A stretch of DNA of 64,000 bases from an uncultured Candidatus Saccharibacteria bacterium. Lineage in GTDB: Bacteria > Patescibacteriota > Minisyncoccia > Phycocordibacterales > UBA9973. Positions within the stretch are counted from its first letter, which is position 1, and each line of letters starts with the position of its first letter. The notes below the pieces were generated by a model, which was given only the letters and a program-made list of their open reading frames with translations, was not told where the DNA came from and did no database searches. The stretch covers positions 2,052 through 66,051 of the forward strand of contig CAZMGK010000001.1 of assembly GCA_964565825.1 (NCBI GenBank), written 5' to 3'. Both the position numbers and the translations under genes were made by a program. Positions 1 to 64,000 of the stretch are shown in pieces.

Positions 1-3000
1 GGTGGTGTCACTCGTAATATCATCAGTTGATGATGAACCACTGTCAGATCCTGCGTCCAGATTAGGCACACCCGGAGCTCCTGGTGCAGTTGTATCAACA
101 GTGACTGAGATACTCGGAGATGCGAGTGATTCATTTCCCGCGACATCGGTTGTGGTGATGGTGAGGGTATGTGCACCATCCGCGAGTGCTGATGAGGTAA
201 TACTGTAGAGGGCACCTGCACAGGTAAATGTTCCTACGTTCGTTGCTCCATCATAGAGTGTGATGAGTTCGCCTGTAGTACAAGAACCAGAGAGTGTTGG
301 TGTCGTATCCATAGTGATGTTGTCGGTCGTGATATTAGTATCAGATGCAGTATCCAAATCCGGTGCCGTTACTGGAGTACCAGGGAGTGTGGTGTCGATC
401 GTGACCGAAAGCGTGGTTCCGTCGGCACTCGCATTCCCAGCATTGTCTTCTTGATGAGCCAAGAAGACGTGGACACCATCGGCAAGCGCAGGAGATGCAG
501 TAAGTGTGACCGTACCTGCACTACAGTACCCTGTTGCATAGAGCGTGACACCCTCTTTGAGAACAACCAAATTGGTTCCCAAACACGATACCGTAAAGCT
601 CGGTGTTGTATCTTCAGTAATGTCATCAGTATTGGTTGTTCCTGTGTCTGATGCATTGGTCAGATCAGGCACACCAGGAGCTGATCCAGGAGCAGTGGTA
701 TCAATGGTGACAGAGAGTCCAGCTGATGTCGCTGAGACATTACCTGCGACATCGGTTTGACGTGCGGTCAGTGTGTACGCACCATCAGGCGTGAGTGCTG
801 TTGCGGTCAGTGTAATCGTTCCTCCACCTCCACAGACACCAGAGTCAAGCGTGATGGCACCGTTTCTGAGGTCAACGGTAGAACCAGCGACACAAGAAAT
901 CGTAAAGTCAGGGGTAGTGTCGGTGGTGATATTGTCGGTGGTTGATACTCCGGTACTGTCAGCAGTATCTGAACCTGCATCAAGATCAGGAGTAGAAGGT
1001 GCAGCATCTACTGTAGTGTCGATATCAATAACAACAAATCCAGAGAGTGGAGAGACATTTCCTGCTGGGTCTGTCTGTTTTGCAGTAATCGTGTATGTAC
1101 CATCTGGAGTGAGGGCTGTCGTAATAGTAATCGTTGAAGATGACCCAGCACAGACATCGGTGTAACCTGAAGCACTTCCATCTACCCAGAGTTCGACGGT
1201 AGATCCAGTCACACAAGAAATGGTGAAGGTTGGGGTGTCATCATTGGTTTCATTGTCGGTGGTGTTTCCTGTGTCAGAGGCGACATCAAGATCAGGAGTA
1301 CCTGGAGCAGCATCGGCTGTGGTATCGATGATGATGGCTTTGTTGGCGCCGAGGGATCCGGCAGCGCCTGGAGCTGCGAGTGTGAGTGTTGCATTGTTCG
1401 TCGCAACATCACGAATGGTTCCTCCGTTTAAGGCGAGAGAGTTTGTGGCGAAATAGTCGAGGTCACCACTTGCATCAGCTGCAACGACAGTGTAATTAAA
1501 GGTCAGTGTGTTTGTTCCAGTACCGGAACTGTAGGTTGCATCACGGTCAGTTACACCTGTTTCTAGAGTGAGGAGTGGAGAACCGGTGACGTTGACGACT
1601 TCAGAGAAGACGATTTGTATTGAAATGACCGCACCTGTGGTGTATTCCCCATTGGCAGTACTTGATGTCACACTCGTGACTGTTGGAGAGGTGGTGTCAA
1701 AGGTGTAGGTGTAGGTCGCTGAACTATCACTGTTACCTGATTGATCAGTTGCAGTGTACTCAAATGATCCAGATGAGCTGTTGTTGAACGTAACTGTACA
1801 GGTGAACTGTGTGTTACCGGTAGGAGTAAGTGCTGTACCTGAGGCGACACACGGTGATGTGTTGATGTTGCTTCCGGTGATGACAATATCGCCTGAAACC
1901 AATCCTGAGTTACTGTCGGTCACGGTGAAGACTGCCACGAGTGGGTCAGGACTATTGTAGGTACCGGTTGTTGGAGTGGGTACTCCAAGTGTTGGGTCGG
2001 TACTATCTATGTAAAAGTTTCCACTGTACTGAGTAGCACTGTTTCCAGCACGGTCGTCAACATCGACAGTCAGGGTTCCAGTAGCAGAGACGGTTCCACT
2101 ACAGAATATGGAGACTGATGCAGTGGGTAATGTTGCCACGGTTGGGAATGGATCATAACAGGTAAAGCTGTGAGTTGAGGTTCCTCCAAAGGTCACTGAG
2201 TCAATTCCATTGGCATCAGTGATAGTAAAGGTTGCATTGGTGATAGAGGCTGTTGAGAAGATGGTTGGAGTGGTTGGGGTAATGACTGGTACCACAGTTT
2301 CAATGATGTACGTTTGGGTGGCTTCTGCTCCAGGAATACTTCCTCCTGGGCCTCCACCATCTGGATCTCCTGAACCGTTGACGGTCAGTGTTCCACCAGG
2401 GGTAAGTATTCCATCATCGAGCGTACAGTCGGTGGTGGTTGGATTAGTTCCGACGGCAGGCACACAGGTAATAGCGGATGAGCCTCCTCCGTTGTAGACG
2501 GCTGTGACTGAGTCAATGTATCCAGGTGCGCCCATGAGGACATTGATCGTCGTGTCAGATATTGTTGTATTTGAAATGACCGTTGGTGCGGTGATGGTGA
2601 TGATTGGATAGAATTTGGCTGTCTGTTCACGGATGTTACCGGCTGTATCGTAGGCCCGGAGAATGACGGTATTGAGTGCAGAGGTTGATGCTCCAGTCAT
2701 CGCATACGGAGATGTTTGTGTCGCAAAGCCTCCACCGTTAACATTGAGTTCATAGTGATCAATCGCGATACCGTCGGTTGCTAAAAAGGTGATGGTTGGA
2801 TCAGTGAAATCAAGTGGTGTTGAAGTCAGAGGATCAATGGTGTAGACCGTGATGGTTGGAGCCAAACGGTCAATGATGTAGTTTGGAGAATTAAAGGTGA
2901 CTTGCTTCCCTACTTTGTCTGTTGTAGTGACAGAGATGACGTGGGTTTCTTCGGCATTGTTGGCAGTGGTGATATCGACTGTACAGGTAATAGTCGTATT

Positions 3001-6000
3001 GCCTGTGGTTGGGAGGACTGCTGGAGATGAACAATCAGGAGTCAGGACGCCGTCGATTGAGTCAGTGACTACTATGTATGTGTCAGCTTGGATACCTTGA
3101 CCGGTGGCATTGTCTGCAGTCGTGAAGGTAATAGTTTGAGGACTGGTAGTGGTTAGAAATGTTGCAGTGGTAAATGATCCTGTTGGGACTGTGTTGTCGA
3201 TGATAATAGTCAGTGCGCCACTATCTCCTGATTCATTTCCAGCGAGATCTACCTCACGGACCGTGAGGTTGTTGTGTGTCCCTTCAGACAGGGCTGATGT
3301 GGTACAAGACCAGGCACCAGCTCCGTCTGATGTTGTGGTACAGACAAGTGTTCCGTTATCGTAGACTTTGACTGTCTGTGTGGCACCGGCTCCCGTTCCA
3401 GAGAGTGTTGGTGTGGTGTCAGAAGTGAGATCATCAGTTGATGAGTATCCAGTGTCAGAACCTGCATCGAGGTTTGGGGTACCCGATGGAGCAGAAGGTG
3501 CTGTAGTATCGATGGTGACAGAAAGTGCACCGGATGCCACAGATACATTCCCGGCGACATCTGTTTGTTTCGCAGTGATACTGTAGGCAGCATCTGGAGT
3601 AAGTGCAGTTACGGTCAAGGTGACAGTACTTGCTGCACAGACACCGGTCACACCAGTAGCTACTCCACCGACGAAGAGTTCGACAGTAGATCCGGTGACA
3701 CACGAGAGATCAAAGGTTGGTGTACTATCATTGGTCACATCGTCGTTGGTGAATGTTCCATTGTCGGTTCCAGAGGTCATATCCGGTGCACCTGGAGCAG
3801 CGTCTGCTGTCGTGTCGATGATGATTGCTTTGTTGGCACCAAGAGATCCTGCAGCTCCAGGAGTTGGGAGAGTCAGGTCGGAGTCGATTGTTCCACCGTT
3901 TAAGGCCAGGGAACCTGTACCAGTGTAGTCGAGGTCGGAACTTGTCTCACCTGAGGCGACAGTGTATGTGAAGGTAAGTACTGTGGTACCAGTACCTGAA
4001 GTATAGTTGACGACTGCATCTGTTCCTCCTGTTTCCAGAGTCAGTTGTGGAGTACCGGTGACAGCGACTGGATTAGAGAAAGTAATTTGTATTGAAATGA
4101 CATCGCCTGCATTGTATGAGCCGTCGCCGGTTGATGAGGAGACGTCGGTGACGGTTGTATAGAGGAACCACCCAATAGCGGTACTACTCACGTCAATTGA
4201 GTTTGCTGGCAGAAGAGGAAGTGTGATACCAGAAGAACTATCAAGAGCAGTGTTGTCGGCGATAGAGAGATAATCTCCAGTGAAGGTTGATGCTCCAGTA
4301 AAGGTGATCGTCCGGACTGTCGGAGTATCAGCTGAGGTGATAGCAATGAGGTCATCGGCATCGAGACCATCAAGAACCAGTGAGTTAGCAATAGTGATAT
4401 TACCATTGTCAAAAACAAGTTGACTATTGGTACCATTGTTCGTTGATTCAACCTTAGAGAGTGTGTAGAAAGGAATGGTTGCTGTAGCATCGATGGTGAT
4501 TGCATTAGAGGTAATGGAGACCGTACCGTTGTTGTGTGTAAATGTACCTGCATTAGCAAATGTTGAACCAGAGACAGTGAGTGTCCCAGAGGTTGAAGTC
4601 ATTGCGCCTGAGGCACCAATTGAAAGTGATGGCGTAGACATACTCTGAGCCAATCCAGTGAATGCTCCATCGGTGACGGTCAGTGTATTTGCAACAACGA
4701 GACCACCTCCTAGTTGGAAGGTATCACTGTTACTAGCACTTGCATCATTGATGATGAGGTTGTAGTAGTCGGTGGCACCAAAGTCTTTGATGGTGTGAGT
4801 GGTGGCAGATCCGATTCCGTTACCGTAGTATTCCCAGGTTCCAGAGTTGACGTCGTTGGTGAGAGTGAGGGTGTTACTTCCTTGGAGGCGGACGGTACCG
4901 TCATTACTAAGTGTACCAGAGATAGTAGCATTAAAGCTTGAGAGATCAAGAGTTGAACCAGCATCTATGTCTACAATCGTACCGGTAATATTGAAGTCAT
5001 TGGTCACTACGGTCACCGTTGAATTATTTGTAATCGTAGGGCGGACAGTTCTTGCAACGGAACCAAAGTTCATGTCTTGGGCATCACCTCCGTTAAATGT
5101 TACGGTAAGTTCTGCAGTAAAAGTCATCGTTCCATCAATGATCGCATCTCCCCCAAAACTTGGAGAAAAATTCCCAAATGCTATCGTTCCTCCACTATTT
5201 ACTTGAAGATCTCCTGCATACGTCGATACTGCTCCAGGTGTGAAGGTAGCTCCAGTCATGACAATGAGTTCTTTTGTATCGTTGATGACCGTTGCACCAC
5301 CGGCATCTGGGTAAAGTGTGGTAAGGTCAGCATCTGCATTATTAGCTGTATTGAGTGTCGCAATAGTATGTGCACCACTTTCGAGGATCACTCTATCTTG
5401 GTAAATATCTGTAGTAATGTAGTTCGAAGAACCATTATGTCTAATGAGTGTTGCTCCATCTTCTGTTTCTCCGTCTATGTAGACAGTGACCACAGCAGAA
5501 GCAGTAGGGTTCACATATGACAGAGAGTATGCACCGGTACCACCTGAAGTGGTAGTACATGAGCTTGAGACTCCGTCAACGAGGAGACAGATGGATTTAC
5601 CGTTGGCGATTGGGGTGACTCCTTCGTCGGTGTAGACGCTTCCTGAGATGGTGGAGGCAGCAGCGTCGTAGATGGTGATGCGATGGTTACCAGATTGCGC
5701 AACAAAAAGACGACTGTTTGTAGAATCATACGCGAGATTTTTTGGAGTACTCATACGTGATTGGTTTGTAAGAGCACTAGTATTAGTGAAATTACTTTGC
5801 CCAAGGACATTGATAGCATTTTCTCCATCGGTGATAGTAGCCACATCGTACACAGTGACACGGTGGTTACCAGATTGGGCAACAAAAAGACGATTACCTG
5901 TTGAGTCATAGGCAAGACCTTGTGGACTGTTCATCCCAGCTTGAGTATCAGCCGAAGCAGAGTTTGTAAAATTAGTTTGACCAAGCACAAATGTTGCATT

Positions 6001-8055
6001 TTCTCCGTTAGTAATACCGGTGACATCATAGACTGTGACGCGATGATTGCCGTACTGCGAAACAAAGAGTCTGTTGCCTGTTGCGTCATAAGTAAGACCC
6101 TCTGGACCATTCATCCCAGATTGAGTGTTTCCGGCTCCAGTAGAAAAAAAACTTCCCTGACCAAGTACGAATGTTGCATTTTCTCCATCTGTAATAGCAG
6201 CAACGTCATATACTGTGACACGATGACTACCTGTTTGTCCGACAAAAAGACGATTACCTGTTGAGTCATAGGCAAGACCTGTTGGAGAATTCATTCCGCC
6301 TTGAGTATTAGCAGAGGCGGATGTCGTAAAGAGTGCTTGCCCAAGCACAAATGTTGCATTTTCTCCATCGGTGATAGTAGCCACATCGTACACAGTGACA
6401 CGGTGGTTACCAGATTGGGCAACAAAAAGACGATTACCTGTTGAGTCATAGGCAAGACCTTGTGGACTGTTCATCCCAGCTTGAGTATTTGCCGCTGTAT
6501 TAGACACAAAGTCAGTTTGCCCAAGAACATTATCAGGAACTCTATCAATGAGATTATCGCTCGCATCTAAGTTATACACAAATACTCGATGGTTAGCACT
6601 ATCTGAAACAAACAATCTATGATTAACACTATCTACTTCTTCGTCAACAGGAGTAGAAAAACCAAGTCTGTTCGCAGAATCATGTGACCCACTCTTTGTG
6701 TATGTTGGCACTGGCGCAGATAGATTTGTCCCATCGTACTGACCAAGTGCATCTACTGCATTTTCTCCGTCGGTGATAGTAGTCACATCATAGACAGTGA
6801 GACGACTATTACCATTACCTACTACAAAAAGACGACTATTACTGCTATCATAAGTTAGACCATATGGAGCATTCATCCCTGCTTGAGTGTTTGCCGCAGC
6901 AGTATTGGTGAAGTTACTTTGTCCAAGCACGAATGTTGCATTTTCTCCGTTAGTAATACCGGTGACATCATAGACTGTGACGCGATGATTGCCGTACTGC
7001 GAAACAAAGAGTCTGTTGCCTGTTGCGTCATAAGTAAGACCCTCTGGACCATTCATCCCAGATTGAGTGTTTCCGGCTCCAGTAGAAAAAAAACTTCCCT
7101 GACCAAGTACGAATGTTGCATTTTCTCCATCTGTAATAGCAGCAACGTCATATACTGTGACACGATGACTACCTGTTTGTCCGACAAAAAGACGATTACC
7201 TGTTGAGTCATAGGCAAGACCTGTTGGAGAATTCATTCCGCCTTGAGTATTAGCAGAGGCGGATGTCGTAAAGAGTGCTTGGCCGAGTACATTAATTGCT
7301 GGCTCTCCATCGGTAATTGCCGTGACATCATAGACGATGACGCGATTATTCAAAAAATCGGATACAAAGAGTCTATTATTTATAGAGTCATGCATAATAC
7401 CTCGTGGTGCGCTCATTCCTGATTGAGTGGTAGCAGATGCTGATGTCGTAAAGAGTGCTTGACCAAGGACGTTGATAGCCGGCTCTCCATCAGTGATAGC
7501 AGCGACATCGTAGACCGTGATACGATTGAGGTTTGCAACAAAAAGTCTATTACCTGTTGCGTCGTAAGCGAGACCATATGGAGCACTCATCCCTGCTTGA
7601 GTAACGGAACCACCATTGCTTATAAAGTCTGTTTGACCGAGCACGTTATCAGGAACTCTATCGATCAGGTTATTACTTCCATCTAAGTTATAGACGAGAA
7701 CACGGTTATTATTAACATCTGAAACAAACAATCGATGATTGACTGTATCCATAACTACTCCATACACCTGGTTGAATCCCAGTCTGTTCGGAGAGTCGTT
7801 TGACCCACTTTTTATTATATACCTTGGCACCGGCGCAGATAGATTTGTCCCATCGTACTGCCCCAACAGATCTATCGCATTCGCTCCATTGGAAATAGTT
7901 GCAAATGCAGGTGTTGGTAAAGCAAATGTAATGATGGTAAGTACAAGAATAAGATACGTTTTGTATGATTTCGTATGTGAAAAAATATTCTTTGTAAAAG
8001 ATAAAAAACTATCGACCAGTGTATTACCTTGTGTGTGTTTTGTGTATATAAACAT
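1..8055 (-). CDS. Giant secreted surface protein, partial (C-terminus lies beyond the window start). It has a Sec signal peptide, about 12 NHL-type beta-propeller repeats, then a long run of Ig-like domains (TDxAGNxS motif) and beta-helix-like repeat domains. More than 2680 aa lie in the window.
   Basis: My own reverse-complement translation from the ATG at 8053-8055 (preceded by an in-frame TAA) gives MFIYTKHTQGNTLVDSFLSFTKNIFSHTKSYKTYLILVLTIITFALPTPAFA, then repeated ...GNRLFV.Q.GNHRVTVYDV..ITDGE... (NHL) units. Translation near 3541-3660 gives VTALTPDAAYSITAKQTDVAGNVS in the same frame (low codon coordinate = 1 mod 3) as the start. None of the listed minus-strand ORFs occupies that frame, and all plus-strand ORFs in 1-8000 are short. 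The ORF track omits it because it runs off position 1. Confidence 0.8.
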   Translation of the reverse strand, partial: MFIYTKHTQGNTLVDSFLSFTKNIFSHTKSYKTYLILVLTIITFALPTPAFATISNGANAIDLLGQYDGTNLSAPVPRYIIKSGSNDSPNRLGFNQVYGVVMDTVNHRLFVSDVNNNRVLVYNLDGSNNLIDRVPDNVLGQTDFISNGGSVTQAGMSAPYGLAYDATGNRLFVANLNRITVYDVAAITDGEPAINVLGQALFTTSASATTQSGMSAPRGIMHDSINNRLFVSDFLNNRVIVYDVTAITDGEPAINVLGQALFTTSASANTQGGMNSPTGLAYDSTGNRLFVGQTGSHRVTVYDVAAITDGENATFVLGQGSFFSTGAGNTQSGMNGPEGLTYDATGNRLFVSQYGNHRVTVYDVTGITNGENATFVLGQSNFTNTAAANTQAGMNAPYGLTYDSSNSRLFVVGNGNSRLTVYDVTTITDGENAVDALGQYDGTNLSAPVPTYTKSGSHDSANRLGFSTPVDEEVDSVNHRLFVSDSANHRVFVYNLDASDNLIDRVPDNVLGQTDFVSNTAANTQAGMNSPQGLAYDSTGNRLFVAQSGNHRVTVYDVATITDGENATFVLGQALFTTSASANTQGGMNSPTGLAYDSTGNRLFVGQTGSHRVTVYDVAAITDGENATFVLGQGSFFSTGAGNTQSGMNGPEGLTYDATGNRLFVSQYGNHRVTVYDVTGITNGENATFVLGQTNFTNSASADTQAGMNSPQGLAYDSTGNRLFVAQSGNHRVTVYDVATITDGENAINVLGQSNFTNTSALTNQSRMSTPKNLAYDSTNSRLFVAQSGNHRITIYDAAASTISGSVYTDEGVTPIANGKSICLLVDGVSSSCTTTSGGTGAYSLSYVNPTASAVVTVYIDGETEDGATLIRHNGSSNYITTDIYQDRVILESGAHTIATLNTANNADADLTTLYPDAGGATVINDTKELIVMTGATFTPGAVSTYAGDLQVNSGGTIAFGNFSPSFGGDAIIDGTMTFTAELTVTFNGGDAQDMNFGSVARTVRPTITNNSTVTVVTNDFNITGTIVDIDAGSTLDLSSFNATISGTLSNDGTVRLQGSNTLTLTNDVNSGTWEYYGNGIGSATTHTIKDFGATDYYNLIINDASASNSDTFQLGGGLVVANTLTVTDGAFTGLAQSMSTPSLSIGASGAMTSTSGTLTVSGSTFANAGTFTHNNGTVSITSNAITIDATATIPFYTLSKVESTNNGTNSQLVFDNGNITIANSLVLDGLDADDLIAITSADTPTVRTITFTGASTFTGDYLSIADNTALDSSSGITLPLLPANSIDVSSTAIGWFLYTTVTDVSSSTGDGSYNAGDVISIQITFSNPVAVTGTPQLTLETGGTDAVVNYTSGTGTTVLTFTYTVASGETSSDLDYTGTGSLALNGGTIDSDLTLPTPGAAGSLGANKAIIIDTTADAAPGAPDMTSGTDNGTFTNDDVTNDSTPTFDLSCVTGSTVELFVGGVATGVTGVCAASTVTLTVTALTPDAAYSITAKQTDVAGNVSVASGALSVTIDTTAPSAPSGTPNLDAGSDTGYSSTDDLTSDTTPTLSGTGAGATQTVKVYDNGTLVCTTTSDGAGAWSCTTSALSEGTHNNLTVREVDLAGNESGDSGALTIIIDNTVPTGSFTTATFLTTTSPQTITFTTADNATGQGIQADTYIVVTDSIDGVLTPDCSSPAVLPTTGNTTITCTVDITTANNAEETHVISVTTTDKVGKQVTFNSPNYIIDRLAPTITVYTIDPLTSTPLDFTDPTITFLATDGIAIDHYELNVNGGGFATQTSPYAMTGASTSALNTVILRAYDTAGNIREQTAKFYPIITITAPTVISNTTISDTTINVLMGAPGYIDSVTAVYNGGGSSAITCVPAVGTNPTTTDCTLDDGILTPGGTLTVNGSGDPDGGGPGGSIPGAEATQTYIIETVVPVITPTTPTIFSTASITNATFTITDANGIDSVTFGGTSTHSFTCYDPFPTVATLPTASVSIFCSGTVSATGTLTVDVDDRAGNSATQYSGNFYIDSTDPTLGVPTPTTGTYNSPDPLVAVFTVTDSNSGLVSGDIVITGSNINTSPCVASGTALTPTGNTQFTCTVTFNNSSSGSFEYTATDQSGNSDSSATYTYTFDTTSPTVTSVTSSTANGEYTTGAVISIQIVFSEVVNVTGSPLLTLETGVTDRDATYSSGTGTNTLTFNYTVVAADASGDLDYFATNSLALNGGTIRDVATNNATLTLAAPGAAGSLGANKAIIIDTTADAAPGTPDLDVASDTGNTTDNETNDDTPTFTISCVTGSTVELWVDGSASGYTDVCAGSSSTITITTALTPDGTYTITAKQTDPAGNVSPLSGFVVIDIDTTVDAAPSTPDLDAGSDTADSTGVSTTDNITTDTTPDFTISCVAGSTVDLRNGAITLDSGVCGGGGTITLTATALTPDGAYTLTARQTDVAGNVSATSAGLSVTIDTTAPGSAPGVPDLTNASDTGTTNTDDITEDTTPSFTVSCLGTNLVVLKEGVTLYATGYCSAGTVTLTASPALADGVHVFLAHQEDNAGNASADGTTLSVTIDTTLPGTPVTAPDLDTASDTNITTDNITMDTTPTLSGSCTTGELITLYDGATNVGTFTCAGALYSITSSALADGAHTLTITTTDVAGNESLASPSISVTVDTTAPGAPGVPNLDAGSDSGSSSTDDITSDTT

Positions 8056-8107
8056 ACGTATATTTTATCATGGTACATGAGGTAAAATCTATTTCTGTCT
8101 AGTGTTT

Positions 8108-8138
8108 GCTGTGAAAAACTCAACGAGTTTTTCACAGC
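8108..8138. promoter_or_regulatory. Perfect inverted repeat GCTGTGAAAAACTC-aac-GAGTTTTTCACAGC, about 55-85 nt upstream of the giant-protein start; candidate operator or 5'-UTR hairpin.
   Basis: 14-nt perfect arms read from the sequence. No U-tract follows on either strand, so it is unlikely to be a terminator. Confidence 0.35.
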
Positions 8139-8705
8139 CTGTATGCTCTCTCACCTCCCTCTTGCAAAGAGGTCATTTTATCTACACTTTGGGCGTATGT
8201 AAAGCATGTAGATGTTTCTCATACCTAGACAGATAGAGGGTAAACACAGAATACACAGCTGTGTGTTACACGAATACTCATCTCCATAGGTACTCTACGG
8301 TGTATCTGTGTCCTCTGTAGCTTTGTTCTTGATATATGATATATATCAACGTATATATCATCTTGTACTTCATGATACGTCTCTTGATGAAGAGAAAAGT
8401 CAATCGAATTAAAAAATATAATCACACAACAAAAAAACACTCACTCATACATCAGAAAAATACTCTCTTGTTTCACATACCCCCTACTCTAAAAATCACC
8501 ATCATCACCGTCTCTTCACCTCTACAGCAAAAAACGCACGTTTCCACTTGTAGATTTTTTATACATCATATATACTCATACCATGTCAAATACAGATCGT
8601 GTACTTTCAGAACTTTTTGACCTCTTTTTCTGTCACTATGATGCACTGATACCGAGACTCAACGTTGAAAAAATTTTGTAAATGACTTCATGAAATAGAT
8701 TTTTA

Positions 8706-8930
8706 TTTCCAGAAACGACCTTCCAAAGCTAAGGTCCTTCCTGAAAAAAAATCGTTTAGATATTTTCCGTAAACGATTTCAGGGAGTTGAGGTCCTTCCT
8801 GATAAAAAATAAGTTGAACGACTTCCAAAAGCTGATGTTCTTCTCGAAAAAAAGACTTCAAAACATTCTCGGAAGCGACCTTCCAAAGCTAAGGTCCTTC
8901 CCGACTTAGGTGCTTCTCGAAAAATTCTAC
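8706..8930. repeat. Four degenerate tandem repeats of about 50-56 bp (consensus ...AACGACCTTCCAAAGCTAAGGTCCTTCCTGAAAAAAA...) in the 1-kb divergent intergenic region.
   Basis: CGACCTTCCAAAGCTAAGGTCCTTCC occurs at about 8717 and 8877. Diverged copies sit at about 8771 (GATTTCAGGGAGTTGAGGTCCTTCCTGATAAAAAA) and about 8822. Each unit ends in an A-run. Confidence 0.6.
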
Positions 8931-8979
8931 ATACATACACATTGTTTTTAAAAAAAGACCTGCTATACTTTATATATGG

Positions 8980-9038
8980 TTCCCGTTAGAAGTCAGCTAC
9001 TTCATATATCCACACAAGAAAAAAACAAACACGGGAAC
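8980..9038. other. Hairpin-prone element containing CCCGTTAGAAGTCAG, the reverse complement of CTGACTTCTAACGGG that recurs at 56865-56879 and within the leader modules. The stem GTTCCCG...CGGGAAC encloses about 45 nt.
   Basis: Direct string matches and complementarity read from the sequence. Confidence 0.4.
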
Positions 9039-9057
9039 TAAATAATATTTATAAGCA

Positions 9058-9100
9058 CTAATTAAGGACGGAAGTCTCAAGACTTCCTACTTCTAACGGG
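9058..9100 (+). promoter_or_regulatory. Conserved 43-nt leader module, CTAATTAAGGAC-GGAAGTC-tcaa-GACTTCC-TACTTCTAACGGG, ending exactly at the ATG.
   Basis: A near-identical module sits upstream of gatC (56763-56804, minus strand) and a diverged copy upstream of the 46297 gene. The hairpin stem shows compensatory changes: GGAAGTC/GACTTCC here versus GGAAATC/GATTTCC in the other two copies. Confidence 0.6.
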
Positions 9101-9892
9101 ATGGAAACAGAAAAAAATAATCAAGAAGTTCATCACACAAATGAACACTCACCTATTACAAGTAACGGAGAGAAAAATTCATTATCAGTAGGTTCTGCAA
9201 TTATTATTGGAGCAGTAATCATAGCGCTCGCAGTTGTCGGATCAAAGAAATTTTCTAGCTCAAGCATGCGTGATTCATCTGAATCAGTTCTTTCAACCCT
9301 CGATATTAGTGAGAAAAAATTCAAAGCTTGTTACGAAGCAAAAACACCTGAAGCAAAAATCCGCGCTCATATGGCAAGCGCAGAAAAAGCAACCAAACAT
9401 ATTCCAGAAGATCAAGGACGTGGTACACCATACAGTATTGCAATCAACCAGAAGACTGGTATGAAAATAGAAATTGCTGGAGCGTACCCGACTGAAGCAG
9501 TCACCAGTATCATAGATAGTATGTTTGCGGGTACAGCAAAAAGTCAGACTGAAATTGACATTGATCCAGTTACCGGCGAAGACCACTATTTTGGTTCAAA
9601 AGATGCAGAAATTGTAATCATAGAATACTCTGATTTGGAATGTCCATACTGTTCACGTTTTCACACAACGATGCAAGATGTAGTAGAGTCGTATGGTGGA
9701 AAAGTAGCATGGGTCTACAGACACCTCCCTCTTGAGCAACTTCACCCTAATGCATTTGATAAAGCAATCTCTTCGGAATGTATCTATGACATAGGAGGAG
9801 ATGTAAAATTCTGGGAATACATTGATTTACTCTTTAAAAAAAATGAGCCAAAGAAACCAGTGTTTGACCCGATAACAGGAGAGACGAAATAG
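9101..9892 (+). CDS. Membrane-anchored thioredoxin-fold thiol:disulfide oxidoreductase (DsbA/Thioredoxin_4-like) with a CPYC active site. It appears to lack the usual C-terminal half of DsbA-type proteins.
   Basis: N-terminal TM helix (IIIGAVIIALAVVG). Motif DLECPYCSRFH followed by VAWVYRHLPL...HPNA. The ORF stops at 9892 and a terminator hairpin follows at 9931. Confidence 0.6.
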   Translation: METEKNNQEVHHTNEHSPITSNGEKNSLSVGSAIIIGAVIIALAVVGSKKFSSSSMRDSSESVLSTLDISEKKFKACYEAKTPEAKIRAHMASAEKATKHIPEDQGRGTPYSIAINQKTGMKIEIAGAYPTEAVTSIIDSMFAGTAKSQTEIDIDPVTGEDHYFGSKDAEIVIIEYSDLECPYCSRFHTTMQDVVESYGGKVAWVYRHLPLEQLHPNAFDKAISSECIYDIGGDVKFWEYIDLLFKKNEPKKPVFDPITGETK

Positions 9893-9930
9893 CAGGTTTA
9901 AGGTGAAAGGTTACAGGGAATAGAAAATAC

Positions 9931-9974
9931 AAAAGCGGAGCGCCCGAAGGGCGCTCCGCTTTTGTATTTGTATT
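9931..9974. terminator. Bidirectional rho-independent terminator (GCGGAGCGCCC-gaag-GGCGCTCCGC + TTTTGTATTTGTATT) between the convergent DsbA-like gene and rpoD.
   Basis: 11-bp GC stem, GAAG loop, T-rich tail. The reverse complement also gives a stem plus U-tract. Confidence 0.7.
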
Positions 9975-9995
9975 CTCTATTTACTATTTACTAAC

Positions 9996-11444
9996 TTAAT
10001 CAAAATAATGTTTAAGCCTTGCAATTTTTTCATTTGCACGAAGTTTTTCATGCACCTTTGCCTCAATCTGACGAATACGCTCACGTGTGACATTGAATTC
10101 AACACCAACCTCTTCGAGAGTATGCTGTACACCATCAACGAGTCCGTATCTCATTTCTAAAATCTTTCTTTCTTTTTCTGAGAGCTCTTGTAATGCTTCA
10201 TTGATCTGATCTTTCAACATGCGATGAGAACTTTCTTGATCGGGACGAAGGATTTTGTCATCTGCAATAAATTCTCCACGAGTAGACTTTTCGTCGTCGT
10301 CACCAATTGGCTGTTCAAGAGAGAGTGTATCTTGATTGATATTTTCAATTATATGAATCTTCTCAACCTCAACACCCATTTCTGTTGCAATTTCTTCTGG
10401 TAATGGATCACGTCCCAAATCTTGAGACAGGCGTCTGTACACTTGCTTATATTTTGAAATAGTTTCCACCATGTGTACTGGAATACGAATGGTCCGAGAC
10501 TGGTCAGCAAGAGCGCGAGTTATTGATTGACGAATCCACCATGTAGCGTAGGTACTAAATTTATACCCCTTAGTCCAATCAAATTTCTCAACGGCTTTAA
10601 AGAGTCCGATGTTCCCTTCTTGTATTAAATCAAGAAGTGTCAGATCAGCACTTCGTCCAACATATTTTTTTGCAATAGAAACAACGAGACGGAGGTTCGC
10701 GCGAGCCAAGAGTGTTCGAGCCTCTGTATCTCCAGCCTCGATCCGTTTTGCCAAATCACGTTCTTCGCTTGCATGAATAAGTGCATACTGTCCAATTTCT
10801 TTTAGATACATTTGAATAGAATCATATGACGAGGCGTCTTTACCAAGTTTGAAATCTTTCTTCTTTTCCTCTGGGTCCATATCAAGCAAATTTCCACCTT
10901 CCAAGATATCAATCCCGGCAAGCTGTAATTTACTATATAATTCTTCCAAAAAGACTAGATTATTTTCAATATTTGGAAATGACTTGAGTATCTCATCGTA
11001 GGTAATAAAATGACGTTTCTTACCTTTTTCAACAAGTGCATCCATGATGTCTACTTGGTCTTCTATTTTCTTGCTGTGTTTTGTGTTTAAAACAATTTTT
11101 TTCTCAGGAGCTAGATTTTTCTTGGCTGGTATTTTTTTAGTAGGTTTTTTAGCAACCACAGAACTAGCTTTTTTCGCCACACCTGTAACTCGAGATTTTT
11201 TGACAGGAGTCGGTTTCTTTTTTAGAGGGGTCGTTTTCATAGCTGCTTTTTTTACCACAGCCGAAGCCTTGTTCGAGGTTTTGTATTGAGATTTTTTGAC
11301 AGGAGTCGGTTTCTTTTTTAGAGGGGTCGTTTTCATAACTGCTTTTTTTGCAACAGCGGAAGCGACTCTTTTAATCACAGCCTTTGGTTGGGACTTTTTG
11401 ACAGGAGTCGGTTTCTTTTTTGTTTGTGTAATATTTTTTTTCAT
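9996..11444 (-). CDS. rpoD: RNA polymerase sigma-70 factor RpoD, with a lysine-rich tandemly repeated N-terminal extension.
   Basis: Sigma70 region 2 ([40 protein letters not shown]) and region 4 are present. The N-terminus repeats ...[17 protein letters not shown]...; the DNA shows about 96-bp repeats at roughly 11196/11291/11395. Confidence 0.92.
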
Positions 11445-11455
11445 CGTATTTATTT

Positions 11456-13171
11456 TTACCTACCCTCATTACGAGTTTGGGTAATTTTTCTAGTAATTTC
11501 TGCGACCTCTTCTAATTTGGATGATGAGTCGACACCGAGTAACTCATCTGATTTTAACTCCTCTTTGAGTCTCTCTAATTTCTGTTTATAAAAATCTTTT
11601 TCAAACGCTTCGAGTAAAAATTGACTATCTTTCACCAAGCTCTCATTGTTTGTGTATGTTTTTTCTATGAGAAACATCAGTTCTTCTTTCCTTGTTTCGT
11701 ACATATCCCTGTGCGTATCATACTCGTCTTTCATGATGTCTTTTAGTTTCGTTTCGAATGTACTGGCATGTTGCATATCGCCCTTATGCTCAAAATAGAA
11801 TAATATCCCAAACAGTGTATCAGTGAGCGTTCGTGTTTGTGTTTTTTGTTCTGGAATCATCTGTTTATACTCTGTGTTCTGTGTTTTATATTTTTTAAAG
11901 TCATCGTGAAGAGTTTGTTCTTGGATGTGGATGAGTGTAGCTATTTTTGATAATACATGAGCTTGCTCAATAGAACTTTGAATATATAACACGAGTGGCC
12001 AAATCTTTTCAGAGATACTCTTGTAGAAGATTCTTTCAGATGTATTATTTTTAAGATAACTCACAAAAAAGATGATAGCCTCCTCTTTTGTGTCAATCAG
12101 CGTTTTTATTTTTTCTGGATGTTCACGTGCAATATCTGCCATATCTTTACCATCAGTAATAGAAATACAGAATACGGTAAAACCGGTTTGCAATGCTTCA
12201 AGCGTTGCTTTGTACATTGCCTTAATCCCCGCTTTGTCATTATCAAACGCCAAATAAATACTATCTGTAAAACGTTTGATAATTCCTAAGTGGGAAACAA
12301 AACCCTCTGTGTCGTAGGTGTCTCCGGAAAATGCTGTACCTGAACTTGCAACAACTGCGTGCACTCCAGATTGATGCGTCATGACAACATCCATTTGTCC
12401 TTCGACAACAATCACTCTTTTTTGCTTCCGAATCGCTTCTTTCGCTTGATATAAACCAAAGAGTACTTTACCTTTGTTGAAAAGAACTGTTTCTGGTGAA
12501 TTGATATACTTTGCTTCTTTTGGATCTGTACCGATTGTCCTCCCCGAAAATCCGATAACTCTGCCATTTGTATCCATAAATGGGAACATAATCCTATTCC
12601 TGAAGCGGTCGTACTTTTTATACTCCCCAGCTTTAATCAAACCAGCGTCTTCTATGTCTTTGTCAGAATATCCTTTCTTTTGTAAATGAGAATACAGTGA
12701 GCTCCAGCCATCTTGGGCATATCCAATACGAAATAGTTTCATCGTCTCTGATTGTACACCTCTTTTTTGGAGATAGGTTACTGCGTGAGGCGTATGGTCA
12801 AGGTTCTCCGAAAAAAAGAGTGTTGCGTCTTCTAGGATAGAATAGAGGACTTTTTTAGAATCTAACTGGTGCTCAGTTACCTTGTATTCCGTGAGTGGAA
12901 CATTTGTTTTTTCTGCCAATTGCTTGAGTGTCGTTTTGAAATCCATTCCTTCGTACTCTTGGACGAAGGAAAATATATCGCCTTTTTTACCACACCCAAA
13001 ACAATAGTAGGTATCGCGTTCAGTAGAAATATAGAACGAGGGAGATTTTTCAGAATGAAATGGGCACAGTGCCTTGTAGTTTTTGCCCGCTTTTTCAATT
13101 TTAATGTACCCCTCAATACACTCTACAATAGTGAGCCGAGATTTTATTTCTTCTACGACAGCTCGTTGCAT
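11456..13171 (-). CDS. dnaG: DNA primase DnaG
   Basis: CHC2 zinc finger ([11 protein letters not shown]...CFGCG) and a TOPRIM region ([11 protein letters not shown]). Directly upstream of rpoD, the classic dnaG-rpoD pair. Confidence 0.9.
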
Positions 13172-13179
13172 ATAGCGTA

Positions 13180-16100
13180 TTACTCTGTACGTGCATCTAC
13201 ACGCTTTTTGAATCCAGTACCGGCAGGAATAAGTCCTCCGATAATGACATTTTCTTTAAGACCTCGAAGGCGGTCAACACCGCCACGAACAGCATTGTTG
13301 ATAAGAACACGGTTTGTGTTTTGGAAAGAAGCAGCTGAAAGCCAACTTGTAGTCGTCAGTGACACATCAGTAATACCCAAGACCATGGTGTCGCCAATTG
13401 CTTTGATACCACCGTCGTCTTCGATACGTGTATTTTCTTCAATCATTTCAATGAGTTCTACGATTTCCCCACCTGAGAAATGAGAATCACCAGAAGATTT
13501 TATCTTAATACGTGAGAACATTTGCTTGATGATAATTTCAATATGTTTTCGTGAAATAGACGCACCTTGAAGTTCGTACACTTTGTTAATTTCATCAATG
13601 ATGTAGTCTTCAGTAATTTTCTTACCACCGAATTTAAACACTTGTGTAATATCAGCAGATCCATCAGTAAGGCGTTGGCCTGCGACAACAATGTCTCCTG
13701 CTTTGACGAGCGGATTACGCTTGAATGGAACTTTGTATTCTGTAGAGTTACCAGTCTTGCCGTCTATTTTATCTTCAAGAACAACAATTGTTTTTTCATT
13801 ATCTTCTTTTCGGATCTCAAGAATCACACCACTAAACTGACAGATAACAGATGGATTTTTTGGTAGACGTCGTTCAAAGATTTCTTCAACACGAGGAAGA
13901 CCTGCAGTAATATCAACATTCGCAACTCCACCAGAGTGGAATGTTCGAAGTGTGAGCTGTGTTCCTGGTTCTCCGATCGCTTGTGCAGCGACGATACCAA
14001 CAGCTTCACCAACATCAACGAGTTTGTTGCGTCCAAGGTCGAGACCGTAACACATTTGGCAAACACCATGAGTTGTTTTACATGCGAGTGGTGTTCGAAC
14101 AAGAGCACTTTCAATACCGATTTTTTCAATAGTAAGAGCATCTTCTCGAGAGATGAGCGCATTTTTCTTGTAGATAACTTTACCGTCTTTATCCTTAATA
14201 TCTTCAAGGAGGATTCGTCCACGAATATTTTTTGAAAGTGGAATTTCAACTCCCATAACGTTGTCTTTCTTTGCAATACGTCCTTCTTTTGTTTTACAAT
14301 CGGTCTCAGTAATTACCACATCTTGCGCAACGTCAACGAGACGACGTGTAAGGTATCCCGCTTTCGCTGTTGAGAGCGCTGTATCGGCAAGACCCTTACG
14401 AGAACCGTGAGTAATAATAAAGTATTCAATAGGAGAAAGTCCTTCTTTGTAAGACGGAATAACAGGGAAATCAATCGTACGTCCTTGTGTGTTGACGATC
14501 AATCCTTTCATACCAGCCATCTGTGAGATTTGTCCGACAGATCCGCGAGCTCCGGAAACGACCATGTCGTACACAGAACCAGCACTGTTGAGTGTTTCTG
14601 GAATAAGTTTTTCAATTTCTTTTTTCGCTCGTTCCCAGATTTCAATGACTTTGTGATATTTTTCATCTTTTGATAAAAGTCCATCGTTGTACTGTTCAAT
14701 AACCACTGTTTCTTCAAGACGTGAAGCAGCTACAATTGGTTTCTTTCCTGCTGGAATCTTCACGTTGTCGAATCCAAATGTTGTTCCTGAAATAGTAGAG
14801 TATTTGAAGCCGAAATCTTTTATCTTGTCGAGAATTGGTGGAGTCGCGTCGATACCAACTTGAGTGATCACTTCATCCACAAGACTCGACATTACTTTCT
14901 TGGTAATTTCTTTGTGTATGTACGGGAAATCATTCGGCAAAATACTATTGAAGAGAAGTTTTCCGACAGTAGTGTCGAAGAGTCCACCTTGAAATGCATT
15001 ATAGCGAGGTGATTCGTTTGCAAGGACTTTAATTTTTGCACGAAAACCAAGAATACCGTGTTCGTAGGCAGCAATTGCTTCGTTTGGACTTGAGTAGATT
15101 CCTCCTTCACCTTTTTCACCAGGAACGTCTTTGGTCATCCAGTAGCATCCAAGAATAATGTCGTTTGATGGGTTAACGATTGGTTCTCCTGATTGAGGTT
15201 TCAAAAGATTTTTGTTTGACGCCATGAGCTCGCGAGCTTCGGTCTGTGCTTCAACTGAGAGCGGAACATACACAGCCATTTGGTCTCCATCGAAGTCAGC
15301 GTTGAAAGCCGCACACACAAGTGGGTGAAGCTGGATAGCATTTCCTTCAATCAAAATAGGTTGAAAAGCCTGAATACCAAGACGGTGAAGCGTCGGTGCG
15401 CGGTTCAAGAGAACATGTTTTCCTTGAATTACTTCTTCGAGGATTGCCCAAACTTCTGGAATTTCTTCTTCGATGAGTTTATTTGCACCACGAATATTGT
15501 AGGTAAATTCACGGGAGATAAGTTTTGAGACCACAAAAGGTTTGAACAGTTCAAGTGCCATATGTTTTGGAAGTCCACATTGACTGAGGCGGAGTGTCGG
15601 ACCAATAACAATAACAGAACGACCAGAATAGTCTACACGCTTTCCTAAAAGATTTTGTCGGAACAATCCTTGTTTTGATTTCAAGTTATCAGCCAAAGAT
15701 TTGAGTGCTCGTTTTTGTGACTGACTCATTGCTTGAGTGTCATTTTGACTTGCAATTGAGTTGTCCAAAAGTGCATCTACTGCTTCTTGGAGAATACGTT
15801 TTTCATTACGCAAAATGACATCCGGTGCGCCGATTTCTTTCAATTTTTTCAAACGGTTGTTTCTGTTTATCACACGTCGGTACAAGTCGTTCACGTCGGA
15901 AGTCGCATGACGACCACCATCGAGCGCGACCATAGGACGAAGTGCTGGTGGAATAACAGGAAGCACAGTCAAGAACATCCACTCTGGACGCATGTCAGCA
16001 TGAATCATTGAACGAATAAGTGCGAGTCTCTTTTCTAGTTTTTCTTTTTCGGTTGCACTTGCTTTTGCGACAAGAGCTTCGGTGATATCATGCAATTTTT

Positions 16101-16797
16101 GTAAATCGATATTTTTGAAGATTGTGTAGATTGCTTCTGCACCAATAGATGCATCGAAACAAGTACTGTATTTGAGACTATAGTGATGAAATTGTATTTC
16201 ATTGAGGACTTTTCCTTCGTAGATTTCAGCGATTTCTTTCTTTGCTGTAGCAAAAAGACCTTTCAGTTTTTCTTTATCTTCTTCACCTTGGATGCTTTTA
16301 GCTTTCAATTTAAATTCGGAATCAAGGTCACTTAAGAGCTGTTCTTTTTCTTTTGCATGTACTTTCACAATGATATATCCTGCAAAATAGATAACTTTTT
16401 CCAAATCAGTTACAGGGATATTCAAAAGAATTGACATACGTGATGGAATACCACGAAGAAACCAAATATGAGCAACAGGTGAGGCCAATTCGATGTGCCC
16501 CATACGTTCACGTCGTACGACACTTCTCGTTACTTCGACTCCACATTTTTCACAGACAATATCCTTGTATCTAATACGTCGATATTTTCCACAGTAACAT
16601 TCAAAGTCTTTTTCGGGACCAAACACGCGTTCGTCAAAAAGACCACCACGTTCACTACGTCCAGTTCGATAGTTGATCGTTTCTGGTTTGGTTACTTCTC
16701 CGTATGACCAGTCTTTGATTCTCTCAGGAGATGCAAGGTTGATACTAATAGCATCAAACTTTTTTGTATTAATATTTTTATCAGTATTTGTTTGCAT
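13180..16797 (-). CDS. rpoC: DNA-directed RNA polymerase beta' subunit RpoC
   Basis: 1205 aa; NADFDGDQMAV catalytic motif and conserved beta' blocks. Confidence 0.95.
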   Translation of the reverse strand: MQTNTDKNINTKKFDAISINLASPERIKDWSYGEVTKPETINYRTGRSERGGLFDERVFGPEKDFECYCGKYRRIRYKDIVCEKCGVEVTRSVVRRERMGHIELASPVAHIWFLRGIPSRMSILLNIPVTDLEKVIYFAGYIIVKVHAKEKEQLLSDLDSEFKLKAKSIQGEEDKEKLKGLFATAKKEIAEIYEGKVLNEIQFHHYSLKYSTCFDASIGAEAIYTIFKNIDLQKLHDITEALVAKASATEKEKLEKRLALIRSMIHADMRPEWMFLTVLPVIPPALRPMVALDGGRHATSDVNDLYRRVINRNNRLKKLKEIGAPDVILRNEKRILQEAVDALLDNSIASQNDTQAMSQSQKRALKSLADNLKSKQGLFRQNLLGKRVDYSGRSVIVIGPTLRLSQCGLPKHMALELFKPFVVSKLISREFTYNIRGANKLIEEEIPEVWAILEEVIQGKHVLLNRAPTLHRLGIQAFQPILIEGNAIQLHPLVCAAFNADFDGDQMAVYVPLSVEAQTEARELMASNKNLLKPQSGEPIVNPSNDIILGCYWMTKDVPGEKGEGGIYSSPNEAIAAYEHGILGFRAKIKVLANESPRYNAFQGGLFDTTVGKLLFNSILPNDFPYIHKEITKKVMSSLVDEVITQVGIDATPPILDKIKDFGFKYSTISGTTFGFDNVKIPAGKKPIVAASRLEETVVIEQYNDGLLSKDEKYHKVIEIWERAKKEIEKLIPETLNSAGSVYDMVVSGARGSVGQISQMAGMKGLIVNTQGRTIDFPVIPSYKEGLSPIEYFIITHGSRKGLADTALSTAKAGYLTRRLVDVAQDVVITETDCKTKEGRIAKKDNVMGVEIPLSKNIRGRILLEDIKDKDGKVIYKKNALISREDALTIEKIGIESALVRTPLACKTTHGVCQMCYGLDLGRNKLVDVGEAVGIVAAQAIGEPGTQLTLRTFHSGGVANVDITAGLPRVEEIFERRLPKNPSVICQFSGVILEIRKEDNEKTIVVLEDKIDGKTGNSTEYKVPFKRNPLVKAGDIVVAGQRLTDGSADITQVFKFGGKKITEDYIIDEINKVYELQGASISRKHIEIIIKQMFSRIKIKSSGDSHFSGGEIVELIEMIEENTRIEDDGGIKAIGDTMVLGITDVSLTTTSWLSAASFQNTNRVLINNAVRGGVDRLRGLKENVIIGGLIPAGTGFKKRVDARTE

Positions 16798-16801
16798 ACT
16801 A

Positions 16802-19800
16802 TTATTCGTTATTTGCTACAGGAGCCTCATCAAAATCGACTTCATTTTGATTAATAAGATTTATATCAAGAGCTAGACCACGAAGGTAATTGAGCATAAC
16901 AGAAAATGACGCTGGAGTATTTGGTGCTCGTAATTCTTCTCCTTTGATAATAGAATCGAAGGCAGCAGTACGTCCCATAATATCATCTGACTTGATGGTG
17001 AGCATTTCTCGAAGTATGTGCGCTGCACCGTATCCTTCAAGAGCCCACACTTCCATTTCTCCGAAACGCTGTCCTCCGCCTTGAGCTTTACCTCCGAGTG
17101 GTTGTTGGGTAATAAGAGAGTACGGACCGATACTACGCATGTGAATCTTGTCTTGTACCATGTGGTGAAGTTTCAACACGTGCATAATACCAACTGCGAT
17201 ATCTTGGTCAAATTTGTCTCCGGTTCGTCCGTCGTACAGTGCGATACGTCCATTTTCAGGAATACCTGCTTTTTTTAATTCTTCACGAATTTCGTCTTCA
17301 CCTGCTCCGCAAAATGCTGGAACGATGGCTTGATATCCAAGCGTATGAGCAGCGAGACCCAAGTGCATTTCAAGAATCTGCCCCAAGTTCATACGTGATG
17401 GCACACCGAGTGGTGTCAAAATAATATCAACTGGTTTTCCATCTACGGTATATGGCATATCTTCTTCTGGGAGAATCGTTGAGATGACACCTTTGTTTCC
17501 GTGACGTCCAGCAAGTTTATCTCCCACTGAAATGTTTCGAAGCTGTGCAACTTCAATAACGATTTTTTTGATAATTCCACTTTCAAGAGAATGACCTTGT
17601 TCACGTGAAAAAACTTTGACATTAATAACGCGTCCTTTCTTTCCGTGTTCAACACGAAGTGACGTGTCTTTTACATCACGTGCTTTTTCAGCAAAAATAG
17701 AGCGAAGGAGCTTTTCTTCTGGAGTGAGTTCTGTTTCTCCTTTTGGTGTAATTTTTCCAACCAAGATATCGTTCTCTCGAACTTCAGCACCAACGCGGAT
17801 GATACCGTCTTCATCGAGATCCTTGAGTTTTCCTTCTCCGATGTTTGGAATATCACGAGTTGTTAATTCGGGACCGAGTTTTGTATCACGAACGAGACAA
17901 ATAAACTCTTCGATATACATTGATGAGAACTTACTATTTTTTACAAGGCGTTCAGATAAAATAATCGCATCTTCAAAGTTTGCACCATTCCATGGCATAA
18001 ATGCAACGAGAACGTTTTGTCCAAGCGCGATTTGTCCTTCTTGAGAAGAAGAGGTGTCTCCGATTACTTGTCCTTTGGTTACTTTTTCACCGACAGAAAC
18101 CATTGGTCGTTGGTGAAAAGAAGTGAAGTTGTTTGTTCTTTCAAAGTTAACCAGTGTTTGTGTGTATTTTTTACCTTTTTCATCTTCGACAGTAATATGT
18201 TTTGAATCTACTTCAGTCACCGTACCATTTACAGGAGAAAGAGGAAGGCGTCCAGAATCTTTTGCTGCCATCGCTTCCATACCAGTTGCCACAAGAGGAA
18301 CGTCTGGAATAATACAAGGTGTTGCTTGTTTTTGCATGTTTGATCCCATGAGTGCACGGTTTGCATCATCATGTTCCAAAAATGGAATCATCGAAGTCGC
18401 AATAGAAAATGCTTGGTTTGGAGCAACGTCAATAAAATCTACTTTATCTCTTCCGATCAAACCTGGTTCAGTGAAAATACGTGCTTCGACTTGTTCTACG
18501 AGAATATTTCCTTTACTGTCGTACGGCGTCAATGCGTGTGCAATACTGTATTGCTCTTCCTCGAGTGCGTTAAGATAGACAATCTCTCCAGTCACGCGAC
18601 CTTTTACTACTTTTGAATAGGGTGTTTCAATGATTCCGTATTCATTCACTTTTGCATAAGAAGACATGTGCAAGATAAGACCGATGTTTGGTCCTTCTGG
18701 TGTATGGATAGGACACACACGTCCATAGTGAGATGTGTGCACGTCACGAACTTCAAGTCCTGCGCGCTCACGTGTAAGTCCACCGGGACCAAGCGCTGAA
18801 AGCGTACGGAGGTTTTCAATTTCTGCCAAGATATTTTCTTGGTTCATAAATTGAGAGAGTTGGTTTGTGGTGAAAAATTCTTTCACACGAGCCTGGAGAG
18901 GACGCTGGTTAATCACGTTTATTGGCATTGTTGTCATGGTATCCATTGTAGACATACGGTCTTGCACATTTCGTTTGATCTGTGTCATACCAACACGCAT
19001 TTTTTGCTGAAGGAGTTCTCCGACAAAACGCACACGTCGTTGCCCGAGGTGGTCGATATCATCTGCTTTCATATCTGGGTGAGTATTTAAATCGTAGATA
19101 TGATTTATCACGGTTACAATATCTTCGATAGAGAGCGTACGTCGGTCAAGATCTTTTTTATCAAGTGATTGAGCAAAACGCTGATTGAAACGGAAACGAC
19201 CAATAGGTGAAAGATCGTATCGTTCAGTCGATAAAATTGCAGTAATAAAATCACGAGCATTGGCAGCGGTAGCAAGATCGCCATCTCTTAATCTTTTGTA
19301 AATCTCAATAGCGCTTTCATTGACGTCTTTTGCTGTTTCTTTTTCAATTGCGGTTTTTATCTGAGGCAAGTAAGGACTGTTTTTAAATGCTTTTTCAATA
19401 GCTTCATTGGTTGCAAGACCCATTACTCGAAGGAGCGCAATTATAGAAAATTTTCTTTTTTTATCAATACGTACATAGACGATATTATCTGCATCTGTTT
19501 CAAGTTCTATCCAGACACCACGTGCTGGGATAATTTTTGCACCAAAATATTTTTTACCTTTTATGTCTTCTTCAGTAAAGAAGATACCAAAACTACGCGC
19601 GAGCTGTGGCACCATGACACGCTCGACACCATTGATAATAAATGTTCCGTGCGCAGTCATCAATGGCAAGTCAACAAGAAAAATTTCTTGTTCTTTGGTT
19701 TCATTGATTATTTTATTTACTAATTTGATACGTGCTTTTAATTGACCATCGTATGTTAATTTATTTGCTTTCGCAAATCGTTCATCATGCTTTGGTTCAC

Positions 19801-20029
19801 CAAGCACAAAAGAGCTAAATGATAGCTCAAATTTTTTGCCAGAATAATCATTGATTGGTGAAAATTCTTTAAATACTTCTTTTAACCCTTCGCGAACGAA
19901 CCAATCGAAACTCTCGAGTTGGTTCTCGAGCAAGTTAGGAAGTGGTGCGAGCGGCGTATTGTATTTTGAAAAATACTTTTTTTCTCTTTGCGTGTGCATA
20001 TTTCTCTCTATGAAATTACCTATACCCAA
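16802..20029 (-). CDS. rpoB: DNA-directed RNA polymerase beta subunit RpoB. The ORF call uses a TTG at 20029; the likely true start is the ATG near 19999 (MHTQREKKYFSKY...).
   Basis: 1075 aa with conserved beta-subunit blocks. The N-terminus ...PNLLENQLESF matches the canonical RpoB N-terminus when started at MHTQ. Confidence 0.95.
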   Translation of the reverse strand: MGIGNFIERNMHTQREKKYFSKYNTPLAPLPNLLENQLESFDWFVREGLKEVFKEFSPINDYSGKKFELSFSSFVLGEPKHDERFAKANKLTYDGQLKARIKLVNKIINETKEQEIFLVDLPLMTAHGTFIINGVERVMVPQLARSFGIFFTEEDIKGKKYFGAKIIPARGVWIELETDADNIVYVRIDKKRKFSIIALLRVMGLATNEAIEKAFKNSPYLPQIKTAIEKETAKDVNESAIEIYKRLRDGDLATAANARDFITAILSTERYDLSPIGRFRFNQRFAQSLDKKDLDRRTLSIEDIVTVINHIYDLNTHPDMKADDIDHLGQRRVRFVGELLQQKMRVGMTQIKRNVQDRMSTMDTMTTMPINVINQRPLQARVKEFFTTNQLSQFMNQENILAEIENLRTLSALGPGGLTRERAGLEVRDVHTSHYGRVCPIHTPEGPNIGLILHMSSYAKVNEYGIIETPYSKVVKGRVTGEIVYLNALEEEQYSIAHALTPYDSKGNILVEQVEARIFTEPGLIGRDKVDFIDVAPNQAFSIATSMIPFLEHDDANRALMGSNMQKQATPCIIPDVPLVATGMEAMAAKDSGRLPLSPVNGTVTEVDSKHITVEDEKGKKYTQTLVNFERTNNFTSFHQRPMVSVGEKVTKGQVIGDTSSSQEGQIALGQNVLVAFMPWNGANFEDAIILSERLVKNSKFSSMYIEEFICLVRDTKLGPELTTRDIPNIGEGKLKDLDEDGIIRVGAEVRENDILVGKITPKGETELTPEEKLLRSIFAEKARDVKDTSLRVEHGKKGRVINVKVFSREQGHSLESGIIKKIVIEVAQLRNISVGDKLAGRHGNKGVISTILPEEDMPYTVDGKPVDIILTPLGVPSRMNLGQILEMHLGLAAHTLGYQAIVPAFCGAGEDEIREELKKAGIPENGRIALYDGRTGDKFDQDIAVGIMHVLKLHHMVQDKIHMRSIGPYSLITQQPLGGKAQGGGQRFGEMEVWALEGYGAAHILREMLTIKSDDIMGRTAAFDSIIKGEELRAPNTPASFSVMLNYLRGLALDINLINQNEVDFDEAPVANNE

Positions 20030-20199
20030 ACATAAAAAACCAAGACGTACATCTTAGTTAGTATATAAATACTTAGTTATTTTTGTTTGAGTATATCAAT
20101 ATAAAATATTGGGGGCTTATAAAACCAAAGCAAATTCCATAACTCAATCAAGGCTCTAGTACAATAAACATACAGTATTTGAGGAAAAAAGTCAACATA

Positions 20200-20520
20200 T
20201 TTTGCCTGCTTGAAAAAGCAGTCCTTTTTGGTTTTCTGTATTGTCATTCCGGACCCCGATCTGGAATCCAGTCTTTTTATAAAGACCCAATTCCTCATTA
20301 CTTTTTAACCGCCAAAAAGTAACCAAAAACGCTCTCGACCAGCACTTTTTTAATTACCCTAGGGCATCCTCTCTTGCTTCGCAATTCACCTTGACCCACG
20401 TAACTCGGACTCACTAAAAATACTAATCCCGACGTAAAGTCGGGACCCCGAACAAAGCTTCGGGGCTCGCTTCACTCAAACAGAGTATTTTTTCCTACGG
20501 AACGAAACCTCTCATTGGTT
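20200..20520. other. Hairpin-rich part of the ~600-nt region between the trmD stop and the rpoB start; candidate structured rpoB leader or unidentified small RNA.
   Basis: Local hairpins CTGCTT-gaaaaa-GCAG, ATTCCGGA-ccccga-TCTGGAAT, CCGAC-gtaaa-GTCGG and CCCCGAA-caaag-CTTCGGGG. No ORF and no convincing match to SRP, RNase P or tmRNA cores. Confidence 0.25.
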
Positions 20521-20626
20521 TGTCTAACGAAAAGAGAGAAATGTGCATGAATACAATTGTATATAAAAAATGACTACCTTTACAAGGTAGTCATATTTAT
20601 ATTTTATTAAAATTAGAAATTGGATA

Positions 20627-21331
20627 TTAGGAATTTTTTTTCCGCTCCTCTATTTTTTTATGATTTCCGGACACAAATACCTCGGGGACTTTGTATTTTT
20701 TGCCTTTATACTCGATGACTTCAGGTCTGGTGTAAAATTCATTTGAAGAAACACGTTCTTCTTCCCGAGAATCAAAATTACCGAGTACTCCTTCTACTTG
20801 CCGAGCCATACAGTCAATCATCACGAGCGCTGGTAATTCCCCACCTGTGAGCACATAGTCTCCGATCGAGACTTCTTCCGCCTTGAGTATATTTTTTACA
20901 CGCACATCTATTCCTTCGTAACGACCAGAGAGAATAACAATGTCGGTATATTTCTTGGTGGTGTTTTTTGCATACACAGTATTAAAGAGCGTACCATGTG
21001 GACCGAGTAAGATTATTTTAGTTTTTGGTTTTGTTGTTTCTTTTTTTGTTGGTTTTCTTTTCTCTATTTTTTTCAGAATCGTATCTACACAATCGAGCAC
21101 TGGTTCAGCACGGATGACCATTCCTGGTCCCCCACCATACGGCCGATCATCAACAATTTTCTGAACATTGCCATCTGGCCAGACTTTGCGATATTTTCCT
21201 TTGACATAGTCACGAGGATTATAAAAAGCCACAGAGATTTTTTTCTCTTTGATTGCCCGCGCCAAAATAGAATCCGTCAGATACGGTTCGCAGATATTTG
21301 CAAATAATGTCACTATATGAAAACGAAGCAT
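20627..21331 (-). CDS. trmD: tRNA (guanine37-N1)-methyltransferase TrmD
   Basis: N-terminus MLRFHIVTLF... and SPOUT-fold motifs (ILLGPHG, GGELPALVMID). Confidence 0.9.
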   Translation of the reverse strand: MLRFHIVTLFANICEPYLTDSILARAIKEKKISVAFYNPRDYVKGKYRKVWPDGNVQKIVDDRPYGGGPGMVIRAEPVLDCVDTILKKIEKRKPTKKETTKPKTKIILLGPHGTLFNTVYAKNTTKKYTDIVILSGRYEGIDVRVKNILKAEEVSIGDYVLTGGELPALVMIDCMARQVEGVLGNFDSREEERVSSNEFYTRPEVIEYKGKKYKVPEVFVSGNHKKIEERKKNS

Positions 21332-21374
21332 GTATTGAATGTACCTTATCTAAATAGATACGTAAAGTAGCATC

Positions 21375-22274
21375 TTACCCATCACTTGGATCATTGTCAT
21401 CAGCTCCATATGTATAACCAGAGTTGTTATGACTCGTATTACATTTGTGATGAATGACTGTACGTGTTTTATACGGAGCGCTCAAACCTTCGGAATCTGT
21501 GACTCCGTAGACAATACTGTAGGTATAAATTTTACATGAATTTGGTCCAGATTGACTCAAAAGTGTCGGTCCAGTTATAAACACAGCTGGGCTAATGTTT
21601 CCATCTTCGGCATCTAAAGCAGTATACCCTGGCTCATTGTATTTATTTGCACCAACACCATTACCAGTAAAAGGGTTGGCACTTGGTGACCAAAATGTAA
21701 ATGGATTTGCCCCATTTAACGTAATAGCCGGTGCAGTGTTTGGTGATGGTGGTGGAGGTATTGGAACTGGAGGTGGAGGAGGATCTTCTGGTGCTGGTGA
21801 TGAGTATGTTGCATTTTGACAATTAATCTGTCCTGGTAAATTTGAGGCAAGAAAACCGGTCACGATATTACTGAACCCTAGACCATCGGTACACCAGTAT
21901 TGGGCTTTTCGTAGTGGAAATACAATAGCCCATTCATTCGTAGATGCTGTACATTGATAATCTGAATTTTGAATACCAACCATGTTACCTAGATTTACCA
22001 GAGCGAGGTCAACAGGAGTTCCCTGACACACAGTTGCAAAAGAATATGGATCATGAGAGAAAAAATCATCAGTAGCACTCGAGCGTAAACTGGAAAGAAC
22101 TAATTTAACATTTGCATCATGAGCTGTGTCTCGAGCATCAACATATGTTGAAAAAACTACATTCGACAAAATTGTTACTATAGAAAGCACAATCAATAAC
22201 TCTATGAGAGTAAAGCCGGTTAATTTTCTTCTCACTCTTTGTATTATCTTTTTCATATCTACAGTATATCGCAT
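21375..22274 (-). CDS. Type IV pilin/pseudopilin with a class III signal peptide and a proline-rich linker.
   Basis: KLTG|FTLIELLIVLSIV prepilin cleavage/methylation motif; PPPPPVPIPPPPSP tract. Sits between the KH gene and trmD where rimM is usually found. Confidence 0.8.
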   Translation of the reverse strand: MRYTVDMKKIIQRVRRKLTGFTLIELLIVLSIVTILSNVVFSTYVDARDTAHDANVKLVLSSLRSSATDDFFSHDPYSFATVCQGTPVDLALVNLGNMVGIQNSDYQCTASTNEWAIVFPLRKAQYWCTDGLGFSNIVTGFLASNLPGQINCQNATYSSPAPEDPPPPPVPIPPPPSPNTAPAITLNGANPFTFWSPSANPFTGNGVGANKYNEPGYTALDAEDGNISPAVFITGPTLLSQSGPNSCKIYTYSIVYGVTDSEGLSAPYKTRTVIHHKCNTSHNNSGYTYGADDNDPSDG

Positions 22275-22354
22275 TTACAAAAGAGTACAAATCAAAAAAC
22301 GATAGCGGTGGGTGTAATTATTACATGAGTGTATAAGCTCTACATTGGCAGGTC

Positions 22355-22408
22355 TCAATCGGTAACAAAAAACTCACCATAGTGGTGAGTTTTTTGTTAC
22401 CGATTGAT
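22355..22408. terminator. Long perfect palindrome (about 23-nt arms, TAG loop) with an inner CTCACCA/TGGTGAG + T6 core; bidirectional terminator-like element between the KH gene and the pilin gene.
   Basis: TCAATCGGTAACAAAAAACTCACCA-tag-TGGTGAGTTTTTTGTTACCGATTGA read directly. Confidence 0.5.
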
Positions 22409-22437
22409 ATAGTACAGCTTCTGATACTGTAATATAT

Positions 22438-22743
22438 TTAAATGTTTTTCAAATCTTCCATCGCAGCATCAACTGAGACACTTGAGGCAGTTTTCATACC
22501 TTCAGGCTCGTTAATTTTGAGATTGATTCGCGCATTGTTTTTCATACCAATGACACGAAGGAGGGTTCGAATTGCTTTCGCAGTATTACCCATTCGGCCA
22601 ATTATCTTACCCATATCATTTGGGTTCACAGTGAGTGTAATGAGGACACCCATTTCATCAACGTTCCGTTCGATTTTTACATCATTTGGATTGTCAACGA
22701 GTGCCTTTACTACATACTCAAGGAATGCTTGATCGTTATGCAT
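22438..22743 (-). CDS. KH-domain RNA-binding protein (KhpA/YlqC-like, UPF0109 family).
   Basis: GKIIGRMGNTAKAIRTLL KH GXXG core; about 100 aa; conserved position next to rpsP and trmD. Confidence 0.8.
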   Translation of the reverse strand: MHNDQAFLEYVVKALVDNPNDVKIERNVDEMGVLITLTVNPNDMGKIIGRMGNTAKAIRTLLRVIGMKNNARINLKINEPEGMKTASSVSVDAAMEDLKNI

Positions 22744-22832
22744 TTTATTCGTTCTCTGTTAGCGCAGCTTCGACAGTTACTGCTTCTCCTAGTATAGCGA
22801 AGTTTTGAAAAGAGTCAAAGGAGGGTGGGGAT

Positions 22833-22950
22833 AAAATACGTGCTTACTATTTTAGAAAACACGAGTCAAGCTCTCATCTCAGTGTGCATATTAAAAAATA
22901 CAAATATGCACACTTCCGATAGTTTTTCTAAAATAGTAAGCACGTATTTT
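22833..22950. repeat. Nested inverted repeats: outer arms of about 28 nt (AAAATACGTGCTTACTATTTTAGAAAAC / GTTTTTCTAAAATAGTAAGCACGTATTTT) enclose an inner palindrome GTGTGCATATT...AATATGCACAC.
   Basis: Read directly. Lies in a roughly 380-bp insert between rpsP and the KH gene, which are normally adjacent. Confidence 0.5.
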
Positions 22951-23078
22951 ATCATGGTGAAAGAAAGGAAAAATTACGACAGTCTTCATAAAACCTCGTG
23001 GTGCTATTTTATTGAGAGAAGGAGTAAAGAGAAAAACACAAGTCTAGGAACTCGAGCAAATTCAACTCTTGTTTGAAC

Positions 23079-23110
23079 AAAAAAAATACCCTTGTGGGTA
23101 TTTTTTTTGT
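23079..23110. terminator. Terminator hairpin AATACCC-ttgt-GGGTATT flanked by A8/T8, downstream of rpsP.
   Basis: Stem plus T-tract on both strands. Confidence 0.6.
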
Positions 23111-23124
23111 TCGCTTCCTCTATT

Positions 23125-23430
23125 TTATTTTTTTAGTTCTTTTCGCTTAACGGTCTTTGATTTTAATGGAAGAACGTTTTTTATCTTTCCTTCAATTACT
23201 TTTTCTTTTACTAAAATGTTGTGCACAGTTTCAGAAACTTGAGCTCCTGTACTGATTGCTTTTCTAATTGCATCTCCATCAAGCACAACTGTCCCCTTTT
23301 TAGCTTCAAGAGATCCAAGCACCTGAGTAAATGAACCTGACTTTTTTACTGCTGTTTTTGAATCAGTCAATACAATACGAAAAGCTGGATCATTTTTGCG
23401 CCCTATTCTTTGTAGTCTTATCTTTAACAT
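23125..23430 (-). CDS. rpsP: 30S ribosomal protein S16
   Basis: MLKIRLQRIGRKNDPAFRIVLTDS... matches the S16 N-terminus. Confidence 0.9.
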   Translation of the reverse strand: MLKIRLQRIGRKNDPAFRIVLTDSKTAVKKSGSFTQVLGSLEAKKGTVVLDGDAIRKAISTGAQVSETVHNILVKEKVIEGKIKNVLPLKSKTVKRKELKK

Positions 23431-23468
23431 ATAAGACTATACTACCGTATTTTAAGAAAAAAATCAAA

Positions 23469-24497
23469 TTATTGCACAACAACCATCCGGTTATCAAAAC
23501 GAGACCAATACCGCACAAAATCTTCTGATAAAATACGCAATCGCCCGTACGTCGGATCATTAACCCAAAACCATGTTTCTGGGCCTATTGTATCATACCC
23601 CACGATCAGAGAGACGTGAGTTGAGGTAAATAAAACCTCCTTCCCTTCTGGGGTGAAATAGACTAAACTCGACTGAGTCATATCGTCATCCTTGTGCCAG
23701 ACAATAACCGGATTACTGGCATCAAGAGCCGTCATAATATCATCGAGGTTCGCGTGTATTTTGGAGTATGTCTCTGGTGCGTATTTTCGTACCATATTTT
23801 CTACTGGTTTCTCATTCACACCCCAGCCGGTAGCACCAAGAAGGCCTAATGGCGCAACATAAACATGTCCTGAAACATCTCCAACAAAACCAGCATCTGG
23901 ATCACCCCACACCAGCCTACCGTTATGAGTATATTTCTTTTTGGGGAGAGCATACCCAATCTGATTCATGATTTCATCTTGGCCAAGTTCTATACGTTTG
24001 TACAGAAGCGCCATTTGAATACTCGCGGCTTCGCAGGATAAACGATATTTTTGCTCAATCAGTGGTATCGGTAATAGCACTCGTTTATCAAACAACTTTG
24101 GGGTGTCAGCACTGTCAACTGGAAAAAATGTTTTTGGGTCAAATGATTCAATTGGTGTACCACACAACATGCTATTTATCAGACGGCGCGTCATAGAACC
24201 GATTGTACCACTTTCGTATATTCCTGCTTTTTTCTGGAAAAGTGAAACTGCTTGTTCTGTTGTTGGACCATACAACCCAAATGCTTGAGGAGAAAGCTTG
24301 GGTAATACACTTTCCGAAGAAAGATGTCTTTGTATTTTCTTTGTATCTTCTATAAAAAGATTTTTACGCCATAGATTATTTTTGACAGATGCATCACAAA
24401 AAACATCTTGCATTGCAAAAACAGGAGTAGGAAAAGTAATTGCACAAATAAGTATTAATAAAAATAAGCGTGAATGCATGTGCACACAGTATAGCAA
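23469..24497 (-). CDS. Secreted protein with a peptidoglycan-binding domain followed by a C39-like (papain-fold) peptidase domain.
   Basis: Signal peptide LFLLILICAITFPTPVFA; PG_binding_1-like segment (GPTTEQAVSLFQKKAGIYESGTIGSMT); YRLSCEAASIQMAL resembling the Peptidase_C39_2 Cys motif. Confidence 0.55.
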   Translation of the reverse strand: MLYCVHMHSRLFLLILICAITFPTPVFAMQDVFCDASVKNNLWRKNLFIEDTKKIQRHLSSESVLPKLSPQAFGLYGPTTEQAVSLFQKKAGIYESGTIGSMTRRLINSMLCGTPIESFDPKTFFPVDSADTPKLFDKRVLLPIPLIEQKYRLSCEAASIQMALLYKRIELGQDEIMNQIGYALPKKKYTHNGRLVWGDPDAGFVGDVSGHVYVAPLGLLGATGWGVNEKPVENMVRKYAPETYSKIHANLDDIMTALDASNPVIVWHKDDDMTQSSLVYFTPEGKEVLFTSTHVSLIVGYDTIGPETWFWVNDPTYGRLRILSEDFVRYWSRFDNRMVVVQ

Positions 24498-24527
24498 ATA
24501 TCTACAAAAGAATACGTATTGTTCTTA

Positions 24528-25418
24528 TTATTTACTCTGGCGTTGTCTTTTTTCTAACATCACGAGAAGTGGTGATGCAACAAAGATTGATGAGTACGTT
24601 CCAAAAAACATTCCGACAACCAAAACGAGTGAAAAGTTTTTTGTTGATTCTGGTCCAAAGAAAAAGAGAGCCAAGAGTGCAAGAATAACTGTCAAAGAAG
24701 TGTTTATAGATCGCCCAAAAGTCTGAGACAAACTTTTTCCAACGGTGTCTTCAAACGACCCTCCTTTTATAGAACGTAAATTCTCACGGATTCTATCAAA
24801 CACTACAATTGTGTCTGATACAGAGAGACCGAGCACGGTCAACAGTGCGACAACAAACAATGTGTCTACTTCTGCTCCGCGTACATATCCAAGAATAGCA
24901 AACACACCTGACGGTATTGCAATATCGTGGATCAAGGTCACAATAGCAATCAGCCCATATTTATATGATGCCACTGGTTTTGAAACTCCACGAAATGCAT
25001 AGGCAATAAAGAGAATAATGGCAAGTGACACAAGAAAAATAGCAACAAGAGATTTTTTGACGAGCTCTTTTCCTACTGATGGGCCAATAGAATTAAAATT
25101 TTCTACTTTTCCATCTACTCCAATAGTAGTGAGCGCAGAAACAAGCTGTTGTCTTTCTGTTTCAGACAAAGCCAATGTTTTAACACTCACATTATTTGTA
25201 CCAACTTCTTGAACCAATGCATCTTCTAAATTGAGTGTCGCGAGTACTGTTTGTATCTCTTCTGTTCCTGGACGAGTAGTGTAGCTCAGCTCTGTTTCTG
25301 ACCCTCCCTTAAAATCAATACTCAACTTTAATCCAAATACGGTTACCAGTATGATTGAAGCACCAACAAGTACTGCTGAAATGGTGAGAAATATTTTTTT
25401 GTTTTTAATTATCCACAT
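24528..25418 (-). CDS. secF: Protein translocase subunit SecF
   Basis: SecD/SecF membrane domain; immediately downstream of secD. Confidence 0.9.
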   Translation of the reverse strand: MWIIKNKKIFLTISAVLVGASIILVTVFGLKLSIDFKGGSETELSYTTRPGTEEIQTVLATLNLEDALVQEVGTNNVSVKTLALSETERQQLVSALTTIGVDGKVENFNSIGPSVGKELVKKSLVAIFLVSLAIILFIAYAFRGVSKPVASYKYGLIAIVTLIHDIAIPSGVFAILGYVRGAEVDTLFVVALLTVLGLSVSDTIVVFDRIRENLRSIKGGSFEDTVGKSLSQTFGRSINTSLTVILALLALFFFGPESTKNFSLVLVVGMFFGTYSSIFVASPLLVMLEKRQRQSK

Positions 25419-25435
25419 ATATTTTATTTATTATG

Positions 25436-26869
25436 CTATTTAGTAAATCCTGACCCAAAGAGAAATCCGATAATTTTACCAGTCTTGGTGTTTGATTTGG
25501 TAAATGGAAGTGCATATAAAAAGATACGTGTTACCACTACAGCAGAAAAGAGTGCCGTCAGTACGCCGATACCAAGAGTGAGTGCAAATCCTTTAATCAT
25601 TGCTGTTCCGAACCAGAAGAGAATGGTAGCCGTAATGAGTGTCGAGAGATTAGAATCACGAATAGAAGTCCATGCGCGGTCAAACCCATCATGCAACCCG
25701 TCTTGCAATTTTTTACCACTTCTCATTTCTTCTTTTACTCTTTCAAAGATAAGGACATTGGCATCCACCGCAATACCGAGCGAAATAATAAATCCAGCAA
25801 TACCAGATGCGGTCAATGTCACCGGAATAATCTTAAACAAGCTCAGTACAATAGTTACATAGACAGCCAAGGCAATAACCGCAATGATACCGGGTAATCT
25901 ATACCAGATAACAAAAAAGAGAGAGATGAGGATGAGTGCGAGCACACCTGCGCGAATACCAGCATCAATAGCTTTTTCGCCGAGAGTTGGACCGATTGTT
26001 TGAGTTGATAAAAGTTCAACAGGAATAGGTAGTGCGCCGGAGTTAAGTCGTCCAACAAGGGTCTTTGCTTCCTCTGGCTTGAAACTTCCGGTAATAGTTG
26101 CCTGTCCACCAGTAATCACCGCCTGAACAACAGGTGCAGAAAGAATCTGTCCATCGAGATAGATAGCGACTGTTTTCCCAATATTTGCTTTAGTCATTTC
26201 TTCAAAGAGTTTTGAACCTTCATCATTAAATTGAAGACCGATGATTGGTTGATAGGTAGTTTGGTCAAATTGAACAGTTGCTTTTTTTAAGTATCGGCCA
26301 GTAAGTGAAGAACTTACGTATTTATTTGCATACGGATCAAAAGAACCAAGTGAGATTTGGCCATCAGGACCAATTGTCGGGGTCATGGTGAGCGGCGCGT
26401 TTGGATCAAAACTTGGATTTTCTGTTTTAAATTCAAGATTTGGAGTCTCGCCAATTGTTTTAATAGCTTCATTGATGTCAGTGACGCCAGGAAGGTCCAC
26501 AGTCAGACGCTGTTCGTTATTATTTGTGAAACTTGCTTCTTGAACCTGAATCACAGGCTCAGCAACACCAAAGGCATTGATGCGTCTTTCGATAACATCC
26601 TTGAGAGAATCCATTGCTGTTCCAACTTCGCTTGATTCAATTTTTGAAACATCAGCTTTGTAGACTAAATGAACTCCTCCTTTCAAATCAAGACCGAGTT
26701 TAAATGCGTATTTTTTTATTACCTCTGGTACAGCTTTGTGGTGCACGTACGAATGATCGCTCGCATAGACGAAGTATCCGAGACCAACTCCTAAAATTAA
26801 AATAAGTAATGCTATCAATCGATTTTTCATTATATTGGAATACTCTATTAAACTAAATAATAGTCTCAT
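25436..26869 (-). CDS. secD: Protein translocase subunit SecD
   Basis: 477 aa; periplasmic domain plus the conserved 6-TM C-terminal region. Confidence 0.9.
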   Translation of the reverse strand: MRLLFSLIEYSNIMKNRLIALLILILGVGLGYFVYASDHSYVHHKAVPEVIKKYAFKLGLDLKGGVHLVYKADVSKIESSEVGTAMDSLKDVIERRINAFGVAEPVIQVQEASFTNNNEQRLTVDLPGVTDINEAIKTIGETPNLEFKTENPSFDPNAPLTMTPTIGPDGQISLGSFDPYANKYVSSSLTGRYLKKATVQFDQTTYQPIIGLQFNDEGSKLFEEMTKANIGKTVAIYLDGQILSAPVVQAVITGGQATITGSFKPEEAKTLVGRLNSGALPIPVELLSTQTIGPTLGEKAIDAGIRAGVLALILISLFFVIWYRLPGIIAVIALAVYVTIVLSLFKIIPVTLTASGIAGFIISLGIAVDANVLIFERVKEEMRSGKKLQDGLHDGFDRAWTSIRDSNLSTLITATILFWFGTAMIKGFALTLGIGVLTALFSAVVVTRIFLYALPFTKSNTKTGKIIGFLFGSGFTK

Positions 26870-26944
26870 TTTACACGTTTTGGGGTAAAAAACAAGGCGG
26901 GTTTGGCGTAGCCAAACCCGCCTTGTTAGGCAGGAATTGAGAAC

Positions 26945-27724
26945 TTACAACAAAAACAATATCACTACCCCTACGACTATCCGATACCAGGCAAAGAGAG
27001 TCAACGAATATTTGGCGATGAGTTTCAAAAAGACTCCGGCCAACAAATATGAAAATACACCCGAGATCCCGACGCCGATAATCGTCAGAATTATTTCGTG
27101 AGAAGAGAAACTGATGTTGGATTTGAGAACATCATAGACTGATGCAAGAAATACGATAGGTAAACCAATGAGAAATGAAAACTGCGCGAGACTTTTTTTC
27201 TCAACGTTTCCAAAATATCCTGCAATAAGCACAGCTCCCGAACGAGAGACACCAGGAATCACTGCAAGTGCCTGAGCAAAACCAAAGATAATTCCCTCTT
27301 TTAAGGTAATCTCTTTTTTTTCTATCGGTCGTTTGTGAAAATGTTTTTTTGCATACCAATCTGCAATCATCATAATGAGTCCCCCAATAATGAGTGCCCA
27401 TGCGATAAGTGCAAAGTTCCCAAAGAAATATCCTTTGACGAGTGTATAGAGCACAAATCCAATGACGAGTGTCGGGACACAAGACAGTGCGATGTTCTTG
27501 GCCATATCCCAGTTCAGATCAAATGTATCCCTTTTTTGCAAGATATAGAGCGCAGTACCGAGAAGTGCCCCAACTTGAATAATGATAGTAAATGATTTTA
27601 CAAAATCTGTTGGCGGGATTGAAAGAACTTTTTCTGCGAGCTGTAAATGCGCAGTCGAAGAAATCGGCAAAAACTCCGTGATGCCTTCAATAATACTTAA
27701 AATAAATACATGCAGTAGTGTCAT
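26945..27724 (-). CDS. uppP: Undecaprenyl-diphosphatase UppP/BacA
   Basis: MTLLHVFILSIIEGITEFLPISSTAHL... BacA signature. Confidence 0.85.
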   Translation of the reverse strand: MTLLHVFILSIIEGITEFLPISSTAHLQLAEKVLSIPPTDFVKSFTIIIQVGALLGTALYILQKRDTFDLNWDMAKNIALSCVPTLVIGFVLYTLVKGYFFGNFALIAWALIIGGLIMMIADWYAKKHFHKRPIEKKEITLKEGIIFGFAQALAVIPGVSRSGAVLIAGYFGNVEKKSLAQFSFLIGLPIVFLASVYDVLKSNISFSSHEIILTIIGVGISGVFSYLLAGVFLKLIAKYSLTLFAWYRIVVGVVILFLL

Positions 27725-28230
27725 AAAAATTTCTCAAAAAAAATAACTAATCCATAGGCGACGCATCCACCAAGGATAAATCCGGCTATCACATCGACAG
27801 GATAATGAACTCCATTTACTACTCGTGAGAGCATCACCAGAAGACTCAGTACCAGAGAAAGTATTCCCAAGCGGTAATCAAAATGAAACAAAAGTATTGT
27901 GAGTGCACCGTACACACTCGCATGTTCCGAGGGAAAAGAATACCCTGGTGTGGGAAACAATGGAATAATATGCGTATGAGTAACGTACGGTCGCATTACT
28001 TGGAAAATCTCCTTGCAGATGCGGGCAGTTAAAAAGCTCAAAAAACCAGATAAGAAAACAAGAGAAAACATGTACATAAAATTTTCTTTTGCCTTAAGAG
28101 AGAGTGCTATTAAAATACAGAGTGGTATGACAATAAAACTCACTGGTCCGGAAATAAACAAAGAGGTGTTTCCCAAAAGTGGGTACTTTTGACCCAGCAT
28201 GTGTAAAAATTCTAATATACTATAATTCAT
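27721..28230 (-). CDS. PAP2-family membrane phosphatase (PgpB/YbjG-like)
   Basis: Motifs KEIFQVMRP, PSEH and SRVVNGVHYPVDV (KX6RP / PSGH / SRX5HX3D). Overlaps uppP by 4 bp. Confidence 0.75.
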   Translation of the reverse strand: MNYSILEFLHMLGQKYPLLGNTSLFISGPVSFIVIPLCILIALSLKAKENFMYMFSLVFLSGFLSFLTARICKEIFQVMRPYVTHTHIIPLFPTPGYSFPSEHASVYGALTILLFHFDYRLGILSLVLSLLVMLSRVVNGVHYPVDVIAGFILGGCVAYGLVIFFEKFL

Positions 28231-29035
28231 ACGGTGTAATCAGGTTATGAAATAATGCGGTGACTGTCAAAGGGCCAATACCCCCTGGTACAGGTGTCAT
28301 ATAGAGTGCTTTTTGCATAACACTTGGTTCTACATCACCTAACACAGTACTTCCTTCTTCACTCGTCCCTGCGTCAAAAACAATCACTCCTTCTTTTACA
28401 AGATCTGACGTCAGCATATGAGCCACACCCATGCCAGAAAAAATAATATCTGCCTCTTGTACAGGATTGGGAGAAAAATTAGTTTTTGTCATTTGAACAA
28501 AAGGAATGCTGTGCATACGTAAATAATCCGCGATTGGTTTACCGACGAGTCTTCCATTTCCAAGCACACAAATTTTCTTACCAAGAAGTGAAATATCGTA
28601 CGCATCGAGCGCATAGAGCATTGCCCGAAGTACTGGTGGGTATCGTCTATTTTTATTCTCCAAAAAAGAGTGGTACGTATTTTCACTCAATATATCAATA
28701 TCCAAGCTCGGCTTGATATAGTTCACAACCGTTTTGGTATCTAAGTGCTCAGGAAGTGGTAACTGAAGGATCATACCAGATGAATCAATCTCGAGTTCTT
28801 TTATTTTTTCTTGGACAAGAGAAGCCGAACTTTCTTTTGCTAAATGGTGCACGCGTACAGAAATACCCAATCGTTCCCCAAAACGTTTTTTGGCACGGAT
28901 ATACGTTTCGATAACAGGATTATCACCAATATATAAAATATCTAATACGTACTTTTTTTGCTCAATAAGTATACGTAATGTTTCTTCTATTTCTTGTTGT
29001 ATTTTTTTACCATCTATAATCATACGTTTATTCAA
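28220..29035 (-). CDS. folD: Bifunctional methylene-THF dehydrogenase/cyclohydrolase FolD
   Basis: GKKICVLGNGRLVGKPIADYL, PVPGGIGPLTV. Confidence 0.9.
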   Translation of the reverse strand: MNKRMIIDGKKIQQEIEETLRILIEQKKYVLDILYIGDNPVIETYIRAKKRFGERLGISVRVHHLAKESSASLVQEKIKELEIDSSGMILQLPLPEHLDTKTVVNYIKPSLDIDILSENTYHSFLENKNRRYPPVLRAMLYALDAYDISLLGKKICVLGNGRLVGKPIADYLRMHSIPFVQMTKTNFSPNPVQEADIIFSGMGVAHMLTSDLVKEGVIVFDAGTSEEGSTVLGDVEPSVMQKALYMTPVPGGIGPLTVTALFHNLITPYEL

Positions 29036-30161
29036 CTCCTAAAAATTCATAATGCAAGTTATCACGATGCGTCGCCCTCCGGGTGCGATAAATAGATGAG
29101 ACAAGCCCAAGAGCGATAAATTCAGTAACTAAATGGGAACCACCGTAGCTCATAAAAGGAAGAGTGATTCCAGTAATGGGCATTATACCAATATTCATGC
29201 CGATGTTAATCAGCATGTGAGACAAGAAGAAGATAGCGATACCAACTGCTGTTAAAATCTCAAAATTTCCAGCACCATGAAGCGCTGTAGTGAGTATGCG
29301 TATAATCAAGAGAGCATACAGAACGAGCACCAGACATGCTCCAACAAAGCCCCATTCTTCTGCATAGGCAGCAAAAATAAAATCGGTTTGATATTCTGGT
29401 AGAAAATGAAGTCTGGATTGTGTCCCGTGACCAATCCCCTTGCCTAAAAATTGTCCAGATCCTACAGCAATAAGAGATTGCTTTGCATTATAGCCAGTAC
29501 CTTTTACATCAAGCGTTGGGTTAATAAAATTTTGAATTCTTTTTTTCTGATATTCTTTAAACACAAAACTCCATAGCACGACGAACAAGCTGATACCGAT
29601 AATAAAAAAGACAAAGAGGTGTTTTTTTGAGAGACCAGATACAAGAACCATACCAAACCAAATCATAAACAAAATAATAGCAGAACCGAAATCAGGTTGT
29701 AAAAAAATTAAAACAAACGGTATGATCATGTAAACCAGCGATATGAGAATATGCTTGAATCTTTTTATCTCAATATGCCTTCTTGAAAAATATTTTGCGC
29801 ACATTAAAATAACGGCAAGCTTCATCAGATCTGTTGGCTGAAAAGAAAATGCACCGAAAGAAAACCAACTCTGTGCACCTTTTACTGTATGCCCTAAAAT
29901 AAACAACACAGACAAAATCAAAACACAACATGCGTACAGATAAGAAACCGCTTGAGTCGATTTCAAAAGCTGGAAATCGATATGATGTACCGCAAAAAAA
30001 CACACAAGCGCAACTATGAGGAAAATAAGTTGTTTGTTGAAAAACAGTGCCGATTCTCCAAAAGTGTACAACGTAACGAGCGAAGAAATAGAGATGAAGA
30101 GGGCCAGACCCAATAGAGTCCAATCTACAGACGTACTATATTTTTTAAAGAAAGCAAACAT
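29028..30161 (-). CDS. SEDS-family peptidoglycan glycosyltransferase (FtsW/RodA)
   Basis: Polytopic membrane protein with FIFAAYAEEWGFVGA... and GMNIGIMPITGITLPFMSYGGSH, which are SEDS hallmarks. Confidence 0.85.
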   Translation of the reverse strand: MFAFFKKYSTSVDWTLLGLALFISISSLVTLYTFGESALFFNKQLIFLIVALVCFFAVHHIDFQLLKSTQAVSYLYACCVLILSVLFILGHTVKGAQSWFSFGAFSFQPTDLMKLAVILMCAKYFSRRHIEIKRFKHILISLVYMIIPFVLIFLQPDFGSAIILFMIWFGMVLVSGLSKKHLFVFFIIGISLFVVLWSFVFKEYQKKRIQNFINPTLDVKGTGYNAKQSLIAVGSGQFLGKGIGHGTQSRLHFLPEYQTDFIFAAYAEEWGFVGACLVLVLYALLIIRILTTALHGAGNFEILTAVGIAIFFLSHMLINIGMNIGIMPITGITLPFMSYGGSHLVTEFIALGLVSSIYRTRRATHRDNLHYEFLGVE

Positions 30162-30164
30162 AGT

Positions 30165-31013
30165 TTATTTTTTTGGATATTCTTGAGTAAAGGGATTATA
30201 TCGAGAAATAACCTCAAATCGCACAGGTGTTGTTTCAAATACTTTTTGCCAAACAATAAAGATTTGTTTTTTCTCTCTTGGGTTGAGTTTAGGAATAACG
30301 GTCTTCCCTACTTGTACCACATTTCCTTCTGCATCATACGCAAGTACATAGACGTCTATTTTGGAAATAGAAAATACTTGAGATGCATTACGAAGCATTG
30401 CAGAAAATCGAGGTTTGATATCATCGGTATTAAATAATTGTTCTGAAACTTCAATAACCATGTCATCATACCGGGTATCTGTTTTATGCCAAGACACAGC
30501 TTCTTGTAATTCAAATGTTGTATAGGTCGGGATGGTGTTGCCTACTGGAATCTGCTGCTCGAACACAACCATGCCTTTATTGGGTTCGATAAAAGTACTT
30601 CCGGATTTTTCAACAATCAGTACTCTGTTTTGATCATATAATTTAAATTTATACGCTACTTCTTTTACTCCAGCTTGAAAATTTTGATTTTCAATATATG
30701 CAACTGCATTATAAAAACCAGGAACTATTTCGTAAGACCTTTGCCATTTGATGACTGGATCTTGAGTAAACTCTTTACACTGTAAAGAACATTCTCCTCC
30801 ACAATCTACTCCGAATTCTGTGCCGTTTTTTTTAGTATCAAAACAAGTAGGTTTTTTATTTACAAGAGGAATTAAAATAACCACAAAAACACCCAACAGT
30901 ATAATTCCCATTATAGAAAGTATGTTAAATTGTCTTTGTGATGCCCAGCTCATGTAGAGTACTATACCACAAGTCAGACCAGAACTCACACAGTACTTTT
31001 TCGGAGCGCGCAT
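30165..31013 (-). CDS. Hypothetical membrane-anchored protein with a Cys-rich segment; the start is uncertain (an alternative start lies at the internal MSWASQ...).
   Basis: TM helix IMGIILLGVFVVILIPLV; no recognisable domain. Confidence 0.45.
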   Translation of the reverse strand: MRAPKKYCVSSGLTCGIVLYMSWASQRQFNILSIMGIILLGVFVVILIPLVNKKPTCFDTKKNGTEFGVDCGGECSLQCKEFTQDPVIKWQRSYEIVPGFYNAVAYIENQNFQAGVKEVAYKFKLYDQNRVLIVEKSGSTFIEPNKGMVVFEQQIPVGNTIPTYTTFELQEAVSWHKTDTRYDDMVIEVSEQLFNTDDIKPRFSAMLRNASQVFSISKIDVYVLAYDAEGNVVQVGKTVIPKLNPREKKQIFIVWQKVFETTPVRFEVISRYNPFTQEYPKK

Positions 31014-31041
31014 ATTTTTCTCAAAAAATATGCGCGCTCCG
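31002..31041. promoter_or_regulatory. Perfect 18-nt-arm palindrome CGGAGCGCGCATATTTTT-ctca-AAAAATATGCGCGCTCCG spanning the annotated start codon, in the divergent region before efp.
   Basis: Read directly; candidate operator. Confidence 0.4.
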
Positions 31042-31137
31042 AACCCCCAGCGACTTACGAACGTATCGAGAAAAGTACTTTGACAGTTCTCGCTTATCTA
31101 TTGCATTTATCTTCAAAATAAATTACTCTATACACAT

Positions 31138-31719
31138 ATGTTAGAATACAACGAAATCAGAGAAAGAAAAGTCATCATTTACGAGGATGAACCATACGAA
31201 GTTATCACAAGTCATGTCTTTCGCAAACAACAACGAAAACCAGTCAATGCAACCAAACTCAAAAATCTCCTGACCGGAAAAGTTTTGGAAATATCTTTTC
31301 ATGTCTCGGACAAAGTAGACGAAGCTGATCTCGAAAAGAGCGAAGTGAAATACCTCTACAATGCAAAAGGAGAATACTGGTTCTGTGATGCAAAAGACCC
31401 GGCGAACAGATTTGTTGTCCCAGCAGATAAGATCGGCAACCCACAAGTCAAATTTCTCAAAGAAGGCATGACAGCGACAATGAAAATTTTTGAAAATGAA
31501 AATGAAGATCGCATCATTGTCGCTGTCGAGATCCCGATCAAAATGGAATTCATCATCAAAGAAGCGGCGCCTGCGGTACGCGGAAATACAGCGACGAACG
31601 CAACCAAGTCTGTCATCCTTGAAAACGATACAGAAATATTTGTTCCAATGTTTCTCGAAGAAGGAGAGCGAATCCGCATCAATACAGAAAATGGTGAATA
31701 CGTAGAGCGGGCGAACTAG
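31138..31719 (+). CDS. efp: Elongation factor P
   Basis: 193 aa, KLKNLLTGKV...; three-domain EF-P architecture. Confidence 0.93.
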   Translation: MLEYNEIRERKVIIYEDEPYEVITSHVFRKQQRKPVNATKLKNLLTGKVLEISFHVSDKVDEADLEKSEVKYLYNAKGEYWFCDAKDPANRFVVPADKIGNPQVKFLKEGMTATMKIFENENEDRIIVAVEIPIKMEFIIKEAAPAVRGNTATNATKSVILENDTEIFVPMFLEEGERIRINTENGEYVERAN

Positions 31720-31762
31720 GTATCTAGTGAGTAGTTAATAGAAAATGCAGAGTACAAAATAC

Positions 31763-31800
31763 AGGAGCGTGCCCTTCGGGCACGCTCCTGTATTTGTATT
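31763..31800 (+). terminator. efp terminator: GGAGCGTGCCC-ttcg-GGCACGCTCC + TGTATTTGTATT.
   Basis: GC stem, UUCG loop, T-rich tail. Near-identical to the terminator at 9931-9974. Confidence 0.7.
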
Positions 31801-31845
31801 GTTCACTAAAATCTAAAATCTTAAATCTGACTGCAAAGACAAAAA

Positions 31846-31873
31846 GAAAAGCACCCTTGCGGGTGCTTTTCTC
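31846..31873 (-). terminator. Terminator for the convergent minus-strand gene: AAAAGCACCC-ttgc-GGGTGCTTTT.
   Basis: Stem flanked by A/T runs. Confidence 0.6.
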
Positions 31874-31936
31874 GGCATTTGTGCAATATTACTTTAAGGA
31901 GTACTATCTCACAAAAAGAATATAGCAGTTTGAGGT

Positions 31937-32422
31937 CTATTTGTCAAGCAGTTTTTTCAAAAGAACAGATTGTTCATCAATCTTTTTCTCTAAAACTTCT
32001 TGCTTATCGCTCACCTCGTCTACTTCTTGATATAAATCATCTATCACCTGTTCTACTTGTTCGATTGCACCCTCTTCTTCTTTCACTTCGTCTGCTGTTT
32101 TATCAACCATCTTTTTTTCTTTTTTTAATCCAGAGAGCACGAGCATATCACCAACAAATGCAGACACAAACACACCGATCAAAAGGAGAAACAACGCACT
32201 GAGAACCAGAGACACTGGCCCAGAAAAAATAAACCCGAGTAACCCACCATGCGACTCTAGCCAGTCCCCTGTATGCCAGACCCCTCGCCAAAAAAGAACG
32301 ATTAAAATACCAGCAATAATTGCATACCAAATAGGGTATTTTGAAAGTCCTCCACGCACATGGTCTTCTAATTTATCAAAAAAGAGAACTATTTTTTTAT
32401 ATGCACTCATCATAAATTCCAT
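31937..32422 (-). CDS. Hypothetical membrane protein with an acidic coiled-coil C-terminus; probable start at MEFMMSAYKK (the ORF track extends it to 32500 across hairpin DNA).
   Basis: TM segments followed by a KEEEGAIEQVEQVIDDLYQEVDEV low-complexity tail. Confidence 0.5.
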   Translation of the reverse strand: MEFMMSAYKKIVLFFDKLEDHVRGGLSKYPIWYAIIAGILIVLFWRGVWHTGDWLESHGGLLGFIFSGPVSLVLSALFLLLIGVFVSAFVGDMLVLSGLKKEKKMVDKTADEVKEEEGAIEQVEQVIDDLYQEVDEVSDKQEVLEKKIDEQSVLLKKLLDK

Positions 32423-32440
32423 ACACGTAGTATACCACAC

Positions 32441-32545
32441 ACCCGGAAGTAGATTTTGGTAAGGTGACACATACGAGTCACGCGCTATACGCATTACCAA
32501 AACTCACTTCCGGGAAATCAAAAATACCTTCTTTCAAAGGTATTT
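32441..32545. other. Two hairpins just downstream of the rnpB 3' end: an imperfect 22-nt-arm nested IR (ACCCGGAAGTAGATTTTGGTAA...TTACCAAAACTCACTTCCGGGA) and AAAAATACCTT-ctttcaa-AAGGTATTTTT.
   Basis: Complementarity read directly; plausible rnpB terminator or processing structures. Confidence 0.4.
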
Positions 32546-32990
32546 TTCATGATGTCACACGATAAGCCGAATTCTGTCCCCCGCACTCACTATACAAATT
32601 TAGAAACTAATATAGTGAGTGCGGGAGGATACACATTTATCTGGGATAGATATTACTATCTACCTCAAGCGATTCTTCCTCGATATTTCTATCTCAGACG
32701 CGATCTTGCACACAAGTACGGATTTAGCCGTTTCATTCTCTCCTTACAAAGAGATTATTCCTTACAATTACTTGTCGGGAACCCTAGCCTTTCGGCATTG
32801 GCGTCACTGTTCGCACCGCGCACTTACATACGATGGGCGTTACCCACTACTCTTGAGGGAGGCCTTGCCTCCCTCAGTGTGTTCGGACTTTCCTCCCCCA
32901 CACCTATATTTTTATTGCTGATGAATCAGCGTTTTATAGAAACAATAAAAACATGGGTGTGGGGGCGTGTATCTGTGCAACACAACCACT
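32545..32990 (-). ncRNA. rnpB: RNase P RNA (bacterial), with an unusually long AU-rich P3 closed by the CCCCCACACC/GGTGTGGGGG stem.
   Basis: Minus-strand RNA carries the P4 5' strand GGGAGGAAAGUCCGAAC (reverse complement of 32881-32897), the P8-like UGGGUAACGCCCA, and the P4 3' strand GACAGAAUUCGGCUUAUCG (reverse complement of 32559-32577), about 400 nt apart in the canonical order. P2 ACACG/CGUGU. The overlapping plus-strand ORFs 32549..33028 and 32619..32921 are spurious. Confidence 0.75.
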
Positions 32991-33059
32991 ATACTCTATT
33001 TGAGAAAATAAAAAAACCCGCATGCTAGATGCGGGTTTTGTACTTAGGATACACAGCAA

Positions 33060-33698
33060 TTAATCAGGGTTGCCACTTCCCTCTTGTTTGCTTTCTAGTG
33101 GTTCGGCAAACGCGACAATTTTTACTCCTTGTTCGAGGATAAAATAGCTTGGCACCGGCAGGTAATGAATGTGCGCGTGATTTTTCTCATCACGTCTTAC
33201 CCAAAAAGCAGACGGTGTGCCATAGATTTGATAAAGCACTAAGACCGCTTTTTTGTATGTTGCTTTTCCATCCGACACATCGATATCTTCGGCAAAAAAC
33301 TCATCAGTACTGAGAATATTTTTTACGAATTGGAGAGCTTCTCCTTGTGACATAAACGATCTTTCTGGGTACATTTTTTGTACTTCAAAAAAAATAGAAA
33401 ATAAATTCGCTTCTTTTTTAAGAAAAAAGAATTCCTGAACTGACTTGAGTCTATTCACCATAACACGGAAATAAACGAGCCACGGTACCTGATAAATTTC
33501 TTTATCGATTTTTGGTTTTTTGCGATCTCTCGATTGCTCTCTGTAGAAAATATCTTTGAAAAAATCGCTGACACTTTCAAAAGTCAATATAAAGGGTTGG
33601 GTAATCAAATGGATAATCATGGCAGGAAAGAGTTTTCTTTCCTCGAGTATGTCCGAGTAAATCGGAGAAAATTGGGTGTTTTCTGTTTGCGTTTTCAT
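33060..33698 (-). CDS. Hypothetical protein
   Basis: 212-aa ORF in a coding-like context; no recognisable motifs. Confidence 0.45.
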   Translation of the reverse strand: MKTQTENTQFSPIYSDILEERKLFPAMIIHLITQPFILTFESVSDFFKDIFYREQSRDRKKPKIDKEIYQVPWLVYFRVMVNRLKSVQEFFFLKKEANLFSIFFEVQKMYPERSFMSQGEALQFVKNILSTDEFFAEDIDVSDGKATYKKAVLVLYQIYGTPSAFWVRRDEKNHAHIHYLPVPSYFILEQGVKIVAFAEPLESKQEGSGNPD

Positions 33699-33865
33699 TT
33701 TTAAAGTTTTTTCTACTATAACCTATATAAAGATGTATGTCAAATTCCTCAGCTGAACAAGATGTTTTTGATACTACCAGTTTTTAAAATACTTGCCCCG
33801 ACATCTATGCGTATGTACCCATAAAAGGGTAATATAGCAGGACTTAAAGATACAGGTGGTAGGGC

Positions 33866-33893
33866 TTGACAAAATTTGTGTATTTGCTATAAT
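33866..33893 (+). promoter_or_regulatory. Consensus sigma-70 promoter (TTGACA-16nt-TATAAT) only 8 nt before the ATG; implies a leaderless or near-leaderless mRNA.
   Basis: TTGACA at 33866-33871, TATAAT at 33888-33893, ATG at 33902. Confidence 0.6.
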
Positions 33894-33901
33894 ACGAACA
33901 T

Positions 33902-34903
33902 ATGAAAAAGACATACTTCAAAAAACTTATTATCCTCGGAGCCTTTGTAGTTTTCTCTGTACTTGCAGGGAGTGCTTCAGCCTGTACTATCTACGATGAA
34001 GGCTGTAATCGATACGAGGACCATTTACCTCAAATATACGGAAATAATTACACAGGCCAAGGGCAAAACTATCCTGTATACCAAAATCCGCAAGGGGCGT
34101 ATTATGCTGTTTCGAACTACCAACAACCACAGTATATTCCGCAGGCACCTATCGTCATGAGTAACGATAGCTACACTGGTCAAAACTACGGAGGTACTTC
34201 ATCAACCACAAACACTGCAGGAAACACATCATCCCAAAACGAAAACTCGGATGAAAATCCAGGTCTCTTGAGTAGTATTTTTGGTAACAAATCTACTGCT
34301 GCCAAAAAAAACACCTTTTCAAATGGGTCTGAGACGATAGAAGCTGATCAAAATCTCCAAGCGCTCGTCAACAGTAAAGGACTCGCTATGGGAACAAATA
34401 ATGGACTCTGTGGGACAACACAGAAAGAAGACTACCTCATCTTGTACAAAAACATCACCGGAGTCACTGTGACAAATGTCGCTATTCGAATGAGTCTCCC
34501 AACGGGGATTACTCCAACAAATACGAGTGGTGGATCATACTCAGAAAGAGACAACACTGTTACCTTTTTTATTGGCGTACTTGCGCCAGACCAAACTGGA
34601 CAAATCCTTCTTCCTGTCAAAAAAACGGGAACCATAGAAGGAGTCGCTCGTAGCGAAATGGTCTACACACTCCCGAATCAAAATCAGAACATGGTTGTTG
34701 CGTACGCCTTTGGAAACGGTACCTGTGCACAGAGTGTCCTCGGCGCAAGTGCTATTGGAAGTGGAAACAATTTATTTGGAGGAACACTCCTCGGATGGAT
34801 ATTCCTAGCTCTTCTTGTTGGTGCATTTATTTACCTATTTAGATTTTTCTTACTCAGAAAACAAGCTCATCATGGAGGTGATGGACATGGTCACGGACAC
34901 TAA
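33902..34903 (+). CDS. Secreted/cell-surface protein with a Q/N/Y-rich low-complexity region, a DUF11/CARDB-like beta domain, a C-terminal TM anchor and a His-rich tail.
   Basis: Signal peptide; YPVYQNPQGAYYAVSNYQQPQY; C-terminal LLGWIFLALLVGAFIYLF + HHGGDGHGHGH. Confidence 0.6.
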   Translation: MKKTYFKKLIILGAFVVFSVLAGSASACTIYDEGCNRYEDHLPQIYGNNYTGQGQNYPVYQNPQGAYYAVSNYQQPQYIPQAPIVMSNDSYTGQNYGGTSSTTNTAGNTSSQNENSDENPGLLSSIFGNKSTAAKKNTFSNGSETIEADQNLQALVNSKGLAMGTNNGLCGTTQKEDYLILYKNITGVTVTNVAIRMSLPTGITPTNTSGGSYSERDNTVTFFIGVLAPDQTGQILLPVKKTGTIEGVARSEMVYTLPNQNQNMVVAYAFGNGTCAQSVLGASAIGSGNNLFGGTLLGWIFLALLVGAFIYLFRFFLLRKQAHHGGDGHGHGH

Positions 34904-34914
34904 TTGATCTCTCT

Positions 34915-34956
34915 GAAAAAAGCGGGGCAAACCAAAGGTTTGCCCCGCTTTTTTAC
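34915..34956. terminator. Bidirectional terminator AAGCGGGGCAAACC-aaa-GGTTTGCCCCGCTT + T6.
   Basis: 14-bp stem flanked by A/T tracts; between convergent genes. Confidence 0.75.
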
Positions 34957-37943
34957 ACACTCAGTATTTTCTGTATACGCGCACATGACTCACAAGGAGA
35001 TTGTGAACCATATGACTTTGCATTGCATGGACGTTCTGTCCATTTTCCAGAAAGAAGCAACTCTTGATAATCATGAATATCTTTCACAAGTAACTCTACG
35101 GTGTCTCGTTCTACGCGTGTCTGATAGAGCGCATGTTTAGCGTCTCCTTCTTCAAGAAAAAGAAGTCGCGATTCACTCACCCACGCACCTTCAACACCTT
35201 CTATTAAATACGAATACATCGCCAGCTGACGCATCAAACTCGACAGTCGGCCATCTTCTGTCATTTTTTCTACGACTCCTGCCGTCTTACTCTTTCCTGT
35301 TTTGAAATCAGTCACCACAATCGTTCCATCTGGGTATCTTTCTGTGAGGTCAATTTTTCCATGCATGATCAGATTTGGAAACCGTTTGTCTCTATACGAG
35401 ATATTTCTTTCAGAGACATGGTCAGTTGCGAGTGCCTGATAGTACGTATCTATCCAATACACAATCGCCGTGCGTGCCTCTACAAGTAATCGTGCAACAT
35501 CTTTTTTGTTGGTAATTCTTTCTTTTTCTAATTCATACACAATATGACTATCAATGGACGTGATCTGTGGACGTGTCTCTTGTTTCAAGATATATTCAAT
35601 CGTCCCATGAACGACAGACCCAAGCGCAAGTGATACACTTTTTGTTTCTGGAAGTTTTAAGAAATTTCTAAAATACCATTTCCATGGGCAATCAAAAAAG
35701 TTATTGAGCATCGACACAGAAATTTTTGTTTCGGTGAATCGTTCTCTCACAAAACGCTGTATATCGGGGATCAGTTTCTGGTCTACACACACGAGCGGTT
35801 TCAGTGCGTAATTTTTTGGATTTTCAGAAAGTATGTATGCTTCATTGTCCCCTGCACTCACTCTGTCAAAATGATCTACAGTGAGATCTGAAATACTGTG
35901 CACAAGTTCGAGCTCTCCCCCGTCGTCTTTGTGGAGAGAGTAGCTCAAAGTACAGAAACGTTTACTACGGGTAATAGCAACATAGAGTTCTCTTTTTGTG
36001 GACATTTCAGTACGGACACTTACTTTTTCTTTTATTTTCTCTGGTAAGGTAAATGCTGTCGTTTTTTCACTCATGAGTATTTCTTCATTGACATGAGCAA
36101 TCCACACATACTCATATTCAAGTCCTTTTGATTTATGAAACGTATTTATGGAAATACCCTCTTTTGCGCCAAGGTGTGCAATGGAAACTTGATTGCCATA
36201 CAATTTGAGACGTGTAAAATATTCAAGAAAATCTCTTAATTTCTTTGTCTGTTGTTTTTCCTCAAACAGAGTGGCGCTGTGGATATAGGTTCTGACAATT
36301 TCAATTGCCAACAATAAACGATCGTGAGTTTGAGCTTCTTCTATCAACAGTTCATTCCCAATGATACTCACGACATGTGTTAGTGGCTCGTGAGTTAGTG
36401 TTTCTATCCAGGTTTTTAGTTTCTTTCCAAATAATGCGATAGGATTTTCTTCACCAAAAAGCCCATCATGGTCTCCTGCGTGTGCAATCATATCGACAGT
36501 GAGCTCAGTCCCTTTTTTGAGATTTTTTAAAAACGTATGTGCTGTGATTGGTGGGATCAAACTTGTTTCATCGAGCATCAGTTCACACAAAAGCACATGG
36601 TCGGTTGGATCGACTATGCACTGAAGTACGCGCATCATACTCTCTGCTTGAGGCGTATTCAACAGTGATACATGTTGTTCGGACACAACAGGAAGCCCCA
36701 TGCTCCGAAACAAGGTTGTGGCATTTTTGACATGCTTGTTTTTAGGCAAGAGTAGTGCACACTGTTTTGGGTCTACACCACTTGCAATTACTTTTTTGAA
36801 GTAGAGACCCGCACCGATGAGTTCGTCACGAGTATACTCAAATTCAGACAAGGTGATTTTATCAAGCCCAAGAGTATTGCTGGAAAGCGATTCAGTTGCG
36901 AGGCTACTTTTTAAGATATCATCGGCTAAAGCTAAAATCGGTTTGGTCGAACGGTAATTTTCAGAGAGGACAATTTTTTTTGCATCCCCAAAACTTGTTT
37001 GAAAATCAGTAAAATAATCTATATTTGCCCCAGAAAATCCGTAAATAAGTTGCCGGTCATCACCGACAACAAAAATGTTTGGCTGTTCGACTGGGTTCTC
37101 TCTATCTGCCCAGACAGCTTTGAGAAAACTATTTTGAATATTATTTGAATCCTGATGTTCATCAACCAGTACGTACAGATAACTTTCTTGAACCAAAGAC
37201 CGTACGTCTTCGTAGTCAGAGACCAATGTGACGGCGTACTCCAATACGTCATTGTAGTCCATAAAATTATTTTCTTTCTTGAGTTTTTCATATTCTGTAT
37301 AAAAGGTGACAATCTCAGCCGTACGGTTAAGACTATCGATTCTTTTTTCTATCTCTTTTTTCAATTGGCCCTTGGTTGGTCCACGAGAAGAAATATTTTC
37401 TGGATCAGCTCGAAGTTCTGCTATTTCAGATTCAATTTCTAATTTGAAATCAATCGGCGTAATGAGCTCACGTTTCAAAAAAGAAATAAGATTGGTCAAA
37501 TCAGAAAAATATTTTGTCTTGTCGATCCTTGGTGTGAGGTATTCCCATGTGTGAGTCTCGAGTAATTCATCAATCAAAAAAACTGCTTCTCTTTCATCAA
37601 GAAGTTTTGGTGGGTGGGTAAAATCGAGTAGTTCATAATTTTTTTCTACAAGATCAATCGCAAAACTATGAAATGTCGTAATACGTACATCTCGCGCCGT
37701 ACTCCCAATATATTTTTCAAGTCGTTCCTGCATTGCTGAAACACCAGAGCGAGTAAACGTCAGACACAGTATTCCAGACGCCTCGGAGAGGTTTTCATTC
37801 AAAATATGCGCAATGCGAAGCGTCAGTACTTGAGTTTTTCCAGTACCAGGTCCGGCAATAACCATGACTGGACCTTCGGTCGATTCAACAGCTTGTTTTT
37901 GTTGTGTGTTGAGTTTTTGTAGTGCTTCTTCAAAATCTTTCAT
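34953..37943 (-). CDS. UvrD/PcrA-family ATP-dependent DNA helicase fused to a C-terminal RecB-family PD-(D/E)XK nuclease with a Cys cluster (AddA/AdnB-like architecture).
   Basis: Walker A (VIAGPGTGKTQ), motif II (VDEHQD). The C-terminus has GKIDLTERY...VTDFKTGKS plus CPWKWYF...CNAKSYGSQSPCESC. Confidence 0.8.
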   Translation of the reverse strand: MKDFEEALQKLNTQQKQAVESTEGPVMVIAGPGTGKTQVLTLRIAHILNENLSEASGILCLTFTRSGVSAMQERLEKYIGSTARDVRITTFHSFAIDLVEKNYELLDFTHPPKLLDEREAVFLIDELLETHTWEYLTPRIDKTKYFSDLTNLISFLKRELITPIDFKLEIESEIAELRADPENISSRGPTKGQLKKEIEKRIDSLNRTAEIVTFYTEYEKLKKENNFMDYNDVLEYAVTLVSDYEDVRSLVQESYLYVLVDEHQDSNNIQNSFLKAVWADRENPVEQPNIFVVGDDRQLIYGFSGANIDYFTDFQTSFGDAKKIVLSENYRSTKPILALADDILKSSLATESLSSNTLGLDKITLSEFEYTRDELIGAGLYFKKVIASGVDPKQCALLLPKNKHVKNATTLFRSMGLPVVSEQHVSLLNTPQAESMMRVLQCIVDPTDHVLLCELMLDETSLIPPITAHTFLKNLKKGTELTVDMIAHAGDHDGLFGEENPIALFGKKLKTWIETLTHEPLTHVVSIIGNELLIEEAQTHDRLLLAIEIVRTYIHSATLFEEKQQTKKLRDFLEYFTRLKLYGNQVSIAHLGAKEGISINTFHKSKGLEYEYVWIAHVNEEILMSEKTTAFTLPEKIKEKVSVRTEMSTKRELYVAITRSKRFCTLSYSLHKDDGGELELVHSISDLTVDHFDRVSAGDNEAYILSENPKNYALKPLVCVDQKLIPDIQRFVRERFTETKISVSMLNNFFDCPWKWYFRNFLKLPETKSVSLALGSVVHGTIEYILKQETRPQITSIDSHIVYELEKERITNKKDVARLLVEARTAIVYWIDTYYQALATDHVSERNISYRDKRFPNLIMHGKIDLTERYPDGTIVVTDFKTGKSKTAGVVEKMTEDGRLSSLMRQLAMYSYLIEGVEGAWVSESRLLFLEEGDAKHALYQTRVERDTVELLVKDIHDYQELLLSGKWTERPCNAKSYGSQSPCESCARIQKILSV

Positions 37944-37950
37944 GTTTTTA

Positions 37951-40580
<2,630 letters not shown>

Positions 40581-40582
40581 AA

Positions 40583-41413
40583 TTAAAAATCAAAATATAA
40601 TACCGATTTTACAGTCGCCGTGTATTCTGGAGTACATCCTTGGAAACACACGCTAGACTCAACTTCAACTGCATACCGATACGGCACATCCGTCACATCC
40701 GTGAATGATAGAAATCGAAAATATTCTGATGGTGCTGTTGTTCCTGAATAGAGCGAAGCGTCAAACGCAATCAAACCGTTCTCATTATACAACATTGGGT
40801 CCGTAGCATACGCAGCATATCCGATGGTTCCAGAACCAGAAAAAGGGTTGAAATAATAATCGCACTGATTCCCTGATCCGCACGCTGTATCAATAAGAGC
40901 CAGAAAATCACTTGCACTATCACCGTCGGCGACTGCTTCTTTTTGAACAAATTTTACAAACTCAACTCCCTCTTCGGCGAGATACTGGGCTGTTAACTTT
41001 CTTTTAGTCAGATGAATATCTTGCATAGAGCTCGTACTGACCTGTGACAAGGCGGTAAACGCAATCAAGAAAATAAACAATGCAACGAGTGTTTCGATGA
41101 GGGTAAACCCCGACACCAATTTCAGGTGATTGTTCGCACAAGTAGGTGTATATTTATTCTGAGAAAAATTAAGAAAACCAAAAACGTGTTTCTTACTAAT
41201 TGGTGTGGGGGTAAACCCCGACACCAATTTCAGGTGATTGTTCGCACAAGTAGGTGTATATTTATTCTGAGAAAAATTAAGAAAACCAAAAACGTGTTTC
41301 TTACTAATTGGTGTGGGGGTAAACCCGCCTACAAATCTCACTTTATTTTTAGTTTCCACGTGCATGTTACTTTTTTGTATATTTTTTTGTAGAAAACGAA
41401 TAAATGTATTCAT
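40583..41413 (-). CDS. Type IV pilin whose 5' end carries tandem 108-bp (36-aa) modules, each recreating the prepilin cleavage site (…LKLVSG|FTPTPISKKHVFGFLNFSQNKYTPTCANNH…) before the authentic VSG|FTLIETLVALF.
   Basis: Prepilin motif SGFTLIETLVALFIFLIAF. The upstream in-frame repeats come from the DNA repeats at 41096-41330. The true translation start is uncertain. Confidence 0.75.
   Translation of the reverse strand: MNTFIRFLQKNIQKSNMHVETKNKVRFVGGFTPTPISKKHVFGFLNFSQNKYTPTCANNHLKLVSGFTPTPISKKHVFGFLNFSQNKYTPTCANNHLKLVSGFTLIETLVALFIFLIAFTALSQVSTSSMQDIHLTKRKLTAQYLAEEGVEFVKFVQKEAVADGDSASDFLALIDTACGSGNQCDYYFNPFSGSGTIGYAAYATDPMLYNENGLIAFDASLYSGTTAPSEYFRFLSFTDVTDVPYRYAVEVESSVCFQGCTPEYTATVKSVLYFDF
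41096..41330 (-). repeat. 2.1 tandem copies of a 108-bp unit, each beginning with the palindrome GGTGTGGGGG-taaa-CCCCGACACC.
   Basis: GGGTAAACCCCGACACCAAT occurs at 41101 and 41209, with a partial copy at 41317. The units are identical. Confidence 0.85.
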
Positions 41414-41414
41414 A

Positions 41415-42125
41415 TTAATCTTTTGGGGTTCTTTGCATTACTGCTGTTTGAATACTAAAAGGTATTGTGGTGTCCTCAAATGCAATAGTCCCAGCAAGGC
41501 GTATGGTGACCAAGGGTGGTTCTCGATCGGCTGACTCTGCATAGATAACAGAAAATCCTGAATTTGCTGGAATAATTGTTATGGGGCTTGGAGTTAAGCG
41601 ATTGTAATTAGCAACACTTAGAGTTGTAATATCAGGTCCAAGTGTTTTAAAGACTGACCATACACTTGTATCTGGATCTTCTGCAATCACATAGCCAACT
41701 TGGTCATCCGTGACCCCATCTTGACCCGCAACCCCCTCGAATGCCAGAGAAAGACTTGCCTGCACATCTGTCCCCGTAGTACCATCAACACAAGACTTTG
41801 GCTCTTCGATGATTGAGTTTGAATAATCACCACCTACATCACATCTAATATGTCTTCCGACACGGATATTCCTAACCATATCTTCCATAATAGCACTGAG
41901 TGTATCAAACTGTTCTTTTTGAAATTGAGTTATTTTGTATGCTCGATGCATCATCAACAGAGATGATATACCCAAAGATACAATGATCAAAAAAATAGAA
42001 CTTGAAACAAGGAGTTCTATTAAGGTAAACCCTTTTTGAGATTGTCTTTTTTTGTAATAAGAATATGGTGTCATCATGTGAAGTATGTATATAGTATAGG
42101 GTACTTTTTCTCTTTTTACTAACAA
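41415..42125 (-). CDS. Type IV pilin/pseudopilin
   Basis: KG|FTLIELLVSSSIFLIIV prepilin motif. Confidence 0.75.
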   Translation of the reverse strand: MLVKREKVPYTIYILHMMTPYSYYKKRQSQKGFTLIELLVSSSIFLIIVSLGISSLLMMHRAYKITQFQKEQFDTLSAIMEDMVRNIRVGRHIRCDVGGDYSNSIIEEPKSCVDGTTGTDVQASLSLAFEGVAGQDGVTDDQVGYVIAEDPDTSVWSVFKTLGPDITTLSVANYNRLTPSPITIIPANSGFSVIYAESADREPPLVTIRLAGTIAFEDTTIPFSIQTAVMQRTPKD

Positions 42126-42131
42126 AAGAGC

Positions 42132-42866
42132 CTACTGAGATTTCTTGATACTTAAAATACCGACCGGATTGATATTGATAGTATTTTTACCGGGTGAACC
42201 TGGTAAAATAAAAACAAGATCTACGTTACTGGTGACAGGTAAAATAGTATTTGGATTAATAGCATTTACAGACCATTCTGGATCATAGTCTTGGCGCATG
42301 CGTGCGTCCGGGTATGGACGCTTGAAAACAGTAGAGAAAGTTTCTAGATCAGCAGTGTTACATGAATCGTTCGATGGCTCATATCCTCCTTCACATATTT
42401 TATGGAGACGAATATCCTCAAAAAACATTTCTTGCATACATTCGTAGTAGTATGAATTACCACAATCAAGAACTATCCCCCCGGGGTTAATAGCAATCAG
42501 GTCATCATTAAAATTATCATAAAAAATACTCATTTTCTCAGGTGTATTTACATCGAAATATATTCCGTAGGCGGGTTTCCATGCTGGAAGTGGGTATTCT
42601 TTTAACCCTGGATCAATATCGGGTAATTTTCCCGCCAACGCATTGTGCTGTTGTTCTTTGATAAGAAGTGCGACCTCCTGGACTGCAACAGTAAAATCAG
42701 TATTGTTTTTAAATGCGTCAAAGTTAAAAAGCACAATACCAGCCATCATACTAAAAATAGATATCACCACAATCATTTCCATTACCGTAAAACCAGCTTG
42801 CTGTGTAGGTGCAATCACAACATGTTCTCGTGACTTTGACCTATTTTTTTTAAAAAATGCAAACAT
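42132..42866 (-). CDS. Type IV pilin-like protein (minor pilin/pseudopilin)
   Basis: AG|FTVMEMIVVISIF N-terminal methylation-type segment. Confidence 0.65.
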   Translation of the reverse strand: MFAFFKKNRSKSREHVVIAPTQQAGFTVMEMIVVISIFSMMAGIVLFNFDAFKNNTDFTVAVQEVALLIKEQQHNALAGKLPDIDPGLKEYPLPAWKPAYGIYFDVNTPEKMSIFYDNFNDDLIAINPGGIVLDCGNSYYYECMQEMFFEDIRLHKICEGGYEPSNDSCNTADLETFSTVFKRPYPDARMRQDYDPEWSVNAINPNTILPVTSNVDLVFILPGSPGKNTININPVGILSIKKSQ

Positions 42867-42869
42867 ATA

Positions 42870-43679
42870 TTAAAAATGAGTTGTTAGTATTTGAGTAATA
42901 GTGATGGAGAACAGAAATACAAAAAATATCGCGGTACACATGAACGGTCCAAATGGAACATGGCTTTTAAGCGTCGTCTTTTTGCGCAACAGTAACATAC
43001 CAATACCCCAAAGACCACCGATCCAAAAAGACACGAGAACTGCTGCGAAACCACCCGTGATACCAAGCAACCACCCCATTCCAAGAGCAAGCTTTACATC
43101 ACCAAAACCCATCGCTTTTCCACCGGTGACCCACCACAAGAAAAAGAAAGGCAGTGCAATAAGTGGTCCAGCAAGTACTGACCACAAAGATGGGAGGTGG
43201 ATAGCATAGCTCATACCCGTAAATATGAAAAGAGAAAGAAAAGCCAAAATATTAAACAGCCAAACAAATGTGTCTGGAATAATATTGTGATGATAATCGT
43301 ACACAGAAATAACAATCAAGATACAAAAAATGTAGGTAAAAAATATAAGCGGGAAAAAAGACATCCAACTAAAAGAGTACATAAGGGTGGTATCTGGGAG
43401 AAATTTAATAAAGAGAGAAACAAATACAAAACCAGTGATTGCTTCAACAAGTGGATACTGCCACGAAATTTTTGAAGCACAGCCTTTGCACTTACCCCTC
43501 TGACTCAAGAAGCTCGCAATCGGTACGAGCTCGTGCCAAGAAAGTGTCCGACGGCAGGTAAAACAAAAAGAACGTCCGCCAAGACCACGCCCTGTATTGA
43601 ATCTATAAATGACCACATTCAAAAATGAACCGATGACTGTCCCGAGTAAAAAAACAAAAATTCCGTAGATTTCAAACAT
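42870..43679 (-). CDS. pilD: Prepilin peptidase (A24 family, PilD/TadV-like)
   Basis: Polytopic membrane protein with an N-terminal CxxC...CxxC zinc motif (CFTCRRTLS...CKGCASKIS) and conserved A24 blocks. Confidence 0.85.
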   Translation of the reverse strand: MFEIYGIFVFLLGTVIGSFLNVVIYRFNTGRGLGGRSFCFTCRRTLSWHELVPIASFLSQRGKCKGCASKISWQYPLVEAITGFVFVSLFIKFLPDTTLMYSFSWMSFFPLIFFTYIFCILIVISVYDYHHNIIPDTFVWLFNILAFLSLFIFTGMSYAIHLPSLWSVLAGPLIALPFFFLWWVTGGKAMGFGDVKLALGMGWLLGITGGFAAVLVSFWIGGLWGIGMLLLRKKTTLKSHVPFGPFMCTAIFFVFLFSITITQILTTHF

Positions 43680-43751
43680 GCTTTTAGTATACCTAGAAAT
43701 AGGTAAAGGGTAAAGGATTTGACTGTGTATACAAACACAGACACACTCTTT

Positions 43752-44432
43752 TTAAGGATTACATTCTGTTTCTTGTTGTTGCAGATGATACGTTGTGCTT
43801 TGCCCAGAAAAACCAGTCGAATCGATACAAAAAGCAATATTAAAGTCTGTTTTTAATGGAGAAGAAACACCCCAGAGCGTTCCCGTAGGATGATTGTCAT
43901 GGCACACGGATAAAAGTCGATACCCAGCTGTTTCATAATCTGTTGAATACCATGGAAATGGATTATTGGAAAGTCTCGCTGCTTCTGCCAAAAAAGCTTC
44001 AACTTCAACACTATCGCACATATAGCTGTAGCTATTATTTTCTTGGTAATAAATATATGATTGTTTTTTAATTCCATCAAGAGCGGCTTTGATGGCTGCG
44101 TCACGTGCCCTATCTCGAGCATTCGTTAAACGAGGAATAATAATACCTGCAAGAATACCAATAATTGCAATCACAATGAGGAGCTCGATGAGGGTAAACC
44201 CCGACACCAATCGCAACAGACGCTGACGCCCTTTTTTGGTATGATGAGTCATCAGACGAGTAAGAAAACCGAATGGGTTATTTTTTAGGATTGGTGTGGG
44301 GGTAAACCCCGACATCAATCGCAACAGACGCTGACGCCCTTTTTTGGTATGATGAGTCATCAGACGAGTAAGAAAACCGAATGGGTTATTTTTTAGGATT
44401 GGTGTGGGGGTAAACCCCGACACCAATTTCAT
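43752..44432 (-). CDS. Type IV pilin with tandem 36-aa N-terminal modules (MKLVSG|FTPTPILKNNPFGFLTRLMTHHTKKGRQRLLRL x2) before the authentic VSG|FTLIELLIVIAIIG. The ORF track extends it to 44639; the ATG at 44432 (MKLVSG) is the more likely start.
   Basis: Prepilin motif SGFTLIELLIVIAIIGILAG. The modules are homologous to those of 40583..41413 and have the same 108-bp period. Confidence 0.75.
   Translation of the reverse strand: MKLVSGFTPTPILKNNPFGFLTRLMTHHTKKGRQRLLRLMSGFTPTPILKNNPFGFLTRLMTHHTKKGRQRLLRLVSGFTLIELLIVIAIIGILAGIIIPRLTNARDRARDAAIKAALDGIKKQSYIYYQENNSYSYMCDSVEVEAFLAEAARLSNNPFPWYSTDYETAGYRLLSVCHDNHPTGTLWGVSSPLKTDFNIAFCIDSTGFSGQSTTYHLQQQETECNP
44187..44432 (-). repeat. Three copies, at a 108-bp period, of GGGTAAACCCCGACACCAAT... 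carrying the GGTGTGGGGG-taaa-CCCCGACACC palindrome.
   Basis: Copies begin at 44192, 44300 and 44408. Units are near-identical (one has ACATC for ACACC). Confidence 0.85.
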
Positions 44433-44576
44433 ATACTTTTTTTTAAGGAGAGCACTTTTTTGTTTCAAAAAATGTTTTTTTGTACTAAAAACTTTTTGTT
44501 TTTTCTTTTTTAATCTTTTAACAATACTTCTATCTTTGTTAAAAATTTTGGTGTTTGAATTTGTATGTGGGGTTTT

Positions 44577-44611
44577 TGTTGGGGGAGGCCTACGGCCTCC
44601 GCCAACAAACA
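44577..44611. promoter_or_regulatory. Imperfect 16-nt-arm palindrome TTTGTTGGGGGAGGCC-tac-GGCCTCCGCCAACAAA in the divergent pilin/RNase II-R region; candidate operator.
   Basis: Single C/G mismatch in the G/C run, the same kind of mismatch as in the GGTGTGGGGG/CCCCGACACC palindrome. Confidence 0.35.
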
Positions 44612-44722
44612 CCCCCAAAAACACTACCGAAAAACACATACCAAGAGCACCCTCTTTATGCTACACTATAGTCGTGATTAAACCTCAAAAAACAGAAGCC
44701 GAAATACTCGAACGTCGAGAAT

Positions 44723-46224
44723 ACAAAAAAGAAATGCGCATGATTGCCAGAAATCCTGACCTAATTACCTTCCCTGCACATATCAAAGAAGAGCTCGCGA
44801 ATATTCCTGAAACAATTACAGGTGCTGAAATAAAAAATCGCCGTGATTTTCGACATATTGCAACATGTACTATTGACCCAGATGACGCAAAAGATTTTGA
44901 CGATGCGATTTCGTTTCTTGTGCTTCCAGATGGAACAAAAGAAATTGGTATCCACATCGCGGATGTTGGACACTACGTACAGGAAAAAACAAAACTTGAT
45001 AAAGAAGCTTACAAACGTGGGACGTCTATCTACCTCACCAACACGGTTGTGCCGATGTTGCCAGAAAAAATATCAAACGACGTTTGTAGTCTCAAGGAAA
45101 AAGTCGACAGACTTACGTTCTCTGTCGTGGTTATATTCGACAAGAAAGATACCATCATCCACACATGGTGCGGAAAAGGTATTATTCATTCAAATAAACG
45201 ATTCACTTATAGCGGGGCACAAAAGGTAATAGACGACAAAGCTGGAATCTATGCCGAGGAACTTTTAGAACTCAAACGTATTTCAGGTACTCTTATGAAA
45301 AAACGTGAACGAGACGGAGCGCTCTTCCTCGAAGACACAGAAATTCGATTTACCTATGACCAGGACGGCAACCCAATTGGGGTACAACAAAAAGTCCGCC
45401 TCGATACGATGAAACTCGTCGAAGAATTTATGCTTTTAGCAAACAGGACAGTTGCAGAACAATTTACCAAAGATGAGCCATTTGTCTATCGTATCCACGA
45501 CAACCCTGACCGAGAAAAACTCAATGCACTCCATGACCACGGACGAGAATACGGTATCGAGATTCCAAAAAAACTCGACAACCATACACTCAATCACTTG
45601 ATACAGAGTATAGAGAATGAAGACTTGCGTTCACATTTCTCAAAAATAATTATGCGCAGTATGGCGAAAGCAGTCTATTCAAGTAACAACATCGGACACT
45701 ATGGATTGGCGTTCGATCAGTATACACATTTCACTTCCCCTATCAGACGGTATCCAGACCTCATTGCACACAGACTGCTTTTAGATAAACTCCAACATAA
45801 ACAAAAACCTATTGATGTACGTGAATTTGAAAAAAAGCTCATCTACCTGTCGACCTGTGAAAGAAAAGCTCAAGACATCGAACGTGCAAGCACCAAAGAC
45901 ATGCAGATAAAATACATGGGAAATTTTCTAGGTATGGAACGTACTGGTGTTGTCACCGGCCTCACTGAAATCGGTATATACGTTTCTGACAAAGAATCAC
46001 TCTCGGAAGGTTTCATCCACCAAAGAACTCTCGGCCGAGACTGGAAATGGAATGACAAACAACTCTTCTGGAAAAACGAAAAAATTGGTAAAATAAAAAT
46101 GGGAGATCATATTACATTCAAAGTTGAGAAAGTAAATTTTGACAAAGGTTTTATCGATTATAGTTTATGCAATCCCGTTAGAGATACACAAACTACTATC
46201 TCAATGAGACACAGTAAAAAATAG
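44723..46224 (+). CDS. rnr: RNase II/R-family 3'-5' exoribonuclease (RNB domain + C-terminal S1). The ORF track starts it at 44404, but the first 100 codons overlap pilin repeat DNA; the likely start is the ATG at 44723 or the GTG at 44673.
   Basis: RNB motifs (IDPDDAKDFDDAISF, HFTSPIRRYPDLIAHR) plus an S1-like C-terminus. Confidence 0.8.
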
Positions 46225-46253
46225 ACAAAAATGTATGAAATATTATCAAGACA

Positions 46254-46296
46254 TTAATAATAAAACGGAAATCTTTGATTTCCTGTCGTAAGCGGG
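46254..46296 (+). promoter_or_regulatory. Third, diverged copy of the conserved leader module (…ACGGAAATC-tttg-GATTTCC-TGTCGTAAGCGGG-ATG).
   Basis: The 19-nt CGGAAATCTTTGATTTCCT is identical to the gatC copy, and the ATG spacing is the same. Confidence 0.55.
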
Positions 46297-48657
46297 ATGC
46301 AAGAAAAATTAGAACTTTTTAAAATACATTGGAATGATTTTCGTGCTTTTTTAGCAGAACATCGCAGAAGCATGATACTATGGATATTTGCATGTGTCTG
46401 TCTTTTTGTCATTGCTCCCTTCGTCTATTCATATATTTCTTTTAATCAAAAATTTGGTGATAGAAACACATCGCAATCAGAGCACATAGAAACACCGACT
46501 CATACACTCGAACAGATTCAAGAAATTATCGAACCAGAACGTATTGTATTTGAAAAAATTGCAGAAGAGTCTTTTCTTCCTCCACAAAAAGGAAAAATGA
46601 TTCGTGTCAATTTGTACACCATGACACTCAAGCAATACGAAAATGGGACGCTTGTTGGTTCAAAAAAGATACTCAGTAAAGCAGTTAAAGGAAGCCTCTG
46701 GGAAATCCCGAGTGGAAGTTATCCTATTTCTAACTCTAACGAAGACTACTACTCGACAAATGTTGGAGCGTGGATGCCGTATGCTATTAACTTATTCGGA
46801 AATTATTTTATTCACGGAGAGCCACACGACGCCAAAGGACGAACACTTCCCCTCTCTTTCAAAAATGGAGGTATCAGACTCAACACAACAGATGCACGAG
46901 CGTTGTTTGATTGGACAGACCCAGATACGCGTATCTCGGTCTATAGTGACAGCACCCTTGTACCTGCTCCTATTTCAGCAGAATCAGTCTATGTATCTGC
47001 CGATGGAACCATTAAACCTAAAGTCAGTGCAGAAGCATACATTGTTGCGGACATAGATACAGGTGAAATTATTCTCCAAAAAGACAAAGACGTACCGTAC
47101 GCTATTGCATCTACGACAAAACTCATGACTGCTGTGGTATCAGTAGAAAATCAAAATCAATTTGATTATGCAACAGTATCAAAAAAGGCAATCGACACGT
47201 ATGGTTTCTCTGGATATGTGCCAGGAGAAAAAATAGAACTTTCAAATTTACTCAATCCGCTTCTACTTCCCTCTTCAAATGACGCAGCAGAAATTATTGC
47301 CGAGCATTTTAACCGGACCCAGTTTCTTGCAAAAATGAATGGAAAAGCAACAGAGCTTGGTATGGATAACACAACGTTTGAAGATGCAAGCGGACTTTCA
47401 GCGAATAATAAAGCATCAGCCCACGATCTCTTCAGACTCGCGCAATATATTACTCATGAAAAACCATTTATTTGGGATATTACAAAAAGACGTGTGTACA
47501 GTGCTCAAGGTCACACTGCAAAAAATATCAGTCAATTTTTAAATGATAAAAATCTCATTGGATCAAAACCTGGCTTTACGTATGAAGCAAAACAATCAAA
47601 CGTCGGAGTCTGGGAATTACAACTCTCTGAGATCACCAAACGAAAAATTGCAATCATCATCCTGCGGTCAAATGACCGGTATCGTGACACACAAAATATA
47701 CTCTCCTATCTTAAAAAACAAGTTATCTACGGCCGTGATGGAAGGTTTGTTATTTCTGGGCCAAAAAACAAAGACAAAGAACTGAGTATGCGTTTTACCG
47801 GTGACATTATGCTTGATCGCGGTGTGCGATATTCTGTCAATAAAAATTTTAATGGTGACTACACAAAACTTTTCACCAATCTTGATTCGTACAAAGATGC
47901 TGATATTTTCTTTGCTAATTTAGAAGGACCAGTGTCTGATAAAGGAAAGGATTCAAAAAACATGTACTCATTTCGTATGGAACCACGCATACTGCCAATG
48001 CTTCAAGATGTAGGTCTCGATATTGTCTCATTTGCAAATAACCATGTTGGAGACTGGGGCCTCGAAGCATTTTCTGATTCACTCTCTCAATTAGAACAAG
48101 CAAACATTGCGTATACGGGGGCTGGGATGAAGTTTGAAGATGCGCGTGAACCAACAATTATTGAACGTAAAAATATGAAGATCGGATTTCTTGGTTTTTC
48201 AGATGTTGGGCCGTCATGGTTACACAACACAGAAACAGAAGGCTACGGTATCAACAAACTAGACACAGACACCTTTAATGAACTTGTCTCCAGCGCAACA
48301 AAAAAAGTCGACGTTCTTATCGTGTCAGTCCATTGGGGTGCAGAATATTCCACCACTACTGAAAGGCAACGAGAATTTGCACATCGAGCAATAGATAGTG
48401 GTGCAAAAATTGTCGTCGGTCACCATCCTCATGTCGTCCAACCACTAGAAGTCTACAAAGGAGGTCTTATCGCGTATAGCCTAGGGAATTTTATTTTCGA
48501 TCAAGGATTCTCAAAAGATGTCATGCGTGGGCTGACCCTTGAAGTTCTGATTGATACAGATGAAAAGTACATTAAACAATACAACACCTATATCACAGAA
48601 CAGAACGCGTACTTTGTCCCAGGTGCCCCTTTTAAAGAAAGAGTACTCGAGGAATAA
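46297..48657 (+). CDS. Tri-domain cell-envelope fusion protein: a YkuD (L,D-transpeptidase)-like domain whose catalytic Cys appears replaced (…KNGGIRL…), a serine-type D-Ala-D-Ala carboxypeptidase (S11/DacA-like, SxxK = ASTTKLMT), and a CapA/PgsA-like metallophosphatase domain.
   Basis: N-terminal TM. HG...NGGIRL in place of the usual SHGC(I/V)R. AYIVADIDTGEIILQKDKDVPYAIASTTKLMT. CapA motifs DIFFANLEGP, FANNHVGDWG, VHWGAEY, VVGHHPHVVQP. Confidence 0.8.
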   Translation: MQEKLELFKIHWNDFRAFLAEHRRSMILWIFACVCLFVIAPFVYSYISFNQKFGDRNTSQSEHIETPTHTLEQIQEIIEPERIVFEKIAEESFLPPQKGKMIRVNLYTMTLKQYENGTLVGSKKILSKAVKGSLWEIPSGSYPISNSNEDYYSTNVGAWMPYAINLFGNYFIHGEPHDAKGRTLPLSFKNGGIRLNTTDARALFDWTDPDTRISVYSDSTLVPAPISAESVYVSADGTIKPKVSAEAYIVADIDTGEIILQKDKDVPYAIASTTKLMTAVVSVENQNQFDYATVSKKAIDTYGFSGYVPGEKIELSNLLNPLLLPSSNDAAEIIAEHFNRTQFLAKMNGKATELGMDNTTFEDASGLSANNKASAHDLFRLAQYITHEKPFIWDITKRRVYSAQGHTAKNISQFLNDKNLIGSKPGFTYEAKQSNVGVWELQLSEITKRKIAIIILRSNDRYRDTQNILSYLKKQVIYGRDGRFVISGPKNKDKELSMRFTGDIMLDRGVRYSVNKNFNGDYTKLFTNLDSYKDADIFFANLEGPVSDKGKDSKNMYSFRMEPRILPMLQDVGLDIVSFANNHVGDWGLEAFSDSLSQLEQANIAYTGAGMKFEDAREPTIIERKNMKIGFLGFSDVGPSWLHNTETEGYGINKLDTDTFNELVSSATKKVDVLIVSVHWGAEYSTTTERQREFAHRAIDSGAKIVVGHHPHVVQPLEVYKGGLIAYSLGNFIFDQGFSKDVMRGLTLEVLIDTDEKYIKQYNTYITEQNAYFVPGAPFKERVLEE

Positions 48658-48756
48658 GACCTAGTATAGTATGGTCTCGCTGTACATTCTGAAACCCTGG
48701 ACAACACGATACGAGCGTGGGTAAGAGGCGTGATGCAAGTTACAGAAAACAGAAAA

Positions 48757-48795
48757 AGAGCGGAACAACTACGTTGTTCCGCTCTTTTGATTTGT
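48757..48795 (+). terminator. Terminator AGAGCGGAACAA-ctac-GTTGTTCCGCTCT + TTTGATTTG.
   Basis: 13-bp stem plus T-rich tail after the 46297 gene. Confidence 0.7.
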
Positions 48796-49008
48796 TTTTA
48801 TAGTAAAATTATCTGTTGCACCCTTATATCTAGCCTTGTCGAGCGTTTCTTTTTGGGTTCTTTTTATTGATACGAAATAGCTTTCCGCGTCTTTTGACCA
48901 TAAATTCCCCTTTTTGGAGGTCTACTCGTTTTAATGATGTCTTTATCTTCATACACTATATATACCATATCTCGTATTTTTTTTCAATACCCATTGAGGT
49001 ACGTACTT

Positions 49009-49506
49009 TTACCAGAAAATGCGAGCACCTTTATAGACTACGGTACCACTAGCGATCTGCATAAGTTCTAAACGAATACTCCCCTCACCTACGGTGAGAT
49101 GGAGCGCATATCGTATCGGTGTAGTACTCACACTCTTTTGATTTGTGTAGACAAATACATCATGATGTGTGGATATATCATCTACCGTAGCAAGAAACTG
49201 TGTCAAAAAAACAACGGCCTTACTAGCTGTAACTTTAAAGGGAGTTACTCCGTCTTCATCACTCATAGAGTGCTCAATAAAATCTCGAACGATATCAACG
49301 TGTTTTTGAACTTTCGTGACTTCCATAAGAAGTTTTGGCATATATACGGCATGAGATTCTTGACTCTCTCTATCTAGGAGATTTTCAATGGAGGTCGTCG
49401 TAATATCTAGTTTTTTCAAATTTGGTGCACACAATGCAACTTTTTCAAACTTGCGTAACAAAATATGTGTAACAGGTACTTTTTTTTTAAAGAAATACTG
49501 GGCCAT
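49009..49506 (-). CDS. Hypothetical protein
   Basis: 165-aa ORF; no recognisable motifs. Confidence 0.45.
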   Translation of the reverse strand: MAQYFFKKKVPVTHILLRKFEKVALCAPNLKKLDITTTSIENLLDRESQESHAVYMPKLLMEVTKVQKHVDIVRDFIEHSMSDEDGVTPFKVTASKAVVFLTQFLATVDDISTHHDVFVYTNQKSVSTTPIRYALHLTVGEGSIRLELMQIASGTVVYKGARIFW

Positions 49507-49584
49507 AGGTATATAATTTTATTTTTTATACTATACCACAAGAAATAAAATAATGCTAGGCCTGTTTCGATACGTACAGAGCCG

Positions 49585-49640
49585 TACAAAAAAGCGTAAA
49601 CACCACACAGTATCTGTGTGGTGTTTACGCTTTTTTGTAC
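49585..49640. terminator. Long perfect inverted repeat (about 26-nt arms, GTACAAAAAAGCGTAAACACCACACAG-tatc-CTGTGTGGTGTTTACGCTTTTTTGTAC) downstream of smc.
   Basis: Read directly; A6/T6 runs within the arms give terminator potential on either strand. Confidence 0.55.
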
Positions 49641-49660
49641 GCTATTTTTTATTTGTTTTT

Positions 49661-51928
49661 TTATTTGGCGTATTCTTCTGCCTCTGTAAACTTAATAGAG
49701 AGTAGTTTTGATGCGCCATCGGCTGACACAGTCACTCCATAGAGTATTCCCGCACGTGACATGGTTTCTCTGTTGTGAGTCACCACAACCAGTTGCGATA
49801 CTTTGGAGAGATTTTCAATCATATCTCCATAGCGTCTTGAATTAGCTTCATCGAGAGCTGCGTCTGTTTCATCAAGTACCAAAAATGGTGGTGGGTTAAC
49901 CTGAGACATAGCAAACAACAGTGCGATAGACGTAAGTGATCGTTCTCCACCTGAGAGCATGCCGAGTTCTTTTACTTTCTTCTGAGGGAGAGATACATGA
50001 ATATCAATACCACGTTCAAATTCCATTTCGGTTTCATTATCTTGGGGTATGGCGATATCTTCACTCTCTTCTTCGTCTTTTCTTTTTCTTCTGTGTTCTG
50101 TAGACAAAGACAATGAGGCGGTTCCACCACCAAACATCAAAGAAAAGAACTGGGCAAAAGAATCATTGATTTTCAAAATACCTGTCTTAAATTCAGAATC
50201 AAGTCTCAGTTTCAAGTCAGCAATCAATGCTCGTAATTCTGAAATAGATCTCTCGAGGTCAGACAATTCTGTTGCCAAAAATACATCTCGTTCTTGTGTT
50301 GCCTCGTATTCTTTCATTGTATCACTACCGCCAAGTCCACCTGACTCTTCTAATTTTATTTTTACTCGTTCAATTTTTCGGCGTATTTCATCTTGACGCG
50401 TCGCATCTATTTCTTGTACTGGGTGTTCTTTGGGCGTATACGTTGGCATATCAGAGCCCAATAGAGCTAATCCTTCACGGAGTTCGTTTTCAAAAAATTC
50501 TTCTTTACTGTGAATACGTGATTCCTCGCTCGTCAAATTTTGTAAATGAATGTGTAGTGCTTCTTTTTTACTCAAAACTTCGTAATACTCTTTGTCTGCA
50601 TATACACGCTGTGTACGCTCTTCGGACATTTTTTGCTCAATTTCTGCGCGCTCTGATACAAGTGTACTTGTTTCAAATTCAAGTACTTTAATTTTTTCCT
50701 CAATAACATTAATATCTTGATCTATTTTTTGTATATGCTCTGTATTATCTATTGCTTCTGGTGTAACCTCAGTGTCTTCTAGATATTCACTATTTTGAAC
50801 AATATGAAGCTGTGCATCACGAGCAGTGTTATGTATAAAAGAAATATCTGTAGATTGGACAATAGATACGAGTCTCGTTGTGATTTCATTAAATGTTTTT
50901 TTGACCAGACTGTGCGGAATAAATTTTTCTCGATACTCTACCGGTTTTGGTTTTTCTAATAGCGCTTCTTTTGTTCCTTCTAGTCTCCCTAACGAACGCT
51001 CGAGTTCATTCTTGAGGCGATTATGCTCGTGTATTGAATGCAACACAGCATCATAGTGCGATTGAAAGAGAGATGTCGTAACTGCTGTTCTGTTTTGCTC
51101 AAGCGTATGCAACAGATCAGTTACAGTATTGTATGATATGTGCATCTCTTGCTTCTTATGTAAAAAAGTTTCTTTCAAATCAGTTATATGCTGATACTCA
51201 TGTTGAATATACTCAGTGTACAAATCCATTAATTCAAAACGGAGGTTTGCTGCTTTTTCTATTTTCTCAACTTGTTTTTTGAGATACAAGAGATGTGGTG
51301 CGAGCTCGCGTTTGAGTGCTTGTATCTCTTTTATATTCGTCTCTGTTCTGTCAAGACGTCGTTCTGTTTCTTTTATTCTAAATTGGTATATCTTGAGACC
51401 GAGAGCGTCTTCTATCATAACGCGTCTATCGCGAGAATTTGCAGAAAGTATTCTATCGGCTTCACCTTGTGAAATAATATGATGACCAGATGCACCAATA
51501 TTCACAGAAGAAAGAAGCTCGATAATATCTTTGAGTCGTACTTCGGTGTCATTTATTTTATACGTATTTGCACCATCAGAAAAGACTTCACGACTAATGC
51601 GGACTTCGTCATATGACAGTAATTTTGTTTTTGTATCACTCGTATCACCAAAAGTGAATAGCTTTTTCCGATTATCAAATGTAATGGTTACTGATGCTCG
51701 AGATAGCGGAGGAAGTTGTTTGGAACCTTTAAAGATGAGGTCACTCCCCCCTTTACCGCGGAGAGATTTAATAGATTGTTCACCGAGCACAAAACGAATT
51801 GCTTCAACCACGTTTGATTTACCTGAACCGTTGGGACCAACAATACCTGCCACAGGAGAGTCAAAAACCAAAACAGTCTTTTTTGCAAAAGACTTAAAAC
51901 CTGCTAATTCTATACTCTTCAAAACCAT
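49661..51928 (-). CDS. smc: SMC-family chromosome-segregation ATPase (short form, 755 aa)
   Basis: N-terminal Walker A (GPNGSGKSN), long coiled coil, C-terminal signature LSGGERSLTSIALLFA and Walker B FLVLDETDAALD. Conserved rnc-smc adjacency. Confidence 0.8.
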   Translation of the reverse strand: MVLKSIELAGFKSFAKKTVLVFDSPVAGIVGPNGSGKSNVVEAIRFVLGEQSIKSLRGKGGSDLIFKGSKQLPPLSRASVTITFDNRKKLFTFGDTSDTKTKLLSYDEVRISREVFSDGANTYKINDTEVRLKDIIELLSSVNIGASGHHIISQGEADRILSANSRDRRVMIEDALGLKIYQFRIKETERRLDRTETNIKEIQALKRELAPHLLYLKKQVEKIEKAANLRFELMDLYTEYIQHEYQHITDLKETFLHKKQEMHISYNTVTDLLHTLEQNRTAVTTSLFQSHYDAVLHSIHEHNRLKNELERSLGRLEGTKEALLEKPKPVEYREKFIPHSLVKKTFNEITTRLVSIVQSTDISFIHNTARDAQLHIVQNSEYLEDTEVTPEAIDNTEHIQKIDQDINVIEEKIKVLEFETSTLVSERAEIEQKMSEERTQRVYADKEYYEVLSKKEALHIHLQNLTSEESRIHSKEEFFENELREGLALLGSDMPTYTPKEHPVQEIDATRQDEIRRKIERVKIKLEESGGLGGSDTMKEYEATQERDVFLATELSDLERSISELRALIADLKLRLDSEFKTGILKINDSFAQFFSLMFGGGTASLSLSTEHRRKRKDEEESEDIAIPQDNETEMEFERGIDIHVSLPQKKVKELGMLSGGERSLTSIALLFAMSQVNPPPFLVLDETDAALDEANSRRYGDMIENLSKVSQLVVVTHNRETMSRAGILYGVTVSADGASKLLSIKFTEAEEYAK

Positions 51929-52008
51929 ATAAACAGTATATCATACTGTAGCGTATAGGTAATAGCCTGCCTGCCGGCAAAGGCAGGGTTTTAGGGAGCA
52001 GAGACATA

Positions 52009-52060
52009 CAAGAGAGGCACATCCTTTGGATGTGCCTCTCTTGTATGTGAATTTGTATTT
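52009..52060. terminator. Hairpin CAAGAGAGGCACATCC-tttg-GATGTGCCTCTCTTG + TATGTGAATTTGTATTTT between smc and rnc.
   Basis: Member of the TTGTAT-tail hairpin family. Confidence 0.5.
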
Positions 52061-52095
52061 TCTATTCCCTACAATCTGTGATCTATTCCCTATTA

Positions 52096-52794
52096 TTAGT
52101 CCATCCACTTTTTTTGTTCAATCGCCAACTGTGCTGCATTTTGTTCAGCCTCTTGTTTAGATTTACCTTTACCAGAAGCGATAAGGTCAGACCCAAAGAA
52201 AATTCCGACACTAAACTTTTTATCATGATCTGGTCCTGATTCGTTGAGAACTTTATATGATGGAGTGACGTGATAGACCTCTTGAGCTTTTTCTTGCACT
52301 AGAGATTTTGCATCGCGCCAGAGCTTGTGTTTGATGATCTGTTCGATCTTAGGAAAGAGATATTTTTCAATAAAAAGCTTGCATGGTTCGTAGCCTTGAT
52401 CGAGGTACAATGCACCGATAAATGATTCAAACGTATTTGCGAGGATGTGCATTCGGGCTTTACCGATATCTTTACTTTCACCTTTTGAGAGAAGGAGATA
52501 TTCGTTCATACCGAGATCTTGTGCAACACCACCGATCACTTGTGTATTCACCAGTGATGACCGAAATGCCGTCAATTCACCTTCTGGAGAATTTGGAAAA
52601 TTCATGTATAAGTGAGTGGTAACAATGAGTTCAAGAACTGCATCACCCAAAAATTCGAGTCGTTCATTGTGTCCATGTTTGAGATTACTATTCTCATTCA
52701 AGTAAGAACGATGTACAAATGCTTGGGTCAGTAAGTTTTTATCTTTAAAATGGATATTCAGTTTTTCTTCAAATGGGGTGAAATTAGCTTGCAT
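52096..52794 (-). CDS. rnc: Ribonuclease III
   Basis: NERLEFLGDAVLELIV catalytic signature plus a C-terminal dsRBD. Confidence 0.92.
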   Translation of the reverse strand: MQANFTPFEEKLNIHFKDKNLLTQAFVHRSYLNENSNLKHGHNERLEFLGDAVLELIVTTHLYMNFPNSPEGELTAFRSSLVNTQVIGGVAQDLGMNEYLLLSKGESKDIGKARMHILANTFESFIGALYLDQGYEPCKLFIEKYLFPKIEQIIKHKLWRDAKSLVQEKAQEVYHVTPSYKVLNESGPDHDKKFSVGIFFGSDLIASGKGKSKQEAEQNAAQLAIEQKKWMD

Positions 52795-53701
52795 GATATT
52801 TGTCTACGAGGAGTGTTATTGCTTTAGTAATAATGTCAGAAATATTGTCATATATTTTTAATTTTGAAACTTGGTCGAGGGTAAACCATTTTGCATCGTC
52901 GAGTCCACCTTCTGAAGTCAGTGTCATAGGAGTGTACTCACTCTTCCCGAGAAAGTACACAATTTGCCTGAGGCATTTACCATTAATTGGGTGATTTGCG
53001 ACATAGTCGATAGAACCAATTTCTTCTTCTATCTCAATATCAAGATTCATTTCTCCTTTGATAGCACGTGTGGCTGCACCTTCAGGATTTTCTCCTTCTT
53101 TTACACCACTACGTGATAATGTCCAGTATCCAAACACATCGTGAACAAGTCCAAGATGAATTTGGCCATCGACAAATGAATACACAACGGCACCGGCTTT
53201 TACTTCTCTCGGCAACGTCGCAGGATCGACAGGGGCTTCGTCACGCACTGGTTTCTTTTTTGAAATTTGATCTTTACCTGGTTCGCCCATTTCTCGGTAC
53301 ACGGCACCGAGTACACCGTTGACGAATTTACTTGAACTTTCCCCACCAAAAGATTTGGCGAGTTCAATAGCTTCATTGATTACAACTTTTGGAGGAACTT
53401 CTTCGTGATTACCGAACAGAAGCTCAGCAAGACCGAGACGGAGGATATTTCGATCGACAACATTGATCTTATCTATTGGCCATTCAGGAGCAGCCTTTTG
53501 GATGATTTCATCGATGATTTCTTTCTTACGAGTGATATTCTCGACAATCATTTCCATAAAAGGAACGTCATCAAGACCGGGTGCAAATTCGGCAATATTA
53601 CGCAAAAGAATATCCCCGATTTCTTGTTCTGGGTTACCTTTAAAATCCCACTCAAAAAGTGATTGAATAACTACAGATCTAGATAAGTGACGATTTGCCA
53701 T
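52784..53701 (-). CDS. nusB: Fusion of transcription antitermination factor NusB (N-terminus) with a Nudix-type hydrolase domain (C-terminus).
   Basis: N-terminus RSVVIQSLFEWDF...LLFG is NusB-like. C-terminus GAVVYSFVDGQIHLGLVH...SGVKEGENPEGAATRAIKGEMNLDIEIEEEIG is a Nudix-box-like segment. Confidence 0.7.
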   Translation of the reverse strand: MANRHLSRSVVIQSLFEWDFKGNPEQEIGDILLRNIAEFAPGLDDVPFMEMIVENITRKKEIIDEIIQKAAPEWPIDKINVVDRNILRLGLAELLFGNHEEVPPKVVINEAIELAKSFGGESSSKFVNGVLGAVYREMGEPGKDQISKKKPVRDEAPVDPATLPREVKAGAVVYSFVDGQIHLGLVHDVFGYWTLSRSGVKEGENPEGAATRAIKGEMNLDIEIEEEIGSIDYVANHPINGKCLRQIVYFLGKSEYTPMTLTSEGGLDDAKWFTLDQVSKLKIYDNISDIITKAITLLVDKYHAS

Positions 53702-53762
53702 ATTCTTATTTTAGTAAAAGAACTAACTTATAATAAATAAATACACCCAAGAATTGGTGTAT

Positions 53763-53969
53763 TTACTTTGCTTTACTTTGACGTTTTTCAACTTTCTTCA
53801 CAACATCAAGCACTTTTTTGCCACGATACAGACCTGTTTTAAGGTCAGCGTGATGACGCAAGTGAGTTGCTCCAGTTTTCGCATCAGTGGTTACGTTTAT
53901 AGCCGTAAGTGCGTGATGTGAACGTCTATTTGCGGTGTGTGACCGCGTATGTCTCATTCGGATTACCAT
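53763..53969 (-). CDS. rpmF: 50S ribosomal protein L32
   Basis: RHTRSHTANRRSHHALTA...THLRHH...YRGKKV matches the L32 consensus (RSRRDMRRSHDALT...HLRHH...YRGRKV). Confidence 0.85.
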   Translation of the reverse strand: MVIRMRHTRSHTANRRSHHALTAINVTTDAKTGATHLRHHADLKTGLYRGKKVLDVVKKVEKRQSKAK

Positions 53970-54025
53970 AGAATATATATACCATATCTAGTTTAAATTT
54001 TCAAGTTTTTAGTGGATAGTGAATA

Positions 54026-54066
54026 CAAGGAGCGGATGCCGTAGGCACTCGCTCCTTGTATTATTG
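54026..54066 (-). terminator. Hairpin GGAGCG-gatgccgtaggcact-CGCTCC + TTGTATTATTG after the 54106 gene.
   Basis: TTGTAT-tail family member. Confidence 0.45.
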
Positions 54067-54105
54067 CATTTCTCTATAATCTGAAATCTGTCAACTGTAA
54101 TCTGC

Positions 54106-55056
54106 CTAAATATATTTAAACTCATTAAACGCAGCTTCGTACATTCGAATTGCTTGATTTATCTCTCGCGGAGTAAATTGAATATTTGGTTCGTGGGCAA
54201 TCTGGTTTCGTACCCAGTGTGCCTTTCGAGCAAAGTCGACGTTCTTAAAAAATCCTGGATCAGCATTTTTAAGACGCTCACCAAGTGTGTTACCTTCAAA
54301 TCCTTGAATATACGTCATCATGTCCAAAATCACATCTGCTTCTATAATTGCAAGCCTCCAGTCGGATGGGTTGCTTGATGTTGCCAGTCGAAGTACTGAT
54401 TGCCATTGAAAATGACCTGGGTGATCTTCACCTATTTGGACACCACGGACTCCTGACTCACCAGGCAGTCTCTCTTTGAAAATGTGTGGTGGAGGTGGTG
54501 CAGTTTTTACATACGCATCAGTATTTCCTTCTTGGATGCTTTGTTTTTGCATTGTTTCAACACCAGGCATGTGATGATTGGCTTGTACATTTGGGGTTGC
54601 CTCCATATGCTGAGTGTCCACATGATGCGCTTCTGGCATCGCATCATAAACCTCATCTGCTTCTCTCTCTGTGGGCGCTACAGGTTTTTGAGGTTTTGGG
54701 GTGTGCTCTGTCTTGTGCTCCTGTACATGTACTGTATGATGCTCGCTCTCATGAGTGTGATCAGTATGGTGATACACATGATTTTCGTGTTCTTTTTCCA
54801 TTTCGAGAAGTTTGAAAAACAACCATGTTGCGAAGCCTGTCAACGCAACGGTGATAATTCCTGCTACAAAACGTAATTGCAAAAAAAGAGATGACTCAAA
54901 GATACCTAAAAATGAATCATTGAGAGCGAGAAAAAAATTAGTTGTTGCCCGAGGAAGTGCTAATACAACAAGCAACAATGCACCTACAATACAGGCAACG
55001 ACAACCCATATAACAGGGCCGATACCAGCATCTTCATCGTGTGCATCATGTGACAT
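54106..55056 (-). CDS. Hypothetical membrane protein with a His/Glu-rich middle region and a C-terminal domain containing an R-x4-H (HEPN-like) motif.
   Basis: Two or three TM helices; HENHVYHHTDHTHESEHHTVHVQEHKTEH; C-terminal ...KAHWVRNQIAHEPN... Confidence 0.5.
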   Translation of the reverse strand: MSHDAHDEDAGIGPVIWVVVACIVGALLLVVLALPRATTNFFLALNDSFLGIFESSLFLQLRFVAGIITVALTGFATWLFFKLLEMEKEHENHVYHHTDHTHESEHHTVHVQEHKTEHTPKPQKPVAPTEREADEVYDAMPEAHHVDTQHMEATPNVQANHHMPGVETMQKQSIQEGNTDAYVKTAPPPPHIFKERLPGESGVRGVQIGEDHPGHFQWQSVLRLATSSNPSDWRLAIIEADVILDMMTYIQGFEGNTLGERLKNADPGFFKNVDFARKAHWVRNQIAHEPNIQFTPREINQAIRMYEAAFNEFKYI

Positions 55057-55060
55057 ATAT

Positions 55061-56482
55061 CTATTTTAAAACATTTTCAATATCTTTACCAATAGTAAAA
55101 AGATTTTCTTCGTTAAAAGCTGGGCCGATCAACTGAATTCCAAACGGAAGTCCTTTCGTATCCATACCAAGGGGAATAGAAATAGCAGGATCTCCAGTAA
55201 TATCTGCGGGCACAACAAAAATATCTTCCAAATACATAGACACAGGGTCGCCTGATTTTTCACCAAAGGTAAATGCAGTACCTGCAGTTGTCGGTGTCAC
55301 GATAGCATCGACAGTTTCATATACTGCGTTGAGTTCTTTTTTGATTTGTTCTTTCATAAGAAGCGCCTTACCGTAGTAAGCATCATAGTATCCGTGAGAG
55401 AGTACATAGGTTCCAAGGAGAATTCTTCGGCGAACTTCTTTTCCAAAACCAGTACCACGAGTTTTACTATATACATCAAGGAGTGATGGGTGTTCTTCAC
55501 TGTATCCATAGCGAATACCATCAAAACGAGCGAGGTTGGATGATGCTTCTGCTGGTTGGATAATATAGTACACAGGAAGCGAATAAGAAATGTAATCAAG
55601 ATTAATCGGTACAATTTCATATCCTTCATTTTTAAGCATTTCTATTGTTTGTTTAAATTTCTCCAATACTTCAGCCTGTACTCCCCCACTTTCAAAAAAG
55701 TGATACGGTACACCGATTTTTTTCTTGAGATCTTTTTTGTAGGTTGTACGCATATCAATAGGAACAGAAGTACTATCGTGTGTGTCGTATGTCGCGAGAA
55801 GATTGAAAGCAATTTCTGCATCAGTCACAGTCTTGGTCATTGGACCGATCTGATCAAGTGAACTCGCAAGCGCAACAAGTCCAAAACGAGACATGGTCCC
55901 ATATGTTGGTTTGAGCCCAACAAGATTACAATATGATGCTGGCTGACGAATAGATCCACCAGTGTCAGAACCAAGCGACAGAAGTGCTCCATCCATTGCC
56001 ATAGCTGCTGCTGGCCCACCTGATGAACCCCCAGGAACACGAGTAACGTCGTATGGGTTTTTTGTGTTGCCAAAATAGCTCGTTTCAGTCGAAGATCCCA
56101 TAGCAAATTCATCCATGTTCGTACGGCCAATAATCACTGCACCTTGTTTTTTGAGATCTGATACAAGCGTACTATCGTATGTACCAACATAATTTTCGAG
56201 TATCTTTGACCCACACGCTGACACGTGTCCAGTGTAGAGCATATTGTCTTTGATCGCTGTAGGTATTCCAGTAAGAGGTGTTGCAATACCATCATCTATC
56301 ATTTTTTGCGCAGTCGCGATTTGCGCATCGAGGTCTGAAAATATCTCCACATATGCGTTAATCTCACTATTTCGTGCACGAGCTTGAGTCACATACATAT
56401 CAACAAGTGCGCGGACCGTGAGCTCTTTATTGACGAGGAGTGCGTGAGCACTCTCTATTGTTAGATCTTTCAGATTAATCAT
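55061..56482 (-). CDS. gatA: Glutamyl-tRNA(Gln) amidotransferase subunit A
   Basis: Amidase signature GGSSGGPAAAMA...; 473 aa. Confidence 0.95.
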   Translation of the reverse strand: MINLKDLTIESAHALLVNKELTVRALVDMYVTQARARNSEINAYVEIFSDLDAQIATAQKMIDDGIATPLTGIPTAIKDNMLYTGHVSACGSKILENYVGTYDSTLVSDLKKQGAVIIGRTNMDEFAMGSSTETSYFGNTKNPYDVTRVPGGSSGGPAAAMAMDGALLSLGSDTGGSIRQPASYCNLVGLKPTYGTMSRFGLVALASSLDQIGPMTKTVTDAEIAFNLLATYDTHDSTSVPIDMRTTYKKDLKKKIGVPYHFFESGGVQAEVLEKFKQTIEMLKNEGYEIVPINLDYISYSLPVYYIIQPAEASSNLARFDGIRYGYSEEHPSLLDVYSKTRGTGFGKEVRRRILLGTYVLSHGYYDAYYGKALLMKEQIKKELNAVYETVDAIVTPTTAGTAFTFGEKSGDPVSMYLEDIFVVPADITGDPAISIPLGMDTKGLPFGIQLIGPAFNEENLFTIGKDIENVLK

Positions 56483-56762
56483 TGTTGATAATTTTATTTA
56501 CTTCTAAATAGCCATTTTTTTCTTTCGGGAAATTTGCTTTGATGCGAGATTGCGTATCAAAATTACTATCATGTGCAACATCTTCTCGGGTAACATTTTG
56601 CACAACAGGTGTTACTTTTTCACCAGTTTCAATGTGCGCATTTTCTATTTGTTTAATATAGCCCAAAATAGTATTCATATCATTGGACAATGCCCCTGCT
56701 TCTTCGTCTGTGACAGAAAGCCGTGCAAGCCCTGCGAGTTTTTGTATGTCTTCGGTGGTCAT
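56475..56762 (-). CDS. gatC: Glutamyl-tRNA(Gln) amidotransferase subunit C
   Basis: 95 aa, ...LAGLARLSVTDEEA...; overlaps the gatA start. Confidence 0.85.
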   Translation of the reverse strand: MTTEDIQKLAGLARLSVTDEEAGALSNDMNTILGYIKQIENAHIETGEKVTPVVQNVTREDVAHDSNFDTQSRIKANFPKEKNGYLEVNKIINND

Positions 56763-56804
56763 CCCGTTAGAAGTAGGAAATCAAAGATTTCCGTCCTTAA
56801 TTAG
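56763..56804 (-). promoter_or_regulatory. Conserved leader module (minus strand: CTAATTAAGGAC-GGAAATC-tttg-GATTTCC-TACTTCTAACGGG-ATG) directly upstream of gatC.
   Basis: 41/43 identity with 9058-9100. The two differences in the stem are compensatory (G->A paired with C->T). Confidence 0.6.
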
Positions 56805-56840
56805 CTGGTAATAAAATAATAAACTTTTGTGCATGATGTA

Positions 56841-56879
56841 CCCGTTATATACTAGTAACCTATCTGACTTCTAACGGGA
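56841..56879 (+). other. Hairpin CCCGTTA-(24 nt)-TAACGGG containing CTGACTTCTAACGGG; related to 8980-8996 and to the leader modules.
   Basis: Direct sequence matches. Confidence 0.4.
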
Positions 56880-56914
56880 GTCATATCAATAATCTACCAC
56901 AAAATAGACAATAT

Positions 56915-56945
56915 AAAAAACCGCTTATGAGGCGGTTTGATATTT
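56915..56945 (-). terminator. plsC terminator AACCGCTTATGAGGCGGTT flanked by A6 and T-rich sequence; it overlaps the stop codon.
   Basis: Stem plus U-tract on the minus strand. Confidence 0.6.
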
Positions 56946-57980
56946 CATTAATTCAGTTTCTATTGATTCCCTCACTTCATCCATGAGTGTATCCGGAGTT
57001 TTAAAATTTCCATCAGTGTCTTTAACAGAAATCTTAGGCTGGTACACTATGGTAATTTTTGTCGGCGAAATCCACCATTTTAATTCGTACCATTTTTTCT
57101 GTTCTGGGTGACCTTTAATCGGTTCTTTATATATATCCGATCCATCAATTGCAACAGGAACAATATCTCGATTATTTCGAATAGCCATAAAAAAAGCACC
57201 TACTGGGGTTTGTTCTTTGGGAACGAGTAATGACTCAACCCATGGACGCTTGCGTGTTCCTTCAAAAAAAATGACAATAGAATATCCTTTTTTAATAAAC
57301 TCCCCTGCCTTCATAACCACTTTATTCAATGGCATTAAAACAAAAAAACTCTTTAAATACGTATACACAGTGTTGAGAAATTTATTTTTTAATGGTTTCT
57401 CTCTTTCAATAAAAATACATGAAATTCGAGCAAATAAGCTGATTGGGAAAAACTTAATAAGATTATCTCCGGCAACCACTTGCCACAATGTAGTACGCGC
57501 AAATAAATTTGCTAATAGATAATCAAATGAGCCTCTGTGATTCGGGGCAAAGATACATGGTTCTTTCGGCCTTTCTCCTTTCTCGATAATTTGGGCTCCA
57601 AGTAAAAAACACGAAGTTATAGAGAAAAATCTTAAAATCCTGAAGGCAAATTTTCTTGTATAGCTGAACCTATTGAGGATAAACATAACAGGTAAAGTAA
57701 TGCATGAATTTACTAATACAAACAAGACGAAATTAAAAGCAATAATGATAGTCAAAATTTTATTAACCATGATATCAAGTTCTTCGTCAAGAAATGTGAC
57801 ACGGATTTTTAATGAGGCAAGAAAACCAATACAGAGTATGACCAGACACGTATGAAAACGCCACGTGATACTGTCCGTATAGAAGATGTAGAAAAAGCAG
57901 AATACAGGTATACAGACGAGGATAACTGAAGTCAGTAAAAGAAAAAACTCTTTTACTCTATTTCTTAAGAATTTTTTCAT
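56925..57980 (-). CDS. plsC: 1-acyl-sn-glycerol-3-phosphate acyltransferase (PlsC family) with an N-terminal multi-TM extension.
   Basis: HX4D motif (APNHRGSFDYLL) and FFEGTR motif. Confidence 0.8.
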   Translation of the reverse strand: MKKFLRNRVKEFFLLLTSVILVCIPVFCFFYIFYTDSITWRFHTCLVILCIGFLASLKIRVTFLDEELDIMVNKILTIIIAFNFVLFVLVNSCITLPVMFILNRFSYTRKFAFRILRFFSITSCFLLGAQIIEKGERPKEPCIFAPNHRGSFDYLLANLFARTTLWQVVAGDNLIKFFPISLFARISCIFIEREKPLKNKFLNTVYTYLKSFFVLMPLNKVVMKAGEFIKKGYSIVIFFEGTRKRPWVESLLVPKEQTPVGAFFMAIRNNRDIVPVAIDGSDIYKEPIKGHPEQKKWYELKWWISPTKITIVYQPKISVKDTDGNFKTPDTLMDEVRESIETELMKYQTAS

Positions 57981-58040
57981 TTGTAAAATAATTTTGTTTG
58001 TACTTACTGTACACTAAAATGGGAAAAAGTCCAGACATAC

Positions 58041-58127
58041 AAAGAGGCGCACCCTTCGGGTGCGCCTCTTTGTATATCCTCCCTCTCCTGGACAGGAGAG
58101 GGTTGGGGTGAGGTTGTTTATTTTTTT
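58041..58127 (-). terminator. Two tandem hairpins after the 58118 gene: AGAGGCGCACCC-ttcg-GGTGCGCCTCT + TTGTATAT, and CCCTCTCCTG-gac-AGGAGAGGG + TTGGGGTGAGGTTGTTTATTTTTTT.
   Basis: The first belongs to the UUCG/TTGTAT family. The second shares about 45 nt with an insertion inside murD (63437-63480). Confidence 0.6.
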
Positions 58128-58798
58128 AATTTCTTTACAACCTTCTTAACAACCTTTGTTGCGGCTTTCTTTGCAACTTTGATATCTTTAACGATTTCTT
58201 TTTTTGCAACGACAGCTTTTTTAGTAACTGCTTTTTGTATTTTTTGTACGTCTTTCTTGATTTCTTTTGCAACAACAGGAGCACCTGCGACAGCAACGTT
58301 TCGAACAGCATTTTTCAATTCTGAAAAATCTCGCATTATTGTATCAAACTTAACATTGAGGGCATCCATTTGTTTCTTGAGAACTTCAGAACCATCGGCC
58401 TTTGGAGCAGATGAAAAAGCTGGTCTATCATCTCTTCTTTGGGCTCCGCGGTCATTTCTAGGTGAGAATGATCCTCGGTCACCTCCACGATCTCCGTCAC
58501 GTCCACCAAATGATGGTCGGTTATCGAAATCACGGTTTTTTGCAAAACAGTCATTACAGTACACAGGTTTGCCTGTTGTTGGGCGAAATGGTACTTCACA
58601 AGATTTGTGACATGAATCACAGACAGCTTTAAAACTCTCTGTACTTCGTTCTTCGCGACGTCCACCGTCTCGTCCACCAAAAGATGGTCGTCCTCCACGG
58701 TCGCCACCACCAAAACTTTTACCTCCTCGTGATCCACCAAAAGATGGCTTCCCTCCAAAACTTTTTCCACTACTTCTTCCTTTGTCAAAATTTCCCAT
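58118..58798 (-). CDS. Putative nucleic-acid-binding protein: RGG/GR-rich N-terminus, a zf-trcl-like CxxC...CxxC zinc ribbon, and a Lys-rich histone-like C-terminus.
   Basis: SFGG(R/K)DGG repeats; CDSCHKSCEVPFRPTTGKPVYCNDCF; C-terminus KKAVVAKKEIVKDIKVAKKAATKVVKKVVKKLKK. Confidence 0.6.
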   Translation of the reverse strand: MGNFDKGRSSGKSFGGKPSFGGSRGGKSFGGGDRGGRPSFGGRDGGRREERSTESFKAVCDSCHKSCEVPFRPTTGKPVYCNDCFAKNRDFDNRPSFGGRDGDRGGDRGSFSPRNDRGAQRRDDRPAFSSAPKADGSEVLKKQMDALNVKFDTIMRDFSELKNAVRNVAVAGAPVVAKEIKKDVQKIQKAVTKKAVVAKKEIVKDIKVAKKAATKVVKKVVKKLKK

Positions 58799-58867
58799 AT
58801 ATTAGTTATTTATTATTATTTATTAATCTTGACTTACTATACCTTTTTATTGCATAAATAGCAAGCC

Positions 58868-59416
58868 CTAATTTTTCAAAAAATCTTCATCAAAATCAAA
58901 CTCATGTATTGAGCTATTTTGAATCACTTCATAAACTTCATTGTTAATAACATTGTGAAGCAAACGAATAATCCCTCCCGAAGTAATCACTAAAATTTTC
59001 TCATTTGGTTTCTCTCTACATATCTCTTTAATAAAAGAAAAAACCCTTACTTTTACATCGTCAACACTTTCACCGTCGTACGGTCGATAATCGTACGTTT
59101 GAAGTTTGTCTTTTTCTCTTATCATTGGGTCGAGGTCAAGTATTAGTGTACCTTCAAGTGAACCAAAATTTCTTTCACGCAATCGAGTATCGTAACAGAT
59201 TGACAAGTTGAGTTTCTTGTTTAAAATTTCTGTTGTTTGTTTATAGCGAACAAGGTCTGCTGAATATATATACGTAAAATCAGATTGTATTTCTAGCGCC
59301 AGCTTTTGGGTATAAACGACACCCTCCTCTGAAAGAGGAGTATTGGCCCAACCAGTAGCACGCCCAGCTTTATTATATTCAGTTTGCCCATGTCGTATAA
59401 AAGCTATTTTCATCAA
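58868..59416 (-). CDS. Histidine phosphatase family protein (phosphoglycerate mutase-like)
   Basis: N-terminal IAFIRHGQTEYN (RHG motif). Confidence 0.8.
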   Translation of the reverse strand: MMKIAFIRHGQTEYNKAGRATGWANTPLSEEGVVYTQKLALEIQSDFTYIYSADLVRYKQTTEILNKKLNLSICYDTRLRERNFGSLEGTLILDLDPMIREKDKLQTYDYRPYDGESVDDVKVRVFSFIKEICREKPNEKILVITSGGIIRLLHNVINNEVYEVIQNSSIHEFDFDEDFLKN

Positions 59417-59502
59417 TGACTCAAGTATACTTAATATTTCTATAATTCCAAATAAAAAATGGCCTCGTGTTTGAGACCATTTTATTTTTAATTACTTTTC
59501 AT

Positions 59503-60603
59503 TTATGACTTTAGTCCAACATGGAAATTTACTGATTCTGAATTTCCATGAACTGGAACTTCAACAGAAGAAGTGACGGTTAATTCTCCAAGTTTAGTAC
59601 CAACAAAGTGAGCAGCCAAACGAACATGTTGGTCTTTACCTTCAAGTAAAAACTTTTTTTGATTTACATATTTTTGGTAAATTACATTTTCATCGGGCGC
59701 GTTACCGTTAAAGAATACCCCTTTTGCTCCAGACGACAATACTTTTTTGACAACAAACCTTTCAGACGTGGGTTTTATTATATATGTCGGCGGAATATAC
59801 ATTTGAAGCAAGCATATATCCTCATCACTTAAAAAAGCGCGGAGGACTTTTAGCATCATAGGCTCGTACAAAAACGACAGTACGGCTTTATTTCCCATCC
59901 AATGTTTTGGTGGAATCAAAAACCGCTTAGGAGTACTCATAAAAGTATCAACCAGCATTTGATTTAACTCGCGACCATCAACGGAAGGGCAGTCCATAAA
60001 ACAACATGAGGTATTTTCTACGCGTTTTATTATTTCAGATTCTTCTGTTTCAGTGAGGACTGAAACCAATTTACCAGTATACTCGCTTAACTTTTCAGCA
60101 AAATACTCCTGCTCTTTTTGAAAGAACTCGTCTTTTCTTGAAATGAGAACAACCAATTCTTGGTAGTCGTTCAGTTGTTCAGCAAATAACGTGAGAATTT
60201 TCTGACTTTCACCATGACCATTTTCATTCCTGCATAAAAGAGCAAATCCTAAACCATGTTTATTCATTGGATCTATCTCAGCAATTTTCAATTCACCAGT
60301 GTTGTCTATCATAAAGTCAACGCGGGTAATTAAAGAATTTCTTTGCGGGTGAATCGCTATGATTTTTTTATGCTCAGCATCTAACCCTCTTAAGAAGATA
60401 TCTCGAACCAAATCAAATGGTTTGACTAGCTTAAGGTGAGTATTCATGGCAGTATGTAGTATTGCTTGCATTGCACGCATTAGCCTGTTAACTGATTGTC
60501 CAATCGTACTCACTTTTTGCACATCACCTAATTCAAGTAAAAATAACTCTTCACTCAAATTAAAATGCTGATCATTCGGTACTATGAAATTTAATTTTTT
60601 CAT
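59503..60603 (-). CDS. Hypothetical protein
   Basis: 366-aa ORF; no confident domain assignment. Confidence 0.45.
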   Translation of the reverse strand: MKKLNFIVPNDQHFNLSEELFLLELGDVQKVSTIGQSVNRLMRAMQAILHTAMNTHLKLVKPFDLVRDIFLRGLDAEHKKIIAIHPQRNSLITRVDFMIDNTGELKIAEIDPMNKHGLGFALLCRNENGHGESQKILTLFAEQLNDYQELVVLISRKDEFFQKEQEYFAEKLSEYTGKLVSVLTETEESEIIKRVENTSCCFMDCPSVDGRELNQMLVDTFMSTPKRFLIPPKHWMGNKAVLSFLYEPMMLKVLRAFLSDEDICLLQMYIPPTYIIKPTSERFVVKKVLSSGAKGVFFNGNAPDENVIYQKYVNQKKFLLEGKDQHVRLAAHFVGTKLGELTVTSSVEVPVHGNSESVNFHVGLKS

Positions 60604-60937
60604 TTTGTCATTTTGCCACCTACTTTACTCAGTGGTCTTTTTTAGTTTTATTAAATTGTTAAAGAAAAAACGACTTACAATAATTTGTAAGTCGGGTGTT
60701 TGATTCAAGTTTGAGAGTTGTGTCTTAGGAAATCTGGAGAAAATTAAGGGATGAAGCGCCAGAAGCATACTCAAATGAAATACTCGGCTTACAAAGTCTC
60801 GTACTCCACCAACCTCTTGATATTTGATTGAATTGAATATACATCTGTTTCATATGTACTAGTGTACTAGTACAGTGAATATTTTACAAGTACCGTGCAT
60901 ATACATCTGTGGAAAACTATTTCTGGGTATTACTTTA
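60604..60937. promoter_or_regulatory. A 330-bp non-coding region with the hairpin CGACTTACAA-taat-TTGTAAGTCG, the palindromic direct repeat GTACTAGTGTACTAGTAC, and the direct repeat ATATACATCTGT on either side of that palindrome.
   Basis: Read directly. Located upstream of the 59503..60603 gene and downstream of the trpR-like gene. Confidence 0.4.
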
Positions 60938-61231
60938 TTAAGATTTGCTCATCCTTTTAAGAATTTGCTTAAAGCCTCCTTTTGGATCCTTGAGCTCGAG
61001 TGACCCGCGGTTAACAGTTGCTACACCAATACCGAGCTTTACCGCGATATCACGATGCTTCATCCCCTTTTCGAGCAGTTCGATTATTTGAAGACGAGTG
61101 TGGACTTCTTTGTATTCAGTTGGTGTAAATAAATCGATGATGAATTCATCAAACAATGCTCGATCTTTAATAGCGATACGCAAGGCTTTATACAAACTGT
61201 CTTTGTCATTTTGTGATACGTATTTTCTCAT
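60938..61231 (-). CDS. TrpR-family (YerC/YecD-like) small HTH DNA-binding protein
   Basis: 97 aa; HTH segment ...RDIAVKLGIGVATVNRGSLELK.... Confidence 0.7.
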   Translation of the reverse strand: MRKYVSQNDKDSLYKALRIAIKDRALFDEFIIDLFTPTEYKEVHTRLQIIELLEKGMKHRDIAVKLGIGVATVNRGSLELKDPKGGFKQILKRMSKS

Positions 61232-61234
61232 ATA

Positions 61235-62539
61235 TTATTTCAAAACCTCATCCCCTATTTCATAGGCTTCACCTGCACCCATAGTAATAATGACATCCTT
61301 ATCGGTCAGTGTTTCTTTTTTGTTTTTCAAATATGTTTTTGCTTCATCAAATGACAATGCTTGAATATTTTCTTGTTGGATGGCTTTTGCGAGAATTTCA
61401 GAACTGATTGATCCATCATCTACTTCGCGTGCTCTAAATATCGGCAAAAGGATCAGCTCATCTGCATCAGCAAAACAAGTCGTAAATTCAGTAAAGAGGG
61501 CTTTTGTTCGAGAAAATAAATGCGGTTGGAAAAAGACGTGGAGTTTGTACTCACCTTTTGGAAATTTCTCTCGAAATGCTTGGAGACTGGCTCTGACTTC
61601 AGTCGGATGATGCGCATAGTCGTCATACACAAGCGTACCAGTGGTAGTCTTCCCTTTATACTCAAACCGACGCCATGTTCCAGGAAAGGTCGCGAGTGCT
61701 GTATCAACAGCCTCTTTTTCGTAGCCGAGCAAGTGCCCGACACAGTATGCGAGGGTTGCATCAACTTGGTTATGTCTTCCAGGAATCGTCAGTACACGCT
61801 CAAAGAGATACTCTTTGTAATCCACAACAGTACAGACGACATTTTTTATAATATCCTGCACATCTGTATTTGCAGGATCACAGACAACGTATCCATCTTG
61901 CGGAACTTTTTCAACGAGAGTTTTGTATGCACTTTTTATATCATCGAGATCTTTGTAATAGTCGACATGGTCGAGGTCGATATTGGTAATAAGGACGATA
62001 TTTGGATGAAGGTTGAGAAATGCACGATGGTATTCATCGGCTTCTACGACAAAGTACTTACTCTTACCTTGAATAAAATTTGACTGTGTTCCTTGTAAGA
62101 AACTTCCGATGACGACGGTTGGATCGGCACCGAGTCCCATCAACATGTGAGCAACCATACCAGTTGTTGTTGTTTTCCCATGTGAACCAGAAACAGCAAT
62201 CGTATACATATCTTTTGAAACGAGTCCGAGCATTTCTGGATAGACAAGAGATGGGGTAGTGAGAGCTTTGATAGCTTTCAAAAATTCTGGTTCGAGGACT
62301 TCAATAGCCCGAGAGTAGACGATCAGGTCAGTGTCAGCGGGTATTGCGTCAATGCTCTGCCCAATAGTTACCACGGCGCCGAGCTCGCGCAAATGTGCGA
62401 TATTCTCACTATCTTTTGTATCCTGACCAACAACCACTTTCCCCGCTTCTATCATCATCCGCGCAATCGCCGAAATACCGATACCACCAATACCGTAAAA
62501 AAAGACTTTTTTAAGTTGTGAGACTTCTCTATTTTCCAT
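61235..62539 (-). CDS. murC: UDP-N-acetylmuramate--L-alanine ligase MurC
   Basis: N-terminal Rossmann FYGIGGIGISAIA; ATP-binding GSHGKTTTTGM. Confidence 0.9.
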   Translation of the reverse strand: MENREVSQLKKVFFYGIGGIGISAIARMMIEAGKVVVGQDTKDSENIAHLRELGAVVTIGQSIDAIPADTDLIVYSRAIEVLEPEFLKAIKALTTPSLVYPEMLGLVSKDMYTIAVSGSHGKTTTTGMVAHMLMGLGADPTVVIGSFLQGTQSNFIQGKSKYFVVEADEYHRAFLNLHPNIVLITNIDLDHVDYYKDLDDIKSAYKTLVEKVPQDGYVVCDPANTDVQDIIKNVVCTVVDYKEYLFERVLTIPGRHNQVDATLAYCVGHLLGYEKEAVDTALATFPGTWRRFEYKGKTTTGTLVYDDYAHHPTEVRASLQAFREKFPKGEYKLHVFFQPHLFSRTKALFTEFTTCFADADELILLPIFRAREVDDGSISSEILAKAIQQENIQALSFDEAKTYLKNKKETLTDKDVIITMGAGEAYEIGDEVLK

Positions 62540-62540
62540 A

Positions 62541-63903
62541 CTATTTTAATTCCTTAATAATCTTTTCAAATTGATCACCGCGGTCGTATTCATTTTTAAA
62601 CATACCAAAAGACGTAAAGCCTGGAGAAAATAAAACAATACTTCCTTTTGTTGCACGAGTGAGGGCTTGCTTAACTGCATCTTTGAGTGTCTTTGAGTTG
62701 GTATAGGTACCTTGTTGTAATACAGAAGTGAGTTCATTAGTTCCTGTACCAGGAAGCATTACTACTTCACCTGCGTATTTGGAAATAAGTTTTGGTAAGT
62801 TTCCAAGTGGAATATGTTTAGTTGTACCACCAGAAATCAGTACGATATGTTTGTCAGGGAAAGACTGTAATGCAACAGAGAGTGCAGATGGTGTTGTTGA
62901 GCACGTGTCATTATAGATAGAAATACCTTTATAATTCCGAACAAATGAAAGCCGTCCTTCAACTCCTTTGAAACTCTCAAATCCTTTTTTGATATCAACA
63001 CCCTTTAATCCATATGCACGGAGTGCTTCATACGCACACGCAGCGTTTTCTCTGTTATGTTCACCTGGAATAAGGAGATGCCAATTTTTTGGGATATTAT
63101 TCACCTCAGCTTTAACAAGAGTTCCTCTTGGTTTGAGTTTTTTTATTTTTGTATACACAGAGTCACCAGCAACACAGACGTCACCTTTTTTCTGATAGCT
63201 GACGATATGAGACTTGTCGAGGAAATATGCATCCATTGAACCTTTGTAATAATTCAAGTGATCCTCCATGAAATTTGTAAATACAGATATAGTCGGAGAA
63301 ATTTTTGCATCACCAAATCCTTGCAACTGCCAAGATGAAAGCTCGAGCACGAGCGTGTCGCCACTTTTAATAGTTTTCAAAAGTGGAAGCACTGCAGTCC
63401 CTTTGATATTACCACCGAGGAACACACGGTGTTTCTCCCTCTCCTGCCGAGGTGTGGGTTGGGGTGAGGTAGTGTATTTCTTAAGTGTGTGATAGATGAG
63501 CATCGTCGTTGTTGTCTTTCCACGTGTTCCGGTCACACCAATAACTGTGACGTCTTTCGGCGCAAGCTTCAAAAAAAGTGATTCATCCATTTCTACTGGA
63601 ATACCTTTTTTTTGTGCGTGTGCAATATACACGGAGTCGAGTGGAGTACCCTGTCCTTTTAAAACAAAGTCACAATCCTCGAAATCAGCTAGATCATGCC
63701 CACCTAGATGATAGGTGATGTTTTTATAGTTTTTAAGTTGAGCTAACGCTTCTGCCAATTCTTTTTTGGTTTTGAGATCAGTCACGAGTACCTGCGCACC
63801 ACAATCAGAAAAAAACTTGATACATTCAATACGCTTCCCTAAAAGTCCGAGCCCAAGGACGGTTATTTTCTTACCTTCAAAATAGTCTGCGTATCCTTTC
63901 ATG
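62541..63903 (-). CDS. murD: UDP-N-acetylmuramoylalanine--D-glutamate ligase MurD, with a 12-aa insertion after the P-loop. The ORF track extends it to 63995, but the likely start is MKGYADYFEGKKITVLGLG at 63903.
   Basis: KKITVLGLGLLGKR N-terminus; GVTGTRGKTTTT P-loop; insertion TTSPQPTPRQERE encoded by a repeat element. Confidence 0.85.
63437..63480. repeat. 45-nt element CCCTCTCCTG...GTTGGGGTGAGGT.GT.TATTT shared with the intergenic hairpin at 58081-58125; here it is inserted in-frame in murD.
   Basis: CCCTCTCCTG and GTTGGGGTGAGGT are identical in both places. Confidence 0.45.
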
Positions 63904-63913
63904 CACAGAGTAT

Positions 63914-63989
63914 ACCCCGACACCCATATTTTTACAATTTGTTTAAAGTAGTAGGATATTTGTAATAAAAACATATAGGTGTGGGGGTA
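63914..63989. repeat. GC-clamp hairpin element CCCCGACACC-CATATTTTTA...AATAAAAACAT-GGTGTGGGGG upstream of murD; paralogous to the rnpB P3 hairpin and to the pilin-associated palindrome.
   Basis: Shared termini CACC(C/T)ATATTTTTA and AATAAAAACAT..GGTGTGGGGG with 32895-32965. Confidence 0.5.
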
Positions 63990-64000
63990 TATCATAAAAA

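Follow-up and report, generated by a model that had tools for sequence, protein, structure and literature searches.

An unannotated RNase P RNA gene of a Paceibacteria bacterium with a member of a palindromic repeat family as its helix P3

Public assemblies call a protein-coding gene on the plus strand of this locus, while a first-pass annotation had placed an RNase P RNA gene on the minus strand and a mobile or duplicating hairpin inside it. The question is which of these is encoded here, and how a repeat may have come to form a helix of a catalytic RNA. It was addressed within a 64-kb window (the whole stretch of DNA analysed, 64,000 nt) and by comparison with related genomes and metagenome contigs.

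The RNase P RNA gene on the minus strand

The minus strand at 32552..32983 is an unannotated rnpB gene encoding a type-A (bacterial type A-like) RNase P RNA of a Paceibacteria (CPR) bacterium; it was counted from the 5' to the 3' strand of P1, and its ends were inferred from pairing. Searched in E-value mode, the full RF00010 model aligned to 32547-32938(-) with 54.4 bits (E 9e-16), a significant covariance-model match as the first-pass annotation had anticipated, though one below the gathering score of 100 bits, and Rfam at its gathering threshold gave no match in the entire 64-kb window. Orthologues without an insert (n=6) scored 100.6-112.2 bits against RF00010, i.e. at or above the gathering score. 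Compensatory changes were found in 27 of the 77 predicted pairs when orthologues were compared: covariation backs the canonical helices P1, P2, P5, P8-P15, and P18, and the conserved core of P1, P2, P4, P5, P7-P15, and P18 is intact. With the invariant P4 described below, these results bear out the earlier call of rnpB on this strand. The same locus was identical in contigs of two different sequencing runs, which excludes an assembly artefact.

Fetching orthologues by efp synteny from 80 Paceibacteria genomes recovered rnpB only in the two closest relatives. A protein query with the antisense ORF, meant to locate related rnpB loci, returned only itself and one weak match, L083, which did prove useful. 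In L126, two P4 strands separated by 687 nt suggested an rnpB, but this candidate was dropped for want of a plausible P1-P3 upstream.

The three motifs quoted in the first-pass annotation were all found on the minus strand: the P4 5' motif GGGGGAGGAAAGUCCGAAC at 32899-32881, the P8 motif UGGGUAACGCCCA at 32846-32834, and the P4 3' motif GACAGAAUUCGGCUUAUCG at 32578-32560. The distance between the P4 strands is about 320 nt and not the ~400 nt given there. Within these motifs, AAG(U)CCGAA (32882..32890) pairs with UUCGGCUU (32564..32571) to form the P4 pseudoknot, which is invariant in six of six orthologues, and P8 (UGGG-UAA-CGCCCA, 32834..32846) aligns to P8 of RF00010. P1 consists of GUGUUGCAC (32975..32983) and GUGUGACAU (32552..32560), assigned from pairing and the orthologue alignment; the outgroups L151 and L160 have a wholly different pair, GUUUGUAU/AUACAAAC, at this position. 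P2 had been proposed as ACACG/CGUGU, which turned out to be no better than shuffled controls, and CGUGU is part of the P1 3' strand. Covariation identifies the true P2 as GAUACAC (32967..32973) and GUGUAUC (32628..32634), paired to 97.6% across orthologues and with compensatory changes in four of its seven pairs.

Overall, the RNA resembles RF00010 in its P4 pseudoknot, with the universal GAGGAAAGUCC...ACAGAAnnCGGCUUA, and in the canonical order of P1-P3, P5, P7-P15, and P18. It differs by an extra GNRA-capped hairpin at the P5.1 position, small P13 and P14, an expanded hairpin at the P19 position, and a 71-nt element as P3. P18 (32644..32664) is closed by a GUAA loop, with compensatory changes in several pairs, and the native P16/17 hairpin UCUGAGAUAgaaaUAUCGAGGA lies at 32677..32698. 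Downstream, a terminator hairpin with a U run (32520..32547) shows compensatory changes among relatives, whose stems read ACCUUU/AAGGU, ACCAUU/AUGGU, and ACCUUC/GAGGGU. A -10-like box, TATAGT (32988..32993), read by eye 5 nt upstream of P1, is the putative promoter; similar boxes also precede rnpB orthologues, and a scan for sigma-70 consensus promoters of rnpB found no full match.

Helix P3 and inserts in related genes

Helix P3 at 32895..32965 on the minus strand is a complete 71-nt GC-clamped palindromic element, as established by a covariance-model match and by its fold. The hairpin CCCCCACACC...GGUGUGGGGG (32965-32895) encloses 51 nt, so the 10-bp GC stem around ~51 nt described in the first-pass annotation stands. 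Inside the clamp follow an AU-rich stem of ~10 bp and an inner mini-hairpin, GCUGAU/AUCAGC. The model, R1, was built from 24 metagenome copies only, with P3 of the window left out; its full length (positions 1-70 of 70) aligned to 32895-32965(-) with 77.8 bits (E 1.2e-15), the compensated internal hairpin included. The hairpin is also stable when folded (-35.3 kcal/mol, z -8.5), and two further assemblies, L001 and L002, carry it unchanged.

In related genomes, the closest relatives have a short P3. A first comparison found a short native P3 in four of six relatives, and a native hairpin of 5-10 bp occupies P3 in L003 (where it reads CUCUGccuuaaaaCAGAG), L083, L151, L160, L210, L212, and L213. 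In L004, P3 is a diverged family member (43.2 bits), and an A-U pair of its clamp has become G-C by compensatory change. Since the window and L004 do not represent sister lineages, the element in P3 must have been gained or lost at least twice. The copy in the window is flanked by tcct and cgtg, without a 4-nt direct repeat; the same holds for every family copy inside rnpB, each of which replaces a native hairpin exactly.

Family members also occur elsewhere in rnpB. At the place of the native P16/17 hairpin, in the P15-17 arm, L151 and L160 carry a family copy of ~125 nt, and L212 one of 314 nt with an intact GIY-YIG ORF inside. A further expanded hairpin of the window gene lies at the P19 position between P2 3' and P4 3' (32578..32627) and forms an inverted repeat. 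L003 and L083 lack it, L004 has a short version, and by alignment it is similar to the hairpin that L208 and L211 have as P3; R1 gives it 26.5 bits, and no copies of this type were found outside rnpB in the 1.8 Mb searched.

The inserts have a direct effect on annotation. The five rnpB genes with a family member scored 87.5, 83.8, 57.0, 54.4, and 44.4 bits against RF00010, so that all five with an insert fall below 100 bits while all six without one reach at least 100. The shortfall of the window gene is caused by insertions: with the insert, rnpB no longer reaches the Rfam gathering cutoff and stays unannotated, and antisense ORFs are called instead. One of these, a 159-aa ORF (32549..33028, plus strand), is the gene called in public assemblies. 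It belongs to no NCBIfam family, matches in databases only itself and the antisense ORF over rnpB of L083, and is not conserved in the relatives L003 and L004. A 100-aa ORF (32619..32921, plus strand) lies wholly within rnpB on the opposite strand. Both had been dismissed as artefacts, and rightly so.

Could the gene have been inactivated by its insertions, with tRNA 5' processing left to another rnpB or to a protein-only RNase P encoded elsewhere? I consider such a pseudogene very improbable. The low Rfam score (54.4 bits), the two expanded hairpins at P3 and the P19 position, and a P13 loop enlarged relative to L003 would all fit decay, and the view of the genome is limited to 64 kb. Against this, the universal P4 and core sequences are intact, all helices are still paired, and the -10-like box and terminator have been kept. 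Four other lineages have family members in rnpB, one of them with a compensated clamp, and CPR genomes are small and, in the account given by PMC8172020, normally have a single rnpB.

The joint best explanation of these results, and a highly probable one, is an rnpB gene whose P3 is a tolerated copy of a mobile palindromic element. The short native stem-loop would have been swapped for a complete 71-nt copy, and the self-pairing terminal repeats would fold the insert into a closed helix exactly at the P3 position. This helix may stack on P2 and be directed away from the active site, which would account for its being tolerated. The RNA with its insert would presumably still cleave the 5' leaders of pre-tRNAs, and the insert is probably retained in the mature RNA.

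Instead of being retained, the element might be an intervening sequence that is excised, for example by RNase III at the ~21-bp stem, leaving a mature RNA in two pieces joined through P1 and P2, in a manner likened to IVS-fragmented 23S rRNAs. I regard excision as unlikely, although the P3 stem is long and nearly perfect (-35.3 kcal/mol), and although rRNA genes of CPR bacteria contain many short non-intron inserts for which IVS-type processing has been discussed (PMC11270868). The 314-nt ORF-bearing insert of L212 is also hard to picture as a permanent part of a ribozyme. The clamp compensation in L004 fits selection on the helix, yet this could act on a retained helix or on a processing substrate. 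Extensions of P3 are, however, tolerated in other RNase P RNAs.

The palindromic family and its mobility

The explanation of P3 as a tolerated mobile copy depends on what the family does elsewhere. It was found in more than 120 metagenome stretches, in size classes of about 40, 70, 105-150, and 320 nt, and single metagenome contigs contain at least 6-7 family loci. The terminal inverted repeats pair as CCCCCACACCYATATTTTTAT with ATAAAAATATRGGTGTGGGGG, and the internal hairpin is 92.4% paired across the family, with compensatory changes in five of six pairs. Copies sit both within and between coding sequences, and two different helices of rnpB also harbour them. No family member was found inside rRNA genes at the metagenome loci examined, where copies occur only in the spacer downstream of 16S. 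A search of 2.9 million viral contigs gave no match to the element terminus or to the junction of element and P4. Of the 54 unique copies, 32 lie between exact 4-nt direct repeats, vs 1 at control offsets.

In the window itself, the clamp motif occurs 13 times with at most one mismatch vs 1.09 expected by chance, and six family copies are present. A 73-nt copy (63915..63987, plus strand; R1 43.7 bits, E 1e-7) lies 12 nt upstream of the murD start codon with a TATA/TATA target-site duplication on its flanks. This filled site, TATA-[73 nt]-TATA, corresponds to a single TATA in L204, with both flanks conserved. Two prepilin genes on the minus strand contain clamp units in frame within their cleaved leaders: two tandem 104-nt units with TAAA between them (108-bp units) are found at 41108..41319 in the first leader and at 44199..44410 in the second (both given on the plus strand), and in each gene two stop-free 36-codon units are read through. 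These units have the clamp, the 4-nt spacer, and the architecture in common with the P3 copy; their interior differs, and they were not detected in the R1 search of the window. The proposed recurrence of the stem-flank architecture upstream of murD and in the pilin repeats thus holds for the paired clamps at both places, while the pilin interiors are unlike P3. Weaker R1 matches at 31001-31042, 49583-41, and 22357-405 were rejected as generic AT-stem palindromes with different clamps.

Mobility of the family, by insertion with a 4-bp target duplication, is shown by these data, and the family is supported as MITE-like in its behaviour. The earlier suggestion of a mobile or duplicating hairpin accommodated in P3 gains support in turn from the full-length R1 match, the 4-bp duplications of the family, the filled and empty site, and the short P3 of relatives.

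It is hardly credible, by comparison, that the long P3 is a native, lineage-specific expansion and that its look-alikes are functional motifs of RNA or DNA (terminators or protein-binding sites, for example) whose likeness reflects a common function and not transposition. The clamp hairpins in rnpB do lack target-site duplications, conserved internal structure is also expected of a functional motif, and Lui et al. (2021), where they describe helix extensions in CPR bacteria, do so without invoking repeats (PMC8172020). Common function sits poorly with exact 4-nt repeats at 32 of 54 copies vs 1 in controls, and the murD site, filled and empty, with its duplicated TATA largely refutes it. Copies in coding and intergenic DNA as well as in two rnpB helices, the short P3 of the closest relatives, and long members with a nuclease ORF, which the short ones resemble as if by internal deletion, likewise point away from it and towards a mobile family.

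In the long copies, the ORF encodes a nuclease of 84-87 aa that has a match to PF01541 GIY-YIG (E 4e-16). Copies with this ORF and matching termini are found in L182, L162, L179, and L212, and in L182, L162, and L212 the hairpin repeat lies on both sides of the nuclease gene. A search with the ORF against NCBIfam matched no model, leaving the Pfam GIY-YIG domain as its only assignment, and no GIY-YIG homologue was found within the 64-kb window. The closest solved structures are the UPF0213 proteins 1zg2 and 1ywl, the function of UPF0213 being unknown. Short members look like internal-deletion derivatives of the nuclease-bearing long members, and the GIY-YIG protein is, as a conjecture, the candidate mobilising enzyme of the family.

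A broader and more tentative idea is that these are GIY-YIG-associated palindromic elements of CPR bacteria, so far undescribed, which insert with 4-bp duplications and also replace hairpins exactly at the tips of RNA helices (P3 and P15-17 of rnpB); this is possible rather than probable. The replacement mode might rely on a structure-specific Slx1/UPF0213-like nuclease, or on homing to conserved sequence of RNA genes.

Relation to known systems and significance

Several known systems resemble the family in part. Like MITEs, its members are small and multi-copy, with terminal inverted repeats, a fixed 4-bp duplication, and longer ORF-bearing relatives that have the same ends; unlike in MITEs, the ORF encodes a GIY-YIG nuclease and not a recognised transposase, and the rnpB copies have no duplication. 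REP elements with RAYT transposases offer a conceptual parallel to the pairing of nuclease and repeat. STRRs are short tandem heptamer-type repeats that reportedly lie in rnpB helix P12. Those of heterocyst-forming cyanobacteria (Vioque 1997, cited in PMC2858038) are likewise genome-wide repeats in a peripheral rnpB helix that the ribozyme tolerates. They differ from the family found here in that they are not self-pairing and have no target-site duplications or nuclease-encoding relatives.

The Ssn/SRM system (Chenal et al., 2025; PMC11893778) is similar in that a small, single-domain GIY-YIG gene is bracketed by a hairpin repeat scattered over the genome. Ssn proteins are there placed in the cd10448 clade, whereas the family nuclease is closest to UPF0213/YhbQ-type structures, and the SRMs are presented as ~30-nt hairpins, with no target-site duplication in that description, compared with 40-320 nt, inverted termini, and 4-bp duplications here. 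Rickettsia palindromic elements (~100-150 bp) occur in intergenic DNA and in frame within genes (PMC1779305), and the prepilin-leader units are alike in behaviour only: the host phylum and the sequence are different, and the present family, besides having ORF-bearing members, is found in helices of a catalytic RNA.

Two further observations concern CPR bacteria. Lui, Nielsen and Arkin (2021) had to go below the Rfam cutoffs to find rnpB in 10 of 35 circular CPR genomes, and they report 'large extensions of helices', including P15, that needed manual refolding (PMC8172020). Their account does not trace these extensions to mobile elements or repeats; the present one belongs to a transposing palindromic family, and it explains the loss of score in quantitative terms. 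Inserts described in rRNA genes of CPR bacteria include uncharacterised ones shorter than 200 bp and GIY-YIG-encoding non-introns, which sit at the tops or bases of stem-loops (PMC11270868). That work concerns 16S and 23S only and mentions neither RNase P nor palindromes or inverted repeats.

If true, a GIY-YIG-associated palindromic class might explain why helices of CPR RNase P RNAs are 'extended', and perhaps also the short non-intron and GIY-YIG-encoding inserts of rRNA genes. The insert in rnpB offers a concrete, testable cause for RNase P RNA being routinely 'missing' from CPR genomes: in the clade studied here, presence of the element separates missed from found genes, and rnpB genes would be recovered, and spurious proteins purged from databases, if the element were masked or included in the model. 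The work also defines a widespread mobile family, in a phylum where little is known of such elements. For the ribozyme itself, the locus would be a natural case of selfish DNA supplying a helix of an essential catalytic RNA, which bears on the origin and turnover of peripheral RNA helices.

The rnpB locus and its identity

Read on the minus strand, the RNase P RNA gene rnpB (window 32552-32983) follows the terminator of the upstream gene (33013-33039), with a TATAGT box between that terminator and the 5′ strand of helix P1. The segment GUGUUGCAC-A-GAUACAC-G stands directly 5′ of a 71-nt hairpin, CCCCCACACC...GGUGUGGGGG (32965-32895), after which come AGGAAAGUCCGAAC and a series of hairpins, AGAUAAAU-GUGUAUC, a 50-nt hairpin, and finally ACAGAAUUCGGCUUAUC-GUGUGACAU and a terminator. 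All motifs quoted in the first-pass annotation, which had called rnpB here, are present on this strand. At curated thresholds, Rfam returned no matches across the whole 64-kb window (1-64000), where no family reached its gathering score, tRNA included. At a permissive threshold, RF00010, the model for bacterial class A, matched 32547-32938 (-) over its entire length at 54.4 bits (E 9e-16), which is below the curated cutoff, and the long hairpin caused the alignment to be mis-threaded at its 5′ end.

The proteins flanking rnpB have weak matches to curated families, and by EF-P the window belongs with Paceibacteria/Nomurabacteria-type Patescibacteria (CPR). At the species level its nearest genomes are L003 (EF-P identity 97%) and L004 (90%); their DNA is only ~68-78% identical to the window, and they are therefore species distinct from the window's. 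An assembly artefact was excluded, since the identical rnpB locus is present in contigs from two separate sequencing runs.

Eleven rnpB orthologues were collected. The six that lack the GC-clamped element scored 100.6-112.2 bits with RF00010 and thereby reached or passed the gathering score, 100, with P1, P2, and P3 correctly aligned. A joint fold of six sequences recovered P4, P5, P8, P9, P10/11, P12, P13, P14, P15, P16/17, and P18 as well as a hairpin at the P19 position; P4 (AAG(U)CCGAA/UUCGGCUU) was invariant, and 27 of 77 pairs stayed paired despite changes on both sides. Covariation of P1 and P2 was measured on constructs without the variable hairpins. P2, GAUACAC/GUGUAUC, was 97.6% paired with compensatory changes in four of its seven pairs, P1 is wholly replaced in the outgroup (GUUUGUAU/AUACAAAC), and the rnpB terminator likewise covaries. 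The full-model match, the scores of the insert-free orthologues and the compensatory pairs uphold the earlier identification, and P1 and P4 were found as expected; the P2 proposed at first (ACACG/CGUGU) did no better than shuffled columns, its CGUGU being part of the 3′ strand of P1. As a gene, rnpB here belongs to a known family, of which it is an ordinary though diverged member. Between P5 and P7, at the P5.1 position, all 11 orthologues also carry a hairpin that covaries and mostly has a GNRA cap; in the window (~32851-32876 (-)) it is enlarged to a 10-bp stem (CUGAGGGAGGcaagGCCUCCCUCAAG). P5.1 is otherwise listed among type-B features.

The antisense ORFs 32549-33028 and 32619-32921 match no family and have no conserved long counterpart in L003 or L004, where the longest antisense ORFs over rnpB are 78 and 50 aa, and their dismissal as artefacts stands. 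The 159-aa antisense ORF is annotated as a gene in public assemblies; apart from itself, its only database relative is the corresponding antisense ORF across rnpB of L083, a related locus.

The P3 hairpin is a member of a mobile palindromic family

The clamp motif occurs 13 times in the window against 1.09 expected, and paired clamps are found at the P3 hairpin, upstream of murD (63915-63987), and in tandem 108-bp units at 41108-41319 and 44199-44410, in agreement with the recurrence described previously. The P3 and murD copies have ~20 nt in common at each end. Scanning public metagenomes for their common terminus, CCCCSACACCYATRTTTTTA, gave at least 120 stretches; among the matches listed were many inverted pairs 30-115 nt apart and several loci on single contigs. 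In 2.9 million viral contigs this pattern had no match. The copies fall into size classes of ~35-44, 67-73, 105-149, and 320 nt. In the ~70-nt class the interior is conserved and includes a mini-hairpin (92.4% paired, five of six pairs compensatory, matched by 0 of 500 shuffles), and a covariance model of this class, R1, was built from 24 metagenome copies only, with no window copies in the training set. R1 matched the window P3 hairpin end to end on the RNA-sense strand at 77.8 bits (E 1.2e-15), including a compensated mini-hairpin of its own, GCUGAU/AUCAGC, and scored 60.7 bits on the opposite strand, 43.7 bits for the murD-upstream copy, and 43.2 bits for P3 of L004. Folded alone, the P3 element reached -35.3 kcal/mol (z = -8.5).

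An exact 4-nt direct repeat flanks 32 of 54 unique metagenome copies, compared with one at shifted positions and one for the reverse complement. Upstream of murD, the window reads ...TTTTTTATGA-TATA-[73 nt]-TATA-CTCTGTGCATGAAAGG and the L003 genome (locus L204, MurD 87% identical) reads ...TTTTCTATGA-TATA-CTCTGTGCATGAAAGG: one site is filled and flanked by a 4-bp target-site duplication, the other is empty. The family is thus mobile, and the earlier suggestion of a mobile or duplicating hairpin in P3 is not only borne out but considerably extended. Public data call murD as 484 aa (62541-63995 (-)), since its ORF stays open across the element upstream; to judge from the family match and the orthologues, the true start codon is the ATG at 63902, giving 453 aa.

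Members of ~320 nt contain an ORF of 84-87 aa with a GIY-YIG nuclease domain (PF01541, E 4e-16), whose stop codon falls within the right terminal repeat and whose closest solved relatives are UPF0213-type GIY-YIG proteins. As the 3′ end of this ORF (...AGUCUUCAAUAA in the related locus L212) corresponds to ...GUCUGCAAUAA of the 70-nt class, the short members look like internal-deletion derivatives of ORF-bearing ones. That the GIY-YIG protein mobilises the family is a conjecture; the window contains no homologue of it. Several metagenome copies, one with a GIY-YIG ORF, lie directly against a perfect DnaA box that contains the duplication (TGTGGATAA|element|ATAA): L128 1025-1173, L136 10178-10311, L140 8576-8709, L182 456-776, and L199 6862-6993. 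The arrangement is a hint that the family inserts near replication origins, or that different size classes occupy a single orthologous site.

Other repeats were also observed. A second, unrelated palindromic family (CCCGGAAGTAGATTTTGGTAA...TTACCAAAAnTnACTTCCGGG) lies at window 32442-32514 and at L207 ~1955-2025, just past the right end of the window; the copy beside rnpB is common to L003 and missing from L083, and the copy upstream of murD is missing from the L003 genome. The window's expanded hairpin at the P19 position (32578-32627 (-)) shows ~70% identity with the long P3 hairpin in two related loci (L208 925-973, L211 879-926) and has the loop region ATTTGTATA in common with it, so one hairpin type occupies two rnpB positions across lineages; a search of 1.8 Mb gave no copy outside rnpB. 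Many intergenic perfect palindromes with outer arms (A)ATACAA...TTGTAT(T) and GC-rich centres (9925-9969, 31757-31795, 52004-52048, 54022-54062, 58034-58078) resemble bidirectional terminators whose outer motif is conserved. No inverted repeat in the window is longer than the one at 22830-22953, which is perfect over 30 nt (GATAAAATACGTGCTTACTATTTTAGAAAA) and has arms 64 nt apart.

Recurrent occupation of rnpB

The native P3 of the clade is a hairpin of 5-10 bp (L003, L083, L151, L160, L210, L212, L213), and family members occupy P3 in the window and L004. The L004 clamp, CCCCUACGCC/GGCGUGGGGG, carries a compensatory A-U to G-C change relative to the consensus, which fits selection on the helix. 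The window and L004 are not sister lineages, which calls for two or more gains or losses; the window copy is far nearer the family consensus than that of L004, and this closeness suggests a more recent arrival or re-homogenisation.

In other lineages the family occupies the P15-17 arm, in every case flanked by GAUCGYG and AGAAUCGCUUGAG: L212 has a 314-nt copy whose GIY-YIG ORF is intact and lies on the rnpB strand, L151 and L160 have a ~125-nt copy without the ORF, and L083 and L211 have a ~26-nt hairpin retaining GGUGUGGRGG, probably a family remnant. The window, L003, L004, L208, L210, and L213 have an unrelated short hairpin there. The L212 gene (481-1280) encodes the 87-aa GIY-YIG ORF at 887-1150, on the RNA strand and bounded by family termini. 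Rfam detects only the 3′ part of L212 rnpB, at 44.4 bits. The five genes with a family member score 87.5, 83.8, 57.0, 54.4, and 44.4 bits with RF00010, all below 100, and the six without one all reach that cutoff; the element hides rnpB from annotation.

No family copy inside rnpB has a 4-nt flanking repeat, and each replaces the native hairpin exactly at the hairpin base. Inserted copies may have been trimmed afterwards, with helix geometry under selection; homing or gene conversion may have acted where rnpB sequence is conserved, or a structure-specific nuclease may have swapped hairpin for hairpin. In the mature RNA the insert may be retained or, like an intervening sequence of rRNA, cut out.

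Accommodation and known systems

Since the ends of the element pair together, an insert at a peripheral stem-loop position would close on itself and leave the neighbouring junctions unaltered. P2 and P3 stack coaxially at the catalytic domain's edge (PMC2858038), so that a lengthened P3 would project into solvent. The same self-closing logic would account for the in-frame copies in two prepilin genes, 43752-44431 (-) and 40583-41413 (-), each with two tandem, stop-free 108-bp (36-codon) clamp units that interrupt the G|FTLIE motif at GGG TTT A|CC and yield MKLVSG-FT[36 aa]x2-LIELL; the adjacent pilin paralogues are uninterrupted. Because the inserts sit upstream of the last G|FTLIE cleavage site, prepilin peptidase, whose gene is located between these two genes, should remove them with the leader. 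Another organism (L163 9719-9762, 10342-10385) has 44-nt copies plus the 4-nt duplication (48 nt in total) at the same codon position.

The prepilin copies recall the palindromic in-frame RPE inserts of Rickettsia (PMC1779305). In the Ssn/SRM work (PMC11893778), a small GIY-YIG gene is flanked by the genome's hairpin repeat, an arrangement as here; the present protein resembles the UPF0213 type and is at most a possible member of the Ssn clade. Cyanobacterial STRRs are an earlier example of repeats within rnpB (Vioque 1997, as cited in PMC2858038). The accessible portions of Lui et al. 2021 (PMC8172020) report rnpB only below Rfam cutoffs in 10 of 35 circular CPR genomes, and large helix extensions, including P15, in CPR RNase P RNAs, with no link to repeats in those portions. 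CPR rRNA genes contain short non-intron inserts and GIY-YIG-encoding inserts at stem-loop tips or bases (PMC11270868), and I hypothesise that the family may be linked to them; no members were found inside rRNA genes in the metagenome loci examined. Literature searches of incomplete coverage, on MITEs or GIY-YIG with CPR and on palindromic elements or MITEs with RNase P RNA, returned no description of the family. The new finding is that a transposing palindromic element, which has relatives that encode a nuclease, makes up P3 of the window and the P15-17 arm of related rnpB genes, and that rnpB escapes annotation on account of this element.

Follow-up and report, generated by a model that had tools for sequence, protein, structure and literature searches.

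The tandem 108-bp modules that precede the mature coding sequence of two type IV pilin genes are most likely copies of a mobile inverted-repeat element together with its target-site duplication, which is the main point missed by the original prediction. The 64-kb stretch of DNA analysed (the window) and its comparison with related genomes make it very probable that a passenger element of the MITE type sits at the prepilin cleavage site and is translated as part of the leader, with a small GIY-YIG nuclease as its candidate partner.

The repeats lie in a pilin operon on the minus strand, and both ORFs that carry them contain the N_methyl motif (PF07963), in agreement with their proposed identity as pilins. 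Between them are a peptidase of family A24, which is the prepilin peptidase that had been placed there, and two further pilin-like genes:

40583..41413, minus strand: pilin-like gene 1, ORF with PF07963 N_methyl at residues 101-122
41415..42125, minus strand: pilin-like gene, site unoccupied; AAA GGG TTT ACC TTA ATA GAA = KG|FTLIE, with TTTA at 42026-42029
42132..42866, minus strand: pilin-like gene, site unoccupied; GCT GGT TTT ACG = AG|FTVME, with TTTA at 42788-42791
42870..43679, minus strand: prepilin peptidase PilD, peptidase family A24 (PF06750, 4.8e-28; PF01478, 1.1e-09)
43752..44432, minus strand: pilin gene 2, major-pilin type, ORF with PF07963

Gene 1 starts at ATG 41413, 1 nt past the stop codon of the preceding pilin gene, and reads as a native leader (MNTF...KVRFVGG), two in-frame units and the mature protein FTLIETLV..., from the F at 41107-41105. 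For gene 2, two starts had been proposed, of which the ATG at 44432 (MKLVSG|F) is the likely one and 44639 is not retained. After its leader, MKLVSG, come two in-frame units and the mature protein from the F at 44198-44196 (FTLIELLIVIAIIG...); this pilin has 684 homologues at E<=1e-10.

Tandem Repeats Finder reports an array of period 108 in each gene (41101-41326, 2.1 copies, 100% identity, within the gene 1 ORF 40583-41413; 44192-44427, 2.2 copies, 98% identity, within the ORF 43752-44639), which bears out the predicted tandem repetition of the G|FT junction. In both genes the array consists of two complete units and one additional junction, without a third unit, as opposed to the two to three copies first counted. 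Each 108-bp unit is composed of a 104-bp inverted-repeat element and a 4-bp target duplication, TTTA, and the units and one related sequence are arranged as follows:

41216..41319, minus strand: pilin-1 unit A, 104-bp core; arms CCCCCACACCAATT / AATTGGTGTCGGGG; TTTA at 41320-41323 and 41212-41215
41108..41211, minus strand: pilin-1 unit B, 100% identical to unit A; the downstream TTTA (41104-41107) is the mature-pilin Phe codon plus the first Thr base
44307..44410, minus strand: pilin-2 unit A, 104-bp core; a G>A SNP in the right arm (GATGTCGGGG) gives ..RLMSG
44199..44302, minus strand: pilin-2 unit B, 104-bp core; the mature pilin begins with TTTA 44195-44198
44415..44432, minus strand: pilin-2 start codon and solo right-arm-like sequence ATGAAATTGGTGTCGGGG, encoding MKLVSG

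The outer arms of the element are CCCCCACACC and GGTGT(G/C)GGGG, and the inner extension of the arms is particular to each subfamily. At the prepilin cleavage site, the duplicated TTTA spans the codon for Phe(+1) and the initial base of that for Thr(+2). Translated in the frame of the pilin, the arms give (F)TPTP on the left and (L)V(S/W)G on the right, and the junctions read ...LVSG|FTPTP..., the last one being ...LVSG|FTLIE..., just as in the original translation. The 24-nt motif GGTGTCGGGGTTTACCCCCACACC occurs three times (0.00 expected by chance), and the 18-nt junction 10 times (0.04 expected). The stretch common to both genes is 27 nt long (ATTGGTGTCGGGGTTTACCCTCATCGA), not 26 nt. The palindrome described at the start of each module exists, but its stem contains a C.C mismatch, which makes it imperfect, and what had been taken for mimicry of the pilin 5' end is simply the right arm of one unit, TTTA and the left arm of the next. 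In RNA folds, the pilin units each have a closing stem of 13-15 pairs (visible, for example, in pilin-1 unit A), with shuffle z-scores of -2.0 to -3.0 for two pilin units. The solo sequence at 44415..44432 has the same 3' end (..ATGAAATTGGTGTCGGGGTTTACC) as the single unit of a related locus, L173, and may be the remnant of an older unit.

As flanking 4-mers, 65 pilin-site inserts have the pair TTTA/TTTA, 12 have TTCA/TTCA and five have a mixed pair, while independence with locus-specific Phe codon usage predicts 28.9 mixed pairs. Perfect flank pairs other than TTTA are found elsewhere (TATA/TATA in the window, CAAG/CAAG, CTTG/CTTG and CATG/CATG). In about half of the forced-left-end elements the flanking 4-mers are non-identical, and three copies within ORFs (L012, L016 and L019) combine a left TTTA with right flanks of TATA, TGTA and TCTA, respectively; hence the duplication is not always intact, or TTTA may belong in part to the element. 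The rnpB copy has no TTTA flanks. In favour of mobility, identical or near-identical units occupy separate loci of one genome (100% identity for L017 and L027, 97% for L004 and L027), and tandem arrays built of differing units occur at L004, L006, L017, L027 and L010.

The comparison of homologous loci in relatives, which had been recommended, yielded both filled and empty sites. The homologous pilin of a related genome (P0002/L173) has one unit, which is 86.5% identical to pilin-1 unit B, and P0105 and P0017 have other units; the majority of homologues have none and read MKKG|FTLIE, and two pilins of this same operon are also empty. The element may prefer the pilin site as its target; enrichment there was measured mostly in samples picked for pilin-like flanks, the few unbiased observations being two of the four window sites and L036, a bycatch.

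The family extends well beyond the pilin genes. There are four family sites in the window, namely the two pilin sites, the P3 stem of RNase P RNA and a position upstream of a murD-like gene:

32547-32984, minus strand: RNase P RNA (RF00010, 76.3 bits, E = 2.5e-23), with a 53-nt insertion in P3
32895..32965, minus strand: family hairpin of 71 bp, forming the whole P3 stem-loop of RNase P RNA (fold z = -7.4)
63915..63987, minus strand: intergenic family copy of 73 bp upstream of the murD-like ORF; flanks TATA/TATA, right arm GGTGTCGGGG

The rnpB and murD-upstream copies have extended arms in common with each other and with L024, L048 and L011. The 18-mer GGGGTTTACCCCCACACC matches at 51 genome loci, 33 of which are from named Patescibacteria lineages, often with several per genome, and the family is widespread in Patescibacteria, which are ultra-small bacteria. 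All true members have the same layout of arm, variable interior and arm, with cores of 28 to about 210 nt. In-frame copies are also present in genes for TatD, a PLP-dependent ThrC-like enzyme and a POR subunit, as well as in one more ORF, and in the first three the element is read in a different frame from the pilin copies. We found no description of this Patescibacteria hairpin family.

Several features of the pilin-adjacent inserts bear on whether they are translated. Among 89 non-redundant inserts, comprising about 20 length classes, the length is a multiple of three in 74 (p = 5e-22), and 77 are free of stops in the pilin frame, as compared with 22 and 44 in the control frames. For 62 of 69 inserts an in-frame ATG lies upstream, and the resulting leaders (median of about 8-9 aa) are net positive in 60 of 62 and have Gly (50) or Ala (11) at the -1 codon. 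The encoded peptide evolves neutrally, in that 27 synonymous and 81 nonsynonymous codon changes were counted (22% synonymous being the neutral expectation), with 0 and 10, respectively, between the window and L173 units; insert lengths among the pilins range from 10 to 47 codons, and the interiors are unrelated. Because they are in-frame and stop-free and yet neutral as peptides, the units most likely add a translated, passive extension to the leader, and the suggestion of a translated long leader thereby gains comparative support, with ordinary starts and leaders ahead of the inserts. The exceptions are 15 out-of-frame inserts and 12 with stops in the pilin frame (each of the 89). Such genes have to initiate within the unit, and L073, L077, L095, L106 and L130 have ATG codons inside the element with basic residues after them. 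A start inside a unit is possible in principle in this genome as well, at TTG, GTG or ATG in the right arms.

If the units instead formed a structured 5' UTR that affects stability or translation, the pilins would start in the last right arm and have leaders of 3-5 aa. Start-type codons do occur in the right arms (TTG GTG TCG GGG, or TTG ATG in pilin-2 unit A), every unit folds with its closing stem, and the out-of-frame inserts elsewhere indicate that pilins apparently tolerate a start inside the unit. In an untranslated leader, however, frame and stops would drift freely, which is not the pattern among the 89 inserts, and both window arrays are open and in-frame. The canonical ATG, basic leader and Gly lie upstream of the insert in the 62 of 69 cases noted above, the gene 1 ATG is coupled to the preceding gene's stop, no promoter-like signal above shuffled controls was found near the arrays, and the arrays have no Rfam match; we consider an untranslated leader unlikely. 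An assembly artefact, in which short reads from a single insertion were assembled into a tandem duplication or a wrong copy number, is distinctly improbable. In favour of such an artefact, the DNA comes from a metagenome assembly, the units, at 98-100% identity, exceed the usual k-mers in length, and the sole independent contig breaks inside both arrays. This independent Logan unitig (sample SRR12762287) is identical to the window and ends where 31-mers lose uniqueness, at the pilin-2 inter-unit SNP and immediately beyond the left junction of the pilin-1 array, which is the branching expected of tandem copies. The SNP separates the two pilin-2 units, and the unitig end requires both variants; at pilin-1, the end just past the unique left junction means that the unit start is entered from two contexts. 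Identical-unit tandem arrays are also present in other assemblies (L020 x3, L034 x3 and L053 x2-3), and the main conclusion would be unchanged even with a single copy, although the exact tandem copy number in this short-read assembly is uncertain.

The two functional roles raised by the original prediction are both unlikely. A purpose-built pro-peptide, cut by PilD at every G|F to release 36-aa peptides with their own role, would fit the in-frame, stop-free and very probably translated units, the Gly(-1) and Phe(+1) at every junction (Gly at -1 is the main determinant of PilD cleavage, so that the upstream junctions may be cut as well) and the PilD gene within the operon. It is nevertheless very improbable: the peptides evolve neutrally and range in length from 10 to 47 codons, with unrelated interiors, conservation is confined to the arm nucleotides, which are palindromic DNA, the same element is present outside coding sequences, within RNase P RNA and, in a different frame, in the TatD, ThrC-like and POR genes, most homologous pilins have no unit, and the upstream junctions are followed by TPTP... 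instead of a membrane helix. An untranslated scaffold for phase variation or recombination, whose copy-number changes or array-array exchange would switch or diversify pilin expression, is hardly credible. Identical tandem units between short direct repeats readily expand and contract, relatives differ in copy number (one unit in L173 versus two here), and the read graph branches at the arrays. But gain or loss of a unit of exactly 36 codons leaves the frame unchanged, and the frame bias indicates that translation matters. Furthermore, the arrays lie 3.1 kb apart in direct orientation, and recombination between them would remove pilD together with two pilin genes; neither an invertase nor a recombinase was found among the genes of the operon, and the element is also scattered through unrelated contexts.

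The preferred reading, a translated passenger element, can be outlined as follows. A 104-bp non-coding inverted-repeat element would have inserted at the TTTA of the prepilin cleavage site, where the duplicated TTTA rebuilds G|FT ahead of an untouched mature pilin. Each insert would later have been duplicated in tandem in this genome, the likely routes being slippage or unequal exchange involving the GGGTTTACC repeats on either side, or a second insertion beside an existing end. Conservation patterns suggest that translation proceeds from the native start upstream of the insert through the open in-frame units, yielding prepilins with leaders of 78 aa and 102 aa, and that PilD probably cuts at the last G|F, adjoining the membrane helix, to give a normal pilin. 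The insert would then be a tolerated passenger and not a designed pro-peptide.

The candidate mobilising enzyme comes from same-arm elements, about 277-340 bp long and in 8 of 13 cases within 286-290 bp, the sole gene of which encodes an 84-87-aa GIY-YIG nuclease (PF01541, with a weak TIGR01453 match of 23-28 bits against a cut-off of 56). In 1.06 Mb, five of nine GIY-YIG genes lie within 42 nt of an arm, and in a protein-first sample the arms enclose the gene in all eight cases. Matched arm extensions surround the gene in L013 (20/21), L095 (19/20) and L099, and at the P0143 loci a 16/16 inverted repeat overlaps its stop codon. Units of the same arm subfamily are found on contigs with GIY-YIG elements. 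No remnant of the gene was found in unit interiors, so that the arms alone link the units to these elements, and the 64-kb window contains no GIY-YIG gene. No GIY-YIG nuclease is known to catalyse transposition, and mobilisation by this one is suggested by its association with the arms.

Type IV leaders are roughly 5-10 aa (type IVa) or 15-30 aa (type IVb). The pilins described here resemble other class III signal peptide proteins, including the long-leader type IVb prepilins, in the basic leader ending in Gly, the Phe or hydrophobic residue after the cut, Glu at +5, the N-terminal hydrophobic helix and the dedicated A24 peptidase in the locus. Their leaders differ in owing their additional length to repeated selfish DNA that contains internal cleavage motifs, and not to a conserved leader. 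Among short dispersed repeats, the REPs lie outside genes and carry a conserved GTAG, and their RAYT partners are Y1 HUH enzymes (IS200-like), about 150 aa long. The REP/REPIN and RAYT system likewise pairs a short hairpin family with a single small nuclease-type gene bracketed by hairpins, but here the gene encodes an 84-aa GIY-YIG domain (PF01541) with arms overlapping its stop codon, and the units lie inside coding sequences with a 4-bp duplication. The Rickettsia palindromic elements (Ogata et al. 2000), as listed in a review (PMC3184786), are also short palindromic repeats dispersed across a reduced genome, translated in-frame inside genes and present outside them. Unlike these, the Patescibacteria family is marked by a defined terminal arm of 10 bp and a target duplication of 4 bp, recurs at the prepilin G|FT codon context, where it rebuilds the processing site, and has a protein-coding relative with a GIY-YIG gene; the comparison covers these features and the host lineage, Patescibacteria as opposed to Rickettsia. 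Bacterial MITEs such as Correia, Nezha and BOX (PMC3184786) are similar in their terminal inverted repeats, short target-site duplication, lack of a transposase, many dispersed copies, filled and empty sites, RNA hairpins and occasional ORF fusions. The present units differ in being as small as 26-32 bp, scarcely more than both arms, and in having interiors that are unrelated between subfamilies, and the sole same-arm coding element has a GIY-YIG nuclease instead of a DDE, HUH, serine or tyrosine transposase. Finally, the GIY-YIG homing endonucleases (I-TevI and the phage Seg proteins) also have this catalytic domain in a selfish, horizontally spreading cassette. The protein described here, which is encoded outside any intron or intein and has no appended DNA-binding domain, is distinguished by its length of 84-87 aa and by a gene that is bounded by inverted repeats and has non-coding derivatives.

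The two repeat-bearing genes of the window are a pilin-like gene (gene 1) and a major-pilin-type gene (gene 2), and both ORFs carry the prepilin N-methylation motif PF07963, above the cut-off in each. The original prediction of period-108 arrays that repeat the prepilin cleavage junction G|FT in both genes is borne out by the tandem repeats, by the ORFs and by the junction motifs, which far exceed the chance expectation for the window (3 found, 0.00 expected; 10 found, 0.04 expected). The prepilin peptidase gene (PilD) lies between the two arrays, as had been noticed, together with two more pilin-like genes:

40583-41413, minus strand: gene 1
41101-41326, minus strand: tandem array of gene 1, period 108, 2.1 copies, 100% identity
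42870-43679, minus strand: A24 prepilin peptidase gene (PF06750 and PF01478)
43752-44432, minus strand: gene 2
44192-44427, minus strand: tandem array of gene 2, period 108, 2.2 copies, 98% identity

Tandem copies are thus present in each gene, as two full units rather than the two to three expected. In the sense direction, gene 1 reads MNTF...KVRFVGG|FTPTPISKKHVFGFLNFSQNKYTPTCANNHLKLVSG|(same 36 aa once more)|FTLIETLV..., and gene 2 reads MKLVSG|FTPTPILKNNPFGFLTRLMTHHTKKGRQRLLRLMSG|(repeat of it, ending ...RLVSG)|FTLIELLIVIAIIG.... The final junctions, VSG|FTLIETLVALFIFLIAF and VSG|FTLIELLIVIAIIGILAG, have the form G|F(T/S)(L/I)xE, and a hydrophobic helix comes next. The starts are probably at 41413 and 44432; the alternative start at 44639, offered earlier for gene 2, is not upheld. 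If translated from these positions, the leader would have 102 aa in gene 1 and 78 aa in gene 2, basic in each case but far beyond the usual short leader of a class III signal peptide. A native short leader is still visible 5' of the inserts, and the gene 1 ATG lies one base past the stop of the preceding pilin gene. Two pilin genes of the same operon have unoccupied GG(G/T)-TTTA-C(C/G) sites.

Each unit of the window pilin genes has a 104-bp core, bounded by 14-bp arms (CCCCCACACCAAT(T/C) and (A/G)ATTGGTGTCGGGG, one mismatch). A scan with GGGGTTTACCCCCACACC of one genome per species gave 51 loci, 33 of which are from named Patescibacteria lineages (Saccharibacteria, Paceibacterota, Harrison-, Nealson-, Giovannoni- and Nomurabacteria), with single genomes often contributing several. 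In its surroundings, the motif invariably marks the left end of a short element with inverted repeats, so that the palindrome previously placed at the start of each module really consists of a unit's right arm, TTTA and the following unit's left arm. It is present, as described, although imperfect, and the stretch common to the two genes counts 27 nt and not 26. Members of the family share a layout: a 4-mer stands at either edge, then come the arms, CCCCCACACC on the left and GGTGTGGGGG on the right, each extended inward by a subfamily-specific stretch that is complementary to its counterpart, and the interior between them varies. Core lengths run from 28 to ~210 nt, the smallest units being ~26-32 bp, and in RNA folding the arms of each unit close a stem of 13-15 base pairs. 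When the viral collection was scanned with the bare hairpin, the 52 matches (L174-L225) were all GC-rich phage terminator hairpins without TTTA flanks, in which the stem CCCCCACACC/GGTGTGGGGG takes the form aaaaaagg-stem-loop-stem-cctttttt. These appear unrelated to the family, and because they share its 10-bp stem, the bare stem is not diagnostic. A few members were seen outside Patescibacteria, in MAGs of Sedimentisphaerales (L043, at a pilin site), Omnitrophota (L012), Deltaproteobacteria (L042) and Cloacimonetes (L237, a GIY-YIG element, see below), which suggests either horizontal spread or mis-binned contigs.

There are four family sites in the window, including two copies outside the pilin genes:

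32895-32965, minus strand: 71-bp copy that makes up the entire P3 stem-loop of the RNase P RNA gene (32547-32984)
63915-63987, minus strand: 73-bp copy with TATA/TATA flanks, ~15 nt 5' of the ATG of a murD-like ORF (MKGYADYFEGKKITVLGLG...)

The RNase P RNA gene matches the RF00010 class A model over its full length (E = 2.5e-23, 76 bits vs a gathering score of 100), with a 53-nt insertion in P3 relative to the model; no Rfam model reached its gathering score anywhere in the window, and none matched in or around the arrays at E<=1. The P3 hairpin is without TTTA flanks and reads cacg|CCCCC...GGGGG|AGGAAAGTCC. Its extended arms are common to the copy upstream of the murD-like gene and to elements of other genomes. 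The copy at 63915-63987 may belong to the 5' untranslated region of the murD-like gene. Four copies in non-pilin genes of other genomes are also in frame, leave the ORF intact, and use a reading frame different from that of the pilins (G-VYPHT...GVGV-Y):

L016 515-588, minus strand: copy in a TatD gene (PF01026, 1.1e-72, the match being split in two)
L012 625-677: copy in a PLP-dependent PALP/ThrC-like gene (1.5e-68) of the Omnitrophota MAG
L019 6201-6274: copy in a POR subunit gene
L240 421-524: copy in a 215-aa ORF, with perfect CATG/CATG flanks

With the P3 stem-loop and the in-frame TatD, ThrC-like and POR copies in view, the family can be used to flag places where essential molecules tolerate a structural insertion.

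The geometry of insertion accounts for the repetition of the cleavage site. In the pilin frame the left arm reads TTT-A|CC-CCC-ACA-CC (F-T-P-T-P), and the right arm reads ..G-GTG-T(C/G)G-GGG|TTT-A (V-(S/W)-G|F). Gly at -1 comes from the right arm, and the duplicated TTTA gives Phe(+1) together with the opening base of Thr(+2), so that every insertion at this point regenerates G|FT just before an intact mature pilin. PilD would presumably cut the last junction, the sole one with a membrane helix after it; the upstream junctions may or may not also be cleaved.

The set comprises 89 non-redundant pilin genes preceded by a unit: 80 came from the metagenome scan and the remainder from the genome-scan loci, the single-unit locus L173 and the window. 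The metagenome scan pattern, a right arm directly 5' of TTY-ACN...GA (F-T-x-x-E), is blind to frame. The insert (core plus 4 nt) is a multiple of three in 74 of the 89 (binomial p = 5e-22), spread over ~20 length classes from 29 to 137 nt, and in 66/80 of the metagenome-scan subset (p = 2e-19). The pilin frame is free of stops in 77/89, compared with 22/89 and 44/89 for the two control frames. An in-frame ATG lies 5' of 62 of 69 in-frame units, at a median of ~8-9 codons, and the leader that it begins is net positive in 60/62. The -1 codon of the left junction is Gly in 50 cases (all four Gly codons are used) and Ala in 11. Together, the leaders and the -1 codons indicate that what is now the left junction began as the leader-G|F-T of an ordinary pilin gene, and the element sits between this native leader junction and the mature coding sequence. 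Among diverged copies of one subfamily there are 27 synonymous and 81 nonsynonymous codon changes (neutral expectation, 22% synonymous), and the window unit differs from that of L173 by 0 synonymous and 10 nonsynonymous changes. Judged by these substitutions, the encoded peptide is not conserved, and selection would keep only frame and openness, as expected for a translated part of the leader that is cut off and discarded. A protein search with the leader modules alone gave no matches, which is consistent with non-conserved peptides. The exceptions are 15/89 inserts out of frame and 12/89 with stops in the pilin frame; several of these have an ATG and basic residues inside the unit, pointing to an internal start as an escape route. 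A promoter and terminator scan found nothing above shuffled controls, and there are no tRNA or tmRNA genes in the window.

The units have every testable attribute of a MITE: they are non-coding with terminal inverted repeats, have a 4-bp target duplication, occur as dispersed copies at both filled and empty sites, and share their ends with a coding element. At pilin sites the flanking 4-mers are TTTA/TTTA in 65 cases and TTCA/TTCA in 12 (77 concordant), with 5 mixed. If both copies had followed the Phe codon usage of each locus independently, 28.9 mixed TTYA pairs would be expected instead of 5, which rules out codon bias as the source of the TTCA/TTCA concordance. Perfect pairs of other sequence occur elsewhere (TATA/TATA, CAAG/CAAG, CTTG/CTTG and CATG/CATG), and in many other family copies the duplications are degraded or unequal. 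Units 97-100% identical are found on different contigs of one Saccharibacteria MAG, where neighbouring units differ. Tandem arrays of unlike units (L004, L006, L017, L027 and L010) imply repeated insertion beside an existing end, since duplication cannot make them. A comparison of homologous loci, which had been suggested at the outset, gave the filled and empty sites directly: most homologues of gene 2 read M..KKG|FTLIE with nothing inserted, some have other short units, and homologous major pilins carry 0, 1 or 2 units (2 in the window). The closest relative, protein P0002 on locus L173 of the same sample, has exactly one 104-bp unit behind the normal leader MKKNISQG|F..., and this unit is 86.5% identical to that in gene 1. 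Judged by the names of homologues, the source would be of the Paceibacteria/Parcubacteria type within Patescibacteria.

On this sequence evidence, the arrays are very probably the result of mobile-element insertion followed by local duplication, and as translated sequence they would passively lengthen the prepilin leader. Two other readings had been offered. One of these, a translated multi-site pro-peptide, holds in so far as the frame and the stop-free counts argue for translation of the repeats; it fails as a designed pro-peptide, because the peptide evolves neutrally. The other, that the repeats are an untranslated scaffold for recombination or phase variation, could draw on the unit number that differs among homologues and on the related genome with one unit, but is not supported, since the 36-codon unit keeps frame and the arrays are in frame. 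Contingency loci work through repeat gain or loss that alters the reading frame or the spacing of the promoter, and here 108 bp amount to 36 codons inside an ORF, so that frame is kept at any copy number. A role in phase variation or cassette exchange is unlikely given this unit length and the fact that recombination between the arrays would delete pilD. Several other systems were considered and rejected. The repeats are identical and tandem, without the A-specific differences of a diversity-generating retroelement, and the identity of the "spacers" likewise argues against a CRISPR-like array. Both genes have the same orientation and no recombinase was found, as opposed to a shufflon or invertible segment; occurrences are too sparse, and always inverted pairs, for a DNA uptake sequence; and there is no stop at the take-off site for translational bypass.

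The second step in the preferred reading, tandem doubling, was local, because units are 98-100% identical within an array and the two arrays are only ~67% alike (global alignment), mostly in the arms. Unequal exchange or slippage involving the flanking GGGTTTACC repeats could have produced it, as could a new insertion where an arm meets TTTA. The lone independent contig, a 2.9-kb unitig of sample SRR12762287 and the only result of an exact-protein look-up of PilD for strain variants, is identical to the window and breaks in both arrays, stopping where its 31-mers lose uniqueness (at a SNP between the units of gene 2, and just past the left junction in the array of gene 1). These end points match genuine tandem copies, copy number itself being beyond what short reads can certify. 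Comparable arrays occur at L020, L034 and L053. The last of these (385-3700) is another PilD-linked cluster, in which three consecutive pilins each have 2-3 in-frame, partly degenerate ~43-aa units that read FTHTP/FTHTL...KLVSG, with normal leaders 5' of them.

The coding element that shares its ends with the units contains a GIY-YIG nuclease gene. There are 9 small GIY-YIG genes in the 1.06 Mb examined, 5 of them within 16-42 nt of a family arm. The protein matches the catalytic domain PF01541 (1.4e-18, 67 bits) over positions 1-72 of 78. In three of the hairpin-first loci the gene is enclosed by arms with matching element-specific extensions (20/21 in L013, 19/20 in L095 and about 10/11 in L099). 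A protein-first search gave 780 family members at E<=1e-8; the best 120 are 84 aa long and share 71-96% identity with the query, and they come from many metagenomes, mostly on short contigs. Eight members were chosen by length of contig alone, and 8/8 are enclosed by arms, in addition to the 5 hairpin-first loci. The elements can be summarized as follows:

L226-L243, L008, L013, L021, L095 and L099: arm-bounded GIY-YIG elements, ~277-340 bp, 8/13 within 286-290 bp

The single cargo is an 84-87-aa GIY-YIG gene, ~88% of the element, and no other cargo was found between arms at the loci examined. The clearest examples total ~288 bp and read TTTA|CCCCCACACCAAATTA-aagct-ATG...84 aa...TAATTTGGTGTGGGGG|, with the stop codon inside the right repeat. 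The inverted repeat is perfect (16/16) at the loci of protein P0143 and 15/16 at those of protein P0233. Hairpin units of the same arm subfamily share contigs with GIY-YIG elements, and the genes of L013 and L095 have premature stops. At the P0143 loci (L226-L235), called ORFs abut the element on both sides: a 64-aa ORF enters the left arm and the next ORF begins inside the right arm, with an identical left context and two alternative right contexts among samples, which may reflect a split host gene or a recombination boundary. At L243 734-982 there is a different, 82-aa GIY-YIG gene with ~55-nt direct repeats (gttctgcgcc.aaggcgca...cccacccccggagctt) and no inverted arms, which may be another kind of small nuclease cassette.

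We put forward as a hypothesis, and not as a result, that this nuclease mobilises the family; GIY-YIG enzymes are not known to act as transposases. Tentatively, and with somewhat less than even confidence, the units might be non-autonomous derivatives of the ~290-bp element, which has only an 84-aa GIY-YIG nuclease gene between 16-bp inverted repeats. Element ends would be recognised by this enzyme through their G-run/TTTA/C-run geometry, perhaps when extruded as a cruciform, and it would move itself together with the hairpins, making a 4-bp duplication. The prepilin cleavage codons GGG-TTT-ACC would be a natural mimic of its target, and the element would effectively home to pilin genes across Patescibacteria, surviving there by regenerating the PilD site. 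If so, it would be among the smallest self-contained mobile elements in bacteria, with a class of mobilisation enzyme unlike any among the known insertion-sequence families. No GIY-YIG gene was found in the 64-kb window. Derivation of the units by internal deletion of the GIY-YIG element was rejected, as a six-frame profile search gave 14 weak matches vs 10 in shuffled units and none at E<=0.01; a by-eye resemblance (CIFILRK...) is not real. A search for an autonomous element whose two ends carry these arms 0.5-4 kb from each other gave three candidates, which are neighbouring insert-bearing pilins (L053 and L070) or chance matches.

Translation inside conserved genes and a place in a structured RNA have been reported for Rickettsia palindromic elements and other small repeats (PMC3184786). 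The present units resemble these RPE-type palindromes in behaviour only, being in frame in the TatD, PALP/ThrC-like and POR genes, the L240 ORF and 74/89 pilins. Unlike the known kinds, they recur at one processing-site codon context and rebuild that site, a preference measured for the most part in samples selected for pilin-like flanks; they also extend down to ~26-32 bp, and their partner gene is a bare GIY-YIG domain of no known transposase class. In REP/RAYT systems the hairpins flank a gene for a Y1 HUH (IS200-like) transposase, whereas here the flanked gene is GIY-YIG and an HUH domain was not found. GIY-YIG homing endonucleases have an appended DNA-binding domain and reside in an intron or intein, or are encoded by a free-standing gene beside the cleavage site, in contrast to the 84-87 aa, arm-bounded proteins described here, which score 23-28 bits against TIGR01453 (cut-off 56). 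The literature search turned up no account of CPR MITEs, of pilin leaders with inserts, or of GIY-YIG elements in bacteria that have inverted repeats at their ends; a paper on Saccharibacteria pili makes no mention of unusual leaders.

In Patescibacteria, type IV pili are regarded as central to an episymbiotic way of life. For annotation, the insertions account for the very long leaders with repeated cleavage motifs of many Patescibacteria pilin genes, and such leaders are liable to confuse gene callers, signal-peptide prediction and the classification of pilins. They also bear on how selfish DNA would persist in a genome with almost no spare DNA, namely by occupying a segment that the cell discards, and, as the element end and target duplication rebuild the processing site, they offer a natural experiment on what a prepilin leader needs and what it can do without. 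The arm-enclosed 84-aa GIY-YIG gene points to an undescribed, extremely compact mobile element.

Three other repeats of the window were observed. A separate long imperfect palindrome (GGGGTTTTTGTTGGGGGAGGCC-TACG-GCCTCCGCCAACAAACACCCC; 44560-44620), present once, lies between gene 2 and a divergent RNase R-like gene, possibly as a bidirectional terminator or as a repeat of another type. A tandem repeat at 5789-6529 (period 180/360 bp, ~4 copies, 70-77% identity) is likely to code for a repeated protein domain. The same 21-bp x2 repeat (TTTTTGACAGGAGTCGGTTTC) occurs at 11197-11238 and at 11293-11334, 96 nt apart.

Follow-up and report, generated by a model that had tools for sequence, protein, structure and literature searches.

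The proteins closest in domain content to the one described here are the YkuD-type L,D-transpeptidases (B. subtilis YkuD, E. faecium Ldtfm, M. tuberculosis LdtMt2), the class C low-molecular-weight PBPs of MEROPS family S11 (E. coli PBP5/DacA and PBP7/PbpG, B. subtilis DacB, the Streptomyces K15 DD-transpeptidase), and the PGA_cap proteins CapA/PgsA and MslH. CapA/PgsA is membrane-anchored and faces outward. MslH (PDB 8gq9), the only biochemically characterised PGA_cap-fold enzyme that we found in the literature, epimerises the C-terminal Trp of lasso peptide MS-271 in a Ca(II)-dependent manner; its active site comprises a metal site and two His/Asp dyads, and its activity is that of a peptide epimerase rather than of a phosphoesterase (PMC10406935). 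DD-carboxypeptidases provide the tetrapeptide donors that L,D-transpeptidases require (PMC12729407). The coupling of YkuD with a D-Ala-D-Ala peptidase has a structural precedent in PDB 4xxt, in which the partner is a Zn DD-carboxypeptidase-family domain (VanY-type), whereas the partner in the present protein is a serine S11 enzyme.

Patescibacteria (CPR) form a large, mostly uncultured bacterial branch with small genomes, in which the building and remodelling of the wall are little known. We found no description of a YkuD+S11+PGA_cap fusion in the CPR literature, and the papers on PgsA structure and function and on Rv0574c neither describe the fusion nor settle the role of CapA. Here, we analyse a gene of this architecture in a 64,000-nucleotide stretch of DNA, referred to as the window.

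Architecture and anchoring of the three-domain protein

The gene occupies 46297..48657 (+ strand), begins with ATG and encodes a complete 786-aa protein, identical to an entry in public data (P0001). These limits agree with those given in an earlier sequence-only reading, and the strings quoted there, FIHGEP...KNGGIRL and ASTTKLMT, are both present in the translation. That reading had also proposed a fusion of three domains, and each scored above its curated Pfam cut-off: YkuD (PF03734; aa 101-215, 46597..46941, +; 29.0 bits versus 23.4, E 1.9e-6, model positions 3-146 of 146), Peptidase_S11 (PF00768; match over aa 240-436, 123.5 bits versus 27.6, E 1.2e-35) and PGA_cap (PF09587; aa 499-736, 47791..48504, +; 241.5 bits versus 27, E 1.3e-71, model positions 3-255 of 255). 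The S11 domain as a whole spans aa 240-475 (47014..47721, +). Within the window, the three profiles matched this ORF alone, revealing no paralogue. The full-length AF2 model has a mean pLDDT of 88.9 and a pTM of 0.72.

A single hydrophobic helix near the N terminus (aa 25-47, SMILWIFACVCLFVIAPFVYSYI; 46369..46437, +) supports the proposed membrane anchorage. Its Kyte-Doolittle maximum is 2.6 over 19 aa, the residues HRR precede it, and the AF2 model places a helix over aa 23-54 that covers the segment. Based on the positive-inside rule, the N terminus would lie inside and all three domains would be extracytoplasmic, giving the PGA_cap domain the same predicted outward orientation as CapA/PgsA. 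The helix is followed by a linker (aa 57-79; 46465..46533, +) that is predicted to be disordered (pLDDT <50) and poorly conserved, with a mean pairwise identity of 0.18 against about 0.6 for the domains.

The window also carries wall genes (MurC-like, MurD, FtsW/RodA, UppP and a PG_binding_1 peptidase), according to which the organism makes peptidoglycan. Our preferred reading, to which we assign a probability of roughly 0.6, is that the protein acts as a membrane-anchored extracytoplasmic enzyme on peptidoglycan stem peptides, with its YkuD-like domain serving as a non-catalytic binding module.

The YkuD-like domain and its missing cysteine

A profile of the N-terminal domain, built from 23 sequences and aligned with L,D-transpeptidases of the PDB, matched 5bmq with an E-value of 8e-10. 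The profile string nGgIRL was aligned with sHGCvnL (5bmq), SHGCIRL (4xxt) and SKGCIRM (B. subtilis YkuD, 1y7m/2mtz), which places Gly192 (codon GGT, 46870-46872) in the catalytic Cys column and bears out the Cys-to-Gly replacement suggested from sequence. The nucleophilic Cys of PF03734 is thus replaced by Gly, and the His that stands before it in SHGC has gone as well (KNGG). The catalytic His of the motif H-x(14-17)-[S/T]-H-G-C-h-[R/N] is retained as His173 (codon 46813-46815). This residue is invariant in the family, its IHG falls on that of B. subtilis YkuD, and G-x-[IV]-R is likewise intact. The domain has the YkuD beta-sandwich fold: all of the top 50 PDB matches of the domain model (pLDDT 86.8) were L,D-transpeptidases, led by 5bmq (E 2e-8, TMq 0.67). 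The window protein therefore shares with YkuD-type L,D-transpeptidases the fold, the catalytic His and the G-x-I-R-L strand, but has Gly for the nucleophile. Because the Cys is missing from a retained fold, the protein is a structural member of the YkuD family and not a thioester-forming transpeptidase.

Among the best 150 representatives of the protein's YkuD subfamily (50% clustering, residue 192 called by hmmalign), 143 keep the Cys. Tri-domain proteins differ: the Cys is present in 7 of 44 clusters, and the other 37 carry G, A, D or S, with Asp in 8 clusters and Ser in 1. Relatives with the Cys have SGGCIRL where the window protein has KNGGIRL. Gly occupies the position in the window protein and in all 12 other clusters of its subclade (P0002-P0013, 70-79% identical). 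Loss of the Cys marks a minority clade with G, A, D or S at residue 192. An assembly error or pseudogene as the source of the Gly was ruled out, since P0002-P0013 derive from other assemblies and all have Gly at this position, and since the ORF is intact.

Within the Cys-less clade, mean pairwise identity is 0.58 for the YkuD-like domain, 0.63 for S11 and 0.62 for PGA_cap, while the linker and the TM region stand at 0.18-0.20; His173, Gly191, Arg194, Ser153 and Glu136 are all invariant. This conservation indicates that the domain stays under purifying selection, which makes the non-catalytic, binding role that the sequence-only reading had raised a plausible one.

The same invariant residues could be read differently. 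The YkuD-like domain might remain an enzyme that uses another nucleophile or base (His173 with Ser153 or Glu136, or Asp/Ser192 in some members), giving the protein three activities. The invariance of His173, Arg194 and several Ser and Glu residues would fit this idea, as would the relatives with Asp or Ser at 192, and the YafK/YkuD-fold protein Lpg1514 is reported to catalyse a Cys-independent, Ser/His-dependent turnover of beta-lactams (PMC13400389). In view of Lpg1514, "dead" can describe the present domain with respect to thioester chemistry only, and its invariant Ser153 and Glu136 could in principle support another reaction. However, the reported Ser-dependent activity is weak (PMC13400389), neither Gly, found in the window protein and in the 12 proteins nearest to it, nor the Ala of others is nucleophilic, and the occurrence of four different residues (G/A/D/S) at 192 is the pattern of a site freed from catalytic constraint. 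We consider a still-active YkuD-like domain unlikely.

A second alternative treats the domain as a functionless remnant in the course of being lost, leaving S11+PGA_cap as the functional unit. Positional orthologues that have no YkuD domain exist, and the tree shows loss of the Cys at scattered points, a Cys-bearing pair being nested within the Cys-less clade; both observations are compatible with decay. Against this, the YkuD-like domain of the Cys-less clade equals the enzyme domains in identity and has three times the identity of the linker, the prediction of its fold is of high confidence (pLDDT ~90 over aa 90-220), and frameshifts or truncations were found in 0 of the 37 Cys-less clusters. 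Decay is accordingly quite unlikely in our judgement, and we retain the interpretation of a conserved binding module.

The S11 and PGA_cap domains and their possible chemistry

The S11 domain shares with the S11 PBPs the penicillin-binding fold and the motifs SxxK, SxN and K-x-G. The SxxK motif is present as S272-T-T-K275, the SxN motif as S326-S-N328 and the KxG motif as K424-P-G426; at S272, K275, S326, N328, K424 and G426, 119-120 of 120 homologues have the same residue. Where the known motif is KTG (K-T/S-G) the window protein has KPG, residue 425 being mostly Ser in relatives and otherwise variable (S/P/R/G/T/L). Sequence matches in the PDB include 3mfd (DacB), 4k91 and 1nzo, and Foldseek aligned the domain with 3mfd at E 7e-21 (rmsd 2.3 over 241 columns). 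All NCBIfam equivalog scores lie far below their cut-offs, the best being a PBP7-type endopeptidase model at 74.6 bits versus a cut-off of 294. PBP5_C, the C-terminal beta-sandwich of PBP5, is absent, as it is in PBP7 and K15. Given this absence and the best score to a PBP7-type model, the label "DacA-like" carboxypeptidase applied in the sequence-only reading is too specific. The domain further departs from the S11 PBPs in forming the middle of a three-domain protein and in being anchored by an N-terminal TM helix instead of a C-terminal amphipathic helix.

The PGA_cap domain has a calcineurin-like fold of the CapA/PgsA/MslH type, aligns in sequence with MslH (8gq9) and matches the same structure in Foldseek (E 6e-20). 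Its conserved residues are D503, N541, E543, N582, H583, D586, H679, E683, H710 and H712. Seven of the eight MslH site residues have invariant or near-invariant equivalents in 120 homologues: D11, E44, N87, H88, D91, H259 and H295 correspond to D503, E543, N582, H583, D586, H679 and H712, respectively. The exception is the metal ligand His261, which has no counterpart in the window protein; the family reads HWGxEY there. The MslH equivalog model NF038314, whose cut-off is 700, matched in part with 78.8 bits, and no lasso-peptide genes lie near the tri-domain gene. Unlike CapA/PgsA and MslH, this PGA_cap domain is fused to peptidoglycan peptidases and is accompanied neither by PgsB/PgsC partners nor by lasso-peptide genes. 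As the one characterised enzyme of this fold that we found is an epimerase (PMC10406935), the CapA-type phosphoesterase label previously given to the domain is not supported. Since the S11 motifs and the MslH-equivalent residues are invariant across the family, the S11 and PGA_cap domains are both probably active.

In the mechanism that we propose, the S11 domain would trim D-Ala-D-Ala ends or cut 4-3 cross-links, leaving tetrapeptide stems. In the Cys-bearing ancestral or sister proteins, the YkuD domain would have used those tetrapeptides as an L,D-transpeptidase. The YkuD-like domain of the window protein, for which no thioester is possible, may instead, going by its conservation, bind stem peptides or position them on behalf of the S11 and PGA_cap domains. 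A further, metal-dependent step could then fall to the PGA_cap domain, acting on a stem residue whose alpha-carboxylate is free; the only precedent for such a step is an epimerisation like that of MslH.

Taken further, the MslH analogy would make the PGA_cap domain an extracytoplasmic metal-dependent epimerase of peptidoglycan stems, a suggestion that we regard as speculative and improbable. Its target would be one of two residues, the D-Ala that the fused S11 domain uncovers at the C terminus or gamma-linked iso-Glu, following the substrate logic of MslH (a C-terminal residue) and that proposed for CapA (gamma-linked Glu), respectively. S11+PGA_cap would in that case form a two-step "trim and invert" stereochemistry editor, with the Cys-less YkuD-like domain holding the stem. 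To our knowledge, no post-assembly epimerisation of peptidoglycan has been described.

Genomic setting across Patescibacteria

The combination of domains had been called unusual, a view that the phylogenetic survey contradicts, as it is common across Patescibacteria. The same chromosomal slot holds YkuD(Cys)+S11+PGA_cap proteins, Cys-less versions of them, or S11+PGA_cap alone, and the S11+PGA_cap gene belongs to the conserved core of the group, where it is syntenic. Proteins with YkuD+S11 are commoner still. Direct relatives of the window protein are thus found both among uncharacterised patescibacterial proteins named "CapA family protein" (S11+PGA_cap, ~620-650 aa), which share its slot, and among YkuD+S11 proteins (~430-540 aa). 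Its S11 and PGA_cap sequences are 45-50% identical to those of these relatives, from which it differs in having all three modules, with a YkuD module that has no Cys. Elsewhere, too, PGA_cap keeps cell-wall company: at one related locus (L013), a PGA_cap + polysaccharide deacetylase gene adjoins a YkuD+S11 gene.

Synteny was read, with Pfam calls, in the neighbourhoods of four relatives (L082, L084, L085, L086). The slot follows the order rnr -> gene ... <- SMC-like <- RNase III <- NusB-NUDIX, and in the window the conserved 5' neighbour is an rnr-like exoribonuclease gene of the RNB family (44404..46224, +; Pfam RNB and S1).

These neighbourhoods bear on the "capsule/polymer module" of the sequence-only reading. 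A third alternative would place the protein in a capsule, poly-gamma-glutamate or other surface-polymer pathway, with the polymer tethered to peptidoglycan through the S11 and YkuD modules. The strong PGA_cap match and the database name "CapA family protein" speak for it, and attachment of proteins to peptidoglycan is a known activity of L,D-transpeptidase-family enzymes (PMC12729407). Nevertheless, in the part of the genome visible here, none of the Pfam-scanned window ORFs was PgsB- or PgsC-like, nor was any gene in the four conserved neighbourhoods, so that "capsule/polymer module" is a name and not a finding. PgsB is a Mur-ligase-like amide ligase. The neighbours are housekeeping genes, and the YkuD module that would do the attaching has no nucleophile in the window protein and is absent from many orthologues. 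The part played by CapA itself in poly-gamma-glutamate synthesis is, moreover, not established (PMC8179263). From the scanned window ORFs and the four neighbourhoods, we consider a capsule role very unlikely and regard the tri-domain protein as probably outside any poly-gamma-glutamate capsule system.

The gene is preceded by a leader block (46266..46299, +) consisting of a 7-bp hairpin with a TTT loop (GGAAATCTTTGATTTCC, 46267-46283), 13 nt ending in CGGG, and the ATG. The hairpin-N13-ATG arrangement, ending in CGGGATG, also stands 5' of two other window genes (9069-9103, + strand; 56793-56760, - strand), with one compensatory stem change (A-T to G-C) between copies. The exact hairpin pattern has 2 matches against 0.31 expected by chance (5 of 100 shuffles reach 2), and the 20-nt tail common to the two other copies has a chance expectation of 0.01; the fold energy of the copy at the tri-domain gene is unremarkable (-8 kcal/mol, z = -0.6). 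An Rfam scan of the whole window yielded no family at the gathering score; by that measure, the leader falls into none of the described RNA families. Across 18 related loci (L002-L019), no such block was found 5' of the gene, which there abuts rnr or nearly so. The leader earlier described as conserved therefore recurs within this genome, with three copies in the window, and its conservation goes no further; that it drives the gene is not supported, and a regulator specific to this gene family was rejected on the same comparison. A scan for sigma-70 promoters and terminators around the gene returned counts equal to the shuffled expectation, with one feature standing out: a perfect 16-bp palindrome that forms a hairpin and has a run of T on each strand (48754..48788). 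It is probably a bidirectional terminator between the tri-domain gene and the convergent ORF at 49009-49506 (- strand).

Collectively, the tri-domain fusion is common in Patescibacteria and unstudied there, not a one-off. Annotation of these genes as "CapA family protein" or capsule biosynthesis is probably misleading. A PGA_cap domain fused to a DD-peptidase in a conserved, housekeeping-like patescibacterial gene offers a testable setting for CapA/PgsA biochemistry outside the capsule, and the occurrence of the YkuD module with Cys, without Cys or not at all in the same gene provides a natural series for the nucleophile-less L,D-transpeptidase fold. Should the PGA_cap domain prove to be a stem-peptide epimerase, it would represent a new kind of peptidoglycan modification.

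Architecture and distribution of the three-domain protein

The ORF list places an ATG-started frame of 786 aa at 46297-48657 (+), as the sequence-only reading had it. Domain HMMs likewise bore out the proposed three-domain fusion, with YkuD (aa 101-215; E 1.9e-6; 29.0 bits, cut-off 23.4), Peptidase_S11 (aa 240-436; E 1.2e-35; 123.5 bits, cut-off 27.6) and PGA_cap (aa 499-736; E 1.3e-71; 241.5 bits, cut-off 27) all exceeding their curated Pfam cut-offs. Because YkuD gave the weakest of these matches, it was checked independently. A profile of the N-terminal domain from 23 homologues matched solved L,D-transpeptidases (5bmq, E 8e-10; 4xxt, 8e-6; Bacillus subtilis YkuD, 6e-4), and all of the top 50 PDB matches to the AlphaFold model of the domain (pLDDT 86.8) are L,D-transpeptidases.

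In the full-length AlphaFold model, which is confident (pLDDT 88.9, pTM 0.72), a long helix at the N terminus is joined by a disordered linker (aa 57-79) to three compact domains; the best PDB matches of this model are DacB of B. subtilis (3mfd) and MslH, a lasso-peptide epimerase (8gq9). The protein contains a single hydrophobic helix (aa 25-47) preceded by HRR, which by the positive-inside rule suggests that all three domains lie outside the membrane.

All three domains come from known families, and the combination, which had been called unusual, proved to recur. In a 5.8-billion-protein collection, 45 clusters (90% identity) carry all three domains at 43-100% identity to the query; the next-best matches are hundreds of S11+PGA_cap proteins of ~620-650 aa, the named ones being 'CapA family protein' of Patescibacteria, Nomurabacteria, Paceibacterota or Minisyncoccia. 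Scanning GTDB species representatives with the YkuD-like domain profile gave 134 loci, 80 of which were retained for analysis; by profile, ~34 of these encode YkuD+S11+PGA_cap and ~46 YkuD+S11. Record titles for 79 of the 80 are Patescibacteria-type (Paceibacterota, Parcubacteria, Nomura-, Vogel-, Taylor-, Ryan-, Sung-, Giovannoni-, Kaiser- and Campbellbacteria) or uninformative ('bacterium', 'uncultured bacterium'), the lone exception being L066, titled Candidatus Humimicrobiaceae; 'uncultured Candidatus Saccharibacteria' is the title, as deposited, of many bulk MAG records. In a 1.84-billion representative library, the YkuD subfamily comprises 113 representatives at E <= 1e-30 and 538 at E <= 1e-10; the best 150 divide into 118 YkuD+S11, 11 tri-domain and 21 matching the YkuD profile only, many of them short. 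The literature searched contained no description of the three-domain fusion or of its Cys-less subclade, although relatives are automatically annotated as 'CapA family protein'.

Replacement of the YkuD nucleophile

HMMER alignments to 5bmq, 4xxt, 2mtz and 1y7m superimpose the family consensus 'nGgIRL' on 'sHGCvnL', 'SHGCIRL' or 'SKGCIRM', placing His173 at the catalytic His and Gly192 (codon GGT, 46870-46872, a single base away from TGT) at the nucleophilic Cys, in agreement with the predicted Cys replacement. An assembly error is unlikely, because Gly also occupies residue 192 in all 12 other clusters of the subclade (70-79% identical), which come from other assemblies.

Across tri-domain clusters, residue 192 is Cys in 7 of 44 (SGGCIRL, AGCIRL) and otherwise G (23), D (8), A (5) or S (1). 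Only twelve of the 80 GTDB loci lack Cys, ten of them being those nearest to the window protein (L002-L011), and 143 of the 150 best library representatives keep it. In a neighbour-joining tree built from the S11+PGA_cap portion only, Cys-containing proteins are basal; a Cys-containing pair (P0014/P0015) is nonetheless nested as sister to the window protein's all-Gly subclade, implying either several losses of Cys or a single regain.

Within the Cys-less clade, mean pairwise identity of the YkuD-like domain (0.58) is on par with that of S11 (0.63) and PGA_cap (0.62), the corresponding values being 0.20 for the transmembrane region and 0.18 for the linker; His173, Gly191 and Arg194 are invariant. 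At the sequence level, the Cys-less domain is thus shown to be under purifying selection. Conservation equal to that of the enzyme domains, together with the invariant residues, argues for a retained non-thioester function, for which stem-peptide binding is the simplest candidate. The suggestion of a dead transpeptidase serving as a binding module therefore stands as regards the lost nucleophile and the conserved domain, but a YkuD-fold protein with Cys-independent, Ser-dependent activity is on record (PMC13400389), so that 'catalytically dead' strictly means 'unable to form a thioester'.

Genomic context and the hairpin leader

Upstream of the gene lies one for an RNB-family exoribonuclease; on its 3′ side the gene faces, in convergent orientation, a small ORF and the gene of an SMC-like protein, beyond which lie RNase III and NusB-NUDIX. 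This gene order is shared by a Cys-less relative (P0030, locus L084), a Cys-containing relative (P0045, L082) and two YkuD-less S11+PGA_cap proteins (P0104, L085; P0093, L086), making all five positional orthologues: a single conserved core gene whose YkuD module occurs in three states, active-looking, disarmed and absent. The capsule reading found no support, as neither these four neighbourhoods nor the Pfam-scanned window ORFs contain a PgsB- or PgsC-like gene. The organism does make peptidoglycan, given the genes for MurC-like and MurD ligases, FtsW/RodA, UppP/BacA, a PAP2 phosphatase and a PG_binding_1 + C39-like peptidase scattered over 23469-30161 (-) and 61235-63995 (-).

Several neighbouring features were also recorded. 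The RNB ORF (44404-46224, +) has RNB and S1 domains only, and over about its first 110 residues it does not look coding; in related genomes, the orthologues span 638-689 aa with N-terminal OB_Dis3/CSD2 domains, and the window copy may be N-terminally truncated. The SMC-like protein (49661-51928, -) has only 755 aa (Pfam SMC_N, residues 3-740), a size steady in relatives (710-757 aa); canonical SMC proteins are far longer, about 1100-1200 aa. Directly upstream of the region studied, 40583-44639 (-) encodes four N_methyl (type IV pilin-like) proteins and a prepilin peptidase (A24). A 108-nt tandem duplication (44189-44404, 98% identical) in the 5′ region of pilin ORF 43752-44639 (-) overlaps the annotated RNB start on the opposite strand. 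The repeated unit encodes a degenerate prepilin N terminus (..MSGFTPTPILKNNPFGF..MTHHTKKGRQRLLRL), which precedes the true N_methyl motif. At the window start, a single ORF of at least 2688 aa (1-8064, -) runs off the edge, with GC of 0.45-0.50 versus about 0.38 elsewhere, tandem repeats of 180/360 nt (5789-6529) and an exact repeat at 6038 and 6980 (spacing 942 nt); its product resembles a giant repetitive surface protein.

The hairpin GGAAATC-TTT-GATTTCC (46267-46283) is followed by 13 nt ending in CGGG and then ATG. This block (46266-46299, +) shares its hairpin and CGGGATG end with copies before a Thioredoxin_4 ORF (9069-9103, +) and a gatC-like ORF (56793-56760, -), both hairpin-N13-ATG, which have the full 44-nt block TAATTAAGGACGGAARTCT..AGAYTTCCTACTTCTAACGGGATG in common. 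The three genes are unrelated, the block ends in their start codon, and both partners of one stem pair differ between copies, a compensatory change. The hairpins are predicted to be modestly stable (-8 to -12 kcal/mol, z -0.6 to -2.4), and no Rfam family matches. The leader is genuinely repeated within this genome; the conservation ascribed to it did not extend to the 18 related loci read (L002-L019), none of which showed it before the gene, and a role in driving this gene found no support.

Enzyme domains and a possible division of labour

Alignment shows the S11 catalytic residues to be intact, with S272-x-x-K275, S326-x-N328, K424 and G426 invariant in 119-120 of 120 homologues. Within the 'KTG' motif (aa 424-426, 47566-47574), the middle position is Pro here and unusually variable (S/P/R/G/L/T) across the tri-domain clade, versus nearly always Ser in S11+PGA_cap proteins, which may point to a change in how the carboxylate of the substrate is recognised. 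No PBP5 C-terminal domain was detected in the protein, and the top NCBIfam model, a PBP7-type endopeptidase, scores far under its cut-off; S11 could accordingly be either a carboxypeptidase or an endopeptidase. It would remove terminal D-Ala or open 4-3 cross-links, yielding tetrapeptides, the donors needed by L,D-transpeptidases (PMC12729407). From these, the fused YkuD domain of Cys-containing relatives would probably make 3-3 cross-links, while that of the window protein could only bind them.

PGA_cap would perform some metal-dependent step on the stem. Its (nearly) invariant residues D503, E543, N582, H583, D586, H679 and H712 align with MslH D11, E44, N87, H88, D91, H259 and H295, which in MslH make up the Ca(II) site and the pair of catalytic His/Asp dyads (PMC10406935), showing the catalytic residues to be intact by alignment; MslH His261, however, has no equivalent. 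In a Nomurabacteria locus (L013), PGA_cap is associated a second time with modules that modify the wall, as a PGA_cap + polysaccharide-deacetylase gene (1857-3764, +) lies directly upstream of its YkuD+S11 gene; in MAG locus L063, a Memo-like + PGA_cap gene (817-2601, +) lies ~1 kb upstream of the YkuD+S11 gene. The MslH authors proposed CapA itself as a peptide epimerase (PMC8179263), and none of the papers found in our literature search settles what CapA/PgsA does.

Follow-up and report, generated by a model that had tools for sequence, protein, structure and literature searches.

We analysed a 64-kb stretch of DNA from a Patescibacteria (CPR) genome (64,000 nucleotides, hereafter the window; positions count from its first letter) in which 43-nt "leader modules" and free copies of a 15-mer recur near start codons. 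Very probably, these modules and free 15-mers are, respectively, the right and left ends of 116-124-bp mobile elements that sit at start codons and are kin to a cassette encoding a GIY-YIG nuclease. A puzzling recurrent "leader" in a CPR genome is in this way explained as mobile DNA. Judged from comparisons with related genomes, the elements appear to have been recently active and to belong to a widespread CPR family with a GIY-YIG coding form, apparently uncharacterised. Literature searches found no description of this start-codon element family, whose short members would be MITE-like derivatives of an apparently undescribed, start-codon-targeting GIY-YIG cassette. Essential genes, among them secY, topA, ribosomal protein genes and gatC, can carry such a structured insertion of ~120 nt at the start codon.

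Paired inverted copies of a 15-mer in the window

The 15-mer CTGACTTCTAACGGG is present as exact copies at 8982-8996 on the minus strand and at 56864-56878 on the plus strand; an earlier note on this DNA had given the first position correctly and the second shifted by one (56865-56879). As that note had stated, its last 12 nt, ACTTCTAACGGG, are the segment that abuts the ATG in the leader modules: the copy at 9089-9100 runs into the ATG at 9101, and the copy at 56774..56763 into the ATG at 56762..56760 on the minus strand. Only these two 43-nt leader modules occur in the window. The 12-mer has four copies, compared with 0.13 expected by chance, and none of 100 shuffles reached four. We therefore discount altogether that a 12-15-mer recurred by chance and without biological meaning, a reading that the small copy number in the window might favour and that is refuted by this excess and by exact recurrence at 56 loci in other genomes.

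At both loci, A (in front of a DsbA-like gene) and B (in front of gatC), the free copy is antisense to its module copy, which generates a 13-14-bp inverted repeat. The distance from the free copy down to the copy next to the ATG is 107 nt at locus A and 104 nt at locus B; the earlier note had put it at 80-120 nt. Both 15-mers had also been described as lying inside local hairpins and as being followed by ...CATAT rather than ATG, and both descriptions hold. At locus A, GTTCCCG (8979-8985) can pair with an internal CGGG-containing partner, CGGGAAC (9032-9038); at locus B the partner inside the unit is CCCGTTA (56841-56847), which can pair with TAACGGG (56872-56878). The trailing bases, AACCATAT and AGTCATAT, correspond on the opposite strand to the duplicated start codons upstream, ATATGGTT and ATATGACT.

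Read in the direction of the gene, both loci contain the same unit of 116-119 bp, bounded by a left inverted-repeat arm T-CCCGTTAGAAGT and a right arm ACTTCTAACGGG-A. The right arm is the end of the "leader module" and adjoins the ATG of the gene. The common order of parts is ATATG-(GTT/ACT)-CCCGTTAGAAGTCAG, about 75 variable nt, CTAATTAAGGACGGAA (ACGGAA), a hairpin, TTCCT, ACTTCTAACGGG and ATG, and the inner hairpin differs between loci A and B by one compensatory change from G-C to A-T. The antisense pairing of the copies had escaped the earlier note, as had a third, degenerate family member at 46173-46296 (locus C).

Target-site duplications and empty sites at three loci

Element A, a miniature element of ~119 bp, spans positions 8981..9100 on the plus strand. 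Its left arm (8981-8993) overlaps the 15-mer, the inner hairpin ACGGAAGTCTCAAGACTTCC is located at 9068-9087 and the right arm at 9089-9100, with A9101 pairing with T8981. The element is preceded by a left target-site duplication, ATGG+T (8976..8980, plus strand), that includes the original start codon, and is followed by the host gene (9101..9892, plus strand), which codes for a membrane-anchored thioredoxin/DsbA-like protein (PF13462) and whose first bases, ATGGA, represent the right copy of the duplication. An extended -10-like box of this gene, TGCTATACT, can be read from the sequence at 8961..8969 (plus strand), 6 nt before the original ATG; the latter now opens a 21-codon uORF (MVPVRSQ...). 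The site is empty in the DsbA-like homologues L071 and L072, which are more distant relatives (67-70% identical). L072 reads TGCTATACTTTTGTT|ATGGAAACAGAAG without the element and has the same -10-like box at the same spacing, so that TGCTATACT-TTTGTT-ATGGAAACAGAAG in the homologues compares with TGCTATACT-TTATAT-ATGG[TT...119 bp...ATGG]AAACAGAAA in the window. No tandem repeats were found by TRF in the region 8500-9000.

Element B (~117 bp, 56763..56879, minus strand) is organised in the same manner, with the left arm at 56879..56867, the inner hairpin at 56794..56776 and the right arm at 56774..56763, all in the direction of the minus strand. The left duplication, ATGAC (56880..56884, minus strand), contains the original gatC start codon, now the first codon of the uORF MTPVRSQIGY*. 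The host gene gatC (56475..56762, minus strand; PF02686 for the orthologue) begins with ATGAC as the right copy and is followed by gatA (56482..55061, minus strand). Its extended -10-like box, TGGTAGATT (56891..56899, minus strand), is positioned 6 nt before the original ATG and after the terminator of the upstream gene (56918-56938), and is identical in the empty relative L063. The element is absent from L063/L154, the closest available relative with a GatA that is 95% identical, while the flanking DNA there is 86-93% identical. The site reads ...GGTAGATTATTGAT|ATGAATACCGAAGACATA in L063/L154, compared to GGTAGATTATTGAT-ATGAC[117 bp element]ATGACCACCGAAGACATA in the window.

Element C, a family member of 124 bp (46173..46296, plus strand), is flanked on both sides by ATGCAA. 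The left copy (46167..46172, plus strand) lies inside the 3' end of an RNase R-like gene, the reading frame of which now runs into the element (...LCNPVRDTQTTISMRHSKK*), and the right copy starts the host gene, a fusion of a D-Ala-D-Ala carboxypeptidase and a PGA_cap domain (46297..48657, plus strand). Its left arm is the variant CCCGTTAGAGAT that is typical of the GIY-YIG-coding relatives described below, and its inner hairpin (46265-46283) is identical to that of element B. The right arm, GTCGTAAGCGGG, is degenerate. Since arm complementarity is mostly lost here and the host gene looks intact, a long-range helix between the arms would not be essential for host expression. In the close relative L154 the site is empty, with a plain overlap between the RNase R-like gene and the start of its downstream neighbour.

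A profile search of the window detected no copies beyond A, B and C. The 21-kb stretch of the close relative that is syntenic with the window contains no element, the only matches being two isolated, unpaired 9-mers with one mismatch each, and no orthologue of the element-bearing gene of the relative (L045) was found within the window. Because the sites are empty in relatives, all three window copies appear to be recent, lineage-specific insertions with target-site duplication. At the sequence level, the comparisons show insertion into TGNA starting from the second base of the start codon, with duplication of those 4-5 bases. The host ORF is left untouched because the terminal A of the element (G in some relatives) together with the duplicated TG rebuilds the start codon. 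At loci A and B the original ATG is left behind ~120 nt upstream, still 6 nt behind the extended -10 box of the gene. The window copies have the features of MITEs, being non-coding, 117-124 bp long, bounded by terminal inverted repeats, dispersed, and flanked by a duplication that is verified by empty sites.

The family across Patescibacteria

For a wider survey, in which each bacterial species was represented by a single genome, we used a pattern built on nothing but the base of the inner hairpin and the right arm. The pattern matched 56 loci in ~45 genomes, all of them Patescibacteria/CPR assemblies. A left arm is present at the expected distance in almost every locus; the arms are convergent throughout, and the unit occurs in both orientations. 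The earlier note had proposed a genome-wide check for co-occurrence of free copies and modules, and its outcome is positive: at these loci and in the window an arm is hardly ever seen other than in a convergent pair, with ~105 nt between the two. Most units are 113-123 bp long, with further classes of ~76 and 97 bp. Three copies are present in the 64-kb window, several genomes have 2-4 matches, and ~10 extra copies were counted per 412 kb of flanking sequence.

The genes that host the units are unrelated to one another and often essential; they include topA, gltX, rplC (L3), rpsD (S4), secY, hpf, ruvC, gatC (four times), murG and pnp as well as a LexA-like gene. Direct repeats flank the units, for example ATGAA/ATGAA, ATGGA/ATGGA, ATGTA/ATGTA and ATGCG/ATGCG. 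In 45 of 52 elements the two flanks agree in the base that follows the ATG (17.9 on average after permutation). All four flanking bases match in 51 of 76 miniature elements and in 52 of 77 coding forms, for which permutation gave means of 14.1 and 29.2, respectively. Flank duplication is also found at the non-ATG targets TTGA, TAAA and CGAG, and in a few cases just bases before the start codon. The base before CCCG and the base after CGGG covary, with T..A observed 133 times and C..G 17 times, the latter giving a host start codon GTG. Taken together, the aligned flanks show that the element ends are T...A, that 4 bp, sometimes 5, are duplicated, and that the rebuilt start codon consists of the terminal base and the duplicated TG. 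The length of the duplication varies by one base: it is 4 or 5 bp, or 5 or 6 bp if the terminal T/A is counted outside the element.

Placement exactly at the start codon of an ORF of at least 60 aa was observed for 59 of 76 miniature elements and 56 of 77 coding forms (73-78%), compared with 6.9% of the ATGNA sites in the genome loci and the window; the pattern behind the miniature set admitted right ends only in perfectly conserved form, and the set is to that extent biased towards copies under selection. This bias could reflect either true targeting or the survival of harmless insertions made with a preference for TGAA targets.

The upstream ATG has decayed in ~10 of 46 miniature elements, and the uORF is for this reason not strictly needed. 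Within the uORFs all arm wobble bases are invariant, which for such short reading frames indicates a constraint on the nucleotides, and lengths and stops vary. On these three observations we rejected the idea that selection acts on a conserved leader peptide (M-D/N-P-V-R-S). A second idea, that the elements aim at the transcription start in leaderless genes instead of the start codon, is not supported: element C lies at an operon-internal start codon that overlaps the upstream gene, and the pooled upstream profile has no more than a weak -10 signal.

Coding relatives with a GIY-YIG domain

In L009 the variant arms CCCGTTAGAGAT/ATCTCTAACGGG enclose an ORF of 95 codons. It starts at the upstream duplicated ATG, crosses both arms and ends in a TGA that overlaps the ATG of murG. 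The translated ORF matches the GIY-YIG domain (PF01541), a family that includes homing endonucleases, with E = 2.5e-16, and the copies in the window are without such an ORF. The closest solved relatives of the nuclease are the UPF0213 proteins with PDB entries 1zg2 and 1ywl (E = 5e-7). We found 2691 homologues of the L009 ORF, which are mostly exactly 95 aa long and have near-invariant termini, MNPVRD and RFLSLTG, corresponding to the translated arms. In exact look-up contexts and 80 metagenome loci found by protein similarity, the cassette measures 272-278 bp between the arm ends and the ORF 86-95 aa; cassettes of this kind are found widely among Patescibacteria. The cassette is flanked by the same type of duplication as the miniature elements, mostly TGAA, and the downstream gene is co-directional, with its ATG overlapping the nuclease stop as ATGA.

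Miniature and coding forms have the right terminal ~24 nt (TTTCCTAYYTCTAACGGG) in common, which extends past the inverted repeat, and also the first ~20 nt on the left. The GIY-YIG frame is the only ORF that was found between such arms in ~150 elements. Much as MITEs derive from transposons, the miniature elements look like internal-deletion derivatives of GIY-YIG cassettes. We also searched widely spaced arms for an autonomous element encoding a conventional transposase; the sole candidate, L042 (arms 2.3 kb apart), encloses ordinary genes, among them a Xer-like recombinase gene and rpsO, and was dismissed as a chance pairing.

Eukaryotic Slx1 is structure-specific. We know of no GIY-YIG transposase in prokaryotes, and none was found in literature searches. 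Prokaryotic stand-alone GIY-YIG proteins represent an Slx1-like minimal variant of the fold (PMC1564403). The protein of the cassette is a bare catalytic domain without a DNA-binding domain and is not a known transposase, and it could be cargo. This leaves some room for ordinary MITEs that are moved in trans by an unsampled conventional transposase (DDE or other), with the GIY-YIG cassettes as unrelated passengers or as independent elements whose ends are alike by coincidence. We consider this reading unlikely, if deserving of attention, in view of the absence of any ORF other than GIY-YIG between such arms in the ~150 elements, of the fixed size, the ends inside the ORF, the duplication and the target that the coding cassettes share, and of the homology of the ends beyond the inverted repeat.

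The free copies had been suggested to be processed pseudo-copies or decoys of the leader element, which disagrees with the duplications, the empty sites and the coding relatives; these identify them as the left terminal inverted repeat of one inserted element. The further suggestion of paired regulatory partners survives in part: the physical linkage is borne out, and the partners are not separate regulatory units, being the two ends of one element.

RNA structure, promoters and orientation

The RNAs of the window copies fold into a long-range helix, with z = -3.8 for element A (-29.4 kcal/mol, z = -3.76 before rounding), z = -2.2 for element B (-30 kcal/mol) and z = -4.6 for element C. The arms covary at three positions (GC 86/AT 64; AT 84/GC 61; TA 125/CG 22) among elements gathered through protein similarity and not through arm sequence. 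Covariation of the arms is also expected of co-evolving terminal repeats that are bound by one protein. Wobble pairs number 13 versus 6, and the sense RNA strand is not clearly favoured. The inner hairpin holds 19 of the 21 double-change cells of the whole structure, compared with 2.9 in shuffles, in an alignment collected with a pattern that fixes the right arm. An internal CGGG is found in 15 of 46 miniature elements (1.2 in shuffles) at a fixed distance of 18-23 nt from CCCG.

The organism makes little use of SD sequences: only 4 of 43 window genes show an SD-like motif. In several genes, among them gatC and the DsbA-like gene as they stand at the empty sites, the ATG follows an extended -10 box at 6-8 nt, a spacing that makes a leaderless start probable for these genes. 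A simple sigma-70 scan did not call the promoters of loci A and B, where no -35 box is seen, and the leaderless reading hence rests on the comparison of empty-site sequences.

A conserved cis-regulatory leader RNA, i.e. a riboswitch or attenuator in which the upstream arm sequesters the start-codon region upon a signal, would account for the conservation of the long-range helix and for the compensatory changes in the inner hairpin, for the competing local hairpin in a third of the copies, and for a unit that is placed in the 5' UTR directly before the ATG with a short uORF over the upstream arm. The genes downstream have no common function (topA, secY, ribosomal proteins, gatC, murG, DsbA-like and others), and a regulon-type leader is ruled out because the host genes are unrelated. 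Moreover, orthologues in relatives do not have the unit, and at gatC and the third locus the flanking DNA is otherwise collinear. The unit is bordered by direct repeats derived from the target, occurs in both orientations and has protein-coding relatives with the same ends. Rfam gave no match at gathering thresholds; at E values up to 10 only chance-level matches to Bacteroides sRNAs were obtained around locus A, and neither a tRNA nor a tmRNA was found. A leader RNA is thus very improbable as the primary explanation. A cis-regulatory effect of arm pairing on the host mRNA is plausible as a consequence secondary to insertion.

The arrangement of 13-14-bp inverted repeats around ~90 bp also resembles an invertible promoter switch (inverton) that is flipped by a site-specific recombinase. 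Consistent with this, an internal TGnTATAAT box occurs in 13 of 46 family members (6 in shuffles), and the gatC module faces the gene in the window and points away from it in L044, L048 and L056. However, inversion creates neither flanking direct repeats nor empty sites, and the inverted gatC copies measure 74-76 bp compared to 117 bp, which points to independent insertions rather than flips. No recombinase gene is consistently adjacent: the L042 arms that enclose the Xer-like gene also enclose ordinary genes, and reading the ORFs by eye revealed no recombinase-like ORF flanking loci A, B or C in the window. Elements A and B are furthermore without a clear internal promoter. We regard an inverton as extremely improbable and retain insertion of a mobile element as the preferred reading.

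Proposed mechanism of insertion and expression

The GIY-YIG nuclease would mobilise both the miniature elements and the cassettes, probably by acting on the arm hairpin in single-stranded nucleic acid, which would fit the structure specificity of eukaryotic Slx1. For loci A and B we propose that the transcript starts at the old ATG, crosses the element and reaches the rebuilt ATG. Pairing of the arms in the mRNA could then produce a helix of 13-14 bp with the host AUG at its end. This helix may be opened by ribosomes that have begun at the upstream AUG, in A and B presumably a leaderless start, which would free the host AUG for initiation. For the cassette with the nuclease ORF we envisage termination at the UGA within AUGA, followed by reinitiation at the host AUG. 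The local hairpin formed by CCCG and the internal CGGG, in the third of copies that have it (A and B included), may compete with the long-range helix. Tolerance of the insertion by essential genes would follow from such helix melting or reinitiation.

GIY-YIG-encoding, non-intron insertions have been reported in CPR rRNA genes of the same phylum (PMC11270868). In the available part of that report they are placed only within rRNA genes, and ends, duplications or miniatures are not described (PMC11270868). Likened by description only, these insertions may belong to the same cassette family. We tentatively put forward, as a possibility that we still find slightly more doubtful than convincing, a new class of prokaryotic element: a hairpin-ended cassette of ~280 bp in which a minimal GIY-YIG protein of the Slx1/UPF0213 type would serve as a structure-guided transposase for TGNA at start codons. 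Such an element would borrow the promoter and start codon of the host gene and rebuild the host start, translation would be kept through helix melting or AUGA reinitiation, and the agent would possibly be the same as in the CPR rRNA-gene insertions.

If these proposed parts hold, a GIY-YIG-based, hairpin-ended element would be added to the transposable elements of bacteria. The family would then offer a natural system for the study of leaderless, SD-independent initiation and of translational coupling in Patescibacteria, as well as presence/absence markers for the strain-level evolution of uncultured CPR bacteria. It would also call for caution in annotation, as thousands of 95-aa "GIY-YIG nuclease family proteins" and the short uORFs in front of many CPR genes would be parts of one selfish element.

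Comparison with known systems

In their working, the closest known elements are the Correia elements of Neisseria (CREE/NEMIS), MITEs that are co-transcribed with their neighbours. Their target, duplicated on insertion, is an intergenic TA, their repeats are 26 bp long and they contain an IHF site; we know of no coding parent for them. They resemble the CPR elements in being ~100-155 bp long, non-coding and multi-copy, with terminal inverted repeats and a short duplication, and in lying just upstream of genes, where they form a long hairpin in the mRNA and sometimes supply a promoter. In contrast to Correia elements, members of the CPR family insert at TGNA within the start codon, which they duplicate and rebuild with their own terminal base as its first letter, and they have GIY-YIG coding relatives.

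The Rickettsia palindromic elements (RPE) keep the reading frame on insertion and become a translated segment of the host protein. Both groups are small, palindromic selfish elements within the gene bounds of reduced genomes, and in both the host gene survives. Unlike RPE, the CPR elements leave the host protein sequence unchanged, are located between a duplicated and the real start codon, and have a GIY-YIG coding parent.

Hairpin-dependent, single-strand transposition is known from IS200/IS605 and REP/RAYT elements, which use HUH tyrosine transposases and have neither terminal inverted repeats nor target duplication. The CPR elements share with them a very small size, covarying hairpin ends and non-coding miniatures that outnumber the coding copies, but differ by their terminal inverted repeats and by the duplication of the target.

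The nuclease itself resembles UPF0213/YhbQ and other prokaryotic Slx1-like proteins in being a stand-alone GIY-YIG domain of ~95 aa; in the accessible portion of the literature on this family we found no description of a mobile-element context, inverted-repeat ends or start-codon insertion. A further case for comparison is the T4 mobA and gene 60 bypass cassette. Free-standing GIY-YIG homing endonuclease genes of phages (T4 Seg proteins) and the mobile elements of T4 have been described (PMC2988022). Like the Seg and mobA cassettes, the CPR cassette is a small nuclease gene wedged in or between host genes, expressed from host signals and equipped with features that limit harm. The phage enzymes have a C-terminal DNA-binding domain and long targets, spread by double-strand-break repair and are without terminal inverted repeats or duplication, whereas the CPR cassette codes for a bare catalytic domain of 86-95 aa, has inverted-repeat ends and a 4-5-bp duplication, and occupies many unrelated sites.

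A third element in the window

A third member of the family, absent from the finding of the earlier note, lies at 46167-46302 of the window and comprises arms, an inner hairpin and flanking repeats. Its left arm is CCCGTTAGAGAT while the right arm is degenerate, the inner hairpin is identical to that of the element preceding gatC (locus B, 56763..56879, minus strand), and ATGCAA is found on both flanks. The RNase R-like ORF upstream now continues into the element. The closest relative, a MAG with a GatA 95% identical to that of the window, carries no element at the corresponding position.

Gene starts occupied more than once

L numbers denote loci outside the window. At five of these (L003, L033, L044, L048 and L056) the hairpin module points away from the gene whose ATG the element abuts. 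The three of them that precede gatC (L044, L048 and L056) form a size class of 74-76 bp, and thus elements entered the start of gatC at its first codon on separate occasions in several lineages.

At the start codons of murG and pnp we observed a short-form hairpin element of about 50 nt (ATCCCATTAGAAC-TAACGGAA..TTCC-TACTTCTAACGGG; L016:2190-2390 and L039:4960-5260), located directly 5' of a second element with a GAGAT/GAGAC arm variant. In L009 the murG site is occupied by the coding form, which encodes a GIY-YIG nuclease. The same gene start, carrying this pair elsewhere and the coding form in L009, has therefore been hit repeatedly.

Genome RS_8_2 carries two or three elements in tandem before a single gene (L035:1-900, minus strand; L009:1580-2021; L025). 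The upstream units of these arrays harbour TACTTTCGGAGGG, which is SD-like (Shine-Dalgarno), in place of the right arm, and one unit contains the GC-rich palindrome GCCTGCCTACCGCAGGCAGACCTGCCTGCCGGTAGGCAGG.

Candidate subfamilies

Elements with C...G termini (L121:1256-1534, L010:7830-7897 and L014:193-308) are flanked by a duplicated (G)TTGA(C). This target is not a start codon but is similar to a -35 box, and the elements concerned may represent a subfamily with a different target preference. In a subfamily of the Nomurabacteria type, a TGnTATAAT box is conserved inside the element, some 60 nt upstream of the host ATG (central columns of alignment A2; for example L001, L011, L018, L024, L041, L049, L052 and L055). 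This box may be a promoter that reads outward, and it is missing from the window copies.

Genomic surroundings and translation initiation

A giant minus-strand ORF of more than 2688 codons (1-8064), open at the window start, is full of 180-nt (60-aa) and ~300-600-nt repeats, has a higher G+C content (44-50% versus ~39%) and probably encodes a repetitive surface protein. Between this gene and the element preceding the DsbA-like gene (locus A, 8981..9100, plus strand), the repeat-family search (family D8) identified a ~40-nt repeat, ACGACCTTCCAAAGCTAAGGTCCTTCC...GAAAAA, in four imperfect copies with a spacing of 45-58 nt (8705-8924), which were not called by TRF. Near locus B, a bidirectional terminator-like hairpin (AAACCGCTTATGAGGCGGTTT, 56918-56938) separates an acyltransferase-like gene from the gatC promoter and is also kept in the relative.

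Across the whole window an SD-like motif precedes only 4 of the 43 long ORFs, and for several ORFs TGnTAnnnT is followed after 6-8 nt by the ATG (for example before 23468-24479, 33901-34903, 34952-37943 and 49660-51928). Together, these sequence features suggest widespread leaderless or SD-independent initiation in the window genes.
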